Of a stretch of 64,000 bases of DNA, positions 1 through 64,000 are shown piece by piece. The DNA lies in the NCBI GenBank assembly GCA_963783675.1, contig CAWAOU010000001.1, positions 15,905-79,904 on the forward strand, in the 5' to 3' direction. The translations under genes and the position numbers were made by a program. This stretch comes from an uncultured Gammaproteobacteria bacterium. GTDB lineage: Bacteria > Pseudomonadota > Gammaproteobacteria > Competibacterales > JAHEDQ01. Below the pieces are notes generated by a model. The model saw only the letters and a program-made list of their open reading frames with translations, made no database searches and was not told where the DNA came from. The number at the start of each line of letters is the position of its first letter. Positions within the stretch are counted from its first letter, which is position 1.

Positions 1-1395
1 GCGACGGTCGTGTCGGTCAAGGCATCGAGGCCGACGTAGACGATGCCCTTGCGCCGGATCACGTCCAGCCACTCGAAGATCGGGCGGCTGTCGTCCTCGT
101 TCAGGTAGTTCGGGGAGATCAGCTCCGCGAGCTTGCCGGTGGTGAGCTTTTCCATCAGCGGTCCTACCGAGCTCACGATCTTGTCGAAGTAGGTCTTGTC
201 GTACTTGAACGCCGAGACCAGTCCATCGAGTACCGGGTCGTAGAGGTCCTGCGTCTGCAGGTAGCGCATCATGGCGATCGCATCCCGGTCGCGGCCCCTG
301 CAGCGCTGACGAGAGATTGCGCTCGCTGATCTTGGCGGCGATCTCCTCGACCTCCGTCGCCCAGTTCTCGACGCCGTTACGGCGCAGATGCTCGCGCGCG
401 TACTCGACGAACAGCGGCTCGATGTCGTTGATGTAGCGCCGGATCTGCTGGTAGTCCGGCCGCCGGCCGAGCGCCACCAGCGCACGGGCAATGATATTGA
501 CGAAGCGCCAGGCGAACTCCTTGAAGGCGGCCGAGTTGCCCTCGCTCGGCAGCTGGTTCGCGATCCGGGTCGCCACCTCGGTGATGCGCGAGAAACTGCC
601 GATCGCGTTGTAGCGCGCCGACACCTCGGGAAAGCCGAGATGGAACAGGTAGAAGTCCTTGGCGCGGCCGGCCCGCTTGGCTTCTGCGTACACGCGCCGC
701 AGCAGGTCGGCATCGCCCTTCGGGTCGAAGACGATGACCACATCGCCGCGGCGGATGTCCTGGGTGATGAGGATCTCGGCGAGCCGGGTCTTGCCGACCC
801 GGGTGGTGCCGAGCACCAGGGTGTGGCCGACGCGCTCGCCAAGATCCATCCAGACATCTTGCTCGTTGGGCTCCACCGCATGCAGCGCCGGCGTGCCGCC
901 GACCGCAGCGAGGGGCTTGAGCGGATTCCACCAGACGCGCGCTGACGCAGCAGCCAGGCGAAGGCGCTCGAGTACCGGCACGCGATTCCCAGGCGATCTC
1001 CTTCTGCCGCGCCCATCGATAGAGCGTCCCGGGCTGCACGTAGTGCTGCACCTCCGGGCGGATGGTGTCGCGCAGGCGCTGGGTGTGTCGTTGGGTCCAG
1101 CGGAATCCGCGGCCAAGGAACAGCTTGTGGCGACTCAGCGGAATGCGGTCCGCGCGCAGCCGATAGGTCGGCAGGCGCCGCATGTTGCGCTGGTAGCGCA
1201 GGACCCGCCAGGCCTGGCGGGTGCGGACGAACGCCAAGCACGAACAGCGCGGCGGCCGCGGCGCATGGCGATGCCGGGTGGCATCATCAGTGCCCAGGGC
1301 GCCAGGAGCGCCATGCTGCCCGTGGCCGCCGCGACCAGCGCCGACCAGAGCTCTACCGGCGGGCGCAGCAGCGCCTCGACGGGATGCGGACTCAT
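1..1395 (-). pseudogene. traD: ICE coupling protein TraD (PFGI-1/ICEclc class), degraded left-arm copy; continues beyond window start
   Basis: Minus-strand translation starts MSPHPVEALLRPPVELW (ATG 1395..1393) and parallels the copy at 11246... The homologous reading changes frame at least four times (~1262, ~1245, ~975, ~295). Walker A GTTRVGKT is readable at ~787-810 in a shifted frame. Confidence 0.85.
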
Positions 1396-1977
1396 TGCTC
1401 GATGCCGCGCCGGGAGATCAGGACCGGGATGTGCTCGAGTCCGAGGGCCCGCGCGATATCGGTGGCCGGCGCCGGCAGGATCGGGCAGCCCTTTGGCCAG
1501 TCGGGCGATCGTCCGCAGGTCATCGACCGTGTCGGCCTCGACCAGCATCCCGGCCGCGCCGATCTCGGCCAGTCGGTCGCGGTGGGTGGCGAGCCACTCC
1601 CTGGAGCGCGGATCGGAGCCGATCAGAAAGAACGGCCGCGGCAGTGTCGCCCCATTGGGCAGGCGCAGCGGCCGCCGCGTCACCGGTCCAGGCGTGAGCC
1701 CGGGCGTTCGGATCGGCAACAGGCGTGTCAGATCGGCGACACCCAATTCAGGGGTTGGCGGTGGCGCCGGACTGGCCTGCGGCTTGCCGGCTCGATCGGG
1801 TGCTTCGTCGAATACCGCGAGGAAGGGCGCCAGGGGCTGGGTATTGCCACTGTCGTAGATCACGGCCAGCGCGGCGAATACGCCTGTCGGGGCCGAAAGA
1901 ACCCCGATCAGGAGGGCCCGGCCGATCAGGCGTTTGGCCTTGTCTCGATGGCTTTCCACGCTCACCGCCTTACCCAT
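1392..1977 (-). pseudogene. ICE protein, PFL_4695-like family (TIGR03765-like), frameshifted near the C-terminus
   Basis: MGKAVSVESHRDKAKRLIGRALLIGVLSAP...VIYDSGNTQPLAPFL...FFLIGSDPRSREWLATHRDRLAEIGAAGMLVEA parallels the intact gene 10695..11249. After ...LAKGLP (~1490) the homologous tail (ILPAPATDIARALGLEHIPVLISRRGIEQ) is in another frame. The expected stop overlaps the traD' ATG (ATGA). Confidence 0.7.
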
Positions 1978-2521
1978 GCCCGGTGAGTCGCTGCCAATGC
2001 TTGAATACCCGCGCCCGATAACCGGCGGCCCGTTCTGCATTGTTCGGCGCGTGGTAGCAGCCGACAGCCTCCCACCAGTCCTGTCGGTCACTGAAAACAT
2101 TCCTGCAGGATCGCTGCCCCGACGCGCAGGTTGTGATACGGATCGAGGGCACGCTGCGCACTGCCGAGGCGATCGCGGTGATAGCGCCAGTTGACCTGCA
2201 TGAGCCCGATATCGATCGACGTAGTCCCCTGGTCGAGCGCCCGGCGCAAGGCATCCCGAGCCGCTTGCTGCGAGGCAAAGAAATGCCCCCGGCCTCGGAC
2301 ATTCAGGGTCCAGGGCCAGGGGCGAAGGTTGCCTGTACTGTCGATCCGACGGGCAGATTCCGTCAGACCGATGGCGTACAGGACTTCGGGGGGGATCTGA
2401 TAGGCGTTGGCAACCGATTGGTAACCGGCCGGCACCGACGCACATGGCCGCACTGACCCAGTGTCAACAAGAGGGCAAACAGCCCACCGAGGATCGGCAG
2501 CGGTTGCGGCGACATCGTCAT
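1970..2521 (-). pseudogene. Lytic transglycosylase (SLT domain) of the ICE transfer region, frame-disrupted at both ends
   Basis: Core ORF 2088..2552 has LYAIGLTESARRIDSTGNLRPWPWTLNVRG...DIGLMQVNWRYH, matching 10136..10684. The signal-peptide segment (MTMSPQPLPILGGLFALLLTLGQ) and the last ~40 aa (SDRQDWWEAVGCYHAPN...) sit in other frames. Confidence 0.75.
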
Positions 2522-3297
2522 AGCGCCGAGGCCGGCAGCACGGCGAGCACATCGCCGCGGCGGCGCAACAGATACGGCGGCTGCCCCTGCCCCCGGCTCA
2601 GCTCGGCCAGCGCACCGGCGTCATGATTGAGGGTGACGCGACGGGTGCGTACCCAGATCGGTTCGATGGCCTGGCCATTCGCCCATTCACGCACGGCCGC
2701 ATCATCGCCTGGCTCGGCACCGATCAGATAGATGTCGATGCCGGCCACCGCATTGATCTTGCCGAGCAGTCGGCGCAGCACGGCGTCGCAGACGGCACAA
2801 TCGGGCCGGGTGAAAAACAGCACCCGGTCCTCCGACTGCAGCTCGACGTCGGTCGTCGACGCTGCCGGCAGCTGCGCACGGTCGATCAGGCTCTCGGCCG
2901 GAAACAGGCGTTTCCAGGCCGCGTCGTAGGCATGCTGAAAGGCCAGAATGCGGTCCGCATCATCGCGCATCATCTGCGCCCAGCGTTCGGCATAGCGCCG
3001 GCGCTCGGCCTCATCCCGCGCATGGATCCCCAACACCTCGATCGGTGAGAGGTTCGCCGGACTGATACTGCCCCGGATGCCTTCCATCAGGCTTTGGTAG
3101 CGGCGCCACTCGGATTCAGAAATCTGCCAGGTCTCGGCACGTTGTCTTTCCAGCGGCGAGAGCGGCGTCGTGATCTGCGTCGTCTGCCCAAGTGCCGAGC
3201 GCGCGGCCTCTGAGGACATCGGCTGATTCGCGTCGACCGATGACATCACCAAGATCGCCAAGAGGGTGCCGGCAAGGGGCTGCCCACACTGGATCAT
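2518..3297 (-). CDS. ICE protein, PFL_4693-like family (TIGR03759-like), thioredoxin-like CxxC; intact copy
   Basis: 259-aa uninterrupted ORF. Contains TPLSPLERQRAETWQISESEWRRYQSLMEGIRGSISPANLSPIEVLGIHARDE...FFTRPDCAVCD...VTLNHDAGALAEL...PYLLRRRGDVLAVLPASAL. Collinear homologue of 9347..10139. Confidence 0.7.
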   Translation of the reverse strand: MIQCGQPLAGTLLAILVMSSVDANQPMSSEAARSALGQTTQITTPLSPLERQRAETWQISESEWRRYQSLMEGIRGSISPANLSPIEVLGIHARDEAERRRYAERWAQMMRDDADRILAFQHAYDAAWKRLFPAESLIDRAQLPAASTTDVELQSEDRVLFFTRPDCAVCDAVLRRLLGKINAVAGIDIYLIGAEPGDDAAVREWANGQAIEPIWVRTRRVTLNHDAGALAELSRGQGQPPYLLRRRGDVLAVLPASAL

Positions 3298-3506
3298 CGG
3301 GGCGCCTCCCCGGTCCAGGGACGCGAGAGGTCTCGCTGGGGCAACGGTCCTTCACCGTATCGACAGGGCTGTTGCTCGGTTGTCGGTGTCATCTGATCGA
3401 CCGGCGCTACCATTGCGGCTCCGGCTGCATGTTCTGCGGCGGGTGGCTGATCCGAGCCGAGGCTCACGGCACCGATCACCAGTAGCAGGACAAGGACGAT
3501 TTCCAT
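3294..3506 (-). CDS. Small single-TM protein between the pilL-like and PFL_4693-like genes
   Basis: MEIVLVLLLVIGAVSLGS... is the positional homologue of 9097..9366 (MEIVFAILILIGAMAAGS...). ATGA overlap with the downstream start. No family recognised. Confidence 0.35.
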   Translation of the reverse strand: MEIVLVLLLVIGAVSLGSDQPPAAEHAAGAAMVAPVDQMTPTTEQQPCRYGEGPLPQRDLSRPWTGEAPR

Positions 3507-3510
3507 CGGC

Positions 3511-3991
3511 TTACCTCGATGGCACAGCGGGCGATACAGCCGGCTCTGGTTGCGCGGCAACACAGCGCTCGAGACTGACAAGCCGGTGCAACGGATCCTC
3601 GACCAGGCGAAACGCCGGGCCGGCCAAGGTCTCGAGGGCGATCCGCAACGGCATCGGGCCCAACGCGCGATGTCCCTGCGGTAGTGGGAGTTTCAGCAGC
3701 GCGGCCCTTGCGGGACTTGCCGCTGCTTCGTCAGACTAGCCGATAACCGCTGGGCTCCAGCAGGTAGTGCATCGCCTGCCCGACGGTGATCACCGATGCA
3801 GGAAACACCACGTTGACGATCGCGGAGAGGAGTTGGACTTGCTCCTGCGTTGGCAGCGCCCGAACAGTCGCATAGCGACCGACCTGGATCTCCGAGGCGA
3901 AAACCACGGGTGGCGACATGAGCCCGAGCACGGTGAGTACACTGCCCAGCCGCCGGTATTGCGATCGGAGTCGCCGTTGAAATCGCCGCAT
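3511..3991 (-). pseudogene. pilL: PilL-like conjugative-transfer-region protein (TIGR03748-like), frameshifted
   Basis: ORF 3731..3991 gives MRRFQRRLRSQYRRLGSVLTVLGLMSPPVVFASEIQVGRYATVRALPTQEQVQLLSAIVNVVFPASVITVGQAMHYLLEPSGYRL and then a stop. Homology to 8613..9092 continues in the +1 frame (SDEAAASPARAALLKLPLPQGHRALGPMPL...LVEDPLHRLVSLERC). Confidence 0.6.
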
Positions 3992-4261
3992 CGTTCAGAC
4001 CCTTCGCCGCTGGGAGAACGTCCCTCACGTCCTCGTTAGGCGAATGTTGTCGCGGCAATCATCGGGAAGGAACGGAAAACCGCGGCACCGGGGCGCGCGG
4101 TTGTCGAACGGCGTGGATGGCGATCGGAATGTTCCGCGTGGAACCTTGGCTCAGCGATATTGGCAGTGACACGAAGCATTGATCTGCGTAGGCGCCTTCT
4201 CTGACCGTACATTTAAACAAAGGTGTGCGCACCGTCCCTACTCGCCGGCTTCACCGACCTA

Positions 4262-4382
4262 GGTAAACCTTATGGAAAGCTTTCCATAACGTCTATTTAG
4301 GAAAGTAATCGGTTATGTAAAGCAGCAAACACCACAGGCCACAAAATCAGAAAGTTACCTCTTCATCGCTTTACATAATATC
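4262..4382. repeat. RIT left terminus (palindromic core plus subterminal boxes)
   Basis: GGTAAACC-TTATGGAAAGCTTTCCATAA-CGTCTATTTAGGAAAGTAATCGGTTATGTAAAGC, then ~44 bp, then GCTTTACATAAT. About 55 of the first 65 positions match the reverse complement of the right terminus by hand alignment. Confidence 0.8.
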
Positions 4383-4436
4383 TCCGCTCGTTCCCCGTGG
4401 CCGCAAATGCCACCTAAAACCGACGGAGGATTATGT

Positions 4437-5705
4437 ATGAGTGCCCGCAACTCCAAATCCCAGAAGCTTTCGCTGGACGAATTGGTCTTTGGCGCCTTGA
4501 GCCAACTCCAGGTGCATGACTACGACCAACGCTCGATACGTCGCTACCAGACCGTGTGGCGAAAGTTGATCACCTTTGCCCGACGGCAAGGTTACAAAGG
4601 CAAACTTCGAGAGCAACTCATCCTCGATTTCCTGGCACACCATGAAATCAGTGCTCAAGTGCCGGTGGCGTCGTTGGAAGGATGGAAAAAACATGCCGAG
4701 CATGCCCTGAAGTTGTTATGGCACTACGCCCGCTTCGGTTACTTCGAACGCGGCAAGCAGCATGCCGCAAAGCTACGCATTCCGAGCGCCATGCAGAAAA
4801 GCCTGCGTGACTACACGAAATACTGCGAGGAGGAACGTTACCTGAGTCCTCGTACGGTGAACGATCATGTTCGACAGGTCGGCATCTTTCTCGACTTCCT
4901 GGGGAAGCGCGATGTCGACAACTTCAGCCGGATCCGTGCTGAAGATTTGTCAGACTTCGTTTATTCCCTGTCACGTTATCGCCGGAAAACGGTTGCCGTG
5001 ATCGTTTCCTGCGTGCGGCAATACCTCAGGTTTCTGTTCTACAAGAGACAAGTAGACCAAGACCTGAGCGACAGCATACCCGGGGTATGCTTGCCAGAAG
5101 GAGCCGCGATCCCTTCAGCCTGGGACAAGGAACTCCTTGCTCGGTTGCTGGACCGAATTGATCGGCATTCACCGAGGGGCAAGCGCGATTACGCCGTACT
5201 ACTGCTCGCCTGCCGGTTAGGCCTGCGATCCAGTGATATCAGGGCGCTGACCCTCGATCACATTGACTGGGCCGCAGAGACGATCACCTTCACCCAGGTC
5301 AAGACCGGAATGCCGTTGCGTTTGCCTTTGACCAATGAGGTAGGAAACGCGTTGATAGACTATCTCAGGTCCGTGCGTCCGGAAACGCAGTATCGCGAAG
5401 TCTTTCTCAGCTTGAGGCCACCTTTCAAGCCGTTCAGCAAGAACACTCACCTACACCATATCGTCAAGTACTGGCGAGAACTGGCTGGCATTCAATTCAA
5501 AAGCCCGCAGCGGCAAGGTTTGCATTCGCTGAGGCATAGCCTGGCGACACACTTGCTGGACGACGGTGCACCATTTTCCTTGATAGCCGAGATTCTGGGA
5601 CACGCCTCGACGTCCTCGACGATGATTTATGCCAAGGCGAGCGTCGAATCGTTACGGCAGGTCGCGTTGTCCACTCCGGAGGTGCGGCATGTCAACGAAG
5701 CGTAA
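4437..5705 (+). CDS. Tyrosine recombinase, RIT subunit A
   Basis: GGAGGA 6 nt upstream of ATG 4437. Motifs ACRLGLRSSDIRALTL (Arg I), HSLRHSLATHLL (HxxR), LGHASTSSTMIYAKA (catalytic Tyr). Confidence 0.9.
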   Translation: MSARNSKSQKLSLDELVFGALSQLQVHDYDQRSIRRYQTVWRKLITFARRQGYKGKLREQLILDFLAHHEISAQVPVASLEGWKKHAEHALKLLWHYARFGYFERGKQHAAKLRIPSAMQKSLRDYTKYCEEERYLSPRTVNDHVRQVGIFLDFLGKRDVDNFSRIRAEDLSDFVYSLSRYRRKTVAVIVSCVRQYLRFLFYKRQVDQDLSDSIPGVCLPEGAAIPSAWDKELLARLLDRIDRHSPRGKRDYAVLLLACRLGLRSSDIRALTLDHIDWAAETITFTQVKTGMPLRLPLTNEVGNALIDYLRSVRPETQYREVFLSLRPPFKPFSKNTHLHHIVKYWRELAGIQFKSPQRQGLHSLRHSLATHLLDDGAPFSLIAEILGHASTSSTMIYAKASVESLRQVALSTPEVRHVNEA

Positions 5706-6687
5706 GCTACTCAGCTATAAAAGCCCCCTGGCGCCGTTGATGGAACGGCTCGTGCGCGAGAAGCGTGCCGGCGGGTACAAGTACGACACGCCGGCGCGGG
5801 TACTCGTAGATCTTGACGATTTCCTGTGCGGCACGACCATCAAGTCCATTGAATTGCCGAAAGCGCTCGTCACGCAATGGCTGGCGCAAAATCCGCATGA
5901 GCAGCCCTCAACACAGCAACGCCGGATTATTCTTGTACGACAACTGGCGCGCTTGATGATACGGCTGGGTTATCCCGCGTATGTCCCGCCCGAAGGTCTC
6001 GGTCCCCGCCGTTCCTATATCTTCTCGCCCAGAATCCTGACGCGCGAGGAGGTGCACCGGATCATTCAAGCCATCGACAACCTTCCGCCCAGCTCGAAAT
6101 CGCCGCTTCGCCACATCATCCTGCCCGAAGTGTTCCGCTTGCTGTATGGCTGCGGCTTTCGACTGAGCGAGGTATTGAACCTGAAAGTCCGTGATGTCGA
6201 TCTTCAACAAGGTGTCATCACGGTACGGCAGGGCAAGTTCGGCAAGGATCGTCTCGTGCCACCCGCCATGGAGATGGTGGAGCGCTTGCGACGCTACGCC
6301 GGTGAACTGGAAAAACGAACCCTGGCAAGGCAAGAGCCTGAAGCGTACTTCTTCCCGTCCGCCCGACAAGCCGCCTGGGGCAACTCGACTATCTACCACC
6401 TCTTTCGCAAGGCGTTGCTCCACTGCGGCATCCCGCACGGCGGACGAGGCAAGGGACCCAGAGTCCACGACCTGCGCCATGCCTTCGCCGTTCACCGTCT
6501 ATTGCAGTGGTATGAGGAAGGCGCTGACCTGAACGCCAAGTTGCCCTTTCTCGTTGCCTATCTCGGCCACAAGGATTTTACCGGCACGCAGAAATACCTT
6601 CACCTGACCGCCGAGCTGTTCCCGGAACTGACCGCGCGAATGAATCAGCAATTTGGCGGCGTGATACCGCAGGGGAGGCAATCATGA
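5689..6687 (+). CDS. Tyrosine recombinase, RIT subunit B
   Basis: GGAGG upstream of ATG 5689; overlaps the A stop by 17 nt. Motifs GCGFRLSEVLNLKVRDV, HDLRHAFAVHRL, LGHKDFTGTQKYLHL. Confidence 0.9.
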   Translation: MSTKRKLLSYKSPLAPLMERLVREKRAGGYKYDTPARVLVDLDDFLCGTTIKSIELPKALVTQWLAQNPHEQPSTQQRRIILVRQLARLMIRLGYPAYVPPEGLGPRRSYIFSPRILTREEVHRIIQAIDNLPPSSKSPLRHIILPEVFRLLYGCGFRLSEVLNLKVRDVDLQQGVITVRQGKFGKDRLVPPAMEMVERLRRYAGELEKRTLARQEPEAYFFPSARQAAWGNSTIYHLFRKALLHCGIPHGGRGKGPRVHDLRHAFAVHRLLQWYEEGADLNAKLPFLVAYLGHKDFTGTQKYLHLTAELFPELTARMNQQFGGVIPQGRQS

Positions 6688-7691
6688 AGTCAGCAACATT
6701 TTCCAGGCATGTCAGTCACTTCCTCGGCCATTACCTTGCAGGCCAACGAAATCTGAGCCCAAACACCATCAAGGCGTATCGTGACGTCTTTGTGCTGCTA
6801 CTGCGATTTTGCCGGGATGTACAAGGCATCGCTGTTGAAAAACTTGCGCTCGAGCAGATCGATGCTCGGTTGGTCGGCGCCTTTCTCGACCATCTGGAAC
6901 ATGAACGCCATTGCGCGATCCGTACGCTCAATCAACGGCTGGCCGTATTGCATGCGTTCTTCCGATATCTGCAAGTCGAAGAACCCGCACTGTCGCTGCA
7001 AAGCCAGCGGGTCCTCGCCATCCCGTTACGCCGCTTTACTCGTCATGAAGTAGGCTACCTGTCCAGGGATCAGCTCGCTGCGCTTCTGGCTCAACCGGAC
7101 CCCGGACGGCCCGCCGGCAGGCGAGATGCGGTACTGCTCAGTGTTCTCTATGACTCGGGAGCCCGCGTGCAGGAACTCATTGACCTGACGGCCGGCGATG
7201 TGCGTCTGGAAGCCCCCGCGCAAGTGAGGATCCTGGGCAAGGGACGCAAAGTGCGGGTCGTACCGTTGATGGAGAATACCGCCCGGCTAATGCAGCAGTA
7301 CATTGACGAGAACAATCTGGCCCTGCCTGAAAACTACGACCGCCCGTTGTTCCGAAACAAACAAGGTAATCCGTTGACCCGGGTCGGGGTCAACTACATT
7401 CTGCAAAAGTACCTGCAGAAGTTGCGGGAGACCCGTCCCGATCTGAAACAAAAAGTCAGCCCCCATACCCTGAGACACACGAAGGCAATGCACCTCGTTC
7501 AGGGTGGCGTCTCTCTGGATATCGTGCGTGACTTTCTAGGCCACGTCGACATCAAGACCACCGAGCTGTATGCGAGAGCGAATCTCGAGATGAAGCGAGC
7601 AGCGATCGAAAAAGTCAGTGCAACACCTGCCCCTGACATTCCTTCGTGGAAGGAAAACAAGTCGCTGCTGCAATGGCTGCAAAGTCTATAA
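6684..7691 (+). CDS. Tyrosine recombinase, RIT subunit C
   Basis: ATGA overlap with the B stop. Motifs DSGARVQELIDLTAGDV, HTLRHTKAMHLV, LGHVDIKTTELYARA. Confidence 0.9.
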   Translation: MKSATFSRHVSHFLGHYLAGQRNLSPNTIKAYRDVFVLLLRFCRDVQGIAVEKLALEQIDARLVGAFLDHLEHERHCAIRTLNQRLAVLHAFFRYLQVEEPALSLQSQRVLAIPLRRFTRHEVGYLSRDQLAALLAQPDPGRPAGRRDAVLLSVLYDSGARVQELIDLTAGDVRLEAPAQVRILGKGRKVRVVPLMENTARLMQQYIDENNLALPENYDRPLFRNKQGNPLTRVGVNYILQKYLQKLRETRPDLKQKVSPHTLRHTKAMHLVQGGVSLDIVRDFLGHVDIKTTELYARANLEMKRAAIEKVSATPAPDIPSWKENKSLLQWLQSL

Positions 7692-7740
7692 AGGGCATGA
7701 TCATGCCGAATCGAAGTCGTGGGCCACCTGTGACCAGCGA

Positions 7741-7860
7741 CGCATTATGTAAAGCGTTTGGGAAGCAAGTCTTCGATGTTATTGGCTTTTGCCGAGCTCG
7801 TTTGCATAACCACTTACTTTCCTAAATAAACCTTATGGAAAGCTTTCCATAACGTGTACC
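7741..7860. repeat. RIT right terminus (inverted copy of the left terminus)
   Basis: ATTATGTAAAGC, then ~43 bp, then GCATAACCACTTACTTTCCTAAATAAACC-TTATGGAAAGCTTTCCATAA-CGTGTACC. Confidence 0.8.
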
Positions 7861-7970
7861 TCGGTCAATGACGGTTATGTCAGCGGATTGAGGAGGGCGG
7901 CTCGATCGATCGTGGTCCCCCGAAAAATGCCATTATTGCAATCAATCTCATGCGCATTCGGAGATGGCCG

Positions 7971-8207
7971 ATGGCAAACCTTGTCATCCGAAACTTGGAT
8001 CCCCGCATCGTCGATGCGCTGAAGCGGCGTGCTGCGAAAAACGGTCGTAGCGCCGAGGCCGAGCATCGTGCCTTGCTCGAGGAGTTATTGTTGCGCCCCA
8101 AGGGCAAGAGTTTCGCGGAGGCCCTCGTGAGCATGCCGAACGTCGGCGAGGACGAAGACTTCGAACGGGGAAAGGACCCGATCGAACACGATCGTGTATT
8201 TGATTGA
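7971..8207 (+). CDS. Ribbon-helix-helix antitoxin (FitA/VapB-like, plasmid-stability type)
   Basis: MANLVIRNLDPRIVDALKRRAAKNGRSAEAEHRALLEELL is typical of Arc/FitA-type RHH antitoxins. Overlaps the downstream PIN ORF by 14 nt. An ATTGCAAT palindrome lies at 7935-7942 upstream. Confidence 0.7.
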   Translation: MANLVIRNLDPRIVDALKRRAAKNGRSAEAEHRALLEELLLRPKGKSFAEALVSMPNVGEDEDFERGKDPIEHDRVFD

Positions 8208-8568
8208 CACCAATGTCATCAGTGAGTCGCGTAAGCGGTCAAAGGCCGACAGCGGTGTTCGGGGGTTCTTTAGGCGGGTGGCCAAAACGGACATCGCCCG
8301 GCGCTGCGGCCGGCTGCGTGTGCCTCATCCAGAAAATGTGCTCGACAAGAAGGTCGCCGCAACCGCATTGATCTACGACCTGACGGTTGTTATGCGCAAT
8401 CACAAGGATTTCTCGAAAACAGATGTTCGGCTGCTGAATCCCTTCAAGCAATGTCCGATGTTCTGCGCGGAACATCGTTCTTCTCATCCGCGCCGTCCCA
8501 CAACCGCGCAGGCCCGTGCCGTGGTTTTCCGTTCCTTCCAAGTGACCGTCGCGACAGCATTCGCCTAA
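8194..8568 (+). pseudogene. vapC: VapC/FitB-like PIN toxin with internal deletion and lost stop
   Basis: MYLIDTNVISESRKRSKADSGVRGFF... jumps directly to ...GRLRVPHPENVLDKKVAATALIYDLTVVMRNHKDFSKTDVRLLNPF. About 45-50 central residues expected in FitB/VapC are absent. The ORF then reads ~40 codons on into the right ICE arm. Confidence 0.6.
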
Positions 8569-8612
8569 CGAGGACGTGAGGGACGTTCTCCCCCTGGCAA
8601 AGGGTCTGAACG

Positions 8613-9092
8613 ATGCGGCGATTTCAACGGCGATTTCCATCGCAATACCGGCAGTTGGGCAGTGCACTCGCACTGCTCGGGCTCGTGTCGTCACCTATTG
8701 TGTTTGCCGTCGAGGTCCAAGTAGGTCGATATGCGACCGTTCGGGCGCTGCCAACCCAGGAGCAGATCCAACTCCTCTCGACGATCGTCAATGTGGCGTT
8801 TCCTGCTTCGGTGATCACCGTCGGCCAAGCGGTCGAGTACCTGTTGCAGCCAAGCGGCTACCGCCTGGCTCCCGAGCAGACCGCGGAGCTCGCCCGGGCA
8901 ACCCTTCTTAAGCTTCCACTGCCGGAACCGCACCGGATGTTGGGACCGATGCCGCTGAAAACCGCCCTTGAAACCTTGGTAGGTCAGGCCTTTCGGCTGG
9001 TGGAGGATCCCGTGCACCGATTGGTGAGCTTTGAGCGCTGTGAGCCCGTTAGGCACTGGCCATCCGCCAGCGCAGAAGCTGGAGCGAGGTGA
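8613..9092 (+). CDS. pilL: PilL-like conjugative-transfer-region protein (TIGR03748-like), intact copy
   Basis: 159-aa ORF: MRRFQRRFPSQYRQLGSALALLGLVSSPIVFAVEVQVGRYATVRALPTQEQIQLLSTIVNVAFPASVITVGQAVEYLLQPSGYRLAPEQ... First gene of the block, collinear with PFGI-1 PFL_469x genes. Confidence 0.6.
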   Translation: MRRFQRRFPSQYRQLGSALALLGLVSSPIVFAVEVQVGRYATVRALPTQEQIQLLSTIVNVAFPASVITVGQAVEYLLQPSGYRLAPEQTAELARATLLKLPLPEPHRMLGPMPLKTALETLVGQAFRLVEDPVHRLVSFERCEPVRHWPSASAEAGAR

Positions 9093-9096
9093 GCCC

Positions 9097-9366
9097 ATGG
9101 AGATCGTGTTTGCCATTCTGATCCTGATCGGCGCCATGGCTGCCGGCTCAAACGCGTCGACTACCGACGAAATCCGCACCGAGAAAAATCTCGTGGCCGA
9201 GTCTAAGGAAACCGGAACTGCGCCTCGCGTAGAGACGAGGCATGGCCCTTGCCGGTTCCCAGCCGGGCGGCTCATCCAACGGGATCTGACGGTACCGCGT
9301 GCGTCGACCGCGGTGAATTCTGGCGTGAACTCTGAAGAGGCGAGGCATGGTTGCGCCGACCAATAG
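9097..9366 (+). CDS. Small single-TM protein
   Basis: MEIVFAILILIGAMAAGS...; GAGG upstream. Positional homologue of 3294..3506. Confidence 0.35.
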   Translation: MEIVFAILILIGAMAAGSNASTTDEIRTEKNLVAESKETGTAPRVETRHGPCRFPAGRLIQRDLTVPRASTAVNSGVNSEEARHGCADQ

Positions 9367-10139
9367 AGGCGGATGGATGTTGGCCGGTACCACGTTGGCC
9401 CTGGGGATAGTCATGTTGGTCCACGCGGGACCGGTGGTCACCTCGGACATCGAACGCTCCCAGTTCGATCAGACGACCGACGTCATGACGCCACTTTCAT
9501 CGATCGAGAAGACACGCGCAGAGAGTTGGAATCTCTCCAACATCGAGTGGCGCCGCTACCGGCACTTGATGGAGGGGATTCGCGGCAGCATCAGTCCGGC
9601 AACCCTTTCCCCCGTCGAGGTGTTGGGTATCCATGCCCGAGATGAAGGGGAGCGCCAGAGCTATGCCGAACGCTGGGCGCGCATGATGCGCGACGATGCC
9701 GAAAGGATCCTTGCGTTTCAGCATGCCTACGATCAGGCATGGCGGCGGCTCTTCCCGGCGGAACCGCTCATTGACCCTGCGCAGCGACCAAGAGCCGAGG
9801 CGGCCGACGCGGCGCTGCAACCCAATGATCGCGTATTGTTCTTCACCCGGCCCGACTGCGCGAGCTGCAACGTACTCCTCCAGCGATTACTCAAGCGGAC
9901 CGACACCCTGGCGGGGATCGATGTCTATCTCCTTGGATTATCGCCCGACGATGACAACGCCGTCCGAGACTGGGCCGAACAACAGTATGATCGCGCCGCG
10001 CTGGGTGCGCAGTCGCCGGGTCACGCTCAACCACGATGGTGGCGCGCTGTCTGAACTGACCCAGGGAAAGGGTGACGTGCCCTATCTGCTGCGCCGGCGC
10101 GGTGACGTCCTGGCCGTGCTGTCAGCGTCGGCACTGTGA
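9347..10139 (+). pseudogene. ICE protein, PFL_4693-like (TIGR03759-like), single frameshift near 9985
   Basis: ORF 9347..10054 matches 2518..3297 through ...FFTRPDCASCN...VRDWAEQQ. The conserved tail (IAPRWVRSRRVTLNHDGGALSEL...PYLLRRRGDVLAVLSASAL) is in the frame of ORF 9696..10139. Confidence 0.65.
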
Positions 10140-10684
10140 GCATGTTGCGTCGACCGCCCTGGGTTCTCTTTGCGCTGCTCTCGCTGGGATTGGCGTCTCA
10201 TCCGTCGGTCCATGCATCGGTCCCGGTCGGCTACCAACAGGTGGCCGACGCCTACGATCTCCCCGCCGAAGTCCTGTACGCCGTAGCCCTGACGGAATCT
10301 GCCCGTCGGGTCGACAGTACAGGCAACGTTCGCCCCTGGCCCTGGACGCTGAACGTCCGGGGCAGGGGGCACTTTTTTGCATCACGGCAGGAGGCAGAAG
10401 CGGCCTTGCAAGGCCTGCTCGACCAGGGGCGGACATCTGTCGACATTGGGCTGATGCAGGTGAACTGGCGGTATCACGGACAACGCCTCGGGAGCCCAAA
10501 GCGCGCACTCGATCCCTATCACAACCTGCGGGTGGCGGCGGAGATCCTGCGCGATTGCCACCAGAGCCGCCAAGACTGGTGGGCGGCCGTGGGTTGCTAC
10601 CACGCGCCCAACCGTCCGCAGCGGGCGGCCCGGTATCGGGCGCGGGTGCGCGCGCACTGGCAACGCGTTACCCAACGGGGTTAA
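10136..10684 (+). CDS. Lytic transglycosylase (SLT domain), intact copy
   Basis: Signal peptide MSMLRRPPWVLFALLSLGLASHPSVHA. Contains LYAVALTESARRVDSTGNVRPWPWTLNVRG...DIGLMQVNWRYH...WWAAVGCYHAP. Confidence 0.85.
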   Translation: MSMLRRPPWVLFALLSLGLASHPSVHASVPVGYQQVADAYDLPAEVLYAVALTESARRVDSTGNVRPWPWTLNVRGRGHFFASRQEAEAALQGLLDQGRTSVDIGLMQVNWRYHGQRLGSPKRALDPYHNLRVAAEILRDCHQSRQDWWAAVGCYHAPNRPQRAARYRARVRAHWQRVTQRG

Positions 10685-10694
10685 GGAGGCGGGC

Positions 10695-11249
10695 ATGGCA
10701 ATCCGTCGAGTTAACACCAATCGTGTGTTGGGCAAGGCCTTGCTGATCTTGATACTCGCGGCGCCATCCCTGGCTTTTTCTGCACTGACGGTGATCTACG
10801 ACAGTGGTAAGACCTATCCCTTAGCCCCCTTTCTCGAGGTGTTCGACGAGGAACCGAATCAAGGGAATAGGTCACAGGCAAGTCCGACTCCACCGAGACC
10901 GCCGCCCTTGGGTGCCGCGGATCTCGAGCGGATCCTGCCGATTCAGTCGCCGGGACTTATGCCGGGGAGGGTGGAACCGCGGGCCGTACAACGGCCTTTC
11001 GCTCGACCGTTCTTTCTCATCGGCGCCGACAGCTTTTCCAGAGAATGGCTCGCTACCCACCGCGATCGACTCGCCGAGATCGGGGCGGTCGGGATGCTGG
11101 TCGAGGCAGAGACGCTCGACGATCTGCGCGCGATAGCGGCGATCGCCGAAGGGCTGCCGATTCTGCCGGCCTCGGCCAACGACATTGCCGAGGCCTTGGG
11201 TCTGTCGCATTACCCGGTGTTGATTACCAAAGATGGCCTCGAGCAGTGA
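10695..11249 (+). CDS. ICE protein, PFL_4695-like family (TIGR03765-like), intact copy
   Basis: 184 aa, N-terminal signal/TM. Contains VIYDSGKTYPLAPFL...FFLIGADSFSREWLATHRDRLAEIGAVGMLVEAETLDDL. The stop overlaps the traD GTG (GTGA at 11246-11249). Confidence 0.7.
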   Translation: MAIRRVNTNRVLGKALLILILAAPSLAFSALTVIYDSGKTYPLAPFLEVFDEEPNQGNRSQASPTPPRPPPLGAADLERILPIQSPGLMPGRVEPRAVQRPFARPFFLIGADSFSREWLATHRDRLAEIGAVGMLVEAETLDDLRAIAAIAEGLPILPASANDIAEALGLSHYPVLITKDGLEQ

Positions 11250-13400
11250 GCCGCCACCCCGTCGAGGCGTTGCTGCGTCCGCCGGTCGAACTCTGGTCGG
11301 CGGTTGTCGCACTCGCGACGGCCGGCATCGCGGTGCTCGCTCCCTGGGCACTGATGATGCCCCCGGGCGTGGCCTACGGTGCGGCTTTGGTCTTGGCCTT
11401 GCTCGGACTCATGCGTTGGCGCCAGGCCTGGCGGGTGCTGACCTACCAGCGCAACCTGCGCCGACTGCCCACCTACCGGTTGCGCGCGGACCAGATGCCG
11501 GTGAGTCGGAGGAAACTCTTCCTCGGCCGGGGCTTCCGTTGGACCCAGAAGCATACCCAGCGCCTGCGTGACACCCTCCGCCCGGAGGTTCAACGTTACG
11601 TTCAACCTGGGTCGCTTTATCACTGGGCCCGCCGCAAGGAGGTGGCCTGGGAAGAGACACTGCTACTGAAACAGGTGGCAGCCGGGCTGCGCAGCCGGGC
11701 CTGGTGGAATCCGCTCAAGCCCCTGCCACCGGTCGGTGGCAAGCCCGCACTGCACGCCGTGGAGCCCGAAGAGCAGGATGTCTGGATGGACATCGGTGAG
11801 CGCGTCGGCCATACCCTGGTGCTGGGCACCACACGGGTCGGCAAGACCCGGCTGGCGGAGATCCTGATCACCCAGGACATCCGCCGCGGAGATGTGGTGA
11901 TCGTCTTCGACCCCAAGGGCGATGCAGATCTGCTGCGCCGGGTCTATGCGGAGGCCAAACGGGCCGGACGGGAGAAAGACTTTTACCTGTTTCATCTCGG
12001 CTATCCCGAGGTGTCCGCGCGCTACAACGCCATCGGCAGTTTCTCCCGGATTACCGAAGTCGCCACCCGCATCGCCAACCAGCTGCCGAGCGAAGGCAAC
12101 TCGGCGGCGTTCAAGGAGTTCGCGTGGCGCTTCGTCAACATCATCGCGCGCGCCCTGGTGGCGCTGGGCCGGCGTCCGGACTACCAACAGGTCCGCCGCT
12201 ACATCAACGACATCGAGCCGCTGTTCGTCGAGTACGCCCGCGAGCACCTGCGGCGGCACGGGCAGGAAAACTGGGCGGGCGAAGTCGAGGAGATTGCCGC
12301 CAAGATCAGTGAGCGGAATCTCTCCTCGGCGCTGAAGGGGCGCGACCGGGACGCGATTGCGTTGATGCGCTACCTGCAGGCACAAGACCTCTACGATCCC
12401 GTCCTGGATGGACTGGTCTCGGCGTTCAAGTACGACAAGACCTACTTCGACAAGATCGTCAGCTCGGTCGGTCCGCTCATGGAGAAGCTCACCACCGGCA
12501 AGATCGCCGAGCTGATCTCCCCCAACTACCTGGATGCCGACGACAACCGGCCCATCTTCGAGTGGCTGGAGGTGATTCGGCAAAAGGGGATCGTCTATGT
12601 GGGACTGGATGCGCTGACCGACACCACGGTGGCGAGTGCGGTCGGCAACGCCATGTTCGCGGACCTGGTCTCGGTGGCCGGTCATATCTACAAGCACGGC
12701 GTCGAAGATCCGGGCGACAGCCCAAGCGGTGCGGTCCGTGACAGAGGGATCGTCAGCCATGCCGACCATCTCCCTGCACGCCGACGAGTTCAACGAGCTG
12801 ATCGGCGACGAGTTCGTGCCGCTCCTGAACAAGGCCGGCGGCGCGGGCTTCCAGGTGACCGCCTACACCCAGACCTGGTCGGATGTGGAGGCGCGGATCG
12901 GCAACCGGGCCAAGGCAGGGCAGGTGGCCGGCAACTTCAACACCCTCGTGATGCTCCGGGTGAAGGAGCTGGCCACCGCCGAGATGCTGACCGATCAGTT
13001 ACCCAAGGTCGAGGTGTTCACCCTGATGAGCGTGTCCGGCGTCGATGATTCCTCGGACCCCACCTCGGGCGTCGATTTCAAGTCGCGCAACGAAGACCGC
13101 ATCAGCGTCTCCGAGGTGCCGATGCTCACCCCGGCGGAACTGGTCGCCCTGCCGAAGGGCCAGGCGTTCGCGCTGCTCGAGGGCGGGCAGCTGTGGAAGC
13201 TGCGCATGCCACTGCCGGACACCCGCATGGACCCGGTCATGCCGGAGAGCCTGGCGGCGGTCGCCAACGAGATGGAACGGACCTACATCACCAACGATCA
13301 ATGGTACCGGCAGCGCGAGACCTGGTGGCATGCGGTGGCCGATGCAGCACCATCCGTTGAATCTCCCGCCACCTCCTCAGAAAAGAACGACGATGGCTGA
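11246..13400 (+). pseudogene. traD: ICE coupling protein TraD (PFGI-1/ICEclc class), single frameshift at ~12700-12760
   Basis: VSRHPVEALLRPPVELW...GTTRVGKT (Walker A)...VAGHIYKHGVEDPGDSP is in the frame of ORF 11045..13048. The conserved C-terminal part (PTISLHADEFNELIGDEFVPLLNKAGGAGFQVTAYTQTWSDVEARIG...) is in the frame of ORF 12636..13400. Confidence 0.8.
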
Positions 13401-14127
13401 GGCGGTCGCCGACCCGAGACGTCGCGAGGTCCGGCAGGGGCTGATCTCGACCGCGCTGACGACGCTCGCGCAGGGTGTGAAGTGGCTTTTGTTGGCGCTG
13501 CTGTTTTCGATACTGACCGAATGGGTGGGCATGGTTTTTTGGTGGCCGGAAGAAGGCCTCCAGCACAGCCGGTCCATGCTCGAGGCGGAGATCGGTTACC
13601 TGGATTCGGACTTTCGGCGCAGCGTCGTGACCTCGAGCCCGGCCGAGTTCGCCAAGGCCGTCGCCGACAAGACCTACTATGCCCTGTTTGAGTTCACGGG
13701 CTTCGCGGATTTCATCGCCTGGCTGTCGGCGCCACCGAGAGTCGACGAAGAGGGACTGCGACCGAGGCTGCACCGTCTTTACCAGCCCGTGGCCGAGTTC
13801 GTGATCGCGGGCATGCAGGTGACCCAGGTCTTTTCCGTACGCTTGGCCATCCTGACCCTCGCCATGCCGGTCTTCGTGCTGTTCAGTCTCGTCGCGCTGG
13901 TCGACGGTTTCGTCAAGCGGGATCTGCGCCGCTGGGGCGGGGGCAGGGAAAGCTCGTTCGTCTATCATTGGGCCAAACGTTCCGCGATGCCTTTGCTGGT
14001 CCTCAGCTGGGTGATCTACCTCGCCCTGCCATTCAGTCTGCATCCCACCTTCATCGTACTGCCGTTTGCGACATTGTTCGCGCTTAGCGTTGCCGTTACG
14101 TCGAGTACCTTCAAGAAGTACCTGTAA
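13393..14127 (+). CDS. ICE membrane protein, PFL_4697-like family (TIGR03747-like)
   Basis: MAEAVADPRRREVRQGLISTALTTLAQGVKWLLLALLFSILTEWVGMVFWWPEEG...RDLRRWGGGRESSFVYHWAKR; multi-TM. The start overlaps the traD stop. Last ICE gene before the module breaks off. Confidence 0.75.
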   Translation: MAEAVADPRRREVRQGLISTALTTLAQGVKWLLLALLFSILTEWVGMVFWWPEEGLQHSRSMLEAEIGYLDSDFRRSVVTSSPAEFAKAVADKTYYALFEFTGFADFIAWLSAPPRVDEEGLRPRLHRLYQPVAEFVIAGMQVTQVFSVRLAILTLAMPVFVLFSLVALVDGFVKRDLRRWGGGRESSFVYHWAKRSAMPLLVLSWVIYLALPFSLHPTFIVLPFATLFALSVAVTSSTFKKYL

Positions 14128-14248
14128 CGACGTAGCAATCAAATGAACGCGGTCGCCGGCCTCTGATACCAACGCACCAGGACTGGCACCGATCATCCGG
14201 CGAGCGCATCGGCCACTTACGCGGATCGAGTTAACGGCGGGTTACCGA

Positions 14249-14716
14249 TCAGGCCTTGAGCAGTCGCGGATCGAACACGAACGATTCTGGGCGCACGGTC
14301 TTCAGGGCGCGATCAAAGCGGGGATGCGCCGGGTTGATGAGAATGTTTTGTTGCGAAGGGATCACCACGCTGGGAACCGCTAGCGCCAAGGAGTCGTTAG
14401 AGGCGACCCATCCATCACCCACGTGTGCTGTCGACGACGGGGGCGGATCAATACGCCAGTCTTTGGGAAGATCGCGCGCGTCCAGAGACAAGAGGTCGGC
14501 ATTGCCAATTTCGATGCGGTAGAGACGATAGCTGTTGAGGATCTCGTGCGAGTGCAGGTGGATGAGCAGTTCCAGGGCGGCCAAGGCAATACTGTCGGCG
14601 GCATAGACGACCGCCACGCCTTTGCTGTTCCAGCGTCCCCCGCTGAGCTTGGCTCCCTCCCCGTCAAACGCCTGATCGGCATAGCGTGCCTTGACCAGGC
14701 GAAAAAACGTGGGCAT
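14249..14716 (-). CDS. RES-domain toxin (RES-Xre / ParT-MbcT type)
   Basis: 155 aa: FRLVKARYADQAFDGEGAKLSGGRWNSKGVAVVYAADSIALAALELLIH...LAVPSVVIPSQQNILINP. Paired with the upstream DUF2384-type antitoxin (1-nt TGATG overlap). Confidence 0.85.
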   Translation of the reverse strand: MPTFFRLVKARYADQAFDGEGAKLSGGRWNSKGVAVVYAADSIALAALELLIHLHSHEILNSYRLYRIEIGNADLLSLDARDLPKDWRIDPPPSSTAHVGDGWVASNDSLALAVPSVVIPSQQNILINPAHPRFDRALKTVRPESFVFDPRLLKA

Positions 14717-15204
14717 CAGGTGATGACGCCATGCTCGAGACGCAGGATCAAGTCGTGCACGGCCTCGGCGCCCGCCTCGGTATCCAGGTAGTCGATCGGG
14801 CTGCTACCGCCGAGCGCCTTTGCCGGCTCGTTCAGCCAGCGCTGGGCTGCTGTGCGCTCGCCCTCGAACAGTTGCAAGGCGCTCCGGTAAGCGGAGGCCA
14901 CGCGGTAGAGCCGGTCGCTTTCGTCCGGGCTCAGTCGTTTGGATTGACGTCGACGGGTGAGGGTGGACGAGGGTAGGCCGATGACCCTGCCCAGGGTGGC
15001 CTGGGAGGTGCCGATCTCGGTGGCGAGCTTACTGAACACGGCGACGGGTACCCCGATGCGCAGCACCCGGACCAGCTCCGAGCGGTCTGCCTTGATCAGC
15101 CCCAGGCGTTTGTAGACCTCACTGGGCGCGAACGTGGCCGCCGGCGCGGTCTTGGTCGACGCCTGCGGACGGTAGATGCGGTTTTCTGATTTCAGTGTTC
15201 CCAT
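14716..15204 (-). CDS. Xre-like antitoxin with DUF2384 domain (ParS/MbcA type)
   Basis: MGTLKSENRIY...VPVAVFSKLATEIGTSQATLGRVIGLPSSTLTRRRQSKRLSPDESDRLYRVASAYRSALQLFEGERTAAQRWLNEPAKALGGSSPIDYLDTEAGAEAVHDLILRLEHG. Confidence 0.8.
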   Translation of the reverse strand: MGTLKSENRIYRPQASTKTAPAATFAPSEVYKRLGLIKADRSELVRVLRIGVPVAVFSKLATEIGTSQATLGRVIGLPSSTLTRRRQSKRLSPDESDRLYRVASAYRSALQLFEGERTAAQRWLNEPAKALGGSSPIDYLDTEAGAEAVHDLILRLEHGVIT

Positions 15205-15239
15205 ATGGCGTAGTATAAAGCGCCATATGGAGATGTCCA
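15201..15239 (-). promoter_or_regulatory. Sigma70-like promoter with two CCATATGG operator palindromes; predicts a leaderless antitoxin mRNA
   Basis: Minus strand reads TGGACA-16 nt-TATACT. The 8-bp palindrome CCATATGG occurs at 15223-15230 (in the spacer) and at 15201-15208 (over the ATG 15204..15202). The -10 ends 7 nt before the ATG and there is no SD. Confidence 0.45.
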
Positions 15240-15268
15240 GTTCGGCAGCCGGCTCAGCGACCCCGCTG

Positions 15269-15505
15269 TCAGGGGTCGTAAAAAAGCACGTCGGGCCTTG
15301 ATGTCCTTTTCCACAGCGACCACAACCCGAACAGAAACCGATCCAATGCAGAGAGATTGGGCGCACGTCGCCGGGAACGATTGATAACGAGGAGCTGCTG
15401 CTTCATCAACAGGCTGTCGGCGACGACGGCCCTGGTACCACCGGGCCCCAGAAGTTTGGCGATCGTGGTCAATAAATGTGCAAGGAGTACCAGCAGGTCC
15501 TTCAT
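15269..15505 (-). pseudogene. N-terminal stub of a DDE transposase (integrase-core IS family); no catalytic domain
   Basis: MKDLLVLLAHLLTTIAKLLGPGGTRAVVADSLLMKQQLLVINRSRRRAPNLSALDRFLFGLWSL resembles, from memory, the conserved leader of rve-type IS transposases. The ORF stops after ~78 aa. Confidence 0.45.
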
Positions 15506-15640
15506 GGCGGCGCAGGGTAGGGGAGTTTGCACTCCGGAACAAGACTGCCGAAGTTGCCGTTTCTAAGTGAAAGTTAATAACTCGCCCCGCACAAGATTCG
15601 CAGGTACTCAATTGACTATCTGCGGTTTAACTGCCTATCG

Positions 15641-16210
15641 CTAAATCAGATCGATACGGTCGCTCAAAAAACTCGCGACCTGCGGCAGTCCTTGTTGCCG
15701 AATGGTTTCGACGAACGTTTCGCCGTCAATGACGGGATTGGTCAAATTCGCACGCTGAAATTTGGCAGCGCGTTCCAAGACCTGTGGTTCGAGATCTGCC
15801 AAGTCCATAATGAAATCGTCTGGATGAATGGCGAAGATATCAAATTCAGATAGGACAGCTTCGGGAAAGTCTTTGAGATTGGTTGTCACTATGGCTGCGG
15901 CGCCAGACCGGATTGCGGCTGCGAGGACATGGCGGTCATCGGGGTCAGGCAGGTCCAGCTGGTCAATGATGTGTTCGTAGCCGGTCACAAGACAATCCGG
16001 AACAGCCTCATTCATCTTGGTAATTGTTCGGGAAACTTGCTCTTTGCCAAGGTCCGGTCGATTAGCCAGAAGATTACGTGCCCATTCATCTTGGATTTGT
16101 TCGGTCCAGCGGGCACGAAACTTCCGCGTCAGCGCCAGCCACATGAGCAGGTCTCGCATTGGGGCCGGGTACAGGACACAGGCATCATAGATGACGGTGA
16201 AATTGGCCAA
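15641..16210 (-). CDS. PIN-domain toxin with C-terminal extension
   Basis: MANFTVIYDACVLYPAPMRDLLMWLA...DPDDRHVLAAAIRSGAAAIVTTNLKDF. Immediately follows its HTH partner (stop 16211, start 16210). Confidence 0.8.
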   Translation of the reverse strand: MANFTVIYDACVLYPAPMRDLLMWLALTRKFRARWTEQIQDEWARNLLANRPDLGKEQVSRTITKMNEAVPDCLVTGYEHIIDQLDLPDPDDRHVLAAAIRSGAAAIVTTNLKDFPEAVLSEFDIFAIHPDDFIMDLADLEPQVLERAAKFQRANLTNPVIDGETFVETIRQQGLPQVASFLSDRIDLI

Positions 16211-16663
16211 TCAGTATCCCAGCCCGAGTTCCTGTGCTTGTTTGGCCAATACCGCCATCGCTTCCTCGCTCTCAGCGTCTCTTTTCGCCATGTAGGCCAC
16301 GAGATCTTCGTATTTGATCCGGCGGTGACGCCCCACTCTTGTAAAGGGGATCTCTCCATTTTCTAAGAGTTTGACGAAGTAGGGCCGTGAAACGTTGAGC
16401 AGGTCTGCCGCCTGCTGGGTTGTGAGCGTGTAGCCAATGGGAACCAACGAGAAAGCATTGCCCTGCGCCATCTGATTTAGTACTTCGGCCAGGGTGCGCA
16501 TCGCCGCCATGGGGAGTACGATCTTTTCATCCCCGTCGTAAAGGCAAAGTTGTGCCTGGTCGCCCTTGCCGATAATCGCGGCGAGTCTGCGGCCCGATTC
16601 CCGTGCGAGTGCGATATCTTCGTCACTCGGCAGGGAGGGAACTTTGTTAGTAGACGTTGACAT
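16211..16663 (-). CDS. Helix-turn-helix (excisionase/MerR-like) antitoxin partner of the PIN toxin
   Basis: ...TTQQAADLLNVSRPYFVKLLENGEIPFTRVGRHRRIKYEDLVAYMAKRD. GAGGAA SD; the second ATG (16663) has better spacing than 16669. Confidence 0.7.
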   Translation of the reverse strand: MSTSTNKVPSLPSDEDIALARESGRRLAAIIGKGDQAQLCLYDGDEKIVLPMAAMRTLAEVLNQMAQGNAFSLVPIGYTLTTQQAADLLNVSRPYFVKLLENGEIPFTRVGRHRRIKYEDLVAYMAKRDAESEEAMAVLAKQAQELGLGY

Positions 16664-16701
16664 AGCCATTTCCTCTGCTTGAGGATAATCGAAGTGTAGC
16701 A

Positions 16702-16719
16702 AATATTCGAAATATTCGA
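16702..16719. promoter_or_regulatory. Tandem AATATTCGA x2 in the PIN-HTH promoter region (candidate operator)
   Basis: Perfect 9-bp tandem duplication ~40 nt upstream of the antitoxin start. Contains TTCGAA and AATATT palindromes. Confidence 0.3.
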
Positions 16720-16873
16720 AACGGTGTGTCGCTTCACTGCACGGTGATCCGCAAAAGCTGTGCGTGACTTTTGCGGGACTCAGTCCTGCATTGTTGTGCT
16801 TTGTCCTGCTTGCGTGACAACGGGCGTCCCGGCAAGTAGTTGATAAATAATCGGTTTTAGAGGCATTCGCGAA

Positions 16874-16918
<45 letters not shown>

Positions 16919-16956
16919 AATTTGTGTTTTAGAAACAATGGCTTGGAGAGTGATCT

Positions 16957-17863
16957 CTAGGCCGTTTTTCTTTTAAGCAAAGTCATTGCGTGACTTTTGC
17001 GTGACTGCACTGCACAAACACGATTTGCAGCTTCCAACAGTTCCTCAATCTCGGGAGCTGAGTAGTGCGACGTGATGTCGCCGTTACGGTGCCCGAGCAG
17101 TACTTTTCTGGTCTCCAGCGGTACGCCGACGGCTCTCAAACGCCTGCCGAAGGTGTGCTTGAGGTCGTGTGTTATCGCCGACATGAAAGCGCGGCTATGT
17201 GCCGCGGAGGTAGCCGGGGGTCGGGCGCCACTGCCCGCAGCGGTCCTTCGGCGTATCCGCTGAGCGGGGCTATACCTGCCGTCTAAAAACCCAGGTCGTC
17301 ATCAAAGGCCAATTCGATTTGCTGCTCATCGTAGTTCGGTCCGGTGTCGGCCGCCCGTAGCAGGTCGGTGATTTGATCGCCATAGGTTTCCCAGAGCTGG
17401 TCGCGCAGCAGGTCGAGAAACGCGATCACGGTATAGGCCTCGGCCGCATCCCAATGTGTAGGCAGGCGCGTGATGGAAAGGCTCATGGTGAGGGGTCTCC
17501 GGTGTCGGTCGCTTGGGGGCGGCGCTGGCGTTTCTTGGCGGGCAGTTTTCGCGCCGCCCGTTCTTTGGCCTCACGCATGCGATAGGACTCGCCTTACCTC
17601 TTTCCCGTCTCGTTGTCAGCCCATGCGCACCCGGCGACCGGCCAACGTTGAGCCAGCGCGGCGTCTCCTACGCAGCCATCGCCGATAGCGCCCTCAGCGG
17701 GCCGCGGCAAATAACCGCGGGAATTCGTCGGCACATACACCACTCGCCGAGTAAGGTCTACCTGAGACCATTCCAAGCCAGTCACGTTGCGCTCACGTAA
17801 GCCGGTCGTCAGGCTAAAACGTGCCCTTGCCATCGAGCAGATCGCGCGCCTTCTCATCTTCAT
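16957..17863 (-). pseudogene. int: Tyrosine integrase remnants (catalytic C-terminus plus Arg-I segment), interrupted
   Basis: 16957..17184 has ITHDLKHTFGRRLRAVGVPLETRKVLLGHRNGDITSHYS (HxxR, GH...Y). 17594..17863 has SLTTGLRERNVTGLEWSQVDL (Arg I). About 310 bp between them is unrelated and no N-terminal domain is present. Confidence 0.75.
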
Positions 17864-18347
17864 GTGCGTAGGAGTAGAAGACCTTCAACGGTGGTCGTTT
17901 CATGAGCTGATTGCGATCTCGAGAACGGGGCAAGCTGCGCAACCGTTTTGCGTAATGACGTCTCCCATGCCGGCCCATCTCCCAAAAATGACGGTGCTGT
18001 TCATTGAGGCGGCCTCACTCGTTCACGCTATGGCGCTTTCGGGAAAAAAACGGAGGTTCCGTGCCGCCCACGCCGCAGACGACGCTTGCCGGCTACCGTC
18101 ATTTGCCGCATGAGATTACGACAACAACCGCGCGATGACATACAGCGCTGCGATCAAGGCGGCCGCCAATATGCACGGAAACCAAATGAGCCAGAATTCT
18201 TCCATGGAGTCTTGCATCTCGAATCGCTTTCGTTGGTTGAATTTATAGCCGGTGGCGGTGTGTTTGGTAGGGAAAATGGCGCTCGACTATTCCCCCGGGT
18301 CACGTACTTCGTTGGTAAGCTGCGGTTTTCTACCGCTAACCTTGACC

Positions 18348-18911
18348 ATGTCAGAATCCGATCACACCCTGGACCAGAGTAATCCATGGCTAACGCATGA
18401 CTCCCGGGAAATCTACGAGAATCCGTGGATCCGCGTCCGCGAGGATCGCGTCACCAATGCTACCGGCTGCGACGGCATCTACGGCGTAGTCGAATACAAG
18501 AACCGAGCCGTGGGCGTCGTGCCCGTCGACGAGGAAGGCAATACCTGGATCGTCGGCCAGTATCGCTACGCCCAGGGTACCTACGAATGGGAAATACCCG
18601 AGGGAGGTAGCCCCGAAGGTGAGGATCTTCTTGCAACCGCCGCCCGCGAGTTGCGCGAGGAGACGGGCCTTATCGCTGATCGTTTTGAACTTCTGCTCGG
18701 GGAACTCCAGCTTTCCAACAGTGTGAGCAACGAGCGCGCTTGGCTCTATGTTGCTCATGGCCTCACCCAGGCCGAACTCGATCTTGATGACACCGAGCAG
18801 ATAGTTGTCCGTCGCCTCCCGCTGGTCGACGCGATCGCCATGGCCGAGCGGGGCGAGATCCACGACGCTATGTCGGTGGTGGCGCTGCTGAAATTGAAGG
18901 GTAGGGCGTGA
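18348..18911 (+). CDS. NUDIX hydrolase (ADP-ribose pyrophosphatase-like)
   Basis: Perfect Nudix box GGSPEGEDLLATAARELREETGL (Gx5Ex7REUxEExGU). The start MSESDHTL is chosen within ORF 18252..18911. Confidence 0.9.
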   Translation: MSESDHTLDQSNPWLTHDSREIYENPWIRVREDRVTNATGCDGIYGVVEYKNRAVGVVPVDEEGNTWIVGQYRYAQGTYEWEIPEGGSPEGEDLLATAARELREETGLIADRFELLLGELQLSNSVSNERAWLYVAHGLTQAELDLDDTEQIVVRRLPLVDAIAMAERGEIHDAMSVVALLKLKGRA

Positions 18912-19097
18912 GCGCATTAGAACCTTGGCCGCTTTGTGTTGATCTCGGATATGCGCTGATTACCCCGGCTATCCGCACAACCGGTGGTGTTGAAGGCGGG
19001 ATTTTCGGCCCGCATATAATGGCAACGGAGATATCAAGCGAGATCGCTGATCGGCACAAGTCGCGGAGGCCGGTTGGCTTTGTGAGGAGTATTCAAC

Positions 19098-19289
19098 ATG
19101 CACGATGCCTACTTCTGGATTGCTTTCTTTGGCGCGCCCCTGTTTCTGCTGCTGATAACAGCCTTCGTTTTCAGACCGTCCGCGAGTGAGCGGTACCGCG
19201 AAGCCAAGCATGTCATCTTTGCCGATGCAAAAATGACTCATCCTCGACGTGCATCCGCTGCCTACTCCGATAGGCGGTTTGCGAAATGA
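19098..19289 (+). CDS. Small membrane protein, FixQ/CcoQ-like
   Basis: GAGGAG 8 nt upstream. MHDAYFWIAFFGAPLFLLLITAFVFRPSASERYREAKHVIFAD resembles the cbb3 oxidase subunit CcoQ, but no cco genes are nearby. TTGAAG-19 nt-TATAAT lies at 18990-19020. Confidence 0.35.
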   Translation: MHDAYFWIAFFGAPLFLLLITAFVFRPSASERYREAKHVIFADAKMTHPRRASAAYSDRRFAK

Positions 19290-20223
19290 GGTTCCCGCAC
19301 CTATCGAGAGAGATTGCGTACACGTCGGGGCGGATGGATGTCAGCTATGCGTATGGTTGCCGTGGTTCACCTATGACCGGGCATGAAGTCATCTGATGCT
19401 CCGGCACTGCTGCAGTGCACAACGCAAACGTCATTGCTTTCTCTGAAGCGGGCGATCGCCCAGATGTGGGCTGTTGCCGGAGGATAGCGCAAAATTGATT
19501 CTCTTCGAGAAGGCTCCGCTCGGCGCCGAGTTTATATACTGATTCTGAGTAGATGCGTTTCTGGCTGGCTGTCCCCGCATAGTGCATTGCGGCCGGGAGG
19601 CCGCGAATAACGGCGTTACGCTATTAATCAGGCAACGCCACCTGGTGGCGTGACAGTGCAACTCTGAAAGCTGCAGGCGAAAGCGAGAGTGGGCTAGGGA
19701 AGGTTCGTGCCGAACAGCGGGCCCGCGCCGGATCCCACTTGCCGCCACCGCGCAAAGCAGAATCCTGCTTGTGCCAGTTGAAGCTGGCTCGATCTCGCGA
19801 CATCGAGAACGGTTGACGCCAGATGCGATCGTGAACTTCTCGGGGTTGTAGGGGTAGTTACTCACGACCTCGCTCACGTCACGCTATCGAGAATTCCAGC
19901 AGCGCAATCTGTTGAGGAGACTCTCCGGTTCCACTCGCTTGGCGACTGTCGTACAAGCCCGCTGCGTCCACGCCCACTCTTAGCCGCCGACGGCGCGGAG
20001 AAGACCAAACGGGCCGGCCCCTCGATGTTCGGCGTCATTTCCTCCTCAACTCGGCGTGCTTAGGTCTCGAAGGAGGGCATCATCACGTATGCCCTGGTCT
20101 AGAAACCTGGATGCGGTGGCCACCATCGGGATCTACGGTGCCTTTTCCTTCTTGGCGGTGGAATCTCACCGGGTGGCAGTAGCCCAGAGGAAAAGCGCAA
20201 AGGCGAAAAATGCAGGGGCCAAT

Positions 20224-21668
20224 TCACCCCTTGCTGCCGGCCCGATTATAGACGTCCTCGAACCTCACGATATCGTCTTCACCCAGATAAGAGCCGGACT
20301 GCACCTCGATGATCTCGAGCGGGATGGTGCCCGGGTTTTCCAGTCGGTGGCGCGTACCGATGGGGATGTAGGTAGACTGATTCTCGCTCAGCAGGTATTC
20401 GGTGTCGTCAAGGGTGACCCGCGCGGTACCGCTGACGACGATCCAGTGTTCGGCCCGATGATGATGCATCTGCAGCGACAGCGAGGCACCGGGCTTCACG
20501 GTCAGTCGCTTGACCTGGAAACGTTCGCCCTGGTCCATGCCCTCGAACGAACCCCATGGGCGATGCACCTGGCGATGGAACTCACTTTCGCAGCGCCCCT
20601 GCGCATCGAGTTGCTCGGTAATCCGCTTGACATCCTCGGTGTGATCCTTGTGGGCGACCAGCACCGCGTCCGGCGTCTCGACCACGACCAGGTCCCGCAC
20701 CCCGACCGCGGCGACGATCCGGTGCTGGGCGTGCAGCAGATTGTCGTGGGCATCGAAGGTCATCACGTCGCCGTGACAAGCGTTACCGGCGGCATCGCGC
20801 TCCGACACCTCCCACAGTGCAGCCCAGCCACCGATGTCGGACCAGCCGGCATCGAGCGGGACGACCAGGCATTCGCCGGCCTCGCGCGACAGGGGCTCCA
20901 TGACCGCATAATCGATCGAATCAGCCGGCGAGGCGGCGAACTTCTCTGCGTCGACGCGAAAGAAATCCATGTCGCGCTCGACCGGATGCGTATGCGCTGC
21001 GCACAGCAGCGGCGATATCGGGCCTGAAGCGGTCGATCAGTTCGAGCCATCGCGTGGCGCGCAGCAGGAATATCCCGCTGTTCCAGAAATCGTCCCCGCT
21101 GGCGAGGTAGGACTCGGCGGTCGCACGGTCCGGTTTCTCGACGAACGCGTCCAGCATGAAGCTCTGGGCATCGACCGCGGCACCCGCGCGTATGTAGCCA
21201 AACCCTGTCTGCGGGGCGTCCGGCACGATTCCGAAGGTCACCACCTTGCCCGCCGCCGCATGCTGCAGACCGGCGGCAACGGCGCCCGCAAATGCCTCGA
21301 CATCTTTGACTGCGTGGTCGGCCGGCATCACGATCAGTACCGGGTCGTCGGCTGCGGCATCGAGCGCTGCAAGGGTGAGGGCCGGGCGCTGTGTTGCGCC
21401 CCACCGGCTCGAGCAGGATGTTGCCCGCCGCGTGCCCGCTCGCGCGCAGCTGCTCGGCCACGAGGAACCGATGCGCCTCGTTACAGACGATCAGCGGTGC
21501 GGCGACCCCGGCCATGTCCCGCAGACTGTCGAGGCGCGCCGCCGTCGACTGCAACAGCGAGGCGTCGTCGATCAGGGCCAGGAACTGCTTGGGATAGGCG
21601 CGGCGCGACAATGGCCACAGCCGGGTCCCTGAGCCTCCTGAAAGGATGACGGGCTGGAGTTTGGTCAT
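20224..21668 (-). pseudogene. manC: Mannose-1-phosphate guanylyltransferase / mannose-6-phosphate isomerase, two frameshifts
   Basis: Three pieces in three frames: MTKLQPVILSGGSGTRLWPLSRRAYPKQF...LLEPVGRNTAP (to ~21385); MPADHAVKDVEAFAGAV...FVEKPDRATAESYLASGDFWNSGIFL (20921..21331); MDFFRVDAEKF...SIDYAVME...GWSDIGGW...RPWGSFE...HHHRAEHWIVVSG (20224..20970). Confidence 0.85.
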
Positions 21669-22224
21669 GAGAAGAAACCTGCAACGCTGATCGATCGATG
21701 GTGATTGTACGTTGTCAGAACTGTTCGAGAGAGCCTTGATGTAGACGCATCGGAGCAAGCCCACCATTCAAGACGTCTCTCGCGTAATGCCGATGATCGG
21801 AGTTTAGACCTGGCAGGCGCGTTGAACGCCAATTCAAAGAACAGGTTAAACCTATGCACGACCTTTTCGTTGAGCCGGCAAGAACATATGCGCACAGGGT
21901 ATACCCGGAAGAAGGGGTTATGGCGTCCGGTATTCGTGATTTCGTTCGTCGGATTGGCTGCGCGACCTGACAAGGCCCCGATTGTCCCACGCATGAGGTA
22001 GGCTGTTTGTTTCCCGATCGGGTCCCCGACCTTCCTGGCCAATGCTTGCGGGGACAGGACGTGTTTTTCGTCGCCAGCCCAGCGCAGAGGCGACTACCGA
22101 CAGAGCGGCTGACGAAGGGTGCATCAAGTTCCCGTCTACCTGACCATTCTGCGTGCTCGAAAGGTGTCAGCCAAGGGCGTATTCTGTTGCACACGCGTTT
22201 GCGTTTCAGGAGACACCTTATTCG

Positions 22225-23214
22225 ATGGACGCCAAGACGTTGGGCCGCTTGCAAGAGCGGTTGCCAGAGGCGCATCTAAGCAGCCGCCTGATGCGTCAGA
22301 CCGAGCATGTTGTCATGCGGTTTGATGTTCGCACCATCAGGGTGTTTCGATTTTACTGGGAAAACTTCGACCTGATGCCGAAAGTTCTTGGAGTGGTTCT
22401 AAGCATGACCGGGTTGATGGGGTGGGCTCGCGCTAACACACTGCGCTACCGCCTACTGGAGTTTGAAATTCCCATTGAGGGTCTTCCGCAGTCCTTCGAT
22501 GGCTATCGAATCCTGCATCTATCGGACCTTCACATCGATGAGATCCGCGACGGCGGCGAACTTCTGTGCCACACCGTCGCAGGGCTGGAGTACGATCTGT
22601 GCGTGATCACGGGCGATTATCGTTTCGACACCTCCGGTGTCTTTGACGAGACGGTGCAACGCATGTCCCGGCTGATGGAGGTACTGAAGTGTCCCGATGG
22701 GGTCGTGGGTATCTTGGGCAACCATGACTTCATAGAAATGGTTCCCCATTTGGAAGGCCTGGGCATGAAAATGCTGCTCAATGAGTCGCTTGCCATCGAG
22801 CGCGGCGAACACCGAATCTGGCTCGTTGGGCTAGACGATGCGCATTATTACGAGGTTGCCGATCTTGCACGGGCCATGGCCGACGTGGATGCATCAGAGC
22901 CGGTGCTGTTGCTGGTTCACTCACCGGAGGTAACAGAACAGGCGGAAGCGTCCGGCATAGACCTTTATCTCTGTGGCCATACCCATGGCGGCCAGGTCTG
23001 CCTTCCCGGTGGGATACCAATCATCGGCAATGCCCGATGTCCCCGGGATAAGTTGTCGGGCCGTTGGCGTCATGGGCGCATGCAGGGTTACACCCATCGG
23101 GGAACCGGCGCTTCGGGGCTGCCGGTACGGATCAACTGCCCACCGGACATCACGCTTCACCGCTTGATACCATCGCCCCGGCCAATTGCCGTAAAGCCTG
23201 GAGGAGGGGGGTAG
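22225..23214 (+). CDS. Membrane-anchored metallophosphoesterase (YkuE-like)
   Basis: YRILHLSDLHIDE...VITGDYRF...GNHDF...LLVHSPE...CGHTHGGQV. Start uncertain (22225, 22291 or 22315). Confidence 0.8.
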   Translation: MDAKTLGRLQERLPEAHLSSRLMRQTEHVVMRFDVRTIRVFRFYWENFDLMPKVLGVVLSMTGLMGWARANTLRYRLLEFEIPIEGLPQSFDGYRILHLSDLHIDEIRDGGELLCHTVAGLEYDLCVITGDYRFDTSGVFDETVQRMSRLMEVLKCPDGVVGILGNHDFIEMVPHLEGLGMKMLLNESLAIERGEHRIWLVGLDDAHYYEVADLARAMADVDASEPVLLLVHSPEVTEQAEASGIDLYLCGHTHGGQVCLPGGIPIIGNARCPRDKLSGRWRHGRMQGYTHRGTGASGLPVRINCPPDITLHRLIPSPRPIAVKPGGGG

Positions 23215-23335
23215 TTCCGTTGGATCCATAGAGCCCATCTCCTTCGGTGAGGTCGCAAAATGCGTTGCATTCTGCGAGGCAAGATAGGGAGAAGGAGACC
23301 CCCAAGGGCGGTTTCTAATACCGCTAGCTTTCGAA

Positions 23336-23362
23336 GAACATTGCAGGCCCGAACATTGCAGG
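23336..23362 (+). promoter_or_regulatory. Direct repeat GAACATTGCAGG x2 (3-bp spacer) abutting the SD of the first EPS gene
   Basis: GAACATTGCAGG ccc GAACATTGCAGG tcc AGGA ttt ATG. Two perfect 12-mers end 10 nt before ATG 23373. Confidence 0.3.
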
Positions 23363-23372
23363 TCCAGGATTT

Positions 23373-24731
23373 ATGGCAAAGCCTCCACTAGAAATTCCCG
23401 GTCCGTTGGGCGCTTCGCGGAAGAGCCGCTGGCTCGCGGGCTTTCGGCGACGATCCCATCCTACGCTCGCGTTGCTCGGAGAGCTTGTGCCCCGCGTTTT
23501 CGATGTTGTCGCGAGCGCTTCGCTGCTTGTGCTTCTATCGCCGCTGTTGGTGACGCTGGCGTTGCGGAGTCGGCATCAGGCGGGTTCTGCGTTAGCGGGA
23601 AACAGGCTGGTCGGCCGGTATCAGATTCCTTTCCGCCGCCTCTCGTTCGCCGGAAACGGGCGATTTCGCGATCTCGCGGTATGGTTGAACGTATTTCGGG
23701 GCGACATGGCCATTGTTGGTCCTCGACCGCTGACTGCAGAAGACGCTGCCGCCGTTCCGGTCGAAGATTTGGTGCGGTTCACGGTCCGGCCGGGCTTGAT
23801 TTCGCCGTTCCGAATCCGAAGCCGCATCGGAATGGCTCATGAACGCGAGTCGGCGATGGATCGGGACCTGGTTTACAGTCAGACGGTCAAGGGTGACCTG
23901 GGGCTTGCGGCGCGATCGATGGTGTCTAGCGTCCTTGGCGGAGGCGGTACTCCGAGGGAAATGCCTCCGATTCTCAACTTCTTCGGAATACCCGTGGTCA
24001 ACACGACCATGAACGAGGCCGTGGACTGGGTTGTCACCAATGCAGCGGGTACGGGAAAAAAACTGATGGCCTTCGTCAATCCGGACTGCCTCAATATTGC
24101 CTGGAAGAACATGGATTACCGTAACATTCTGACCCAGGCGGATCGTGTCTTGCCGGATGGGATCGGCGTCCACCTCGGTTGCCGTATGCTCGGTCAAGCA
24201 TTGCAAGCGAACGTGAACGGGACAGATATGTTTCCCTTACTGTGTGAGGCGGCAGCACGCGCACGGCTTCCAATCTATCTGCTCGGTGCACGGCCCGGCA
24301 TTGCCCAGGCCGCGGCGGACAATATGGTCAAACGCTTTCCCGAGCTGAAGGTCGCGGGCGCGAGAGACGGCTATTTTCGACCCGAGGAAGAAGAAGCCGT
24401 GGTTGACGCGATAAACGATTCGGGGGCACGGATCCTGCTTACAGCCTTCGGTGCACCCCGTCAGGAGCTTTGGTTAGGACGCTGGCGGGATCGACTGGTG
24501 CCGCCGGTCACCATGGGCGTCGGCGGGCTGTTCGATTTCTACTCTGGGCGCATCGCGCGCGCACCGGTATGGATGCGGGAGATGGGGCTGGAGTGGGTTT
24601 TCCGGTTGATGCAAGAACCCGGTCGCATGTGGCGGCGCTACGTGATAGGCAACCCCCTCTTTCTATTCCGCGTGCGGCGGCAGGCGAAGCACCCGGAGCG
24701 GTTTGCTTTGCCAAAGGGTTCGGGCGGTTAG
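23373..24731 (+). CDS. Fusion: degenerate sugar-transferase (PGT-like) domain plus WecB/TagA/CpsF glycosyltransferase
   Basis: The N-terminus RVFDVVASASLLVLLSPLLV...RDLAVWLNVFRGDMAIVGPRPL is PGT-like with DE replaced by DL. The C-terminus FGIPVVNTTMNEAVDWV...FVNPDCLNIA...LPDGIGV...YLLGARPG...TAFGAPRQELW...GVGGLFDFYSG matches WecB/TagA/CpsF. Confidence 0.75.
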   Translation: MAKPPLEIPGPLGASRKSRWLAGFRRRSHPTLALLGELVPRVFDVVASASLLVLLSPLLVTLALRSRHQAGSALAGNRLVGRYQIPFRRLSFAGNGRFRDLAVWLNVFRGDMAIVGPRPLTAEDAAAVPVEDLVRFTVRPGLISPFRIRSRIGMAHERESAMDRDLVYSQTVKGDLGLAARSMVSSVLGGGGTPREMPPILNFFGIPVVNTTMNEAVDWVVTNAAGTGKKLMAFVNPDCLNIAWKNMDYRNILTQADRVLPDGIGVHLGCRMLGQALQANVNGTDMFPLLCEAAARARLPIYLLGARPGIAQAAADNMVKRFPELKVAGARDGYFRPEEEEAVVDAINDSGARILLTAFGAPRQELWLGRWRDRLVPPVTMGVGGLFDFYSGRIARAPVWMREMGLEWVFRLMQEPGRMWRRYVIGNPLFLFRVRRQAKHPERFALPKGSGG

Positions 24732-24778
24732 TCTCTTTTTCCCATTCATTCGCAGATTACAGGATCGTTCGACGTGGA

Positions 24779-25513
24779 ATGAAAGAACAGACCCACGAGC
24801 AAAAAATGCGCGAGCTTCTGCTGGAGCGCTACGGCAGCATCGGTCAGTCGACGTTCAAGCACCGGTTGCGCTTCTATTTGAAGCGAGCCGGATGGGTGGG
24901 TGTCGTGAAAGGGGCCTATCTGGTCAAGCGGGTATTCGATATAGTCGTCGCCGCCATTCTTCTGGTACTCCTTTTTCCCGTGTTCCTGACCGTGGGTATC
25001 GCCATCCGGTTGGAGGATCCCGGGCCTATCCTCTTCAAACAGAAGCGAGTGGGACGCTGGGGTACGCTGTTCACCATGTGGAAGTTTCGTTCCATGTACA
25101 CCGATGCGGAGGAGCGAAAGACGGAGATCATGGCGCAAAACGAAATGGAAGGGGGGGTCACTTTCAAGATGAAGGATGACCCGCGGGTAACCAAGGTGGG
25201 TCGCATTATCCGGAAGACGTCCATCGATGAATTGCCGCAGCTGTGGAACGTGGTGAAGGGCGACATGTCCTTAGTGGGGCCGCGGCCCCCGGTTCCGCAG
25301 GAGGTGGACGAGTATTCTTTGTCCGATCGCCGACGCCTTGAGGTGATCCCTGGGATTACCTGTATCTGGCAAGTGTCTGGCCGCTCCGACATACCGTTCG
25401 ACCAGCAGGTAGAGCTCGACGTGCAGTACATCCAGTCTCAGTCCTTCTGGACCGACATCAAGATTTTGTTGAAGACGGTCCCCGCCCTATTGTTTGGCAC
25501 CGGAGCCTATTAA
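24779..25513 (+). CDS. Polyprenyl-phosphate glycosyl-1-phosphate transferase (WbaP/EpsB C-terminal type), canonical
   Basis: RVFDIVVAAILLVLLFPVFL...GPILFKQKRVGRWGTLFTMWKFRSMY...DPRVTKVGRIIRKTSIDELPQLWNVVKGDMSLVGPRPP. Confidence 0.9.
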   Translation: MKEQTHEQKMRELLLERYGSIGQSTFKHRLRFYLKRAGWVGVVKGAYLVKRVFDIVVAAILLVLLFPVFLTVGIAIRLEDPGPILFKQKRVGRWGTLFTMWKFRSMYTDAEERKTEIMAQNEMEGGVTFKMKDDPRVTKVGRIIRKTSIDELPQLWNVVKGDMSLVGPRPPVPQEVDEYSLSDRRRLEVIPGITCIWQVSGRSDIPFDQQVELDVQYIQSQSFWTDIKILLKTVPALLFGTGAY

Positions 25514-25528
25514 GGGAGCAAAGAGCGC

Positions 25529-26995
25529 ATGCGCGCACTCGTATTTGCAGATCGCTTGGGCGCCGAGCTCGAGCCCCTCACGGAAAAGTTGGCCGTACCT
25601 CTTCTTCCGGTTGCCGGAAAGGAGCTGCTGGTATACACGATCGAGGAGCTGGTGGGTGCCGGTGTCCGCGATTTGGTGGTCGTCGCGTCGAGCCGTAGCG
25701 AGCAGTCCGGCGCGAGCGTCCTCGGAGATGGTCAACGCTGGGGGGCGAGCATCCGCTATGTGCTCAGCCGTGGCGAGGAGCCCCCATCAGCCGTTTGGCC
25801 GCGTCTGAACCTGGTGGATGCCGAAGCCGTGCTGGTGTTACGCGGCGACGTGCTGCGCTCTCCCACAACAAGGGAGTTCCTGGATCAGGCCCAAAGCAAG
25901 ACGGGTACCGCCGTATTCTGCGCAGTGGGAAAAGATCCCCGCGGTGCGCTGTTCCTCCTGCGCCCAGGATGCCCCGAGCCCGGCGAGTTGATCGATAGCC
26001 TGCGTTGGGACAAGCCCAAGCCTCTCCCAACCGCGGGCGGTTGTTTTGTTGCTGACGCTAGTCTGGACTGTATCGAGGATCTTCCGGCCTTCCACAGGAC
26101 CAATCTTGATCTGGTCGCTGGGCGATTTCCGGGTTTGGGCGTTGCTGGGCGTAGCGTCGCGTTGGGTCTCTACGCTGGCAGAAGGGCCACGGTCTCCCCG
26201 AAGAGCCTAAAGAAGGGGGTGGCTTACGTCGGTGCCAACAGCCGCATTCACCCGGAAGCGGAGCTGCTTGGAGAGGTGGTGATCGGCGACGACGTGGTCG
26301 TCGACCGTGCCGCTACGGTTCGCGACAGTGTGATCCTGCCCCGCACCTATGTGGGTGAGTTGGTGGAAGTCGGTAACGCGATCGTCGTTAGCAACCAACT
26401 CATACGAGTAGACACCGGCGCGATACTCAAGATCAGCGATGCCTTTCTCCTTGGCAACTTGGGCATGACCGCAGAACGTCCGCGGGTTTCGCGCTGGGAT
26501 CGTCTGGCTGGAGGATTGCTGCTAGTGTTGTCGCTGCCCCTCTGGCCGATCGCTGCCGCTGCGGCTGCTCTTTCCGGCGGAGGAGCGCTGATGGTGAGCC
26601 ACGAGTTCGTCGGCAACCGTTCACCCCTTCCTGTCGGGGATGCCGTCGCTAACGGATCTATCGCGAAACACTGGAACACCGACATTCCGGTACTGCGTAA
26701 CCTACCCGGGCTGCTTGCCGTGATTCGGGGAGACCTGCGTCTCGTCGGTGTTTCCCCGCTGACGCCCGAACAATCGGCGGCCCGGACCGAGGACTGGGAG
26801 ATGGTGCGCGATCAAGCACCCGTGGGCCTTCTGGGACCCACCCAGCTCAATCTAAAGGAAGACTCCCCGCTGGAAGAACGCCTGTTGAGCGACGCCTTCT
26901 ACGCCCGGGAGCAGAGCTGGAGAAAGGACATGGGATACCTGCTGAGCGGTCTGAAGATGCTGTTCAGTGGGGAAAGTTGGCGCCGGAATCGTTGA
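25529..26995 (+). CDS. Fusion: NTP-transferase-like N-terminus, left-handed beta-helix repeats, degenerate PGT-like C-terminus
   Basis: The N-terminus is MRALVFADRLGAELEPLTEKLAVPLLPVAGKELLVYTIEELVGAGVRDLVVV. Hexapeptide-like repeats sit near ...GEVVIGDDVVVDRAATVRDSVILPRTYVGELVEVGNAIV. The C-terminus LRNLPGLLAVIRGDLRLVGVSPL has DE replaced by RN. Confidence 0.65.
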   Translation: MRALVFADRLGAELEPLTEKLAVPLLPVAGKELLVYTIEELVGAGVRDLVVVASSRSEQSGASVLGDGQRWGASIRYVLSRGEEPPSAVWPRLNLVDAEAVLVLRGDVLRSPTTREFLDQAQSKTGTAVFCAVGKDPRGALFLLRPGCPEPGELIDSLRWDKPKPLPTAGGCFVADASLDCIEDLPAFHRTNLDLVAGRFPGLGVAGRSVALGLYAGRRATVSPKSLKKGVAYVGANSRIHPEAELLGEVVIGDDVVVDRAATVRDSVILPRTYVGELVEVGNAIVVSNQLIRVDTGAILKISDAFLLGNLGMTAERPRVSRWDRLAGGLLLVLSLPLWPIAAAAAALSGGGALMVSHEFVGNRSPLPVGDAVANGSIAKHWNTDIPVLRNLPGLLAVIRGDLRLVGVSPLTPEQSAARTEDWEMVRDQAPVGLLGPTQLNLKEDSPLEERLLSDAFYAREQSWRKDMGYLLSGLKMLFSGESWRRNR

Positions 26996-27237
26996 TTCCG
27001 GTGGCCAAAGTGCGGCGAGTTGAGAGACCGCGGATTAGCTTGCGGGCTTCCTCGCCGACCTGCCTGGTGTCGTCCAGCCCATGGGCAGGGAGCAAAAGGA
27101 TGCACTGGCCACGCATTGCTTGGCGAATGAAGTCGTGGCACCACCGCCGCCATACCACCAGACGGTCGGGGCAGAGGGCCGAATCCGTTCGTCTCAGAAG
27201 GCGCTCAGCGTAAACGACGACAAACTCGAGGAAATGG

Positions 27238-28143
27238 ATGGATACAGAAGTCGATCGACCGGAAGAGAGTGCGTATCTGCCCAGGGTGGCGATAGCCATG
27301 CGCTCCTACAACGACCGGGGCGTCATTCGGGGGACGCTGGAGATGATCCGTCGGCAAACCTACCCGAACTTCGAGCTATGGAATTTCGACTCTTCCTCCA
27401 CAGACGGCACCTTTGAGATCATTCAGGAGTACAACGATGCCGAGCGCATACGCCAGAACGATTCGGCCAAGTACAATCCGGGCACGGTGCTAAACGACGC
27501 GGTGCGCACGGTGGGTGGCGATGTCGTCGTCTTCATCAATTCCGACGCCACACCCGAGAGCGAGGTCTGGCTGGAAAAACTTATTGCTCCCCTGGCGGAA
27601 TCCCGGGTAGGTGCCGTGTACGGTCGCCAAACCGCTCGGCCGGATTGTCGCGCCCTGTTCGTCAAGGACACCGAGCGGGCGTTTGGCGATGGCCGCGAGG
27701 CCGCCAAGTGGGTGCATTTCTTTTCAATGGCCAATGCCGCCGCCCGCCGCGATGTCCTCGAGCGCTTCCCGTTCGAGACCAGGGTCCAGTACTCCGAGGA
27801 CATCGAATGGTCCTTCCGCCTGCGCAAGGCGGGCCTGGAGATCCGTTACGTGGCGGACGCCGCCGCGACCCACTCTCACAATTACACGCTGCGCCAGTCA
27901 TACAAGCGCCAGTTTGGCGAGGGCAAGGCGGAGGCCTGGATCTTCCGCGACGGCGAGCTCAACACATCTTTTCTCCGATATTGCCTTCTTCCCTTCGGAA
28001 TGGAGGTTGTGCGGGACCTGGGCTGGGTTGTGAAAAAGGGCTCCCTCGACGCGCTCGTCCACACGATTCCCTTGCGCGCCGTCCAAAAATGGGGCCGCTG
28101 GCGCGGACTGATCGAGGGGCGGAAGACCTATGGCGCTGCCTGA
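27238..28143 (+). CDS. Family 2 glycosyltransferase
   Basis: VAIAMRSYNDRGVIRGTLEMIRRQTYPNFELWNFDSSSTDGT...VVVFINSDATP... Confidence 0.8.
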   Translation: MDTEVDRPEESAYLPRVAIAMRSYNDRGVIRGTLEMIRRQTYPNFELWNFDSSSTDGTFEIIQEYNDAERIRQNDSAKYNPGTVLNDAVRTVGGDVVVFINSDATPESEVWLEKLIAPLAESRVGAVYGRQTARPDCRALFVKDTERAFGDGREAAKWVHFFSMANAAARRDVLERFPFETRVQYSEDIEWSFRLRKAGLEIRYVADAAATHSHNYTLRQSYKRQFGEGKAEAWIFRDGELNTSFLRYCLLPFGMEVVRDLGWVVKKGSLDALVHTIPLRAVQKWGRWRGLIEGRKTYGAA

Positions 28144-29305
28144 AGCCCAGATCGCACCGCCCAACCGCGAGCGTTACACGCTGGACGGCGACGCGTCCGC
28201 CGAGGCCCGAATTGCCCGAGACCAGGCGCTGATAGCAGATGCGGTGCAAGCGCTGCTGGCGCCGCCAAAATTCCGAGCCCTGGTTCTCATGGGCGGCTAC
28301 GGCCGCGGGGAAGGGGGCTATGTCTTGCGAGACGGTCTGGCCGAGCCCTACAACGACTACGATTACTTCGTTGTCGTGAGCGGTCTCGACCGGACCCGGC
28401 GTCACTCGTTGGAGCAGGCTTTGGCGGAGCAGGCAAAGGCGCTCGAGCGTGACGTCGGGGTAGAAGTGGACTTCGCTCTGCTGCGCGAGGAAATGCTACC
28501 AAAGGCCGAATACTCGCTCATGAACGCGGAGATGATCTGGGGCCACCGCGTGGTGGCCGGTGTCGCGGACGTTCTGAAGGCGATGCCGCCCATGCCGTTC
28601 AACAGGCTGCCCCTCGGTGAGTTCACGCGACTGCTGCTCAACCGCGGTGCTTTGCTGCTAATGAATCAGAATCGGCTCATGAGCAGCCCGACGCTCAGCG
28701 CCGAAGAGCAGGAAGTCTTCTTCAAGTATCTTTTCAAGGCCATCCTGGCCGTCGGCGATGCCCGACTCGCGGGCAACCAAACCTACCACCCCTCCTATGT
28801 CCGGAAGCTGGATCTCCTGCACGCCACGGATTGGGAAGGGAAGGACGAGTTTATGGGTCTCTATGCTCAAGCCTGGGAGAATAAGTTTCATCCGGACTAC
28901 GGGCGTTACGCCAGGGAGACCCCTGCGATCTGGCAGGAACAGGTGGTTCGCATCTGGCTCGAGACCCTGTCCTGGTTCGAGCGGAAGCGAACTGGAAAGA
29001 GCATCGGTGACTGGGGCGCCTATTGCTCGCCAGCTACCCCTAAGGGTCAGGGACGAGGTTCCTGCGGCGGACTGCGCAATGTTGCGATCACGTTGCGCGA
29101 CTTCGGTTCGGCCGAGGTACTGCGGCACCCCAGCTGGTCCCTCCGCTACCCAAGAGAACGGTTGATCTCGGCGCTGCCGTTGCTCTTGTCGAGCCCGGGC
29201 ACGGCGGTGCCCCTGGCGCCAGCAACAGCACTTTCCTTGCCTTTGGGCACGCCATGGCCGAAGGCGGCGGAGACCTTCCTGCATTTGTGGCGGCGCTATG
29301 CCTGA
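28130..29305 (+). CDS. Uncharacterised Pol-beta-superfamily nucleotidyltransferase (GlnD-like GGYGRGE motif) with helical C-terminal region
   Basis: ALVLMGGYGRGEGGYVLRDGLAEPYNDYDYFVVV followed by GVEVDFALL fits the G[GS]x9-13DxD plus third-carboxylate pattern. No further family recognised. Overlaps the GT2 stop by 14 nt. Confidence 0.5.
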   Translation: MALPEAQIAPPNRERYTLDGDASAEARIARDQALIADAVQALLAPPKFRALVLMGGYGRGEGGYVLRDGLAEPYNDYDYFVVVSGLDRTRRHSLEQALAEQAKALERDVGVEVDFALLREEMLPKAEYSLMNAEMIWGHRVVAGVADVLKAMPPMPFNRLPLGEFTRLLLNRGALLLMNQNRLMSSPTLSAEEQEVFFKYLFKAILAVGDARLAGNQTYHPSYVRKLDLLHATDWEGKDEFMGLYAQAWENKFHPDYGRYARETPAIWQEQVVRIWLETLSWFERKRTGKSIGDWGAYCSPATPKGQGRGSCGGLRNVAITLRDFGSAEVLRHPSWSLRYPRERLISALPLLLSSPGTAVPLAPATALSLPLGTPWPKAAETFLHLWRRYA

Positions 29306-29426
29306 TGCACGCGGCCCCGACAGGCCCCGGACTGCTTTAGGGGAGCAGCGAGGCCTCTGATGCGGTACTCGATCGGCCCTGTTTGACAGACGACGATCGC
29401 CCAGTCGCAACCCGGAGAGGATCCAC

Positions 29427-31535
29427 ATGCCGACGGCAAACAGACCTGACTTGCTTTCCGTTGTAACCGAGGAATTTGGGTTCGAACGTGGATACCCGTT
29501 ACCCCTGGGCGCAACCGTCGAGCGGGGTGGAATCAATTTTGCGATCTTCTCCCGACACGCCACGGCCGTCACGCTGGTTCTCTTTTTGCCCGGCAGTGCG
29601 GCAGAAATTGCCGCCTTTCCGCTCGACCCCAAGCGCAATCGAACCGGTGACGTCTGGCATGCCTTCGTGGCCGGTCTAAACCCGGGAATAGAGTACGCGT
29701 ACAGAATGGACGGGCCGATATCGGTCCGCCACCGATTCGATGCCGAGGTTTTACTGGCGGACCCCTATGCGCTCGCCCTCAATGGGCGTCGCGTTTGGGG
29801 TGATTCCACCCACCAGTCGCCCGACGCCTTTCGCCGGGCGTTGATCGTCAGTCGCGATTATGACTGGGCGTTGGATCAGCCCATCAACCGACCGCTCGCG
29901 GATTCCGTGATCTACGAGCTGCATGTGCGTGGATTCACCCGAGACGCCAGCTCCCGCGTGGCCGGACCAGGCACATTCCGGGGTCTGGTCGAAAAGATAC
30001 CCCACCTGCTGGACCTCGGAATCACCGCCGTGGAGCTGTTGCCGGTCACCGAATTCGACGAGCTAGACAATGCTCGTGTGAACCCGGAGGACGGCTCTCC
30101 TTTGCGAAACCTCTGGGGGTATCATCCTTTGTCCTTTTTTGCCCTCAAAGCGGGATACGCCGCGGGCACAGGACCCGGCAGTGAGGTGAATGAATTCAAG
30201 GACATGGTAAAGGCACTGCACGCCGCGGGAATCGAGGTCATTCTTGACGTCGTCTACAACCACAGCGGCGAGGGTGATCACCGTGGTCCGGCGTACTCGT
30301 TGAAAGGGGTCGATAACAGCAGCTACTACATGCTTTCAGGTGACGGCAGCTACATGAATTTTTCCGGGTGCGGAAATACCATCAATTGCAATCACCCCTA
30401 TGTCAGACATTTCATCCTGGATAGTCTGCGCTACTGGGTAATGGAAATGCATGTCGACGGCTTCCGTTTCGACCTCGCATCGATTCTAGGGCGCGACCAG
30501 AACGGCAATGTGCTCTCAAGCCCCCCTTTGTTGGAGCAGATCGCCGGCGATCCGGTTCTCGCCGGCACAAAGCTGATCGCGGAGGCGTGGGATGCCGCGG
30601 GACTTTACCAGGTTGGACGTTTCCCAAACTGGGGACGTTGGGCGGAATGGAACGGTTACTTCCGCGATGACATCAGGCGCTTTGTCCGCGGTGACCCGGG
30701 TACGATAGGGCGCCTGGCGACACGGCTGGCCGGTAGCTCGGATCTCTTTCAGAGCGGCCGCGAGCCCGGCCATGGCATCAACTTCGTGACCAGCCATGAC
30801 GGGTTCACGTTGGCGGACCTGGTCAGCTACAACGGAAAGCACAATGATGCCAATGGGGAGGAGAATCGGGACGGCGACAACCACAATCTCAGTTGGAACT
30901 GCGGCGATGAAGGGCCGGCGAACGATCCCTCTATCCAAGTCCTGCGTGAGCGCCAGGTGCGCAACTTCGCGACGCTGCTCCTCCTCTCGCGCGGCGTGCC
31001 GATGATTCTGGCCGGAGACGAAATGGGGCGTACGCAAGGGGGCAACAACAATGCCTACTGCCAGGACGACCGCACTAGCTGGATGGACTGGGACCGGCTG
31101 GAATCCAATCGAAGCCTTTACCGCTTCTTCAAGCTGTTGATCGCTTTCAGAAAGGCACACCAGTTACTGCGCCACGACAGCTTTACGGTGAGAGACGGTC
31201 TCGGTCCCGAAATCAACTGGCACGGATTCCGTCTGGGGGAACCGGACTGGGGTGACGAGTCAAGAAGCCTCGCCATGCATCTGAGCGGATATACGCAGCA
31301 AGGGCAGGCCGAGGATATTTACCTGATGGCGAACGCCCATTGGGAGGCCCACGACTTCGCTCTGCCGACACTCCAGCCCCGACGCTGGTGCCGACTTGTC
31401 GATACGTCCCGTGAGGGTGATGATGCAATCGAGGAGCCAAATGCGTTGCTACCCCTTGAGAATCTCAATCGATATGAAGTCGGGAGCCGAAGCGTCGTTG
31501 TGCTCGTTTCCGAAGGGAGCCGCGGGTCTGCCTAA
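29427..31535 (+). CDS. glgX: Glycogen debranching enzyme GlgX (GH13)
   Basis: YPLGATVERGGINFAIFSRHATAV...VIYELHVRGFT...GITAVELLPV...NLWGYHP...VILDVVYNHSGEG...DGFRFDLASILGRD...LIAEAWDAAGLYQVG...INFVTSHDGFTL. Confidence 0.9.
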   Translation: MPTANRPDLLSVVTEEFGFERGYPLPLGATVERGGINFAIFSRHATAVTLVLFLPGSAAEIAAFPLDPKRNRTGDVWHAFVAGLNPGIEYAYRMDGPISVRHRFDAEVLLADPYALALNGRRVWGDSTHQSPDAFRRALIVSRDYDWALDQPINRPLADSVIYELHVRGFTRDASSRVAGPGTFRGLVEKIPHLLDLGITAVELLPVTEFDELDNARVNPEDGSPLRNLWGYHPLSFFALKAGYAAGTGPGSEVNEFKDMVKALHAAGIEVILDVVYNHSGEGDHRGPAYSLKGVDNSSYYMLSGDGSYMNFSGCGNTINCNHPYVRHFILDSLRYWVMEMHVDGFRFDLASILGRDQNGNVLSSPPLLEQIAGDPVLAGTKLIAEAWDAAGLYQVGRFPNWGRWAEWNGYFRDDIRRFVRGDPGTIGRLATRLAGSSDLFQSGREPGHGINFVTSHDGFTLADLVSYNGKHNDANGEENRDGDNHNLSWNCGDEGPANDPSIQVLRERQVRNFATLLLLSRGVPMILAGDEMGRTQGGNNNAYCQDDRTSWMDWDRLESNRSLYRFFKLLIAFRKAHQLLRHDSFTVRDGLGPEINWHGFRLGEPDWGDESRSLAMHLSGYTQQGQAEDIYLMANAHWEAHDFALPTLQPRRWCRLVDTSREGDDAIEEPNALLPLENLNRYEVGSRSVVVLVSEGSRGSA

Positions 31536-32953
31536 TGATCGATCTGTGCGAGCGATCGATTGTTCTTGTCTTTCGCTGGATTTTCTTGCTTGTAGGCACC
31601 GAAGAGCCTTGCAGCTAACTTCTCGCTCTCCCGAGAGAAATAGGCCGCGCTCATCGAGTCCGCCGGGGCATCCAGGATGACATGGATACCCGGCGTCGCA
31701 AATGGGGAGAAGCTCGCGACAAGATAGTCCGCGTAACTGGATTTCAGCTCCCCTTCGTGAATGAAGAAATCACGCATCCACAGGTTCCCCCCTGTCAGGA
31801 CCTCTTTCTGACCGGGTACCGGCTCGAGAATCAGACCGCGAAATCGCATGCATGCGGCCAGTGAATGGTGGCGTCCGTCGCCGAAGGCACCGTACCAATA
31901 CGCTCGGATGTCCACCGGTTGCCCGGTCAATCTTAGCTGATAGCTGTTGAACGTAAGCTGTTTGGTCATCACGCCGCCCGGCGGGCGCTCGACTGGATGT
32001 GCGATGCCGATGAAGGTCGATAGTGCTAACGGCGCGATGCCCAGCAGCGCCAGGGTGACGATCTCCGGTGCTTTTGGTGGGATTGCCGCACTGGGTGGCT
32101 TGGACTGTGGTTCGCCGCGGACCATCAGATAGACCCTGTAGACGAGCGCAGCGCCCACGAGAACTTGCCATTCCGGCCGCATGGCCAGAAGAGAAACAGT
32201 GCCGGACAGGATGATGACGCCGGTCCAGGAGGACAGCAACTTCCACGAAACGAGCCGGGGGCAAACCAGCAGCCAGGGGATCCAAAGGGATTCCATGTTC
32301 GACCAAGCGATCAACAGGGCGCCAATAGCCCATACCGCGTAGGCGGCGAGCAGTCGCGGCGGGGCGGTTTCCGCCACCCCGCTATGAGCGAGAAAGAACA
32401 GCGTAGCAAGGGCGACGAGACTGCCACCCGGGGAGAAGATCGCAGGCGCGAGCAGGGCCAGAACGAGGCTGAGATAAATGATCTCGATCCAGCGCGTGCG
32501 ATCTGCACGCCTCAGGTCTTCGATGAACAGGAACAGGAACGGCACAAGCCACAGGAAGCCGACCAGGTAGTGCAGTTCCTCGCTTTCCCAAGCCGGGTAG
32601 AACGCGTAGCGGTAACCCGCTAGTGTGAGGATGCGTAGCATGTTGGCAAGCAAGGCGGCCGGGACGCAGAGCAGCAGCCTCAATACCAGGGCCCAGTCGA
32701 ACGGACGCTGCCGATTGGCCCACAGGGTGACGCCCCAGAGGATGATCAAGGTGTTGACGCCGGAACAGTCCTGCGTCCAGGGAAGGACGAGATCGCCCAG
32801 CACGATGTCCGTGCCCCGATTGACTGCCTCGATGCCGAACGCCGTCGCGGCCCCCGTGACGAGGGGGCGTGACAGGTAGGAGAGCACCTCTGTCAGGTTG
32901 GCGGCGTGCAGGAGCAGGAAGATGACCCCTAGCAGAAGCAAATTGTGGATCAT
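31532..32953 (-). CDS. Exosortase-family protein fused to an EpsI-like C-terminal domain; atypical domain order
   Basis: Cys/Arg/His signature: WTQDCSGVNTLIIL (C63), LLANMLRILTL (R107), ELHYLVGFLW (H128). About 5 further TM segments follow, then a Pro-rich linker, a TM, and AYWYGAFGDGRHHSLAACMRFRG (EpsI-like HSxxxC). ATGA overlap with the upstream gene. Confidence 0.75.
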   Translation of the reverse strand: MIHNLLLLGVIFLLLHAANLTEVLSYLSRPLVTGAATAFGIEAVNRGTDIVLGDLVLPWTQDCSGVNTLIILWGVTLWANRQRPFDWALVLRLLLCVPAALLANMLRILTLAGYRYAFYPAWESEELHYLVGFLWLVPFLFLFIEDLRRADRTRWIEIIYLSLVLALLAPAIFSPGGSLVALATLFFLAHSGVAETAPPRLLAAYAVWAIGALLIAWSNMESLWIPWLLVCPRLVSWKLLSSWTGVIILSGTVSLLAMRPEWQVLVGAALVYRVYLMVRGEPQSKPPSAAIPPKAPEIVTLALLGIAPLALSTFIGIAHPVERPPGGVMTKQLTFNSYQLRLTGQPVDIRAYWYGAFGDGRHHSLAACMRFRGLILEPVPGQKEVLTGGNLWMRDFFIHEGELKSSYADYLVASFSPFATPGIHVILDAPADSMSAAYFSRESEKLAARLFGAYKQENPAKDKNNRSLAQIDH

Positions 32954-34042
32954 TGCGCGGAGGCCGTCATTTCAGTCACCCAGTCCTTCACCTCGGCGTC
33001 TCCGTGACGCCGCTTCAGTTCCTGGCCCCACCGATCCGTCTCGATCTGCTCTTTAAGCTCCACGGCGGATAAGAAAAGCAGCAGCACGGTTTCCGTAGAC
33101 AGCTTGATAGGCTCGCTTTCGCGGTGGGAGGCAACGAGCTCGGCATATTTCCGCCCGACAAACAGCTTGCGATCGTTGATCAGCTGCTTGGCCGACGCGA
33201 TGGCGATCTGGCCGGCCGGTGTGTTCGCTTCGATTTCCTGCCTGAGTTGGCGTTTGAAAACCTCCACGTCCGGTGGGGCCGCCTCGCTGCGCGCCACCTC
33301 TCGAAGCGGTGCGACCAGCGTCTTCTTCACTCGGCCCGACGCCAGGGCGCCGCCGATCAGTTTGCGCAGATCCGTGGCCAGTCCCTGGTGGGTGCCTATC
33401 CGCTGAAGAGATTCCAGGTCATAACGGGCCCAACTCCCGGGGTCGGTACGCATATAGCTGCCGAGTGCCTCCCTCAGGTTGCCGTCCAGAGCCTGCACCC
33501 GTGCACGAATTAGCGGAGGGACCTTTCCTTCCGCAACCGCTGTACGGAGTTCCGTGAGGTAAGGGTCCGGGCTGTCCGGGTGCAGCGTCTGCTGGAGTCG
33601 ATGCGGGGCGTAAAGGAAGGCAGGGGGTATGGCCTGGTGGTCCAGGGTATCGAAGGTGGCCAGCGCCTTCTCAGGCGTCTGCTGCAGGATAAGCAGGAGC
33701 GCGCGCAGATAGATCGCTGGCGGTATGTGCACGCCGTCGACAAGTTGAATCAGGCGCTCGATTTCGCCCGCGTCGGCTCCGACTGTCTGAAGCAGCTGGT
33801 TGATTTCTTCCCATCGAAGGGTTTGCAGTTCGGCTTGTGTTAAAGGCGGCTGGGCCGCGAATCGCGGCGTTCCGGCAGTCGCAGAGGTTTCCGTTTGAGG
33901 TTTCTCTCCGACGGGACCCTCTCGGGCCGCGATAAAACCAGAGGCCGGCCACCACGGCAACCGCGCCGGCGACCCCTAACGCGGGCCACCAAGGTTTGCC
34001 GCGCTGGCGTTCAACCGATGCCTTGACGGTCTCCCGCTTCAC
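32950..34042 (-). CDS. Membrane-anchored alpha-helical protein of unknown function; apparent 1-nt frameshift in a T4 run (plus-strand A4 at 33934-33937)
   Basis: MKRETVKASVERQRGKPWWPALGVAGAVAVVAGLWF (start coupled by 4-nt overlap to the PEP-CTERM gene stop) joins IAAREGPVGEKPQTETS... of ORF 32950..33960 if one T is removed. No family recognised. Confidence 0.5.
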
Positions 34043-34833
34043 CTGCGTTTCTTTCGCGACAGCAGGATGAGGGGCACTGCCCCCAGCAGAATCCAGTGGG
34101 GCTCGGGGGCGCCGCTCGGTGCGGCGATATCGCCCCCGCTCGGTGTCGAGGCAGTATAGGCAACGGTAGTGGGGGCATCCGCAAGACCGATGTTGGCATT
34201 GTCGAGGAGTTGGGCATCTGCCTCTGCCAGAATGGCGAAATCCTCGAAGCCTGCGGAGTAGTCGAAGAACTCTTCATTGTCACCGGCGTTTTTCGCGGTA
34301 TCCAGGAAGGTCACATTGATCTGCGCACCGAGGATATCGCCGGTGAAGTTGACATCCTGGATTTCGATCACATCGTCAAAGGTCGACAGGTCGAAACCAG
34401 AGACGGTGCTCGAGATCTGGCTGCTGCCCGTTTGACCGAATAGGGTGTTGTATTCTGCCGCCGCCGTGTCTCCCGCCTCGAGGATCATGGCGGTGGTGTT
34501 CGTGTAAAAGGTGGTGAAACTGAAGGTCCCTTCAGTGGTCTGGATGATCAGGCCCATCTCCTTGATCGCAACGCCCTGGGACGTGGACTTCTCCAGCCCG
34601 GAGGCGCTTTCATTGAGGTCCACGCCGAGAAACAGGGTTCCACCGCTCAGGGCACCCTGCAGCTCGGCAGCGGTCACGTCCTGCATCACATCGATGGTAC
34701 CGCCCCCGGATTTGATCGTGTCTGTCAATACAGCCGGAATCTCCGCATGCGCAGAGCTACCGAACAAGAGCGCCGCCAGTGCCAGGCCGGCACCCGACAA
34801 GCGGATCGCGAACATTTCTACCTGATCGGACAT
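34039..34833 (-). CDS. PEP-CTERM sorting-signal protein (putative exosortase substrate)
   Basis: Signal peptide MFAIRLSGAGLALAALLFGSSAHA. The C-terminus ...APSGAPEPHWILLGAVPLILLSRKKRR is PEP, then a TM helix, then a basic tail. Start 34833 or 34815. Confidence 0.8.
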   Translation of the reverse strand: MSDQVEMFAIRLSGAGLALAALLFGSSAHAEIPAVLTDTIKSGGGTIDVMQDVTAAELQGALSGGTLFLGVDLNESASGLEKSTSQGVAIKEMGLIIQTTEGTFSFTTFYTNTTAMILEAGDTAAAEYNTLFGQTGSSQISSTVSGFDLSTFDDVIEIQDVNFTGDILGAQINVTFLDTAKNAGDNEEFFDYSAGFEDFAILAEADAQLLDNANIGLADAPTTVAYTASTPSGGDIAAPSGAPEPHWILLGAVPLILLSRKKRR

Positions 34834-35158
34834 ACTCTCACCAAATTCCGTCGCAACGCCGCACTCGCTCTCGGAGCGGGTTCTTTTAATAGTTTGCGTA
34901 GATGCAGATTGCGCGCCAACCTTGAGTGAGGGGTGCTGGGCAGGATTCGCCGGAGCGTTCCTTTGCACTTTGCTCCGATTGCATCTCCATTTTGCATTCT
35001 GCGACGCAAGATGGCTTCTGGCCAATCAATAACGCGAAGAGGCCTCCGCAGGGGCCGGAATCTCAAGTGGCAACGCTGATCTGATGCGAGACGTCCGTAA
35101 TGCCGTCCGTGCCCACGAGCAAGCTCGCTGTGTTTCGTAACGTTTGCCCAGCTCGGGT

Positions 35159-37528
35159 TCAATAGCGAATTTTGTCCAGCGCGTCGATGTCCTCCTTGAG
35201 TCCGAGCCGGCGCAACAGCCCGAAGGCCAGCCCCACCTGGGCATAGTCCGCCACCGTGGGTTCGGACATGGGCGGAAGGCCCCGGGCATCGGTGTAGCGG
35301 CGCAGCACCGGGTAGCTGTGCGCAAAGTCGGCCGCATTCTTTGGCTGGGGATCGGCTGGCTTGCCGGGCGGCAGATAGGAGTCGTTGACGGCACGCATCT
35401 CGTTCCAAAGGGCGGGGAGATGGAAGTGAGGCCCGAGCACCGGGATGCCCGCCAGGGGTTCGCCCGGGGCGTCCGGGCGGGTCAGTTTCGACAGCGGGAA
35501 ACGCGGCGATCGAGCACCGAACCCCGTGAGGTAGCAGATGGATTGCGGGTTGGCGCCGAGTTGTGTATGCGGGCTCTGCCAGGCCCAGTCCAGATAGTCG
35601 GTCTTGCCGGTCAGCCGATAGGCCTGGAGCAGGGGCAGGGTGGCACGGGTGGAGAGGGCGAAGGAACCCCACCCGACTAAGCCGATTGCCTGGTGGGTGG
35701 GTGCCCGGAAGGGGTGCTCCTGGGCCTTGCGAATCCGCCAGTCTGCGGCGGCGATGAGCTTGGACCGGGCCTCGGCGATCCAGCGCGGGTCCTTGCCGTC
35801 GCCGTCCGCCAGAAGGTAGGCCCAGAGTCCGGCCAGGGCGAAATCCTTGAAGCTGACCCCCGCCGTGGGGTCGATCTTGAGCCGCGGCAAGACCTGCTCG
35901 AAGGCGTCGCGGTAGCGCGGCTCGCCGGTTGTGCGGTACAGCTCAGCGGCGGCCCACAAGACGTTGTCCTTCGCCGAGGCGTCGGCGTAGTCCCCTGCAT
36001 GGACGTCCGACGGGTTCTTGTAGCGCTGGCCCTCGGCGGGCCACTGCGAGTGAGACTGTAAGAAGTCCCAAGCCGCCTTGGATGCCGCTAGTACCCGCGC
36101 GGCGCGCTCGGGTCGGTAGGCCCGGATCGCCCGGGCGTGCAAGGCGCAGGTGGCGGCAAAGGCGGCGGTGGCGTGGGTGGTCTTTTCGGCCAGCAGGCGG
36201 GGGCTGCGGATCCGATTCGGCGGTACGTCGTCCCAGGTCCGGCTGGCCAGCCGAAACCAGACCCCACCGTCGGACGGGTCCTGCATTGCGAGCAGCCAGT
36301 CCATGCCCCACTCAAGTTCGTCCAGTAGGTCCGGGATACCGTTGCCCGACTCGGGTATGTTCAGGTCGCCGTCCTCGAAACGCCCAGGGGCCAGGTCCAG
36401 GGCCGCCCCAGCGAAGAACCAGATCGGGGCGGCGTTGGGCACATATTGACCATAGTCGCCGGCGTCGAACCAGCCCCGTTGCACTGGGTGCCTGGCCGCG
36501 GGGCCTGTGTCGGTGGCGCTGCCGCGGCTGAGGGGTGACCCGGCCACTGCCGGGTGGAAGGTCGCGTCCATGCCTTCCGGGACCCCCCCCTTGGGTCGTT
36601 CGTAACCCGGTTCGGCCCAGGGGGCTGTGACCGGGGTACTGTTGCGGCTGTGGTAGAAGAGGCGCATGACTGCGCGATAGGGGGCATCGTAGACCTCCCC
36701 AGCAATGGCAAAGGCGTCTGAGGTCCCGATCCCGGGGACCCGCAGCCGGTAGCGTCCCGGTCGGTCAAGGGCGGTAAAGTCGGCCTCGAAGACATCGTTG
36801 CCGCTCCAGGGGTCGGCGGGGGTGCTGAGGCGGACCTGGCCCGCGAAGACGGTTTTCCCAGTCTCGGTGTCGAGCACTTCGAACCCGGTCGCGTCCAGCG
36901 CAAGGGGGCCGGCGCTGCCCATCCAGTTGCCGAGGAAGGCGATCTTGCGTGACCCGGGTGCGTAACCGACCTGATCGACTTGAATGGAACTCGAGGGCTG
37001 ATCGGGGTTAAAGCGGACAGGGACCGATGCACAGGCCGGCGGAGCTATTGCGGCGGTGCGATCCGGCCCCGAGGGTACCGCCGCGCAAACGTCTAGGCGG
37101 TAGTCCACGCCCGGCCTCAACGGCTCGGGAAACAGTAGGTGTAGACGGGACTCAAGCAGCGGTCGCTTTGTTGCATCGAAGCCCACCACCTGGCGGTCGC
37201 TGCCGACGCGGACCGCGGCCACTCGGAATTGGTAGGCCGGGTCCGCGTTCGATGTCAGGGTGTAAGCGGCGGGGTCGCGGGTTGCAGCGGGCAGGTCGAT
37301 GGCATCGAGACCCAGGGACAGGGCCCGTTCGGAGCGGGTCTCGATCCATAGCACCGGGCCGTGGGGCAGGGGCCTAGCCTGGCGGTCGGAGTTGTCGGCC
37401 AGCGGCGAGCCGATGCCCCGTTCGACCACCGACGGCGCGATTTCGGTACTGCCCGGACCGGTGGCCAGCCCAACTGCGAGAAGGGCGACCAGGATCCCGT
37501 GCGCTGCCGTCCATCTCCGCCCGGGCAC
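35159..37528 (-). CDS. Secreted glycoside hydrolase family 9 (endoglucanase-like) with N-terminal Ig-like region
   Basis: GWFDAGDYGQYVPNAAPIW...IPDLLDELEWGMDWLLAMQDPSDGGV...DNVLWAAAELYRTTGEPRY...ICYLTGFG...MSEPTVADYAQ (NEVA-type acid). Confidence 0.75.
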   Translation of the reverse strand: MPGRRWTAAHGILVALLAVGLATGPGSTEIAPSVVERGIGSPLADNSDRQARPLPHGPVLWIETRSERALSLGLDAIDLPAATRDPAAYTLTSNADPAYQFRVAAVRVGSDRQVVGFDATKRPLLESRLHLLFPEPLRPGVDYRLDVCAAVPSGPDRTAAIAPPACASVPVRFNPDQPSSSIQVDQVGYAPGSRKIAFLGNWMGSAGPLALDATGFEVLDTETGKTVFAGQVRLSTPADPWSGNDVFEADFTALDRPGRYRLRVPGIGTSDAFAIAGEVYDAPYRAVMRLFYHSRNSTPVTAPWAEPGYERPKGGVPEGMDATFHPAVAGSPLSRGSATDTGPAARHPVQRGWFDAGDYGQYVPNAAPIWFFAGAALDLAPGRFEDGDLNIPESGNGIPDLLDELEWGMDWLLAMQDPSDGGVWFRLASRTWDDVPPNRIRSPRLLAEKTTHATAAFAATCALHARAIRAYRPERAARVLAASKAAWDFLQSHSQWPAEGQRYKNPSDVHAGDYADASAKDNVLWAAAELYRTTGEPRYRDAFEQVLPRLKIDPTAGVSFKDFALAGLWAYLLADGDGKDPRWIAEARSKLIAAADWRIRKAQEHPFRAPTHQAIGLVGWGSFALSTRATLPLLQAYRLTGKTDYLDWAWQSPHTQLGANPQSICYLTGFGARSPRFPLSKLTRPDAPGEPLAGIPVLGPHFHLPALWNEMRAVNDSYLPPGKPADPQPKNAADFAHSYPVLRRYTDARGLPPMSEPTVADYAQVGLAFGLLRRLGLKEDIDALDKIRY

Positions 37529-37529
37529 G

Positions 37530-38579
37530 CTAGGCCGCCGTCTTTCCGGCCAGGCGCCGGTACCAGGCCTCGGCGGAGAGCCGGGGTGGCGCCTCGAACA
37601 GCCCCCGGATGCCCAGACGCCCGGACAGCCGCAACACCAGTATCGGCAGCAGCACGCCCGCCAGGCAGCCGACCAGGAGATGGATGCCGGCGTCCTGGAC
37701 CCCGAGTAAGCGACCGAGGACGATTCGGGCGCCGCTTCCGGCCAGGATGTGCATCAGATAAATGGCCATGGAGGCGCCCCCCAGGGCCAGGACCCAGGAT
37801 GCTGGGGCCCGGGCGAGTAACATCGATACGCTGGTCACCGCCAGGATCGAGACTGTCGCCACCAGGAGGGACGCGACCCCCTTGTCGGTATAGACAAGCC
37901 CAAGCTCGACGTGGAACACGTACTGCACCGCTACGAACGCGATGACGCCGACGGCGGCCCAGGGTCCCGGGTGTCTGCTCACCCGGTCGCGCACGGCGCT
38001 AAACCAGGCACCCAGGGCAAAGAAAACAAAGTTCTTGACCACATAGTCCGAGTGCAGAAAGGAGGGAATGCGGTTCTGGTAAACGTAGGCTACGACAGCT
38101 GCCGCGAGAACGACGAGGAGCAGGGGCCAGGCGGCAGTGCGGTAGACGATTATGGCTGTCAGCATCACAAGAAACAGGGCGTAGAGGAACCAGAACTGTA
38201 CGCGCGGATCCCACAGGGAGAGGACCTCGGACAGGGTGGCGTGGCCGGTGGTGTATCCGGCCAGCCCAACCTCCGTCAGCCCTTGGATCAGAGACCATAG
38301 GATGTATGGGTAAATGATGGTGTCGATTTTGTTTAGCGTCAGCGCAAGGGGACCGCGTCTGCTCAGGGAGTGCAAAAAGAACAGTCCGGACAGGAAGAAG
38401 AACAACGGCATGTGGAAGCTGTAGATGATGCTATCCACGCGCTCGTACAACGCTGTGTCCATGGGTATGCCCGCATTGTAGACGCCGCGCGCTACATGAC
38501 CGTAGACCACCAGCAGGATGCCGATGGCCTTGGCGTAATCAACCCAGGCGTCGCGCCCGCCCGCGGTGCGCTTTGCCAT
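37530..38579 (-). CDS. Acyltransferase family 3 membrane protein (OafA-like)
   Basis: RDAWVDYAKAIGILLVVYGHVARG...; 10 or so TM segments. Confidence 0.75.
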   Translation of the reverse strand: MAKRTAGGRDAWVDYAKAIGILLVVYGHVARGVYNAGIPMDTALYERVDSIIYSFHMPLFFFLSGLFFLHSLSRRGPLALTLNKIDTIIYPYILWSLIQGLTEVGLAGYTTGHATLSEVLSLWDPRVQFWFLYALFLVMLTAIIVYRTAAWPLLLVVLAAAVVAYVYQNRIPSFLHSDYVVKNFVFFALGAWFSAVRDRVSRHPGPWAAVGVIAFVAVQYVFHVELGLVYTDKGVASLLVATVSILAVTSVSMLLARAPASWVLALGGASMAIYLMHILAGSGARIVLGRLLGVQDAGIHLLVGCLAGVLLPILVLRLSGRLGIRGLFEAPPRLSAEAWYRRLAGKTAA

Positions 38580-38585
38580 GCCGTC

Positions 38586-39686
38586 TCAGCCCCCCGCCAC
38601 GGGTTGGCGCAGGGGCCAGGCGAGCCCTTTGAGCGCCTGCGTCATGGACGCGTAGTAGAGCGAGAAGACCAGACCCAGCGCCAGTTCGGTCAGCACCAGC
38701 GGAGCGCCCGCCGGCAGCACAAGCGGGGCCGCCAGCACCAATGCCAGCAGTCCGATCCAGGCCGGGAAGCGGGACATGATCGACGGCACCCGCAGCGCAC
38801 CGAGCAGGGCCGGCAGGACCCACATCAGGATGAGGGATGCCGCCGCGACCGCCGGCCAGATCAGGTAGGTGTCCCAGACCCCCTGGGTGTAGTTTCGCAG
38901 CAGCCAGATCACGCCCATGTGGACATAGAGGAACAGCAGGGAATACTTGCCCAGCCACAGCAGCCAGGGGAAGACTCGTGCAATGCGGTTCTGAGGCAGG
39001 CGCCGTGCCACATAGAAGGCGCCGGAGGTGAGCAAGACGGAGAACAGGAAATAACCGATGGTCATGTCCCAGCGGTTGTCGATTCCCAGCGGGACGCCCG
39101 CAACCTGTGCCAGGCCCAGCCCCAGGATGGCGGCCCCGGCCAGCCACAGGTTGTGGCGATTGGGGGCAAGGTGACAGAACATGCCGAGGAAGAAGGGGAA
39201 CAGCCAGGGGATGATGACGAAGTTGCCCGGCTCCAGGACCACCGTCTTTAGGTACCCCATCCACCAGAGGTCGCGCGACAGGCCGTCCGTGGCGAGCTTG
39301 AGGGCGAAGACGCCCACCGCGGCGCCAAGGTGAAACCAGGGGCTAGGCTTCAGGTAGCGCTGCACCAGGTACAGCACCAGTACGCCCACGGCGATGATTT
39401 GGAGGATATCCATCTCGAAGGCCGACCAGAAGTCGCCGACGACTATGGCGGCGAAGCTTAGTCCGAGCAGAAAAATCATCGTATAGGTAATGACGATGCC
39501 GGTTACCGGGTATTTGCCTGCCTGGAAGTTGGCCGTTATCCCGGAGACGGCGAAGAACAGGATAGGGGCGAAGCTGCCGAGGAAGGTGAGGGCCTTGGAC
39601 GGCAGGTCGATCTGCAGTTGCGTGTGCGCCAGGAGCATGAGCACGCAGGCAACCCCCTTGAGCAGGTCGAGCGAGTGGTCGCGCAT
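38586..39686 (-). CDS. DUF1624/HGSNAT-like membrane acyltransferase
   Basis: MRDHSLDLLKGVACVLMLLAHT...; polytopic. Confidence 0.6.
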   Translation of the reverse strand: MRDHSLDLLKGVACVLMLLAHTQLQIDLPSKALTFLGSFAPILFFAVSGITANFQAGKYPVTGIVITYTMIFLLGLSFAAIVVGDFWSAFEMDILQIIAVGVLVLYLVQRYLKPSPWFHLGAAVGVFALKLATDGLSRDLWWMGYLKTVVLEPGNFVIIPWLFPFFLGMFCHLAPNRHNLWLAGAAILGLGLAQVAGVPLGIDNRWDMTIGYFLFSVLLTSGAFYVARRLPQNRIARVFPWLLWLGKYSLLFLYVHMGVIWLLRNYTQGVWDTYLIWPAVAAASLILMWVLPALLGALRVPSIMSRFPAWIGLLALVLAAPLVLPAGAPLVLTELALGLVFSLYYASMTQALKGLAWPLRQPVAGG

Positions 39687-39704
39687 GGGTCTTCCCCCCT
39701 CGGG

Positions 39705-41198
39705 CTAGGTTCTGGTGGGCCGGCGGCGAACACCTCGGGTCCGCGCTGTTCGCAGCGGTCGGCGCGGTTGCGTTCGGCCGTTGGTGCCCAGCCGGCCCTG
39801 GTGCATCATCCAGAACCACAGGGCCAGGCGGCGTTTCTCGTTTCTCTCGTTCTTGTGTCGCTCGCGCTCGACGCGATCGAGGGAGGTCACGAAACCCGCA
39901 AGCATAAAATAGGCCACCGTGATCTGGATGGTGCGGAAATTCCACTCGAGGGTGCCGATCAGCCAATTGATGATGAAGCCGGCGAGCACCCCGATGGCAA
40001 CCACACGTTCCAAACTATCCCTGCGCTTCCATATGAAACGCAGGGCAATCCACATGAAGGTACCGGTCAGCAAGACATAGAGTACGACCCCGATGATGCC
40101 GAGCTCGGCATAGTGGAGCCAGAAGATGTGATGGGCGATGCCTCGGTCCAGCGGGGCAAGATCCTCGCCGTAGGGCAGGTAGTTGATGGCGTAGGAGTAG
40201 TTATTGATGCCGACGCCGAAGAAATGGTCGTGGCCCATGTCGGCGGAGGACAGATTGGCCGCATGGCGGGACTCGCCGGACTCTTCCGGGGCGGTCTCGA
40301 AACGCTTGACCACTTCGGGCAGGACGACAGCGAGTGCCGGGATCGAGAGCACGAACAAAACCCCGAGGGCGGCGAACTTCTTTTTGACCTTGGTGGGTCG
40401 CTGTTTCAGCGAAAATGTCATGACGACAATCATGGCGCAGCCGAGGACCATGGTTGCCATACCACCGCGGGAGAGGGTCGCCACCGTGGTGAGGGCCCCT
40501 GCCCCGAGGGCTGCCCAATAGATGAGGGTGCGTTTGTCGAACAGCTTGTCGCTGTCCTGCATCAGTACGGCGAAGATGATGAAGTTCATCATGTTCTGAA
40601 ACGTAGCCAATCCGTTCTGATGATCGAAGGAGCCACGAGGCGGGAAGACGCCGCGTACGTACTTGTCCATCAGGACCTGGGAGAAGCTGTAAAAGGACAG
40701 ACCCACAACGCACCAGACGATGAACCGCATGTCGTCCTCGCTGCGAATGAAGTTGTACGCCACCCAGAAGGTGGCATAGGCCCGCACCAGCTTGGTGACG
40801 CCGAAGAAGGCGAACTGCGGGATCAGGGCGGTGGCGACCGTGAGGGTGCAGTACCCGAGGTACAGCCCCATCCACAGCTCATTGGGGTTCCGGGTGTAGA
40901 GCCGGCGCTTGCGCCAGCGTGGCGCCCTGAGCATAGCGACGACCAGGGTGATGGTAAGCCAGTCGGTGACGCCGAACTCGATGCCGCGGATGTCGCCGCG
41001 GTAGGCGGTGTAGCTGAAGAAGGTCACGTCCACCGGGTTGATGGCCATGAACAAAATGCCGGCCATGCAGACCCGGTCCATCCACTCGAATCTGATGGCC
41101 ATGGGAATGGCCACCGCCAGGAAGCCGATGGTCATGACGACAAAGACCAGCTGCTTGGGGCTGATCGCCTCGGCAAATATCTCAGGCGGCAGGGGCAA
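39705..41198 (-). CDS. O-antigen-ligase/Wzy-like polysaccharide polymerase
   Basis: 12 or so TM segments. TLSRGGMATMVLGCAMIVV is Wzy_C-like, with a large periplasmic loop. Confidence 0.7.
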   Translation of the reverse strand: MPLPPEIFAEAISPKQLVFVVMTIGFLAVAIPMAIRFEWMDRVCMAGILFMAINPVDVTFFSYTAYRGDIRGIEFGVTDWLTITLVVAMLRAPRWRKRRLYTRNPNELWMGLYLGYCTLTVATALIPQFAFFGVTKLVRAYATFWVAYNFIRSEDDMRFIVWCVVGLSFYSFSQVLMDKYVRGVFPPRGSFDHQNGLATFQNMMNFIIFAVLMQDSDKLFDKRTLIYWAALGAGALTTVATLSRGGMATMVLGCAMIVVMTFSLKQRPTKVKKKFAALGVLFVLSIPALAVVLPEVVKRFETAPEESGESRHAANLSSADMGHDHFFGVGINNYSYAINYLPYGEDLAPLDRGIAHHIFWLHYAELGIIGVVLYVLLTGTFMWIALRFIWKRRDSLERVVAIGVLAGFIINWLIGTLEWNFRTIQITVAYFMLAGFVTSLDRVERERHKNERNEKRRLALWFWMMHQGRLGTNGRTQPRRPLRTARTRGVRRRPTRT

Positions 41199-41260
41199 GG
41201 GCTTTACCTGGCACTAGGTTTTGGTTCGCTCCTCGGAAGGCGCTGGTGAAAGTCGCCTCA

Positions 41261-41438
41261 GGCCGAATGGCACTTACTGAGGAGCGCCAGGCTACCAGTT
41301 GGCCTGGTGCTTCCGATCATTTCTTCCGCAAAACGCCGTGAATACGTCCCTGTGGGCTCGACGGCGGCGTCCATGCTCATGCCGCCGACGTTTTCTCCAG
41401 AAACGACCGGAATCAGCTTAAGTTAAGTGCCATTGGCC
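41261..41438. repeat. 178-bp segment bounded by a 16-bp imperfect inverted repeat (MITE-like or regulatory)
   Basis: GGCCGAATGGCACTTA (41261-41276) against TTAAGTGCCATTGGCC (41423-41438); 11-bp perfect core AATGGCACTTA/TAAGTGCCATT. Lies in the divergent intergenic region. Confidence 0.4.
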
Positions 41439-41737
41439 TTAGGCCCGACTCAGCTCGGCCCCCCAGGAGCCTGGCGCACGTTGCTTTCTGATCGTGGAAG
41501 CCCAGAAGACGGCAGGGCCTTCTGACTGGCAGGAAGCGCTTGTTCGATCGACGTATCCCCGCAAAATGCTACACCCAGCCCCGGGGGGGCTACAAGGCGG
41601 AGGGGGCCTCGATCCTGGTGCTCGGTGTTTGCACGTGTATGTTGAAAGGCGGCTGGGGCGTCACGTACCATGCGGCGACGTCGGGCGGTGGCAGGCCCCA
41701 CCATCCCCTGATTCTCACGATTTTTGTTGGAGCTTCC

Positions 41738-42733
41738 ATGATTTCCCCGACGGTAAGGTTCATCAAGCGAGTGATCGAAGGGGACAGTCTTCCCGTCTAT
41801 GTGATCTTCCGCAATCCGCTGGTGGTCATCAGCTATTTCGAGGACTTCCTGAGTCATCGGGAGGCCATCCTCAGCGCGCTTGAGGGCCGCAAACCGTACC
41901 TGATTTTCCAATTCGGCTGGCATCGCGAGACCGCGGAACGGGTGGAGGAGGTGCGCCGCGAGGCGCAGGAGACGTTGCGCCTCCGCCCCGAGGCGGAATT
42001 GATCTTTCTTTGCAATTCCGAGCACGAGACCCATTTGATTTCCGCGGCGGGGCTGCGCGCGGAGTTCTGTCATCAGAACGCATTCCTCGACGAGACTCGT
42101 TACCGGACCTATCCGGGAACCCCCAAGTACGACGCCATTTATATTGCGCGCATCACGCCCTTCAAGCGCCATCAGCTCGCCGCAAAGGTATCCTCCTTGC
42201 GGTTGATCGGGGATCATTCCGCCCCGGAGTCCGACTACTTTGCGCAGGTGATGGGGCAGCTGGCCCATGCCAGCTGGAAACGCAAGGTCTTTTCCAGTTC
42301 CGTGTCAAAGGCGATCTGCGAGGCGCGTTGCGGGCTCTGCCTCTCTGCGGAAGAAGGGGCCATGTTCGTCAGCGCCGAGTATCTGCTTTCGGGGCGGCCG
42401 GTGGTTTCCACTGCCAGCCTCGGCGGGCGAGATGCCCTGTTCGGGCCAGCTTATACCTGCCGGGTCGAGGATACACCGGAATCCGTCCTCGCCGGGGTCG
42501 AAGCCATGAAGCGCTGCCCGGTGAGCCCGGCGGAGATTCGGGCGCGCACCATCGAAAAATGCCGCCAGCACCGGGAACGGCTGGTCGGCGTCCTTCAGGA
42601 TATCTGCGATCGTGCTGGGGTGCGCCGTGACGTGGCGGGGGAATGGTCGAGCTACTTCACCCACAAGTTCGGTCTGCGATGTTTCAACGGCCCTCGGGTT
42701 CGGTTGACGCGTATTCTCAAGCGCAAAAAGTGA
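41738..42733 (+). CDS. Glycosyltransferase-like protein (GT-B C-terminal half recognisable)
   Basis: GGAG SD. ...CLSAEEGAMFVSAEYLLSGRPVVSTASLGGRDALF is a GT1/GT4-like EX7E region. Confidence 0.5.
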   Translation: MISPTVRFIKRVIEGDSLPVYVIFRNPLVVISYFEDFLSHREAILSALEGRKPYLIFQFGWHRETAERVEEVRREAQETLRLRPEAELIFLCNSEHETHLISAAGLRAEFCHQNAFLDETRYRTYPGTPKYDAIYIARITPFKRHQLAAKVSSLRLIGDHSAPESDYFAQVMGQLAHASWKRKVFSSSVSKAICEARCGLCLSAEEGAMFVSAEYLLSGRPVVSTASLGGRDALFGPAYTCRVEDTPESVLAGVEAMKRCPVSPAEIRARTIEKCRQHRERLVGVLQDICDRAGVRRDVAGEWSSYFTHKFGLRCFNGPRVRLTRILKRKK

Positions 42734-42844
42734 CTGCTTGTCATCCGCTCGCCATCGCAAGACCGGGTCCACCCCCCCCTTCCGTTACACGTCAAAGACC
42801 AAGTGATCTGCGATGGGGCCTTGGTGGCTCGTGGCCGGTCAAAG

Positions 42845-43921
42845 TCAGTTCGAACCGCTTCCGCTGACTGAATTGCTTAGGATGATCCCGGTCTGAATGG
42901 CCGTTATCGTCGGCACAATTTTGTCCAGCATGCGAGCCCAGCTCGACAAACTCGTCGGTGGGACATAGACCACGTCTCCGGGTTCGAGCTGCACGTCTTG
43001 CTGCTGACCGGCAATGACTTTGTTGAAATCGGTGACGATCAAGCGGGGGTTGGCAAGAGAGCCGCGAATGACATGGACCCGTGACAAGTCGGCATCCTGG
43101 GTGAAGCCCTCGGCCAAGGCGACGGTGCGCGACATGGGCATCTCTTCGCGGAAGGCGAACAGGGCCGGGGCCTTGACCTCACCGATGATGTAAACCTCCT
43201 GGGATAGGCCGGAGGGAATATTGATGTAGTCCCCGGCTTGGAGGGCGATGTCGAAGCGCAGATCTCCCTGCCGCAAAAGGCGGACGAAATCCACCGGCAG
43301 CAGGTCGCCTTGGCGCGCGATAAAGGCGTGGGTGAGGTCGGCGAGCTCGACTGAGCTGGAGCGGAACTGGCCCTTGTTCAGGCCGCCGGCCTTGGCCACC
43401 GCGGCGGTGATGGTGACATCCGTAACCAGCGGGTAGACTCCGGGCCGGACGACCTCGCCGTTGATGACGTAATTGAGGCTGTTGAAAGCGGTGACGATGA
43501 TCGAGACCTTCGGGGCCAAGATGTATTGACGCAAGCTGTTCGTTAGGTCCTCATTGACCTCCTGCACAGTCCGGCCGTTGGCCTGAATGTCGCCGACCAG
43601 CGGGAAGGAGATTCTGCCGTCGGGGCGGATCGGCACTTCGGAGATGGTCAGATCGGGCTCATCGTAGACCGAGATACTCAGAACGTCCCCCTTTCCCAGG
43701 CGAGGTTCGATGGTTGTTTCGGAGATGATGCGCTCCAGCTCAGCTAGTTGCTCCCCGGGAGTTTGGCGCAAGTCGATCTGGGTCGCAGGAAGGGCGGGCG
43801 CTGCCGCCGCGAGCGGGGGTTGGTCGGATGAGGGGGGGGCGGGTGGGGCGCTTGCGCACCCTCCCAGCAGGATCGCGAAGAGATGGACGGCAAGCCGGGA
43901 GGCGTTGTCAACTGTTCGCAT
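42845..43921 (-). CDS. Polysaccharide export outer-membrane lipoprotein (Wza-like)
   Basis: Lipobox LLGGC. LGKGDVLSISVYDEPDLTISEVPIRPDGRISFPLVGDIQANGRTVQEVNEDL (Poly_export) plus SLBB-like repeats. Confidence 0.85.
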   Translation of the reverse strand: MRTVDNASRLAVHLFAILLGGCASAPPAPPSSDQPPLAAAAPALPATQIDLRQTPGEQLAELERIISETTIEPRLGKGDVLSISVYDEPDLTISEVPIRPDGRISFPLVGDIQANGRTVQEVNEDLTNSLRQYILAPKVSIIVTAFNSLNYVINGEVVRPGVYPLVTDVTITAAVAKAGGLNKGQFRSSSVELADLTHAFIARQGDLLPVDFVRLLRQGDLRFDIALQAGDYINIPSGLSQEVYIIGEVKAPALFAFREEMPMSRTVALAEGFTQDADLSRVHVIRGSLANPRLIVTDFNKVIAGQQQDVQLEPGDVVYVPPTSLSSWARMLDKIVPTITAIQTGIILSNSVSGSGSN

Positions 43922-46487
43922 CGGGCTCTCGCGCGCTGTTTTGCTGTGAACTCGGTATGGGAGCGATGGTATCGGCGTTGGACACGGCGGCCGACGGGGA
44001 ACGGCGGAACCACCGCCACTGCTTCTGGCGCTTACGGTCGGTGGGAAACAGGGGTGCACCCTCGAGCGAATCGTCTGGGACGCCGGTCACCAGGATAGCG
44101 CAGATCTTGGCGCCACGATTCTCCAGTAGTTGCGCCGCCTCACGCAGTTGGGCGCGGGTCGTCTTTCCGCTGTGGGCCACCAGGACGATATTGCCCAGGC
44201 AGGCAGCTGCCTCCAGTACGGTCTCGTGAGTACTGACGGGGGGTAGATCAAACACAAGATGCCGCCCGGACTGGCGCAGCGCGTCGAGGATGGTCCGAAA
44301 CTGCCGGCTGCCGAGTCGGACCAAATCAAGGTCCGGCGGCCGACCGTCGAGCCCCGGTACTGATTCGGCGTTGGCAGGGCGAGAGGGGACAGAGCACGGC
44401 GGAGTAACGTTTGTCTCGCCTACGGCGAGCGCTTCCGGGGCATGATTGGGTTGGAAACAGCCGTCGGTAAAGAGACTGAGGTCCGGGGTCTCGGTGGCGT
44501 ACAGCAGTGGTGCGATCGGGGACAGCCCCCGCAATGCCTGTCGCAACCCCGGGCGGTCGGGCGGGAACTCGAACAGATCCGCTGGGCGCATTCCGGTAAC
44601 GCCGCGCAGGTCCGCATCCACCAGAATCACGGGGTGCTCCTTTATGGCCAGAGTCTGGCTGAGGTTGGTCGCAACCAGGGTGCGGCCGACCTCAGGTTCG
44701 GCGCTGGTCACGCCAATACACTGCCAGTCCGAGGAATCGAGTTGGGCATCCAGGTCATTGATCAGACGGCGGAACAAGATCGCGACCGGGTCCCCGGGCT
44801 CGGCTGCGTCAACCAATGTATGGTGGCCCTCCGGGACCTGCTGGAACTCCCAGCCCAGCGGGACGCCCGGGATCGCGAGGACGTCGCGGCGGGTGCGGAC
44901 CAGGGGGTCCAACAGTTCCAGGAGCAAGGCCACAAAAAGGCCAGTCATCCCACCTAGGACTACCCCGGCGATGGCGATGAGCCTTTTCGGCGAGGGGGCC
45001 GGTTCGGTCGGTGGACTCGCCGCCTCGAACAATTCGAAAGCGGCCTCGTTACGAAGCATGACTACCCTGGCTTCTTCTACTCGCCCGACCAGGTTCGATT
45101 CCAGGTTTCCCGCCGAAGTCAGGCGCTGTTGGAGCAATTGGAAGTCCCTTTCGGCATTGACGAGGGCCGCGAGCTTGGCCCGGCTTTGCTTCACCGTCTG
45201 GGAGAGGGCGGCGATCTGGGCCTCCCGGATGCGGATGTCGTTTTTCAGTTCGCGCTGCTGGCCCTCTAAAGCCACCAGCTTTGTATTGGCCGAGTAGAGA
45301 TTTTCCGGCGCCCCCTCGTCCTTGCTCTCATCGATCATCTTGTTGAGTACATCCACCCGCGTCTGAAGCTTGATGACCTTGGGGTTCTGCTCCGTGTAGC
45401 GGCTGCGGGCCTCCTGTAACTGCCACTCGTAGTCCGCGAGCCGGGTCTTCAAGGGATTGCGGTACACAGTGGAGGTGACCACCATTTCGGGCTCACCCTG
45501 AATGGCGGCTTCAATGTCCGTCAGGGCCTCGCCCATGGCTTCGGTCTCGGCGATCTTGGTGTTGAGCTCTGCCTCGAGTCGAATCAGGCTGTCCAGCAAC
45601 ACCTGAGTCTCTGCGTTGAAGTCAGAGACCTGATGGGTCGTCTTAAAGGCGCGCATCCGCTCGGTGACGGTGCGCAACTCCCGACGCGCGGCCTCCAATT
45701 GCGCCGTGTAATTGGCGTGGGCGCCCTCGGCGTCCTTATGCCGCAGGTCACGGCTACGCTGGACCAACTGATCGGCGACCTTGTTCGCAAGGTTGGCGGC
45801 GACCACAGGGTCCTTCCACACTGCGGCGATTTGAAACAAATTGGAGTCCTTTCCCGTTCGAACGCCGATGGCCGGACCGAGGGCGCGTGGGGTGGCATTC
45901 AGCTCAAGGGCGTCGGATATTTCCAGCAGCGCGCTCGGCAGCTTGATGGTGTCGAGCATGGTCCTGAGGGTATAGTCCTGCGATTCGAAGGGCTTGGCTC
46001 CCCCCAGGGAGAACTCATCCTGACGGGTGTGTACCATAACCACCGCGACCGCTTCCCACTTGGCTTGGATCAGCGTTACGGCGCCCACCAGGAACAGGGC
46101 GGCAATAGCAAAGGCGATACCTGCAGCCAACCAGAGGCGCTTGCGCACGCCGAGGACCAGTCGCTGGATATCCAGCCCCGGGACATTGGGCGACTCTTCC
46201 TCCTCACCTCCCATCCCAGGGAACATGGGGAACGGGATCGGGTTGTCCTCCGGCTCCTGTGCACCGGATTTGCGCTGCCTTGAGAGTGGGGGGGAGTCGG
46301 ATAAGGGCTCGGCGAGATCCCAGGCTGTCTCGCCCGGTGCTTCGTCGCGGGAACTCTTTTGTTCCACAATCTGTGGTTCACGGTCGCGCCCCGGCTCTTC
46401 GCGGGAACCGCGGGCGTCTCGAATTCGCAGATCTTCGGTCACGGAGAGGTTACAACGGGTCGGCCGCAGCGTCGAACAGGCCCCCAT
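43908..46487 (-). CDS. Chain-length determinant (Wzz/GumC-type) fused to a degenerate BY-kinase-like P-loop domain
   Basis: TM, a long coiled-coil periplasmic region, TM, then IGVTSAEPEVGRTLVATNLSQTLA (Walker A with R for K), VILVDADLRG and HLVFDLPP. No C-terminal Tyr cluster. Start uncertain (46487, a GTG at ~46443, or an internal Met). Confidence 0.75.
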   Translation of the reverse strand: MGACSTLRPTRCNLSVTEDLRIRDARGSREEPGRDREPQIVEQKSSRDEAPGETAWDLAEPLSDSPPLSRQRKSGAQEPEDNPIPFPMFPGMGGEEEESPNVPGLDIQRLVLGVRKRLWLAAGIAFAIAALFLVGAVTLIQAKWEAVAVVMVHTRQDEFSLGGAKPFESQDYTLRTMLDTIKLPSALLEISDALELNATPRALGPAIGVRTGKDSNLFQIAAVWKDPVVAANLANKVADQLVQRSRDLRHKDAEGAHANYTAQLEAARRELRTVTERMRAFKTTHQVSDFNAETQVLLDSLIRLEAELNTKIAETEAMGEALTDIEAAIQGEPEMVVTSTVYRNPLKTRLADYEWQLQEARSRYTEQNPKVIKLQTRVDVLNKMIDESKDEGAPENLYSANTKLVALEGQQRELKNDIRIREAQIAALSQTVKQSRAKLAALVNAERDFQLLQQRLTSAGNLESNLVGRVEEARVVMLRNEAAFELFEAASPPTEPAPSPKRLIAIAGVVLGGMTGLFVALLLELLDPLVRTRRDVLAIPGVPLGWEFQQVPEGHHTLVDAAEPGDPVAILFRRLINDLDAQLDSSDWQCIGVTSAEPEVGRTLVATNLSQTLAIKEHPVILVDADLRGVTGMRPADLFEFPPDRPGLRQALRGLSPIAPLLYATETPDLSLFTDGCFQPNHAPEALAVGETNVTPPCSVPSRPANAESVPGLDGRPPDLDLVRLGSRQFRTILDALRQSGRHLVFDLPPVSTHETVLEAAACLGNIVLVAHSGKTTRAQLREAAQLLENRGAKICAILVTGVPDDSLEGAPLFPTDRKRQKQWRWFRRSPSAAVSNADTIAPIPSSQQNSAREPDANS

Positions 46488-47325
46488 GACGACGCAGGTC
46501 GTCCACCACAGCGGCGATTGCGGACCCTGTAAAACGCCCTAAGTCTTTGGTCAGAACATACTCCAGGGCGACCTTGCAGATGCGATTGACCTCCCGGGGG
46601 ATACCGTGACTGGCGCGGAACAGTATGTCAAAGGCGTCGTTATCGAACGGGAACGCGCCGCGATAGCCCGCCACTGCGAGGCGGTGGCGGACGTATTCGC
46701 GGGTTTCGTCCGCGGTTAGGGCGGTTAGGTGGAAACGCAGGCTTACCCGCTGATCCACCTGGGGGATCTGGCGCAGATGCGCGCGCAGCTCCGGTTGACC
46801 GATTAGAATGACGGTCAGGTAGTTCTGGCGCTCCGAGGAGATGTTGGTCAGGCCCTTGATGGCGTCAAGACACCTGGGGTCGAGCTGCTGGGCCTCGTCA
46901 AGCATGATGACGAGATGGCGATTGTGGCTGGCGATCTGCTCGGTCAGCAGGCGTTTGAAGGCGGCCAAGCGGCTGTAACGGTCCGGGTAGTCTGAGGCGC
47001 GTAGCCGCTGCGACTGGACCTGGCTCAGAATCTCCAGCAGCAGGTCGTCGAAGGCAAGAAGGCCGTTCTCGATACTGACCCGGACGTGGCTGTCAGGGGA
47101 CAGTCGCGAGTGCAGCACCGTGCGCAGCAGGGTTTTGCCGGAGCCGATCTCCCCGGTGAGCAGGCCCATGCCCATGTTGCGATCCTCGGCGAGGAATAGC
47201 AGGCGCGAGAGTGCCTCCGCGTGGCCCGCCGACGGGAAGAAGTAGCGGGTATCGCGGGTACTGTCGAATGGTGGCGCCGGTGGGTTGTTCGCCGTCAGTT
47301 GCGGATCGGCGACATAGCTGGCCAT
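46450..47325 (-). CDS. ExeA-like AAA ATPase, PEP-CTERM-locus type (TIGR03015-like)
   Basis: YFFPSAGHAEALSRLLFLAEDRNMGMGLLTGEIGSGKTLL...LVIMLDEAQQL...LIGQPELR. Confidence 0.8.
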   Translation of the reverse strand: MASYVADPQLTANNPPAPPFDSTRDTRYFFPSAGHAEALSRLLFLAEDRNMGMGLLTGEIGSGKTLLRTVLHSRLSPDSHVRVSIENGLLAFDDLLLEILSQVQSQRLRASDYPDRYSRLAAFKRLLTEQIASHNRHLVIMLDEAQQLDPRCLDAIKGLTNISSERQNYLTVILIGQPELRAHLRQIPQVDQRVSLRFHLTALTADETREYVRHRLAVAGYRGAFPFDNDAFDILFRASHGIPREVNRICKVALEYVLTKDLGRFTGSAIAAVVDDLRRHGGLFDAAADPL

Positions 47326-47484
47326 GCCAAGGCGTTGCCTCGTGTCTGTGGGTAAGATTCCTGGTTCGATCAAGACCTTATTATATTGCAAGGTTGCTGC
47401 CAATCCGGTCGCGGCGCCAGACTTGTGCACTCTGGTGGGTTGCGGCTGGGGATCGGGACGATGCAACCACCCCACACAATGAAC

Positions 47485-47925
47485 TTACTGACCCGGCTCA
47501 TCGTCAGGGTCCGCTGTTGCCGGGTTGTTCATAAAAAATGTCAGACGCCTGGGCAGGGGTGGGACGTTCAGGCTTTGTTCCTGACGTGCCTGGCCCGGGT
47601 AAAGGGGCTCGGCCACTACGGTGATGGCCTGGGTCGTACTGGAGAACCAAAGATAGCGCTTGAGCGGTGTACGGCCGACGTATGTTCCATCGACAAAGAT
47701 TTTCGCGGGGGTGGGAGACGAGTCTATCTCCACCAAGGCATTGGTCGCCCCCGGCGGGATGTGACGGCAAGGGTCGATGTCAGATGCGCAGCGACCGAAC
47801 GCGGGGTCGCACTCCGGGCTAGGACCTCCGCCGCAGGCGAGGTTAGGCTGGGCACAACCCGAGACAAGTATCGGGGCAGCGACGGCGGCCAACCAGGAGA
47901 TGGTTTTGGCGAGGCGCCCGATCAT
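47485..47925 (-). CDS. PEGA-domain lipoprotein
   Basis: Lipobox ILVSGC. VEIDSSPTPAKIFVDGTYVGRTPL is a PEGA motif. Confidence 0.7.
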   Translation of the reverse strand: MIGRLAKTISWLAAVAAPILVSGCAQPNLACGGGPSPECDPAFGRCASDIDPCRHIPPGATNALVEIDSSPTPAKIFVDGTYVGRTPLKRYLWFSSTTQAITVVAEPLYPGQARQEQSLNVPPLPRRLTFFMNNPATADPDDEPGQ

Positions 47926-49064
47926 AGGGGGATCGCCGCCTCCAATTCCTCGAGGGTTGCCTTGGCGGCCGTGTCCCAGGTAAAACCGGCGGCCCGCTCT
48001 ATCCCCGCTGCGATCAGGCGCTGTCGCAGGGGCTGGTCCTGGAGCAGGCGGCTCAGGCAGTCGGTGATTGCAGGCACATCAATCGGGTCGAAAAGCAGTC
48101 CAGCGTCGCCGACGACCTCCGGGATGCTTGAGGTATTCGCCGCGCAGACCGGGGTGCCGCTGGCCATAGCCTCCAGCACCGGGATGCCGAAACCCTCGAA
48201 CAGCGACGGGAAGACGAAGGCATCCGCGGCAGCGTAAAGCGCCGGGATGGCCCCGTCGGCGACAAAGCCGGGGAAGACCACGGCGTCGCTCAGGCCCAGT
48301 TCCGCCACCCGCGCATGGATGATCTCGGCTCCGTTCCAGCGGCCACCCACCAGGACCAGCTTGTGGGGCAGATCGGTGGTGCGTTTAAGGGCAGCGAAGG
48401 CCTCCAGCAGGCGCACGTGATTCTTACCCGGGTGCTCCAGGCGAGCGATATAGAGCACATAGCGCTCCGGAATGTGCAACTCGGCCGGCAGCTCTGCGCG
48501 CGCGCTGGTCTGGGGGCGCGGCGTGAAGCGCTGCAGGTCGGCCCCGTTGTAGACCACACGGATACGCCGGGGGACGACCTGTGCGAACGACTCCAGATCG
48601 CGGCGGGTGGATTCGCTTACGGAGATCACCCGGGTCAAACGCCTCATCATCCGCGGCAGGACGCGCATGATGTAAAACATGCGCGCCGCATCGTACTTCT
48701 GGGGAACGTGTAGCTGGGAAAAGTCGTGCACCGTGCCGACGCTCGGGACGCCGTAGGACCAGGCCAGCCGGCGATTGCCCGCGGGCATGAAGACCAGGTT
48801 GCAGCGATGCCGGCGCAGCATTCCGGGGAGGGAGACTAAGTGCCAGAGGATGCCGGCCACCGGGTGCCCGGTCCAGTCGGGCAGGGCGACGACCTCAAGG
48901 CGTGGGTGCCAGGTCCTTACCCAGTCCGCATCCGATCGGTTGATGAAGGCGACGAAATCATGCTGGGGGGCCATTGCGACCAGGCGTCCGACCACGTTGG
49001 CCGCATACTGACTGATGCCGGATTTGCCACTGTCGGTGGCAAATGCAGAGATGCCGATCTTCAT
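47922..49064 (-). CDS. GT4 glycosyltransferase
   Basis: MKIGISAF...; PSLFEGFGIPVLEAMASGTPVCAANTSSIPEVVGDAG. ATGA overlaps at both ends. Confidence 0.85.
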   Translation of the reverse strand: MKIGISAFATDSGKSGISQYAANVVGRLVAMAPQHDFVAFINRSDADWVRTWHPRLEVVALPDWTGHPVAGILWHLVSLPGMLRRHRCNLVFMPAGNRRLAWSYGVPSVGTVHDFSQLHVPQKYDAARMFYIMRVLPRMMRRLTRVISVSESTRRDLESFAQVVPRRIRVVYNGADLQRFTPRPQTSARAELPAELHIPERYVLYIARLEHPGKNHVRLLEAFAALKRTTDLPHKLVLVGGRWNGAEIIHARVAELGLSDAVVFPGFVADGAIPALYAAADAFVFPSLFEGFGIPVLEAMASGTPVCAANTSSIPEVVGDAGLLFDPIDVPAITDCLSRLLQDQPLRQRLIAAGIERAAGFTWDTAAKATLEELEAAIPL

Positions 49065-50230
49065 ACCGCTTCCCCTAGGACCTGCATGAGCCGGTCCAGG
49101 TACTGGTCCGGCTGAAAGCGCTCGCGCACCCGGGCCAGCCCAGCCTGGCCCAGCGCTGTGGCCCATCGTGGGTTGGCCAGCAGGCTCGCGATGGCGGCGC
49201 CTAGAGCGCCTGTGTCGGCCTCGGGTACCAGGATACCTGTCACCCCGTCATCCAGCCAGTCCGGGATGCCGCCGACGGCAAAGCCGATCACCGGTCGCCC
49301 CCTCGCCATGGCCTCCACCCCGACCATGCCGAAGGGCTCCGGCCATCGGGACGGAACGACACAGACTGCGGCGTGGGCATAGTAGGATTCCAGGGAAATG
49401 TGCGGAACCCAGCCGGCGAAGGTCACGCGTGCGGCGATGCCCAACTCCTGGGCTAGCAGCCGGCAGGCGTCAAGGTGGTTGCCGGTACCGACGATGGTCG
49501 CGTGCCACTCCCCCGGGACCTGGACCAGGGCCCGGAGCAGCAGGTCCACACCCTTGCCGCGTATCACCTGGCCCACGAAGAGGACCTCAGGTTGGCCGGA
49601 GGCCGGGAGGGGACTGGACTTGGCCAAGGCTGCGGGGATGGGCGGGACGATGGCAATCCGGGCCGGGTCCAGGCCATTGACGGTCAGCTCGCGCGCCATC
49701 CAACGGCTCCCGACCATGAGACTGCGGACCTCCCGGTGAGCATGGATTGCCGCCTTGACCCCGCCGAGCCCTTTGAATGCGATGGGCAGAACGGAGCCCC
49801 GCGCCGCCCTCTGTATGAAGCAGAGGTTGAGATAGCAGGCGAGCCCGGCGGGCCGGTCGCAGACCCGGCTGTTGAGGGGGAAGTATTTGTGCCGGCGCAG
49901 GCACACAAGATCGTGGTCATGGACCATGCGTACCGTGGGGCGCCGTCGGGCCAGCCCCGTGATCCGGACGGGATCTTCCACCTTGTGCAGGAAGAGCAGG
50001 TCCGGGGCGAAGCTGGCGATCAGGGCGTCGTCAGTTCCGGCGCTTTCGAAGGCCGCCAGGTACTCGTCCTGGGGCGCACTGTCCGCGTGGAGCAACCCCT
50101 GGGGCCATCCGCGGGCGGCCAGGCCGCGGGCGGTGTCGTAGAGAATCTGCTCGACCCCACCATGGAAACCGGCCCGCTCGTGGACGTGCAGGACGCGCAC
50201 CTCAGGCGCCCCTTCGCCGCGGGAGGTCAC
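49061..50230 (-). CDS. GT4 glycosyltransferase
   Basis: PSRWPEPFGMVGVEAMARGRPVIGFAVGGIPDWL. An alternative GTG start at 50200 would remove the 29-nt overlap. Confidence 0.85.
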   Translation of the reverse strand: MTSRGEGAPEVRVLHVHERAGFHGGVEQILYDTARGLAARGWPQGLLHADSAPQDEYLAAFESAGTDDALIASFAPDLLFLHKVEDPVRITGLARRRPTVRMVHDHDLVCLRRHKYFPLNSRVCDRPAGLACYLNLCFIQRAARGSVLPIAFKGLGGVKAAIHAHREVRSLMVGSRWMARELTVNGLDPARIAIVPPIPAALAKSSPLPASGQPEVLFVGQVIRGKGVDLLLRALVQVPGEWHATIVGTGNHLDACRLLAQELGIAARVTFAGWVPHISLESYYAHAAVCVVPSRWPEPFGMVGVEAMARGRPVIGFAVGGIPDWLDDGVTGILVPEADTGALGAAIASLLANPRWATALGQAGLARVRERFQPDQYLDRLMQVLGEAV

Positions 50231-51440
50231 GGTAGATATTCATCAGGCGTTCAGCGATGGCCGACCAGGCAAAGTCTCGCCGAGCCTTCGCCTTGCCGGC
50301 GGCGGCGATGCGCGCGGCCAGGCCGGGGTCCTGCAGAACCTGGATCAGGCGAGCGGCGAGATCGTCTGCGTCGCCCGGATCGCAGTGGATGATGTCCTCG
50401 CCGTCCCGCGTGAAGGAGGGTATGCCGCCCACTCTGGCCGCCACCACCGGACGCCCGGCGGCCCAGGCCTCCAAGATGACGATGCCAAAGGGCTCGTGTA
50501 GCGATGGCAGGCAGAAGACCTCTGCCGCGTGATAGGCGGCGGGGAGCATGGGGTCGTCCGGGCGCAGTCCCGGCACCAGGGTCACGCGCTCGGTCAGGCC
50601 GAGGTCCGCGATCCGGGCAAGCAGCCGTTCCTGGTAACCGGCCACGGTTACCGGGCCAAGCAAAACCAGGTGGACCTCAGGGACTCGCTCCTGCACCCGA
50701 GCCATGGCCTCGACCAGACCGATTTGATTCTTCTGGTAATCGATACGGCTCACACAAAGGACGATGCGGCGGCTGGGGCTTATGCCATGGGCTGCGCGGA
50801 AGGACGTAGCGTCGCCTTTGGCGAAGAGGTCGCAATCCACGCCATTGGGCAGGAGTTCCACGCGTTGCGCAGGGAGCATGGACTTGGCCGTCGAGTACTC
50901 GTCGCCGCCCACGCAGAGCACAGCGGCGGCGTCCTCCAGCACGCGTCGCGACCCCAGCATGGCGCCGAAGACCCGGCCCCACTCGACTCGGTTTCGGATG
51001 GGGGCCAGCATCTGGTCCATCTCCCCCTTGGGCACCTCGAAATAGCCCCCGTGCAGTGTCACCACGTAGGGGATGCGGCGCAGGTGCGCGGCGGTCCGCA
51101 CGATGCCGCCCAAACGTTTACCGGTGTGGGCGTGCAGCATGTCAACCTCAGGCTCCCGAACTAGCCCCGACAGAAGAGATAGGGACAAAAGGTTTCCGCC
51201 CTTTTTGTCCATGTCGCGGCGGTCGTCTGCAGTCAGCCCGAAGAAGGGGTAGCTGTAGGGAAAGCGGCGCACCGCAACACCCTGAACGACCTCATCGTGT
51301 CGGTCCGAGAGGGCCAGACTGGTGAAGATGGCAACCTCGTGACCGCTCCTCTGCAGGGCCCGGCTGGTCTGGAGGATGGTTGTCTCGGTCCCGCCCCACT
51401 CATCGGTGACGAAACGCCTCGGGATCTGGATGATCTTCAC
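50202..51440 (-). CDS. GT4 glycosyltransferase
   Basis: GTG start in a GTGA overlap with the upstream stop. VKIIQIPRRF...PSLHEPFGIVILEAWAAGRPVVAARVGGIPSF. Confidence 0.85.
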   Translation of the reverse strand: MKIIQIPRRFVTDEWGGTETTILQTSRALQRSGHEVAIFTSLALSDRHDEVVQGVAVRRFPYSYPFFGLTADDRRDMDKKGGNLLSLSLLSGLVREPEVDMLHAHTGKRLGGIVRTAAHLRRIPYVVTLHGGYFEVPKGEMDQMLAPIRNRVEWGRVFGAMLGSRRVLEDAAAVLCVGGDEYSTAKSMLPAQRVELLPNGVDCDLFAKGDATSFRAAHGISPSRRIVLCVSRIDYQKNQIGLVEAMARVQERVPEVHLVLLGPVTVAGYQERLLARIADLGLTERVTLVPGLRPDDPMLPAAYHAAEVFCLPSLHEPFGIVILEAWAAGRPVVAARVGGIPSFTRDGEDIIHCDPGDADDLAARLIQVLQDPGLAARIAAAGKAKARRDFAWSAIAERLMNIYRDLPRRRGA

Positions 51441-52081
51441 GTGGTCTCCCCGGCGTTCTCGGATTCCGGTGCACCCTGGCGCCTCCCGATTACCCGGGCC
51501 GGCACCCCCACGGCTATGGACCAGGGGGGGATCGACTTGGTGACGACGGCGCCGGCGCCCACGATGCTCCCGTGGCCGATGGTCACCCCCTGCAGGACGA
51601 CTGCGTTGAGCCCGATCCAGACATCGTCCTCGATGACCACGGGGTCGATGACCACGGGCTGGTCGTTTACCGGGATGTCGCAGCGTTCGGCGCTGTGAGA
51701 CACGGTATTGATGCTGCTGTGACCGGCTACCAGGACGTTTCGCCCAATGGCTACCCCCCCGTTGCCGTAAATCAGGCAGAAGGGTCCGAGCCAAGAACGG
51801 TCCCCGAGGGTCACTCGACCCCGGTTGGCGTTGATTACCACCGCGTCGTTGATGGATACCCCCTTACCCAACTCGATGCCCGGGGACTGGTCCGTGTTGG
51901 CGCGCAAGGTGACATTGCGCCCGATGCCCGTGCCGTCACCGATTCGGATGCGTCCGGGGTACTGGAGACTGCCCCCGGACTCGATGCGGCATCCCCGGCC
52001 CAGGGCCCCGAGGCGGAGTCGGTACCAGCTGAGGCGCAGGCCCTCCAGGGTGTTGCGGATCAGACTCAATGGGCCGGGCAT
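51437..52081 (-). CDS. Hexapeptide-repeat O-acetyltransferase (WcaF/WbbJ-like)
   Basis: Left-handed beta-helix repeats ...IGDGTGIGRNVTLRAN...IGRNVLVAGHSSINTVSH...IEDDVWIGLNAVVLQGVTIGHGSIVGAGAVV. Confidence 0.8.
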   Translation of the reverse strand: MPGPLSLIRNTLEGLRLSWYRLRLGALGRGCRIESGGSLQYPGRIRIGDGTGIGRNVTLRANTDQSPGIELGKGVSINDAVVINANRGRVTLGDRSWLGPFCLIYGNGGVAIGRNVLVAGHSSINTVSHSAERCDIPVNDQPVVIDPVVIEDDVWIGLNAVVLQGVTIGHGSIVGAGAVVTKSIPPWSIAVGVPARVIGRRQGAPESENAGETT

Positions 52082-52089
52082 GACACTGG

Positions 52090-53622
52090 TTACTCGGTCG
52101 GGGGCACGTGCGTGGTGCGGGAGCGGTTAAAAATGGAGCGTGCCTTTCCGACGACCAACTCCCGCTCCCAGCCGGAAAGGCCGGTCCGATAAAAAGTGGC
52201 GTAGTAGAGCAGGGCGGCTATGCCGCCCTCAAGGATGATCCAGCCAAAGTTGTTCGGCGGCTGCGCGTAGGCCATCAGGGCAGCTGCCCCCAGGGTCGGT
52301 ATCAGGGCCGGGATGGTCGGCCAGATGGCGTGGCGCAGAAATTCCGCCACGCCGAGCCCCTGCTCCCGGCACGCCCGCGGCACGACGAGCAAGAACTCCC
52401 CGACCAGGGTCGCCAGCAGCGTCCCCAAAGCGACGCCGGTTAGCCCGAAAATCTGAATCAGGATAATGGAGAGGATCAGGTTCAAAATCGCCGAGCCGCC
52501 CATCGCGAAAGCGACGAAGCGATGTTCCCCGGTCATGCCCAACACGTTGGCGGCGTTCAGCTGGACGCTGGAGAACAGCACGGCCAGCAGGAGGATGCGC
52601 AGCAGGGGTGCAGCCTCGGCGAACTCCTGCCCCATCCAGCGGATCAGTATGGCGTCGGCGTAGAAGAACAGGAGCGCGATGAACGGGACCGCGACGGCCA
52701 ACAGGAAGCGGGTCCCGTCCACCAGGATGCGCCGCACGATTTCGGTATCTCCGGCACCCTTCGACTGGGAAACCAGCGGCATAAGGGCGTTGGAGAATTG
52801 TTTGTTGAGCAGGTAGGTGTACTCGGCGATCTTGGCCGCGACCGCATAAACCGCCACCGCGCTTAGGGCGAGAAACATCTTGATGACCACTGGGTCGATG
52901 CGCAAGATGACCAGCACCGCTACATTGGCGATGAAGAAGTACACCGAAAATCCCAGCAGCTCGCGCACCCGGGCGCGGGAGAAGAGCCGGGGAGAGGCCG
53001 ACAGCCCCGGCGTCAGCCGAATGGCCAGCGGCAGCATCACCAAGGGGCCGAGCAGCATTGTCGCGGCGGTGGCGATGGCCACGCCCACCAGGCCGAAGCC
53101 TGCCTCCAGCAGGATGACGATCAGAGCTGCGTTGACCAGAGTGATGACCAGCTCGATGGCGTTGACCAGGTGCATGCGCCCGCTACCGATGAGGATCGCC
53201 TTCACCAAACTGGCCGGGAAGTTGATTGCGACGACTGTGCCGATAAGCCATAGGGCAATAGTGAAAGGCTGCGCCCGATCCGGAGCCAGGTCGAACCAGC
53301 CCGAGGCCGGTCCGGCTAGGATCGCGACCAGTACCAGGCAGATCGCTCCCAGGACCGAGTAGACCACCAGCAAGGTGGCCAGGACCTCGTTGCGTCGGGC
53401 GTGGTCACCGCTGGCGGTTAGCTCAGCGACATACTTCATCGCTGCGGTGGCAAATCCCAGATCCAGCAGCCCGAACAGTCCGACGACGGCGAAAATCAGG
53501 GACCAGAGGCCGAACATGTCCATGCCCAGGCGCGATACCATGAACGGGATGAGGAAGAACATCACCGCTATACCGACGATAACCCGTAGGTAGTTGCTGG
53601 CGATGTTGATCACCCATCGCAT
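52090..53622 (-). CDS. Wzx-type polysaccharide flippase (MOP superfamily)
   Basis: 510 aa, ~14 TM. The N-terminus MRWVINIASNYLRVIVGIAVMFFLIPFMVSRLGMDMFGLWSL is typical. Confidence 0.8.
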   Translation of the reverse strand: MRWVINIASNYLRVIVGIAVMFFLIPFMVSRLGMDMFGLWSLIFAVVGLFGLLDLGFATAAMKYVAELTASGDHARRNEVLATLLVVYSVLGAICLVLVAILAGPASGWFDLAPDRAQPFTIALWLIGTVVAINFPASLVKAILIGSGRMHLVNAIELVITLVNAALIVILLEAGFGLVGVAIATAATMLLGPLVMLPLAIRLTPGLSASPRLFSRARVRELLGFSVYFFIANVAVLVILRIDPVVIKMFLALSAVAVYAVAAKIAEYTYLLNKQFSNALMPLVSQSKGAGDTEIVRRILVDGTRFLLAVAVPFIALLFFYADAILIRWMGQEFAEAAPLLRILLLAVLFSSVQLNAANVLGMTGEHRFVAFAMGGSAILNLILSIILIQIFGLTGVALGTLLATLVGEFLLVVPRACREQGLGVAEFLRHAIWPTIPALIPTLGAAALMAYAQPPNNFGWIILEGGIAALLYYATFYRTGLSGWERELVVGKARSIFNRSRTTHVPPTE

Positions 53623-53649
53623 GATGGCGGGGCGCGGGCTGGCGAGTAT

Positions 53650-54804
53650 CTATGCGCCGGACTCGGCGCGCATCAGGTGGAACATGTCGGTGATTGCCCG
53701 GGGGTCGTTTGGCGGCTCGACGTTGGAGAGTAGGGACGCGTCCGAGTCCGGGTCGTCCGGGTGGTAGCCGTGCATCCCGGTGATAGGCGTGAGCCCCATG
53801 TGGCTTGGAACGATGAGGACGCCGGCATTCATCAGAAAAATCAGCTCCCCATACTGATCACCCTCGAAGTCACAACCCAGTTGTGCGAGTTCTTCCTTCG
53901 GCAGCACACGGCCCTCGGGCACCTGCTCCAATAACTCGATGATGCGCTCGCGTGCAGGCGGGTTGTGGAACCAGAAGCGCCCCATCGTGGAATCATAGGT
54001 TGCGGTGTAGTCGCGGCCGAACTCGAGCCCCAGCGCCTCGATTTTGCTCATCAGGTCGATGTGGGTGTGGACCGTTGCCATGCCGTGGTCGGAGCAGATG
54101 AACAGCCGCACCTCGTCATAGTGCTCGGAGGCCGTGCGCAGCACCTCTTTCAGCTGCGCCTCGTACCAGGCGAGCTTTTGATCCACCAGGGGACTCTCCT
54201 TGCCGACTTCGTGGAGCAGCGCATCCATGGATGCCATGTATAACAACGCAAACGCGATTTCACCCTTATTCAGGTCGGACTTGAGCGTCGCCAGGTTGTT
54301 CTCTTCCGAATCCCGCCAGTCGGAGACGTGGTAGGGCACCCCGGCGTGGCTCAAGTGATCGAATATGTTCTCGCCCCTGTTTATACCGCCCGGTACGAAC
54401 AGGTCACTTTTCTCGCAGTAGTCGAACTTGTCGACGTGCTCAAAGGGGATGTTGTAGAGCTGGAAGTATCCCGTGTAGCTGTACAGGCGCTTGATGAGCT
54501 TACTGACAAGGTTGCGCACTCTTCCGCGATCGACCAGGGAGCGTGGAAGTAGCCCAAGCAGGCGCAGCGGTTTGAACGGTGAGGTCTGGGGCGAATAGTA
54601 GAAGAAAGACCAGTGAAGGTGCTCCCGGGGCATCAGTCCGGTGAGGATCGAGGGGATGCAGGCGGACGAGAACCCGAATACCGAGCGCAGCTTGCGCCGG
54701 ACCGGCAACTGGTCCTCCATGAACCGGCGCCCCTTCAACACTTCCCAGCCGAGCGCGTCGATGAAGGCGACGATCGAAATCTTCGGGGCTTTGTTCTCAC
54801 TCAT
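53650..54804 (-). CDS. Alkaline-phosphatase-superfamily enzyme (type I phosphodiesterase/nucleotide pyrophosphatase-like)
   Basis: KISIVAFIDALGWEV...FGFSSACIPSILTG...LFICSDHGM...GMHGYHPDD. Confidence 0.65.
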   Translation of the reverse strand: MSENKAPKISIVAFIDALGWEVLKGRRFMEDQLPVRRKLRSVFGFSSACIPSILTGLMPREHLHWSFFYYSPQTSPFKPLRLLGLLPRSLVDRGRVRNLVSKLIKRLYSYTGYFQLYNIPFEHVDKFDYCEKSDLFVPGGINRGENIFDHLSHAGVPYHVSDWRDSEENNLATLKSDLNKGEIAFALLYMASMDALLHEVGKESPLVDQKLAWYEAQLKEVLRTASEHYDEVRLFICSDHGMATVHTHIDLMSKIEALGLEFGRDYTATYDSTMGRFWFHNPPARERIIELLEQVPEGRVLPKEELAQLGCDFEGDQYGELIFLMNAGVLIVPSHMGLTPITGMHGYHPDDPDSDASLLSNVEPPNDPRAITDMFHLMRAESGA

Positions 54805-54859
54805 TGTGCTTCTCCGCGCGTCCTGTTTATGCAAGGGATCCCGTCGGGTTGATGGCTTC

Positions 54860-55195
54860 TCAGCTCAAGGCCCGCAGTGCACCCGCCTCGTCGTCGAAAA
54901 TCTGGAAAACCGTATGCAGGCGCGTGAGCTCGAACAGGGCCCGCACGGTGGTTCCCATGCCTACGAGGTAGACGTCGCCGTCTTTCTTGCGCGCAGCCTG
55001 CAGGCTGCTGACAAGCACCGCGAGTCCGCTCGAATCCATGAAGGTCGTGTCCGCGAGATCGAGAACCAGCTTCCCGCTCCCGCTGCTGATGATGTCCTTG
55101 ATCGACGCGCGTGCGTCGGCTGCGTCGGCCATCATCAATCGTTCGGGCAGCTTGACGATGTCGACGCCATCCTGGGTGCGGTGTTCAAGGTTCAT
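54860..55195 (-). CDS. STAS-domain anti-sigma-factor antagonist
   Basis: KLVLDLADTTFMDSSGLAVLVSSLQAARKKDGDVYLVG has the phosphorylatable DSSG Ser. Confidence 0.85.
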   Translation of the reverse strand: MNLEHRTQDGVDIVKLPERLMMADAADARASIKDIISSGSGKLVLDLADTTFMDSSGLAVLVSSLQAARKKDGDVYLVGMGTTVRALFELTRLHTVFQIFDDEAGALRALS

Positions 55196-55263
55196 TGTCG
55201 CTTCTCCCTTCAGTTATTCGCTCTGGGTGTCCGGCAGCCGCAGGCCGCGCCGGCGATGCGTGA

Positions 55264-55671
55264 TTACAGCCGGCGCGTCAGTGTCAGCACGTTTTCGTTG
55301 CGCTCTCTGGTGTAGGTTGCAGTGTCCGTCCACTGGCGGATGATATGCCATCCGCGCCCGGATTCGGCATCCGTTTCCGCCGCCACCGGTGATTCTGGTG
55401 GAGGGGAAGACATGGGCTGACCCCGATCGCGGATTTCTACGGCGATCCCATCTTGCCGTCTAAGCCAAAGCAGAGAGATTGGATGCCCCAGTTCTCCCCC
55501 GTAGGCGTGCTTCATGCAGTTGTTTACCGCTTCGACGATCGCGCAGGTCAGCTGGAAAGCGGCCAGGTCGCTGAGGCCAGCCTCGCCACACAAGGCTGAC
55601 AGCCTGGCCTGGAGCCTCGGTACCTCCGCCGGGTTGCTGTCGAGATCAAGCCGCACTTTAGCGATCATCAC
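55264..55671 (-). CDS. RsbW/SpoIIAB-like serine kinase (anti-sigma regulatory factor)
   Basis: AFQLTCAIVEAVNNCMKHAY...IAVEIRDRGQ...GRGWHIIRQWTD is HATPase_c_2-like. Confidence 0.8.
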   Translation of the reverse strand: MMIAKVRLDLDSNPAEVPRLQARLSALCGEAGLSDLAAFQLTCAIVEAVNNCMKHAYGGELGHPISLLWLRRQDGIAVEIRDRGQPMSSPPPESPVAAETDAESGRGWHIIRQWTDTATYTRERNENVLTLTRRL

Positions 55672-56216
55672 GGGCTTCGCCGAGCCTCCGTGTCGGCCTG
55701 CCTTGCCGGCTGTATCAGGAGATTGTGGTCCTCGCTCAAGCGCTTCAGATGCCGTGCGTCGTCGATCAGCCAGCCAAGATCCGCTTGTCGATGGCTGAAG
55801 AAGGTGCCGTCCGGTTTGATGCAGTGACCGTGGCTGATGATGAGCCTATCGAGGCGCGCCACGCTGGTGATTTCCGTGTCGTAGTCTACCAGACATTCGC
55901 GTATCTCGGCCCCGGATTCGATCACAGATCCCGGCCCGATCACCGTTGGGCCCTCGATCAACGCCCCGTCGCCGACTTCGGAACTCCCCCTATGTCGACG
56001 GGGCCGCGAATGACGACCCGTTCCCGAGTAATCCTCGATAGTCGGTGCCAGGTGACTGGTATTTATCACGATCTGGTCCACGCTATGTTGGCGAAGCAGC
56101 TCGATGATCGACGCCAACACGGGTTTACGTATCAAAGGGATCATCGGCTTAGGCACGTCGTAGGCCAGAGGCTGCACCCGCGTGCCTTTGCCAGCGGCAA
56201 GGATCATTGCCTTCAT
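55668..56216 (-). CDS. Truncated sugar-phosphate nucleotidyltransferase-like ORF (internal deletion)
   Basis: MKAMILAAGKGTRVQPLAYDVPKPMIPL...INTSHLAPTIEDY, then directly a beta-helix-like segment GDGALIEGPTVIGPGSVIESGAEI. About 170 aa of the expected catalytic domain are missing. 4-nt overlaps with both neighbours are retained. Confidence 0.55.
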   Translation of the reverse strand: MKAMILAAGKGTRVQPLAYDVPKPMIPLIRKPVLASIIELLRQHSVDQIVINTSHLAPTIEDYSGTGRHSRPRRHRGSSEVGDGALIEGPTVIGPGSVIESGAEIRECLVDYDTEITSVARLDRLIISHGHCIKPDGTFFSHRQADLGWLIDDARHLKRLSEDHNLLIQPARQADTEARRSP

Positions 56217-57451
56217 CGTCTCTCTCCGGGAAATTGGTCCGGGTATGGCTCGTTACTCGACTCTGACGGGCGTTCCAGAACAAGTACTGAAATGTCGTCT
56301 TCGAAGTCGCTTTGCCCCCGCCACTCCCGCAGACGGTCCGCGAGGGCGGAAGTCAACGTTGGCAAGGAGGAGCGGGCGGTGGCTGCCATGACGGCTTTCA
56401 TCTGGTCGTCGCCGAAGAGTTCTCCGTGCGGGCTTTGGCACTCGGTAACACCGTCCGAATACAGGATCATTCTGTCTCCGGGGCCAAGGTGCAGGACCTG
56501 AGTGTTGTAGGCGACGTCCGAGAACATGCCCACGGGGAGTCCGCCGGGCTTCAGATACTCGATCTCCCCGCTAGGGTGAAGGACGATCGGGAGCGGGTGA
56601 CCCGCTAGGGCGATTGCGGCCTCGCCAGTGCGCTTGTCGAGTGTGCCGTAGATGATGGTCGCGAAATTCTCAATCTCGCTGTCCGGGTCAACTAACTGCC
56701 GGTTCAGGTCTGCCAGGAATCTCGCCGGGTCCAAGAAGTCTGCCTGTGCCGCGACGCCCGGTCCACCGCCGGGGATCAGGGATCGGCTCAGGCTCGCGGA
56801 GAGCAGCGCCGCCGGGATCCCGTGCCCTGACACGTCCAGGTGATAAAAACCGATGAGATCCGGGGTCAACTCGAAGAAATTGAAACTGTCCCCGGACACC
56901 TGGGCGGCGGGCAGGAAAAGCCACTCAGCCCGAAACGGGAACACGACGCGGTCGGATGTCGGCAACATCTGTACCTGAATTCGGGCCGCTGTCGCCAGGT
57001 CGGTCTGGATCTGGCCGTAAGCTTGTTCCAGCCGGTTGCGGGAGTCCCACAGCTCGCGGTTTTGCTCTGCGAGTCGCTGCTCCAAGTTCAAGATACGTTC
57101 TGCGACGCGCAGTCGCGCTTTCAGCACCTGCGCGTCGAGAGGTTTGCTCAGGAAGTCATCTGCACCCGCATTCAGGCCTTCCAATAAATCCGCTTTGTCT
57201 GCGCGTCCCGTTAGCAGGATGACGTAGACGTAATGTCCGAGGTCGGCTTCGCGAACCGCGCGACAAAGATCGGGCCCGGACATGCCCGGCATCACCCAGT
57301 CGCAAACGACGATGCGAATATCCGACTGTTTGATACGCGAGAAGCCATCCAGCCCTTCACTCGCATCCTCCGTCTCGTAGCCCCACTTTTCGAGCAGGGC
57401 GCGGACGTAGATGCGTATGTCGGGTGCGTCGTCGATGACTAGGGCTTTCAC
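56213..57451 (-). CDS. Response regulator with PP2C (SpoIIE/RsbU-type) phosphatase output
   Basis: REC: MKALVIDDAPDIR...VVCDWVMPGMSG...DDFLSKP. PP2C: ...VSGDSFNFFEL...YHLDVSGHGIPAALL...ILYSDGVTE. Confidence 0.9.
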   Translation of the reverse strand: MKALVIDDAPDIRIYVRALLEKWGYETEDASEGLDGFSRIKQSDIRIVVCDWVMPGMSGPDLCRAVREADLGHYVYVILLTGRADKADLLEGLNAGADDFLSKPLDAQVLKARLRVAERILNLEQRLAEQNRELWDSRNRLEQAYGQIQTDLATAARIQVQMLPTSDRVVFPFRAEWLFLPAAQVSGDSFNFFELTPDLIGFYHLDVSGHGIPAALLSASLSRSLIPGGGPGVAAQADFLDPARFLADLNRQLVDPDSEIENFATIIYGTLDKRTGEAAIALAGHPLPIVLHPSGEIEYLKPGGLPVGMFSDVAYNTQVLHLGPGDRMILYSDGVTECQSPHGELFGDDQMKAVMAATARSSLPTLTSALADRLREWRGQSDFEDDISVLVLERPSESSNEPYPDQFPGERR

Positions 57452-57631
57452 GGGTTTCGAGGACTGAGGTGGTTATTAGTTGAAAGCAAAGCATATGCCA
57501 ATCACGATCGAATCGGTTGTTTGCTTTCATGATTTGCCCGCTCGCTGCGCTTCCCCCGCAGCGGGGTACAGGGATGGCCGAATTTTAGGTATTCTTCGCG
57601 CTAACTTCGCAGCCAGCTGGACCTTTGGCAT

Positions 57632-58027
57632 TTGAGCACGGCTTCAACAAAAAAGCAGTCCCCAGCCGGTGGCCGTCAGCTGATCGCAGGTGCGGCTGTC
57701 AATTTTACTTTTCTCGCGGTGCTTTTCTTGTTCGCTTGTCTCAGGGAACAGCCAATGTTTTGGACAAATGCGGGAGGTTGGCCGATCTGGCTAAGGGAGC
57801 TCGTTGGGGCTTCTTTCTACCCGCTGCTGCTGCTCGAACTCCTGCTCCTGATGGCGTTCTCCGGAGTGTGCGTCCGTCTCCTGGCCTCCCGATGTCCCAC
57901 CGGGATGACCGCGGTTGCCGTGCTTCCGCTCCTGTGGACACTTTTTCTTCTAATCGTTGTTATTCTTGGGGCAAACAATCTGGACAACCTGATAGCCGGA
58001 CAACCGCTACACTGGCATCGCGAGTAA
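57632..58027 (+). CDS. Small polytopic membrane protein, unknown function
   Basis: Four hydrophobic segments (AVNFTFLAVLFLFACL, FYPLLLLELLLLMAFSGVCV, AVAVLPLLWTLFLLIVVILGA). Competes with an overlapping ORF in another frame (57625..58224). Confidence 0.4.
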   Translation: MSTASTKKQSPAGGRQLIAGAAVNFTFLAVLFLFACLREQPMFWTNAGGWPIWLRELVGASFYPLLLLELLLLMAFSGVCVRLLASRCPTGMTAVAVLPLLWTLFLLIVVILGANNLDNLIAGQPLHWHRE

Positions 58028-58046
58028 ACGCGACCTCTTTTCGTGA

Positions 58047-60704
58047 TCAGTGTCCCTCAGCGCCGGGCCCAAAAACCTCGCGCCGCAGTGCATCCATCGC
58101 TTCCCGGGACCCCTTCGCCAACTCGAGAAACTCCCCCATGGATTCAATAGCCGCCTCAGGCGGCCCGGTTCGTGCTGCCTGCTCGATGGATGCAACGATC
58201 TGGCTGAGCCGGGTGGCACCGTAGCTTGCCGCACTGCTCTTCAGTCGGTGCGCCGCTTGGGCCATAGCATCGAGGTCGAGCTTGTCCGCGGCCTCCTCCA
58301 ATGCAATTGTCTGCCGTTCCAGTTCATGGACGAAGGCATCCACCACCACTTCCGCATTCTCTGGTCCCACATCTTCTAACAATTGGTCCAGAATCCTTCG
58401 GTCGATCAACGCGTCCGGTCCTCGTGGTTGGGTGAGGGTTTCGATTCGATGGGATACTGTCAATCTCTCGGGCTCCGGTGTAAACCACCGTTTTAAGCAA
58501 TTTAGCAGTTCGGTCCGGTCGAGCGGTTTCGGCAGGTAATCATTTAGACCTTGCGTCAGCAGTGTTTCTCGTTCACCTCGCATGACGTGAGCGGTCACCG
58601 CAACGATGGGAATGCTTGCTGCAGGGCCTTCCAAAGCGCGAATGGCACGGGTGGCGCCGACGCCGTCCAACTCGGGCATGCCGATGTCCATCAGCACGAG
58701 GTCATAGGGTCGGCTGCGCACGGCGTCCACCGCCTCCAGGCCGTTGGCTACCACATCCACGTTCAGACCAAGCCGCTGCAGCAGCGATTGCGCGATCATC
58801 TGGTTGGCCGAGTTGTCTTCCGCGATCAGCACGCGGCCCTTAAGGTGTATTGCCTGGCCCCAACCCGACTGGTTACGGTCATCGTCAAACGATGCTTCCT
58901 CCAGCAGGGCCATATTGGGAGAAACGGCCGCGAGCGGTATGTCAAACCAGAAGCGGCTGCCCTCTCCAGGGTGGCTTTCAAAATCGATTTCGCCTCCCAG
59001 GATGTAGACCAGTCGGCGGGAAATCGACAGCCCGAGACCGGTCCCTTCGGTTAAGTGCTCGCAACTCTCAGCGCGGGTCCAGAACTCTTCAAAAATTTTC
59101 CCTTGTTGCTCCGGAGCCATCCCTACGCCGGTGTCGCTCACCGCAAACCGCAAACGCATCAGGTTCTCAGTTTGTTCCAGAAGGGAGACGCCGATGCACA
59201 CCTCTCCCCTCGAGGTGAATTTCACGCCGTTACCTGCCAAATTCAGCAGTACCTGCCTGATCTTGGTCGAGTCACCTTGCGCAATCCGGGGAACCTCAGC
59301 ATCGACTTCGGCGAATATGCCGATGGCCTTCACCGACGCCCGCGGCTCTAGCATCTCGACAACACTGTCCACCAGGCCGGAGATATTGAAAACGGCAGGC
59401 TCAAGCTCGATCTTGCCGGCCTCCATCTTCGAGAAGTCGAGGATGTTATTGACAATGGAGAGCAGCCATTCGGCAGAACGCCGGCTCGTGTCGGCGTACT
59501 TGCGTTGCTCGGCGTCCAGTAAGGTATCTTGCAGAAGTCCAAGAGATCCCAGCATCCCGTTCAGTGGTGTACGAACCTCGTGGCTCATCATCGCCAGGAA
59601 TCTGGACTTGGCCTGACTTGCCTCCTCCGCTTTTTCCATTGCCTCCTGGAGTTGCCGCTCGCGCGCAAGCGCGTCGGTTATGTCGCGCTCGATGGCCATA
59701 AACTGAACGACTTCGCCAGCTTCATCCCGAATAGGCTGGACCTCGATCGAGATCCAATAGGGCCGCCCGTCCTTCGCATAATTCAACACCGCTTCCTCGA
59801 AGCCCTCGCCCCGGCGCAGCTTTTCTCGCATGCGCTGCACCGCTTGCGCGTCAGTCTCCGGGCCCTGCAGCGCCGAGCCCGGTGTACGACCCAAGACCTC
59901 TGGGAGTGTGTAGCCTGTGATGCGCGTAAATGCGTCGTTAACCCACTCTATTTGTCCGGCATTGTCGGTGATGATCACCGCGTTGTCGGTGCGGGCCGCT
60001 ACCATTGAGAGCTTGCGGGATTGCTCCTCGCTTTCCCCGAGTGCCGCCACTTGAGTGCTGCTTTGCAGACGCAGTCTAACGTTCTGAATGATGCTTGCAT
60101 TGATCCGCCGCGCGCCGGTCACGGTTATCCCCAGGAAGACTATAGTGAGCAGACCGAGGGCAGAGATCACCTCGTCACCGCTCGAGAGAAAGCGCGCTGC
60201 CAGCGGGAGGACTGACAGCGAAAGAAATGCCAAGGTCGCGCTCATCGATGCAGAGAGCGACGTCACGGCGCCCGCGGTAAGACCTGCCACCAATACGCCT
60301 TGGAAGGCCTGATGCGCAATGTCATCTGGTGGGTAAAGCATCCAGGCGCCCAGTCCCCATACCGCTCCGGCCACCGCCGTTCCCGCGGTGAAGCGAAGCA
60401 ACCAATTCGCTTCGGTGCCGGTCTCCTCGCGTGTTTTGAAGTAAAGCAGCGCCATCGCCCAGCGCAGCAGGTTGACCAGCACGATCGCGCAAAACCAGGT
60501 GATGACAACCGTGTGCTCGATCAAGGGCCACTGGATATAGGACATGACACCTGCGACCGCTAATGACGCGGGTATGCTCGCCTGTACCCCCTTCATCAGG
60601 AGTTGAGTCTGCTCGGCCCGGATTTGCGAATCGTCAGAATCGCGCGCTAAGGGCGGCCCATCTGGAAGGGTTTTTTCGGCTTTTAGCGTAGGCGGGAGAC
60701 TCAC
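58047..60704 (-). CDS. Hybrid sensor histidine kinase: membrane N-terminus, PAS, HisKA/HATPase, REC, Hpt
   Basis: PAS: AVIITDNAGQIEWVNDAFTRITGY. H-box: MSHEVRTPLNG. Also GTGLGLSISRRLV. REC: VLIAEDNSANQ...LVLMDIGMPELDG. Hpt: AAHRLKSSAASYGA. Confidence 0.9.
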   Translation of the reverse strand: MSLPPTLKAEKTLPDGPPLARDSDDSQIRAEQTQLLMKGVQASIPASLAVAGVMSYIQWPLIEHTVVITWFCAIVLVNLLRWAMALLYFKTREETGTEANWLLRFTAGTAVAGAVWGLGAWMLYPPDDIAHQAFQGVLVAGLTAGAVTSLSASMSATLAFLSLSVLPLAARFLSSGDEVISALGLLTIVFLGITVTGARRINASIIQNVRLRLQSSTQVAALGESEEQSRKLSMVAARTDNAVIITDNAGQIEWVNDAFTRITGYTLPEVLGRTPGSALQGPETDAQAVQRMREKLRRGEGFEEAVLNYAKDGRPYWISIEVQPIRDEAGEVVQFMAIERDITDALARERQLQEAMEKAEEASQAKSRFLAMMSHEVRTPLNGMLGSLGLLQDTLLDAEQRKYADTSRRSAEWLLSIVNNILDFSKMEAGKIELEPAVFNISGLVDSVVEMLEPRASVKAIGIFAEVDAEVPRIAQGDSTKIRQVLLNLAGNGVKFTSRGEVCIGVSLLEQTENLMRLRFAVSDTGVGMAPEQQGKIFEEFWTRAESCEHLTEGTGLGLSISRRLVYILGGEIDFESHPGEGSRFWFDIPLAAVSPNMALLEEASFDDDRNQSGWGQAIHLKGRVLIAEDNSANQMIAQSLLQRLGLNVDVVANGLEAVDAVRSRPYDLVLMDIGMPELDGVGATRAIRALEGPAASIPIVAVTAHVMRGERETLLTQGLNDYLPKPLDRTELLNCLKRWFTPEPERLTVSHRIETLTQPRGPDALIDRRILDQLLEDVGPENAEVVVDAFVHELERQTIALEEAADKLDLDAMAQAAHRLKSSAASYGATRLSQIVASIEQAARTGPPEAAIESMGEFLELAKGSREAMDALRREVFGPGAEGH

Positions 60705-61258
60705 GGTGCGTCAGGACTCCTGCTGGGTAATGCCCAATGCGCTGAAATATGTCATGTGGCATCGCTACCTGCGGTGGGGACAAGTGAGATGTTCAGCGTT
60801 CTGAATCTGTTTGACCCGCCGGCGCACGATCGGATGATTGCCGGCAGTGGTGCTCTCGTGAAATGCGAGCACCACTCGTGCCATAACCAACGATCCGCTA
60901 ATCGGCCGGAAAATTGGTGCCTCAGACTGCGATTTTCCTCCATCTGAGACCTGCGTCCGACCGTTTTGCAAATTGCGAAGCATTTTTCATCGCATATCGA
61001 ACAACTCAGGCTGGAGGTTATGCTAGCCGACCTTTTTTCATGGGCTATCATGCGGCACACCGGAAGGGCCGGGATGCGGAACAATCGCGGCAGGCCGCGG
61101 CCCCTGCCTGCAATACCCTTACATCCGATCTGACCTGTTGCGGTCACGATGTGCTGACATAGCAGGCGTGCGCACGGAGTTTGCTTAGAGAGAGGGTTAA
61201 AAAATTCTATTTGTCAGATTTTCCATGGGGTAAGCCAGATGCAGACCGGAGACGTGCG

Positions 61259-61801
61259 ATGAAGGGTATGGTTTTTACGGAGTTTGTCGAAATGGTGGAG
61301 AACCAGTTTTCTCCCGAGATGGCGGACCAGATCATCGTTGCGGCGAATCTCCCCTCCGGCGGGATGTATACATCCGTTGGGACTTACCACCATGGCGAGA
61401 TGATCGCTTTGGTCGAACTACTCAGCGAGAAGACCGACATCCCGAGCGCTGATCTGATCGAGGCATTCGGGACTTACCTCTTCGGCCGCTTTTTCGAGCA
61501 GCACCCCGCATTTTTTGAAGATATGCATTGCACCTTCGATTTCCTCTCGCAGATAGAGGAACACGTGCACCAGGAGGTGCGCAAGCTCTATCCGGACGCG
61601 GAGCTTCCCACGTTCGAGACCAACCGCCCGGATGCAGACACCTTGGAAATGACCTACCGGTCCCGACGACCATTCGCCGATCTGGCCCTGGGGCTGATTC
61701 GAGGGTGTGCCGGTCACTATGACGAGAATCTCGCGATAGAACAGGTCGATCTGTCCGAAGACGGGCGCACCCATGTCCGCTTTACGCTGAGGCGGCAGTA
61801 G
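61259..61801 (+). CDS. hnoX: H-NOX (heme-nitric oxide/oxygen binding) sensor protein
   Basis: [18 protein letters not shown]...; candidate proximal His in IEEHVHQEV; YxSxR motif in [10 protein letters not shown]. 180 aa, directly upstream of a sensor-less kinase. Confidence 0.8.
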
Positions 61802-61805
61802 GTCC

Positions 61806-63547
61806 ATGCAGGGGAGCTCCGACAACGCTTCTCTGTTCGAGCGCCGTTTCCTGCGAGAGCGCGGAGCGCGCAAGCAGGCAGAGCAACTGCTCGAGGAGAA
61901 AAGCCGGGAACTCTACCTGGCCAATCAAGAGCTTCGGAGACTGGCGCTTAGCTTAGAAGGTTTGGTGGAGGCACGCACGGCGGAGCTCAAGGAGGCACGC
62001 GACCAGGCCTTGGCCGCCAGCCGTGCCAAGAGCGCTTTTCTGGCCAACATGAGCCATGAGATTCGAACGCCCATGAGCGGGGTGATCGGCATGGCTGAGC
62101 TGCTGCTGGAGTCGCCTCTATCCGATGAGCAGCATCGGCAGGCACAAGTGATCCAGGAGTCCGCGAAGTCCCTGCTGACCATCATCAACGACATTCTTGA
62201 TCTCTCAAAACTGGAATCCGGAAGCTTTCGTCTTGAGATCGAGGATTTCGATCTCTTCGAAATACTCGACAAGGTCGTCGATATACTCGCGCTACCGGCG
62301 AGCAAAAAGCATCTAGAGCTGTGCGCGATCCCGGCGCAGGGGGTGCCGTCAGCGCTCCGGGGTGACCCAGTTCGCCTGCGCCAGGTGTTACTCAACTTGC
62401 TTGGCAATGCGGTCAAGTTTACTGATCAGGGAGGGGTGACTCTCAAGATCGAGGCGGAGGGCGTAGCGGGTGGTGAGGTGCTCCTACGATTTGATGTGGT
62501 GGACACAGGCCCCGGCATCCCGCTGGAAGACCAAGGCCGATTGTTCAGCAAGTTCACCCAGCTCGAGGGAGGACGGGCGCGCCGGCACCAAGGCACGGGG
62601 TTGGGGCTGGCGATCTGCAAGAGTCTGGTCGAATGCATGGGGGGGAGATTGGGTTCCATAGCCGCTCAGGGGAGGGGAGCCGGTTCTGGTTCACCGTGGT
62701 ACTGGGTCAATCTGAGGTTGCCCACCCTCGGGAAACGTCGATTCCACGTGGGGTGAAGGCGGCGGTGCTGACTCGAAGCCCGTTTCTACGTGAGTCGGCC
62801 CTTGCGCTTTTGCGCAGTCTTTGTGCGGATGTCGTGGCCTTGCGGGAATCGGAAACATTTATCGAGACCGTTCGGGAGGCCGGCGAACGAGGTGAGCCAT
62901 TTCATCTCGCCCTCGTAGACCGGTCCAGTTCGTCAGGGGTTGCTGACGACCAAAGGTTTCGGGCAGCGCTCGAGCTATGCGGCCGCCATGTCTGCCGGGC
63001 TTCTCTGAACTGGTTAGATAGCCGCAGCGTTGACGAGCAAGGCTTTTGGGATATCTCCTTGAAGCGACCGCTGACTCGTCGGAAGCTTCTCGATGCCCTG
63101 CGGCCGGCGGCCTCCGTTGCTGCGAGCCCAGCCGCGCCAAAGGCTGAGTCGGAGTTGCCGTCCAAGCGGGTGCTTTTGGTGGAGGATGTGCTTGCTCTGC
63201 AGCTCGTCGCCAAGGCAAAGCTTGAGCGGTTGGGTTATGCGGTTGACGTTGCCAGCGATGGCCGCGAAGCCATCCAGGCCGTAGGTTCGCGCAACTACGG
63301 CCTCATCTTGATGGATATTCAGATGCCTCAGATGGACGGTGTATCCGCGACAATGGAGATTCGAGGGCTGCCTGATCCGCTGAAGGCATCAACGCCGATC
63401 ATTGCATTGACCGCCAACGCGATGAAGGGCGATGACGAGGTATATCTGGCGGCAGGCATGAACGGATATCTCGCCAAACCGATTGACAACCGGCAGCTCA
63501 AAGAAGCGTTGGAGTGCTGGTTTGTGGGCCCTAAAATACCACGCTGA
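61806..63547 (+). CDS. hnoK: H-NOX-associated hybrid histidine kinase (HisKA-HATPase-REC), interrupted by a -1 shift in a G-run at 62639-62645
   Basis: ORF 61806..62756 has a coiled coil, [11 protein letters not shown] and [21 protein letters not shown] 62633..63547 continues [20 protein letters not shown] and the REC domain ([11 protein letters not shown]...[13 protein letters not shown]...LAKP). One extra G restores a single frame. Confidence 0.8.
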
Positions 63548-63580
63548 GTGGCATACGCAGGCGCAGATCTTTAACAATGG

Positions 63581-63598
63581 GCACTGCCGTGCTTTTTT
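63581..63598 (+). terminator. Weak candidate intrinsic terminator
   Basis: GCAC-tgcc-GTGC followed by T6, 34 nt after the kinase stop. The stem is only 4 bp. Confidence 0.25.
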
Positions 63599-63613
63599 GG
63601 AGCTTAGAGTCTA

Positions 63614-64000
63614 ATGAGAACGCGTGTGACCCCCGGATTCGTGTTGTCCATCATTCTGCTGGTGGCAGTGCCATCGTCCGGCGCCGCGACAGATGAAGGC
63701 GTGGACCGGCAGAATTTCACCTTCGGTATCGTTCCCCAACAGGCGGCGAGCAAGCTGGCCCGTCTCTGGGCACCTGTCTTCGACTATCTCGGACGGAGCG
63801 CTGGCCTTGAAATCAAGTTCCGCACCGCACCCGATATCCCGGAGTTTGAACGGCGGCTCGCCGCCGGGGATTATGATTTCGCCTACATGAATCCGTACCA
63901 TTACACGGTGTTCAGCCGGGAGCCCGGCTATCGGGCCTTTGCCAAGTCCAAAGGAAAACTGCTCAAGGGCATTCTGGTCGTGCGCAAGGACAGCCCGATC
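63614..64000 (+). CDS. PhnD-like periplasmic substrate-binding protein (5' part; runs off window)
   Basis: MRTRVTPGFVLSIILLVAVPSSGAA signal, then FTFGIVPQQAASKLARLWAPVFDYLGRSAGLEIKFRTAPDIPEFERRLAAGDYDFAYMNPYHY. Confidence 0.7.
   Translation, partial: MRTRVTPGFVLSIILLVAVPSSGAATDEGVDRQNFTFGIVPQQAASKLARLWAPVFDYLGRSAGLEIKFRTAPDIPEFERRLAAGDYDFAYMNPYHYTVFSREPGYRAFAKSKGKLLKGILVVRKDSPI

Follow-up and report, generated by a model that had tools for sequence, protein, structure and literature searches.

RIT (recombinase-in-trio) elements have reportedly been described by Van Houdt et al. in 2009 and 2012 and by Ricker et al. in 2013. Known examples such as those of Cupriavidus necator pHG1 and C. metallidurans CH34 carry overlapping genes in the order ritA-ritB-ritC for three catalytically plausible tyrosine recombinases, span ~3.5 kb and have long imperfect inverted repeats and a terminal palindrome; published insertions lie in genes of mobile elements (IS66 tnpA, radC of an ICE, a Tn6049-like transposase). 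The RIT literature covered here (PMC10214605, PMC3414803) names no crossover site and treats target specificity and movement as still to be tested; part of the end architecture may already have been described in Ricker et al. 2013 (Plasmid 70:226). For the ritABC elements of Sphingobium herbicidovorans MH, direct repeats of 42 bp (perfect) and 51 bp (imperfect), which are also imperfect palindromes, were found at both ends, and hairpin intermediates were proposed, with the crossover site not defined (Nielsen et al. 2017, PMC5737581); these repeats are a published precedent for the repeated ends that we observe here.

The window, by which we mean the whole 64-kb stretch of DNA analysed, contains an intact RIT element at 4264-7858, with ritA-ritB-ritC between inverted arms of ~120 bp (Table 1). 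It shares all the features of the known elements listed above and differs from them in having the palindrome at both ends and in lying between two inverted ICE segments; the palindrome itself also differs from that of pHG1 (AAATGTGCTGCAGCACATTT). It is a further member of this kind of element and adds useful mechanistic content.

Table 1. Coordinates of the RIT element and its flanks in the window (PAL, 20-bp palindrome; N6a and N6b, 6-bp spacers; L and R, left and right).
Feature	Position	Strand	Remarks
Left ICE arm	1-4263	-	reads outward from element; inverted homologue of right ICE arm
TraD, N-terminal part	377-1237	-	Pfam / NCBIfam
PFL_4695/DUF2859 gene	1135-2445	-	Pfam / NCBIfam
TIGR03759-family gene	2518-3297	-	NCBIfam
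3' stub of target ICE integrase gene	4251-4268	-	GTT TAC CTA GGT CGG TGA = VYLGR-stop
Left outer spacer N6a-L	4264-4269	+	TAAACC; identical to 7827-7832
Left PAL	4270-4289	.	TTATGGAAAG/CTTTCCATAA; two arm boxes back to back
Left inner spacer N6b-L	4290-4295	+	CGTCTA; between PAL right half and terminal box
Left arm	4296-4380	+	terminal box TTTAGGAAAG 4296-4305; box TTATGTAAAG 4313-4322; 45-nt spacer; inverted box CTTTACATAA 4369-4378
ritA	4437-5705	+	422 aa; tyrosine recombinase; HSLR and LGH..Y motifs
ritB	5689-6687	+	332 aa; tyrosine recombinase; HDLR and LGH..Y motifs
ritC	6684-7691	+	335 aa; tyrosine recombinase; HTLR and LGH..Y motifs
Right arm	7743-7826	+	box TTATGTAAAG 7745-7754; 45-nt spacer; box GTTTGCATAA 7800-7809; terminal box CTTTCCTAAA 7817-7826
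Right inner spacer N6a-R	7827-7832	+	TAAACC
Right PAL	7833-7852	.	second copy of 20-bp palindrome
Right outer spacer N6b-R	7853-7858	+	CGTGTA; 5/6 match to 4290-4295
Second integrase 3' stub	7854-7871	+	GTG TAC CTC GGT CAA TGA = VYLGQ-stop; inverted relative to first
9-mer CGGTTATGT	7872-7880	+	second copy at 4310-4318 inside left arm
FitA-like RHH antitoxin gene	7950-8207	+	Pfam; then overlapping ORF 8194-8568
Right ICE arm	8460-12633	+	inverted homologue of 1-4144
TIGR03759 gene	9347-10054	+	NCBIfam
TraD	11045-13048	+	NCBIfam; then TIGR03747 13045-14127

The three adjacent, co-directional Rit ORFs all match Pfam PF00589 (E 3e-27 to 3e-31) over nearly the full length of the catalytic domain, and a check limited to the HxxR and LGH(x9)Y motifs finds both in each protein. 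The ATG of ritA is preceded by GGAGG, with an alternative in-frame ATG upstream at 4407; ritA extends 17 nt into ritB when 5689 is taken as the ritB start, and ritB and ritC overlap by ATGA. In RitA, Pfam finds one SAM-like domain (residues 134-220 of a 432-aa ORF), with the ~130 N-terminal residues having no match; Smyshlyaev et al. 2021 (PMC8138268) ascribe a pair of core-binding domains to the RitA proteins of RIT elements. RitC is 64.6% identical to the product of the third gene of the pHG1 trio, annotated as three successive integrases; the RitA-RitB-RitC order recurs in dozens of loci (tblastn), and RitB of metagenome relatives is 79-95% identical. Between the element ends a Pfam search found the three tyrosine recombinases only, and no DDE or other transposase gene. 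We rejected an identification of the Rit proteins as XerC/XerD, their NCBIfam scores of 111-184 bits being far under the cut-offs of 330-335. Identical copies on four plasmids (two closed genomes) and the precise restoration of interrupted genes suggest that such an element is probably mobile as a unit.

Plus-strand positions 4264-4292 and 7827-7855 carry the same 29-mer, TAAACCTTATGGAAAGCTTTCCATAACGT, which consists of TAAACC-TTATGGAAAGCTTTCCATAA-CGT, that is, N6a, PAL and the first 3 nt of N6b; the full direct repeat is 38 nt long at 92% identity (4258-4295 vs 7821-7858). PAL occurs exactly twice in the window, whereas chance would give none, even if up to 3 mismatches were tolerated. The inverted arms are 84% complementary over 76 nt (4251-4326 and 7796-7871) and are extended by an outlying inverted box pair, CTTTACATAA at 4369-4378 and TTATGTAAAG at 7745-7754, each past its spacer. 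An earlier note on this DNA had proposed a RIT element with a direct repeat inside ~120-bp inverted termini and had read the ends as tyrosine-recombinase sites and not as transposase TIRs. All of this holds: three PF00589 genes lie between the arms, and the direct-repeat logic inside inverted arms is that of recombinase sites. The insertion context, two inverted ICE segments with integrase stubs, is unusual. The note had also placed CGGTTATGT at equal spacing at both ends; both positions are correct, but the distances from the palindrome are 20 nt and 19 nt at the two sites. Relatives lack the 9-mer in the corresponding flank, and its presence outside the right end may be either chance or a relic.

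The arms are built from repeats of a ~10-bp recombinase box, TTATGNAAAG, at positions +7, +24 and ~+80 that are conserved across 59 distinct arms. In the first box TTAT is 96-100% and the G 84% conserved, while N6 is variable, with a top-base frequency of only 30-50%; its consensus in the lineage of the window element is nGTnTA. A PAL half, a spacer and a terminal box together form a dif-like core at each end, GCTTTCCATAA-CGTCTA-TTTAGGAAAGT on the left (PAL right half, N6b-L, terminal box) and ACTTTCCTAAA-TAAACC-TTATGGAAAGC on the right. The same 20-mer PAL adjoins RIT trios in many phyla whose proteins are only 25-50% identical to those of the window.

The two ICE segments are ~76% identical across at least 4.3 kb (blastn of the left against the inverted right arm: 75.7% over 3193 nt and 78% over 587 nt). 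The antitoxin gene and its overlapping ORF sit in a ~480-bp stretch that is present in the right arm only; the same genes are found beside the palindrome of relative L125. The suggestion that the target had itself resembled an element end is superseded, as each flank consists of an ICE integrase 3' stub followed by downstream ICE genes, the two being inverted. No integrase body was found anywhere in the 64-kb window. The PAL side of relatives leads into the same ICE genes, and L122 likewise has two stubs, with non-identical flanks.

In 16 RITs from other genomes, in close relatives and in closed plasmids, PAL usually stands at one end only. L124, L127 and L128 lack it on the right and L126 and L129 on the left; L128 is ~94% identical to the window element at the nucleotide level, and RitB of L126, L127 and L129 is identical at 79-87% of amino acids. 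The PAL-free end of close relatives and of distant RITs joins the target directly at the terminal arm box; in relatives from sediment metagenomes, divergence from the window starts directly past 7852. Two copies, L122 and L123, have two palindromes, with the same variant at both ends of each, that of L123 being asymmetric and in direct orientation; the copy L142 on pSHV1 of S. herbicidovorans has a palindrome at neither end. Solo palindromes with long inverted arms also occur.

A 6-bp direct repeat encloses the unit of PAL, 6 bp and element; one-palindrome relatives carry this repeat at the position of N6a-L. Outer and far N6 agree at 5/6 positions or better in 14/16 elements (mean 5.44/6), compared with 1.4-1.6/6 in shifted controls (permutation p < 1e-5), though by sequence the repeat could be 5-7 bp long. 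It is also present in L126 (where it is CGTGTA, as in N6b-R), L127, L129, pHG1 (TAGCGC), Pseudosulfitobacter and Salipiger. At least five copies in one genome, at different sites, all have GGGTCG, and four copies in Salipiger all have GTGAAG. In one closed genome, and for one pair only, L134 has the inner spacer GCCATC, which is also the 6-mer of the native target of L135; the two junctions of L134 carry non-identical 6-mers, one of the target and one of the element. In L136 and L137 of Pseudosulfitobacter the element's 6-mer is present at both junctions, which a simple heteroduplex-segregation model does not predict. Inner spacers approximate the reverse complement of outer ones well above chance (mean 4.9/6; 6/6 in 6/16).

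Removing the unit in silico restored a full-length IstB_IS21 domain at three loci, a full-length Phage_integrase at one and an IS66 transposase at one, as well as a 299-aa Integrase_1 protein; none of the restored target sequences contains the palindrome. Close relatives usually target the ICE integrase gene (an Integrase_1-family tyrosine recombinase), and the VYLGR-stop stub of the window matches the restored integrase C-termini of L127 (...AAYLGR-stop), L129 (...SIYLGR-stop) and L126 (...SVYVGR-stop).

We consider it probable that this RIT, with its dif-like cores, exchanges strands at the edges of N6, and that the window copy has two PAL-side junctions. The crossover sites are likely the two cores CATAA-N6-TTATG flanking PAL, each made of a PAL half, the variable N6 and a terminal arm box. 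In the free form the joined ends would read IRR-N6a-PAL-N6b-IRL, two cores with a common PAL. On integration into a target with a similar 6-mer, strands would be exchanged where one N6 begins and ends, and therefore PAL would come to lie at one end only, on a constant side of the target; the element body could enter in either orientation, since N6a and N6b are approximate reverse complements. The outcome would be a 6-bp repeat around PAL, N6 and element, and pHG1 has just this N6-palindrome-N6'-element-N6 layout. The 6-bp repeats and restored targets suggest that the strands are cut where the 6-bp centre meets the boxes; these exchange positions, like the intermediate form, are what we infer from sequence. 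Shared GGGTCG and GTGAAG and the L134/L135 spacer match argue that N6 is an overlap and not a duplication, and the L134/L135 match is what a spacer carried over from the donor site would give. Homology seems to be preferred, since most RIT insertions show matching 6-mers. Neither a circular junction nor an empty site of the window copy was seen in the assembled contigs, and a scan of viral contigs did not find the predicted joined-end junction. The model makes the movement of these poorly understood elements testable.

The earlier note had instead taken PAL itself as the core, with 7-bp arms TTATGGA/TCCATAA, a 6-bp overlap AAGCTT at which crossover occurs, and the 29-mers as classical attL/attR. 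The 29-bp identity in direct orientation would fit this, as would the matching variants at both ends of L122 and L123 and the direct asymmetry of L123, but a common descent of both palindromes from a single joined-end sequence would predict the latter just as well. Crossovers at palindrome centres could also produce the mixed halves of relatives (GGAAAG or GTAATG types in various combinations); however, all four half-site variants exist, so that the mixtures are explained by point mutation. It is to the 6-bp spacers flanking the palindrome that the exchange limits map, and most RITs, including L126-L129, lack even half a palindrome at one end; these four and L124 do not have the direct 29-mer at both ends, a finding that the note itself had taken as refuting its model. 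The palindrome-free restored targets speak against it too, as does the equivalent centre in Salipiger, which is not palindromic (TAATGATCAC/CTCTCCATTA). By analogy with dif, finally, CATAA/TTATG box ends face the 6-bp spacers, and with AAGCTT as the spacer the polarity of the boxes would be the opposite. We thus regard a central crossover as unlikely in general, even if an exchange between two palindromes is possible for the window copy. Still less credible, to the point of being hardly tenable, is that ordinary target-site duplication after DDE-like staggered cuts and repair produced the 6-bp repeats, with the palindrome as part of one TIR. Such duplications would account for a direct repeat around the inserted unit in most copies, but not for one 6-mer recurring at different sites, its reverse complement inside the element, or junction pairs of the target/element pattern, and the element has no transposase gene; a DDE transposon was rejected on the first and last of these grounds.

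A single-strand pathway, somewhat more plausible than a central crossover yet still doubtful, would be a variant of the N6-edge exchange and not its opposite: N6a-PAL-N6b and the inverted arms would fold into a stem recreating the core site, one strand would be exchanged and replication would resolve the product, as with integron attC or CTX-phage attP with Xer. In its favour, the spacer complementarity noted above persists while stem sequences differ between elements; in a mobilome study RITs were enriched after exonuclease treatment and no double-stranded circular junction was seen (PMC5737581), and Rit proteins are simple Xer/integron-like recombinases (PMC8138268). On the other hand, complementarity is also expected if both cores match one target 6-mer in either orientation, the window spacers are only 4/6 complementary, and those of L041 and L080 are not complementary.

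Returning to the N6-edge exchange, the two PAL copies of the window element follow from its two junctions to integrase 3' stubs, each of which is PAL-side (attR-type). Its exchange point is placed no finer than left of 4293, since the identity spans 29 bp. The simplest origin that we infer for this rearrangement would start from two ICEs placed head to head, each with a RIT in its integrase gene; the two RITs, in direct orientation, would have undergone recombination or a deletion between them. Alternatively, the element may have integrated into a solo PAL site.

Among other systems, E. coli dif is GGTGCGCATAA-TGTATA-TTATGTTAAAT (PMC3025954), and Xer/dif and IMEX such as the CTX phage share with RIT ends 10-11-bp inverted arms ending in CATAA/TTATG around a 6-bp centre, as well as a simple Xer-like class of recombinase. 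RITs differ in having their own three enzymes, two cores that share a back-to-back box pair, extra arm boxes, and diverse 6-mers and not chromosomal dif as targets; we suggest that RIT ends may work like an Xer/dif-type core without being a member of that system. The conjugative transposons of the Tn916/CTnDOT type, with their coupling sequences, and Tn554/SE may resemble RITs in a 6-bp overlap that need not match the target and is apparently donor-carried (L134/L135), SE/Tn554 showing a 6-bp footprint (PMC10214605); they differ in their recombinases, gene number and end architecture, and RITs have no conjugation genes.

The recombinase-in-trio (RIT) element in the window carries three overlapping, co-directional tyrosine-recombinase genes between its arms, all with matches to the same Pfam family at E ~1e-27 to 1e-31 (see table). 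RitA, RitB and RitC are Xer-like, with scores well under the XerC/XerD cut-offs, and each has the HxxR and LGH..Y motifs; RitC and the third gene of the archetypal C. necator pHG1 trio share 64.6% identity. The element is an intact RIT, new within a family already known; an exact-protein look-up of its RitC returned no record, and a megablast search of the whole element against the plasmid collection gave no match. The inverted arms extend over 76 nt with 84% complementarity, and an outlying inverted box pair follows past a 45-nt spacer. The 29-bp direct repeat that the earlier note had described at the two ends is indeed identical on the + strand, and direct repetition reaches 38 nt at 92% identity. 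At its heart is a 20-bp palindrome, TTATGGAAAGCTTTCCATAA (hereafter PAL), which consists of two ~10-bp recombinase boxes back to back; it is found only twice in the 64-kb window, at the two RIT ends, where chance would be expected to give none, even with three mismatches. The two CGGTTATGT 9-mers noted near the ends are where they had been placed, although their spacing from PAL is 20 vs 19 nt rather than identical. The copy beyond the right end is without counterpart in the flanks of relatives and may be due to chance or be a relic.

Features of the window and of compared loci (PAL, terminal palindrome; L-numbers, loci in other genomes, metagenomes or plasmids)
Feature	Position	Strand	Content
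Left ICE arm	1-4269	-	homologous to 8460-12633
Left stub of target gene	4251-4268	-	GTT TAC CTA GGT CGG TGA = VYLGR*
Direct repeat, left	4264-4292	+	TAAACCTTATGGAAAGCTTTCCATAACGT
9-mer, left	4310-4318		CGGTTATGT
ritA	4437-5705		PF00589
ritB	5689-6687		PF00589
ritC	6684-7691		PF00589
Direct repeat, right	7827-7855	+	TAAACCTTATGGAAAGCTTTCCATAACGT
Right stub of target gene	7854-7871	+	GTG TAC CTC GGT CAA TGA = VYLGQ*
9-mer, right	7872-7880		CGGTTATGT
Antitoxin gene and overlapping ORF	7950-8568		FitA-like RHH; 124 aa
Right ICE arm	8460-12633	+	homologous to 1-4269
Polysaccharide-synthesis genes	23373-26995		downstream of ICE segment
L126 ends			...gag-CGTGTA-element-TAAGCT-PAL-CGTGTA-...
L127 ends			TATGCT-PAL-AGCCTA-element-TAGGCT
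L129 6-mers			GATCTA ... GGTCTA
L019, flanks joined			IstB_IS21 restored; P-loop GPPG|VG|KT
L022 and L073, flanks joined			IstB_IS21 restored; C-terminal GxSYR
L041, flanks joined			Phage_integrase restored; GK|GD|KDR
L037, flanks joined			IS66 transposase restored
L142 (S. herbicidovorans pSHV1)	274-278 kb		no PAL at either end; ggacag ... ctcgag

In a scan of one genome per species, exact matches to PAL were found at at least 120 loci, and those among the matches listed come from Alpha-, Beta-, Gamma- and Deltaproteobacteria, Bacteroidota, Firmicutes, Ignavibacteria, Verrucomicrobia, Actinomycetota and others. About half of the loci listed lie ~100 nt past a ritC or 130 nt ahead of a ritA, and the Rit proteins beside them are only 25-50% identical to those of the window; PAL is thus much better conserved than the RIT enzymes. 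The layout on the element side is constant: TTATGNAAAG boxes stand at +7 and +24, followed near +80 to +100 by a box in inverted orientation. The consensus of 59 distinct arms reads GCTTTCCATAA-N6-TTATGnAAAG-7 nt-TTATGnAAAG, in which TTAT of the first box is conserved at 96-100% and the following G at 84%, while N6, the six bases between PAL and that box, is highly variable. The same layout is kept around a different palindrome on pHG1 (TAGCGC-AAATGTGCTGCAGCACATTT-GCGCTA ... TAGCGC), and in Salipiger the equivalent of PAL, TAATGATCAC|CTCTCCATTA, has a centre that is not palindromic. Many PALs are solo, without arms, and some of these centre longer perfect palindromes with variable stems (L005:4932, L028:3208, L003:6888, L026:5493, L102:364 and others); at L005 and L028, for example, the stems are inverted copies of host sequence. 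What the L028 stem copies in inverted form is the start of a gene (RBS and ATG); an intrinsic terminator was rejected for this site, since its runs of T and A fall on the wrong sides. Solo PAL sites may be empty sites left after excision from two-PAL copies.

Most RITs carry PAL at only one end. We oriented 16 such elements with PAL to the left and compared the six bases outside PAL with the six beyond the far terminal box: all six matched in ten elements and five in another four, with a mean of 5.44/6 against 1.4-1.6/6 in shifted controls (permutation p < 1e-5; 16 elements). Between PAL and the arm lie six bases that usually form the reverse complement of this repeat (mean 4.9/6). Close relatives of the window element from marine sediment metagenomes (79-95% RitB identity) follow the same one-PAL pattern (L126, L127 and L129 in the table); the right ends of two more, L124 and L128, are without PAL, L128 being 94.5% identical to the window in nucleotide sequence, and in other metagenomes, contigs with related copies part from the window directly after 7852. 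A direct 29-mer at both ends, which the earlier note had expected of other copies as well, is accordingly not a universal feature of these elements.

The unit has exact boundaries: when PAL, one N6 and the element were deleted in silico and the flanks joined, long ORFs resulted, with full-length Pfam matches spanning the junction (table). Among the relatives of the window element, the restored gene at L127 encodes a 299-aa Integrase_1/Phage_int_SAM_2 protein ending ...LGHEREQVTAAYLGR*, and the restored C-termini at L129 and L126 are ...SIYLGR* and ...SVYVGR*; in this lineage the 6-mer covers the codons around the catalytic tyrosine of the ICE integrase that is targeted. Elsewhere, RITs repeatedly disrupt key genes of other mobile elements, at conserved motifs: the P-loop or C-terminus of IstB, RKNxLFAG of IS66 and GKGxKxR of integrases (L019, L022, L073, L097, L037, L041).

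Genomes with several copies indicate that the 6-mer is an overlap region and not a target-site duplication. GGGTCG is common to at least five copies at different sites in one alphaproteobacterial genome, and four identical RITs on plasmids of Salipiger profundus JLT2016 (L138-L141) interrupt IS110-family transposase genes at (Y/F)VK codons and all have GTGAAG; two of them, in copies of the same IS, have their bodies in opposite orientations and the PAL equivalent on the same side. The side of the target on which PAL lies is constant within each multi-copy set, and the element body may have either orientation. Pseudosulfitobacter sp. DSM 107133, whose genome is closed, has four identical RITs (L134-L137, plasmids d-g), all at one codon position in homologous 'strawberry notch' genes. 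Two of these copies have CGTCCG on both sides; L135 retains the native target 6-mer GCCATC at its far end, and L134 has GCCATC as its inner spacer and, at the other junction, GATCTG, the 6-mer native to its own site. From their sequences, this pair of copies looks as if a 6-bp overlap had been carried from the donor flank.

The window copy has two PALs, and each of its flanks is a 3' stub of the gene usually targeted, the two being inverted to each other, with no integrase gene body anywhere in the window. The left arm, read on the reverse strand, is ~76% identical to the right arm over ~3.8 kb; a TIGR03759-family gene and TraD are present on both arms, and a PFL_4695-family gene was called on the left. 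The RIT marks the junction of two ICE segments that stand head to head, the left of which runs off the window. In one-PAL relatives the PAL side leads into the same ICE genes, and both window junctions are PAL-side (attR-type). The arms also differ in content: the antitoxin gene and its overlapping ORF, which has no Pfam match and is possibly its toxin, sit in a ~480-bp stretch of the right arm only, and L125 has the same genes beside its PAL. The polysaccharide-synthesis genes downstream include a WecB/TagA/CpsF-family glycosyltransferase and a sugar-1-phosphate nucleotidyltransferase.

Because L122 (86% nucleotide identity, on a 7.1-kb contig) repeats the two stubs and two PALs with non-identical flanks, the layout is real and recurrent; an assembly artefact is ruled out for both L122 and the window by the differences between their flanks. 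Three short contigs, L087, L120 and L123, have outer flanks that are inverted repeats to the contig ends (34/34, 89/91 and 39/40 positions), and these could reflect an assembly that ran through a population in which the element body occurs in both orientations. Read-through of a hairpin telomere was rejected as a source of inverted flanks, the outer flanks not being the reverse complement of the inner arms. The simplest history for the window copy would be recombination, or deletion, between two directly oriented RITs, each in the integrase gene of one of two ICEs lying head to head, an event that would remove both integrase bodies and predicts a PAL-free reciprocal product; L142, which has PAL at neither end and no 6-bp repeat, fits this prediction. 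An alternative is that a free copy integrated into a solo PAL site. Under either history the 29-mer is N6a, PAL and the first three bases of N6b, N6a and N6b being the spacers flanking PAL, and the C/G difference at 4293/7856 puts the exchange for the window copy to its left. RITs repeatedly disrupt mobile-element genes, and one marks an ICE junction; they may therefore act to rearrange and inactivate conjugative elements.

No one has yet reproduced RIT movement, and a 2023 survey of tyrosine-recombinase transposons counts the target specificity and the crossover site among the untested points (PMC10214605). There is precedent for a direct repeat of palindromic form at RIT ends, because Nielsen et al. 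described direct repeats of 42 and 51 bp, both imperfectly palindromic, on either side of ritABC; they saw the elements enriched in the mobilome, found no circle junction and suggested hairpin intermediates (PMC5737581). In the literature searched we found neither the palindrome sequence nor a precedent for a RIT crossover site, and part of the end architecture may already be published. Assembled contigs of four sediment metagenomes, searched over 3400-8600 for excision, gave fragmentary 90-97% matches with no skip or go-back joints, which speaks neither way, and a scan of viral contigs for predicted joined ends (box-N6-PAL-N6-box) gave 0 matches.

The general reading of RIT ends as site-specific recombination sites and not TIRs was right. 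The crossover had been placed in the AAGCTT centre of PAL, for which we find no support: PAL is a pair of back-to-back arm boxes, and we replace that proposal with a dif-like double-core model. The TTATG/CATAA ends of the PAL halves face outward, and each half, with the adjoining N6 and the terminal arm box, makes a core CATAA-N6-TTATG; those of the window are GCTTTCCATAA-CGTCTA-TTTAGGAAAGT and ACTTTCCTAAA-TAAACC-TTATGGAAAGC. From the outward-facing boxes and this layout we infer that, in the free form, the ends would be joined as IRR-N6a-PAL-N6b-IRL (IRR and IRL, right and left inverted arms), two cores sharing one PAL, and that strands would be exchanged at the edges of one N6.

As a whole, we offer the following account tentatively, as possible rather than probable. 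RITs would be Xer-like transposons with a double dif-like att site around a back-to-back box pair, in which the flank of the donor could supply the 6-bp overlap by copying. The self-complementary N6-PAL-N6 stem would reflect recombination of a folded single strand, as at integron or CTX-type sites. Such a design would permit homing to short conserved motifs in mobile-element genes (integrase catalytic-Tyr codons, the IstB P-loop and C-terminus, IS66 and IS110 transposases), while recombination between copies would fuse, delete or invert the host elements and leave two-, zero- and solo-PAL sites, the head-to-head ICE junction of the window among them. RITs are widespread across phyla. The value of the comparison is a concrete, falsifiable map of their ends, stating which 6 bp would be exchanged, with PAL as a pair of binding boxes and not the core, and specifying the expected empty site and joined ends, together with a RIT-marked junction between ICE segments. 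Isolates with closed genomes and one-PAL copies exist in Pseudosulfitobacter sp. DSM 107133, Salipiger profundus JLT2016 and C. necator H16.

The arms and central region of dif are well established. RIT cores share the layout of dif, GGTGCGCATAA-TGTATA-TTATGTTAAAT (PMC3025954), and the N6 consensus of the window lineage, nGTnTA, resembles its central region. The 6 bp that, judging from the L134/L135 pair, may have been carried from a donor flank are, in turn, like the coupling sequences of Tn916 and the footprint of SE/Tn554.

Follow-up and report, generated by a model that had tools for sequence, protein, structure and literature searches.

The window – the whole 64-kb stretch of DNA analysed – carries three co-directional genes on its minus strand, here called a, b and c (Table 1), which are located within a cluster of exopolysaccharide genes in an uncultured gammaproteobacterium. 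As the initial annotation had it, the genes are chained by two start/stop overlaps of 4 nt: the stop codon of gene a overlaps the GTG start of gene b (GTGA, 34039–34042), and the stop codon of gene b overlaps the start of gene c (ATGA, 32950–32953). Genes for glycosyltransferases, a flippase, a Wzc-like protein and an ATPase resembling that of PEP-CTERM systems neighbour the cassette. As a pattern match within the window alone, the candidate sigma-54 promoter TGGCGCGCAATCTGCA is not above chance. Comparable elements precede gene a by about the same distance in loci L006, L001/L007, L008, L004, L016, L017 and L018, and in L004 a sigma-54 activator gene lies directly upstream.

Table 1. Features of the cassette, with positions in the window.
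Feature	Position	Strand	Basis
Candidate sigma-54 (-24/-12) promoter TGGCGCGCAATCTGCA	34903..34918	-	~70 nt upstream of gene a start
Gene a, dedicated cargo, 264 aa	34039..34833	-	ORF and translation
Sorting signal of protein A, residues G241-R264: GAPEP, TM helix WILLGAVPLILLS, RKKRR	34042..34113	-	Sequence
Gene b, membrane-anchored TPR-like partner, +1 frameshift	32950..34042	-	1093 nt, two frames
Extra C (TAT-C-GCG) breaking the gene b frame	33931..33931	-	Alignment with L006
Gene c, exosortase Z-like enzyme, 473 aa	31532..32953	-	NF050190 match
Catalytic core of gene c, residues 1-143	32525..32953	-	PF09721 and TIGR04178 matches
C63	32765-32767	-	Catalytic triad codon
R107	32633-32635	-	Catalytic triad codon
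H128	32570-32572	-	Catalytic triad codon
Extra TM helices, family-specific, residues 144-321	31991..32524	-	AF2 helices at 152-315
C-terminal alpha/beta domain, residues 322-460	31574..31990	-	Invariant columns, AF2 strands and helices

Protein A, which would be 258 aa long if translated from the alternative ATG at 34815, opens with a Sec-type signal peptide (MSDQ...SSAHA/EIPAV, ending in AHA before E). The mature protein has 211 aa and a pI of 4.05, with 31 acidic residues versus 4 basic ones, and it ends in APEPHWILLGAVPLILLSRKKRR. Taken with the signal peptide, this tail has the tripartite PEP-CTERM layout, APEP-HWILLGAVPLILLS-RKKRR, which bears out the earlier description of a secreted acidic protein with a C-terminal sorting tail; gene a is the sole ORF with such a tail within the window. 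In Pfam and NCBIfam scans, which should contain the PEP-CTERM models (TIGR02595 / PF07589), the full protein matched neither these models (E ≤ 0.1) nor any other, leaving the mature domain without a known family. The 38-aa tail alone matched no PEP-CTERM model and not the PGAP-CTERM model NF050189 in NCBIfam at E ≤ 10, a scan in which the HMMER filters may lose matches that are both very short and weak. The 234 homologues of protein A, 55–98% identical (98% for the nearest database protein), are all annotated as ‘hypothetical’.

Gene c encodes an exosortase whose core consists of one N-terminal TM segment and a beta-hairpin, followed by helices with C63, R107 and H128. All three residues are invariant among the 42 homologues aligned, in agreement with the initial placement of the Cys-Arg-His triad within the first 130 residues. 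Generic exosortase models match residues 6–143 only, and do so via their last part: PF09721 at model positions 109–247 of 254 (36.8 bits, cut-off 25.7) and TIGR02602 at positions 95–234 of 241 (29.3 bits). TIGR04178 indicates that the signature region is present (37.3 bits, cut-off 23), and residues 35–137 align with canonical exosortases at an hhalign probability of 95%. As TIGR02602 membership needs the N-terminal ~100 residues (TM1–3) and at least 105.55 bits, gene c falls outside the canonical 8TM EpsH proteins. In-frame stops 8 codons upstream of the ATG exclude a longer ORF, and thus the missed N-terminal segment that the initial annotation had considered. In the AF2 model (pLDDT 84.9, pTM 0.81) the triad is followed by ~7 helices and a soluble domain; together with the model matches and hhalign, this upholds the annotated architecture, in which the canonical N-terminal ~100 residues are missing and additional TM helices, then a soluble domain, come behind the triad. 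The C-terminal domain, in which W353, R361-H362-H363 and C368 are invariant, is probably periplasmic as judged by helix counting and charge distribution. The gene c product is 97% identical to the nearest database protein, and its 76 homologues are mostly 455–509 aa long, the shorter ones aligning to part of the query.

The subfamily HMM search proposed in the initial annotation returned a curated model that spans this architecture end to end: NF050190, ‘exosortase Z’ in NCBIfam (E 1.9e-132, residues 3–453 aligned to positions 3–457 of 460), which is also the only model to match residues 144–321. Since NF050190 is curated and places the N-terminal triad alike, the claim of an undescribed exosortase subtype is ruled out. 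Such placement was already known from exosortase K as well (TIGR04287), whose curated model has 163 positions and places the Cys region around position 66; XrtK is minimal, lacking both the extra helices and the C-terminal domain, and its model matches gene c marginally (E 0.047). Taken as a whole, the locus is best explained as a cassette dedicated to protein sorting, of the type formed by exosortase Z (XrtZ) and PGAP-CTERM, a reading that we put at roughly 80%, and it belongs to a proteobacterial branch. We found no paper that names XrtZ and no experimental study of a member.

Gene b is disrupted in the window. The length of its span from 34042 to 32950 is not divisible by 3: the frame opened by the GTG at 34042 holds the TM helix and stops at 33671, and a long frame with a TTG start (32950–33960) holds the helical-repeat domain without the TM helix. 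In a 2947-nt alignment with the relative L006 (98.6% identity), the extra C at 33931 is the sole coding indel. The ~360-aa single-TM protein initially annotated is therefore not encoded in one frame here, while it is found intact, at 363 aa, in L006. Intact homologues are 351–363 aa long with an N-terminal TM helix; one of them, P0077 (97% identical to protein B), reads ...LWFYAAREGP... in the region of the frameshift, and its AF2 model (pLDDT 80.9) comprises a TM helix at 21–38, a disordered linker and an all-alpha repeat at 69–361. The best Foldseek matches of the protein B model are TPR proteins with a probability of ~1, but with E-values of 0.01–0.07 and a TM of ~0.3. Pfam TPR models match neither the gene b fragments of the window nor P0077, and do so weakly in 8–12 of the 38 protein B family members (best 1e-4); neither Pfam nor NCBIfam contains a model for protein B itself.

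The break in gene b reflects either an error of assembly or recent inactivation of the gene, and with the gene frameshifted the cassette may be impaired. One could go further and read the locus as a decaying remnant, with a genuine frameshift, no production of B, and A either left unprocessed or processed in its absence. This is possible, but we consider it doubtful. Neither gene a nor gene c is disrupted, and both are highly conserved (98% and 97% identity, respectively, to their nearest database proteins); there is no further coding indel across 2.9 kb, and assemblies from metagenomes or long reads often contain single-base indels. That said, the extra C, seen against an intact gene b in a 98.6%-identical contig, does not sit in a long homopolymer, the commonest context of assembly indel errors, and signs of decay exist elsewhere: the A and B genes are fragmented in another genome, L048, and A–XrtZ fusion remnants are present in databases (P0381, P0385). 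Even a genuine loss of B need not be disabling, given that B-less loci exist and A and XrtZ may thus still work.

How widespread B-less loci are is evident from the distribution of the cassette. The order A–B–XrtZ, with a gene a homologue directly upstream of B–XrtZ, recurs in 24 of the 52 species genomes, spanning Gammaproteobacteria, Myxococcota/Desulfobacterota and Verrucomicrobiota; the search for the three-gene cassette elsewhere, suggested at the outset, was thus successful. Both the order and the stop/start overlaps persist, in different neighbourhoods, in relatives sharing 83% and 49% identity. The initial view of a dedicated cassette of one cargo, one partner and one exosortase is in line with these data, and such ‘dedicated one-to-one systems’, in which the enzyme adjoins its target, are an established concept (10.1101/2023.06.07.544157). 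As for the partner itself, B recurs elsewhere but is not obligatory, contrary to what had been proposed: 21 of the 52 genomes have a cargo–XrtZ pair without B, three more have the A cargo without B, and 26 of the 50 classifiable loci lack B. B is therefore common among XrtZ loci, and, being absent from many of them, cannot be essential to the chemistry.

Could the locus instead be an ordinary XrtZ system, fully described by the curated PGAP-CTERM/XrtZ/Npun_F0296 set and with nothing new to it? NCBIfam does cover signal, enzyme and a cargo family with three consecutive curated models (NF050189, NF050190 and NF050191), the first and last of which both match a neighbour gene in Rubritalea marina. 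The window shares with this system the short N-terminus, the triad in the first ~130 residues, the extra TM helices and the C-terminal domain of the enzyme, a single cargo gene immediately upstream of it, and a tail with a G-A-P...P core, a TM helix and a basic cluster. In addition to the end-to-end NF050190 alignment, trio members from Verrucomicrobiota exceed the curated cut-off of 475 bits (492–544 bits), as do the pair-type members (590–637 bits). Nonetheless, this reading is unlikely. The window enzyme, at 442 bits, and all the proteobacterial relatives tested (400–462 bits) stay below the cut-off; a TPR-like gene, B, without a Pfam or NCBIfam model, is inserted between cargo and enzyme; and the cargo belongs to an unrelated acidic protein family. 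Protein A falls outside the Npun_F0296 family of exosortase-dependent surface proteins: it has no match to NF050191 and, with tails removed, aligns with the pair-type cargo at an hhalign probability of 1.8%. Furthermore, the tail reads GAPEP rather than GAPAPP, with E in place of the A/T/V of PGAP-CTERM. Proteobacterial homologues of protein A carry G[AT]PEPxW, whereas their verrucomicrobial counterparts carry APGAP[ATV]PP, i.e. PGAP-CTERM (the Haloferula orthologue matches NF050189 weakly, with 14.8 bits against a cut-off of 25). Within this one cargo family, tails are thus of the GxPEP type in Proteobacteria and of the PGAP type in Verrucomicrobiota, indicating that tail and enzyme co-vary.

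XrtA/EpsH with EpsI (TIGR03109, TIGR02602, TIGR02914; Haft 2006, PMC1569441) shares with the window the Cys/Arg/His core, the EPS locus setting, the PEP-type tripartite signal and, in some XrtA proteins, a C-terminal fused domain, XrtA–EpsI fusions having been described (PMC1569441). Canonical EpsH differs in having at least 8 TM helices, with ~100 residues ahead of the core, and many substrates. The initial annotation took the C-terminal domain of gene c to be EpsI-like, which our searches do not support: the window protein has no match to TIGR02914 / PF11984 in Pfam and NCBIfam, diverse XrtZ C-terminal domains give no EpsI match at E ≤ 10 (ten against Pfam, three against NCBIfam), and a profile search of 1.84 billion proteins/representatives with this domain finds XrtZ-like proteins only. 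Homology to EpsI is thus undetectable, and a PDB search returned no EpsI structure. Nor is there support for permuted helices, which had also been suggested: against two canonical sequences, hhalign aligns the canonical N-terminal helices to XrtZ residues 144–322 at a probability of 1.1%, with 95% for the positive control. That the locus is an undescribed subtype, with N-terminal helices circularly permuted past the triad, an EpsI-like fusion and an obligatory partner, is accordingly very improbable: the reach of the generic models, the triad preceding ~7 helices and a soluble domain, a total length that the initial annotation gives as similar to that of XrtA–EpsI fusions and an HHSxxxC motif that may bear a loose resemblance to one of EpsI would fit it, but NF050190 is curated with exactly such architecture, and the hhalign result, the EpsI searches and the many loci missing B all speak against it.

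Archaeosortase A (ArtA) has a homologous catalytic core and is the only mutated exosortase/archaeosortase family member in the literature examined. In ArtA of Haloferax volcanii, Cys173, Arg214 and Arg253 are required as judged by mutagenesis, which identified conserved Cys and Arg residues as catalytic, and the enzyme cleaves a tripartite C-terminal signal, the cargo becoming lipid-anchored (PMC9263693). ArtA differs in being archaeal, in serving many substrates with a PGF-CTERM signal, and in having canonical N-terminal helices and no B-like partner. In the mechanism proposed for the XrtZ-type cassette, protein A would leave the cytoplasm via Sec and remain anchored in the inner membrane through the helix and RKKRR cluster of its tail. 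The XrtZ-like enzyme would read GAPEP on the periplasmic side of this membrane, and Cys63, helped by Arg107 and His128, would cleave the anchor off A. The enzyme might then free A or, more likely, pass A on to an acceptor, located either at the cell surface or within the polysaccharide. Acceptor binding or a second chemical step is the probable task of the C-terminal domain, which is specific to XrtZ and bears the invariant RHH...C motif. Protein B is predicted to cross the inner membrane once and to carry a TPR-like solenoid in the periplasm; it is probably an adaptor or scaffold presenting A, or the acceptor, to the enzyme. A putative functional analogue is PrsT (TIGR02917), the TPR-repeat lipoprotein of PEP-CTERM/XrtA systems (PMC1569441): both are TPR-type accessory proteins co-occurring with an exosortase system, although B has no sequence match to the PrsT model and an N-terminal TM anchor where PrsT is a lipoprotein.

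Overall, the locus is a variant of an already known system that is without experimental characterisation. The XrtZ layout is already curated; it is the helper gene b and the cargo family a, and these alone, that are the undescribed parts.

The three minus-strand genes at 31532-34833 are, as the initial annotation described, chained by four-nucleotide start/stop overlaps: the TGA of gene a (encoding the secreted acidic cargo, A) overlaps a GTG, and the stop of the frame of gene b (encoding the membrane-anchored partner, B) overlaps the ATG of gene c (encoding the exosortase). Placement of the catalytic triad C63/R107/H128 near the N-terminus of the enzyme likewise holds. Generic exosortase models cover residues 6-143 of gene c only, and do so by the last part of each model (positions 109-247 of 254 in PF09721 and 95-234 of 241 in TIGR02602), so this unusual architecture had been read correctly: the enzyme lacks the ~100 N-terminal residues of a canonical exosortase, a protein with at least eight transmembrane (TM) helices (PMC1569441). 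All three triad residues are invariant among 42 homologues. A missed N-terminal exon or extension is excluded both by in-frame stops eight codons upstream of the ATG, which leave no room for one, and by the start positions of the homologues.

Features of the window discussed in the text (window positions)
Feature	Position	Strand	Details
Tyrosine recombinase	4407-5705		
TraD coupling protein	11045-13048		TIGR03754, 788 bits
DUF4400 protein	13045-14127		
Partial Bac_transf domain + WecG/TagA fusion	23373-24731	+	
Nucleotidyl transferase + partial Bac_transf domain fusion	25529-26995	+	
ORF in exopolysaccharide locus	28130-29305	+	391 aa
Gene c (XrtZ-like exosortase)	31532-32953	-	473 aa
b/c overlap	32950-32953	-	ATGA
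Gene b span	34042-32950	-	1093 nt
Extra C in gene b	33931		
a/b overlap	34039-34042	-	GTGA
Gene a (cargo A)	34039-34833 (alternative ATG 34815)	-	264 aa; signal peptide ends …SSAHA, followed by EIPAV
Candidate sigma-54-type -24/-12 element	34903-34918	-	TGGCGCGCAATCTGCA; ~70 nt upstream of gene a
ORF in exopolysaccharide locus	39618-41249	+	543 aa
ORF in exopolysaccharide locus	41540-42733	+	397 aa
Wzc-like protein and AAA_22 ATPase	43908-47475	-	859 aa and 341 aa

This layout does not make the enzyme an undescribed subtype, as had been proposed: the NCBIfam model of exosortase Z (XrtZ), NF050190, has the same arrangement, N-terminal triad included, and aligns over positions 3-457 of its 460 to residues 3-453 of gene c (E 1.9e-132; 442 bits, which falls below the curated cut-off of 475 bits). 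A second curated precedent for an N-terminal triad is XrtK, whose 163-position model has the Cys region near position 66. The enzyme type is already curated, as exosortase Z. The 76 database homologues of gene c share 34-97% identity with it and are mostly 455-509 aa long, the shorter ones aligning to part of the query only. Our literature search found no papers naming exosortase Z, XrtZ or PGAP-CTERM.

After the triad, the AF2 model of XrtZ (pLDDT 84.9, pTM 0.81) has about seven further helices (152-315) and then an alpha/beta domain (329-457), in which W353, R361, H362, H363 and C368 are invariant. The assignment of this domain as EpsI-like is unsupported: neither the whole protein nor isolated C-terminal domains of diverse members (10 against Pfam, 3 against NCBIfam) matched EpsI at E<=10, and a search of 1.84 billion representative proteins with a HMMER profile of the domain retrieved 136 matches, all of them XrtZ-like proteins or fragments or chimeras thereof. 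In two short database proteins, P0385 and P0381, a cargo N-terminus (from A, or from the A' described below) runs directly into the final ~45 residues of the C-terminal domain of XrtZ; such sequences suggest remnants left by deletion within the cassette, or else chimeric assemblies of it. Permutation of the helices, also suggested initially, finds no support either: canonical N-terminal helices align to XrtZ residues 144-322 with an hhalign probability of 1.1%, compared with 95% for the control (canonical catalytic half against XrtZ 35-137), weak negative evidence as the comparison involves two canonical exosortases only, from loci L050 and L020, both of which align full-length to XrtA and XrtQ. 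These two (L050, 463-1278; L020, 5034-5906; Opitutaceae) are second exosortases located <=4 kb from an XrtZ trio, with a canonical length of ~265 aa and the Cys near residue 180, and score under every specific NCBIfam cut-off. Isolated mid-regions of XrtZ match NF050190 only. No fold similar to that of the XrtZ model emerged from the PDB (best E 1.2), and our PDB search found no bacterial exosortase structure.

Gene b, described initially as one frame of ~360 aa, is not present as such in the window: its span holds two frames. The GTG frame encodes MKRETVKASVERQRGKPWWPALGVAGAVAVVAGLWFY… (a TM helix) and stops at 33671, and the long frame, which opens at the earliest at TTG 33960, encodes no TM helix. 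Alignment with a 98.6%-identical contig (L006; 2947 nt aligned) reveals a single coding indel, the extra C, which leaves gene b in two pieces, a fragment of 123 aa with the TM helix and an ORF of 336 aa lacking it. The protein carried by that contig (P0077, 97% identical) is intact at 363 aa, reading …LWFYAAREGP… where the window frame breaks, and the B proteins of relatives are continuous (351-363 aa) with an N-terminal TM helix. Either the extra C is an assembly error or the gene has recently been inactivated by mutation (pseudogenisation).

None of the 56 homologues of B that we found has a Pfam domain. In the AF2 model of P0077 (pLDDT 80.9), basic residues precede a TM helix (21-38), after which come a disordered linker and an all-helical repeat (69-361). 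Foldseek ranks TPR proteins highest (probability ~1, E 0.01-0.07, TM-score ~0.3), including LbcA, the TPR protein that partners the CtpA protease. Weak Pfam TPR matches were detected in 8-12 of 38 B members; the B profile had no match among PDB sequences. The positive-inside rule would place the solenoid in the periplasm.

Cargo A has a mature part of 211 aa with a pI of 4.05 (31 acidic and 4 basic residues) and a tail reading SGAPEP-HWILLGAVPLILLS-RKKRR; no other ORF of the 64-kb window has a PEP-type tail, and this tail had no HMM match in Pfam and NCBIfam scans. The 234 database homologues of A are all unnamed and have no Pfam domain. A is more conserved than B or XrtZ: in the relative with 49% XrtZ identity, A is 60% identical. 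Proteobacterial A proteins end in G[AT]PEPxW followed by a [KR] cluster, as against APGAP[ATVI]PP… in verrucomicrobial A and in all A' (the pair-type cargo), so the window tail is best read as a Glu-containing variant of PGAP-CTERM (NF050189) that looks PEP-CTERM-like. Homology of A to the curated, Npun_F0296-type A' was rejected (profile-profile probability 1.8% with tails removed), the weak cross-matches in profile searches stemming from tails and signal peptides.

A genome scan located XrtZ-like genes in 52 species-level genomes. These come from Gammaproteobacteria and Chromatiales (among them the nearest relative, the MAG MFD09779.bin.2.196, at 83% identity), Thiodictyon, Myxococcota, Desulfofustis, Lentisphaera marina and many Verrucomicrobiota, such as Rubritalea marina DSM 17716 and Haloferula luteola. 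Sorted by local profile searches, the loci comprise 24 A-B-XrtZ trios, 21 A'-XrtZ pairs with no B, three A-XrtZ loci with no B, two Thiodictyon loci with a low-complexity cargo bearing a GAPEPPW tail and no B, and three unclassifiable loci, with L052, which carries two systems, counted under two types. Calling the partner 'obligatory' was therefore too strong: in this survey B is frequent, not universal. Among cultured organisms, Haloferula luteola carries the trio, and Rubritalea marina and Lentisphaera marina the helper-less pair. The A' of Rubritalea marina, the sole pair-type example tested, matches NF050191 (Npun_F0296 family exosortase-dependent surface protein; 9e-47) and NF050189 (38.6 bits, cut-off 25), and thus NCBIfam curates signal, enzyme and cargo under consecutive accessions.

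Against the NF050190 cut-off of 475 bits, the enzymes score 590-637 bits in the pair type, 492-544 in verrucomicrobial trios, 400-462 in proteobacterial trios, including the window, and 312-504 in A-XrtZ loci without B. In a rough NJ tree, the pair type forms one clade among several trio lineages and the window falls in the proteobacterial trio clade. The Thiodictyon loci (L010, 4200-6398; L011, 4546-6329) form the branch closest to this clade; here B is lost, and in place of A there is a low-complexity protein that has PATPAN and Ser/Gly-rich repeats and keeps the GAPEPPW tail. One Verrucomicrobiaceae genome (L052, 2825-7964) has both subsystems in tandem: A'(PGAP-CTERM)-XrtZ (637 bits), then an A-XrtZ paralogue (313 bits) without B.

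The cassette sits in an exopolysaccharide locus encoding GT2, GT4 and WecG glycosyltransferases, Bac_transf proteins, a flippase, an acyltransferase, a GH9 hydrolase and an isoamylase. The 83% relative (L001) has the same neighbourhood; the 49% relative (L004) has another, with a hybrid kinase and a sigma-54 activator directly upstream. In L006, L001, L008, L004 and L016-L018, gene a is likewise preceded, at a similar distance, by an element resembling the candidate -24/-12 one, a pattern that fits the RpoN dependence reported for PEP-CTERM genes (PMC9850573). A scan of the cassette for sigma-70 promoters and terminators gave nothing above chance. Elsewhere in the locus, weak similarity links the Wzc-like protein to the XrtA-system chain-length determinant/tyrosine kinase (TIGR03007, TIGR03018), and the AAA_22 ATPase is related to the PEP-CTERM-system ATPase TIGR03015 (165 bits, cut-off 324); the two are remote counterparts of members of the XrtA gene set, encoded near an XrtZ-type enzyme. 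Two genes encode unusual fusions, the nucleotidyl transferase one being conserved in L001. The three tabulated ORFs have no Pfam or NCBIfam match, and the 391-aa one is conserved beside the isoamylase gene in L001. Upstream of the exopolysaccharide locus, 4407-14127 holds genes typical of an integrative conjugative element, and the 4-8 kb stretch has a lower GC (0.55).

The initial annotation is thus confirmed in part as a description (overlaps and triad placement, not gene b as one frame) and supported in part as an interpretation, with the new subtype, EpsI-like domain, permutation and obligatory partner set aside. The window holds a proteobacterial XrtZ variant: its cargo has no model, its tail is of the Glu type, and the gene for its TPR-like helper is broken in this assembly. 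Homology, architecture and co-occurrence of the cassette are read directly from the genomes; the chemistry would follow that of ArtA, which requires Cys173, Arg214 and Arg253 (PMC9263693), and Haft's model (PMC1569441). Sec would export A, with the tail holding it in the inner membrane; the XrtZ-like enzyme would recognise GAPEP at the periplasmic face, where Cys63 would attack, assisted by Arg107 and His128; and A would then be released or passed to an acceptor, with B as adaptor or scaffold and the XrtZ C-terminal domain taking part in the acceptor step. We tentatively propose, with a probability of roughly one in three (0.35), that A-B-XrtZ is a distinct, widespread and possibly ancestral XrtZ subsystem in which A needs B, a membrane-anchored periplasmic TPR-like adaptor, for hand-over to the exosortase, and the RHH...C domain does or directs attachment.

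For annotation, the NCBI XrtZ cut-off excludes the proteobacterial branch, and families A and B are without models. A one-enzyme, one-cargo cassette is the simplest setting for determining cleavage site and acceptor by mass spectrometry, and the XrtZ branch adds two handles: a conserved helper and an enzyme-fused putative periplasmic domain with invariant His and Cys. Since A, B and the RHH...C domain are all without a described relative, this system, if the proposal is true, would be the first in which an exosortase works with an adaptor protein of its own.
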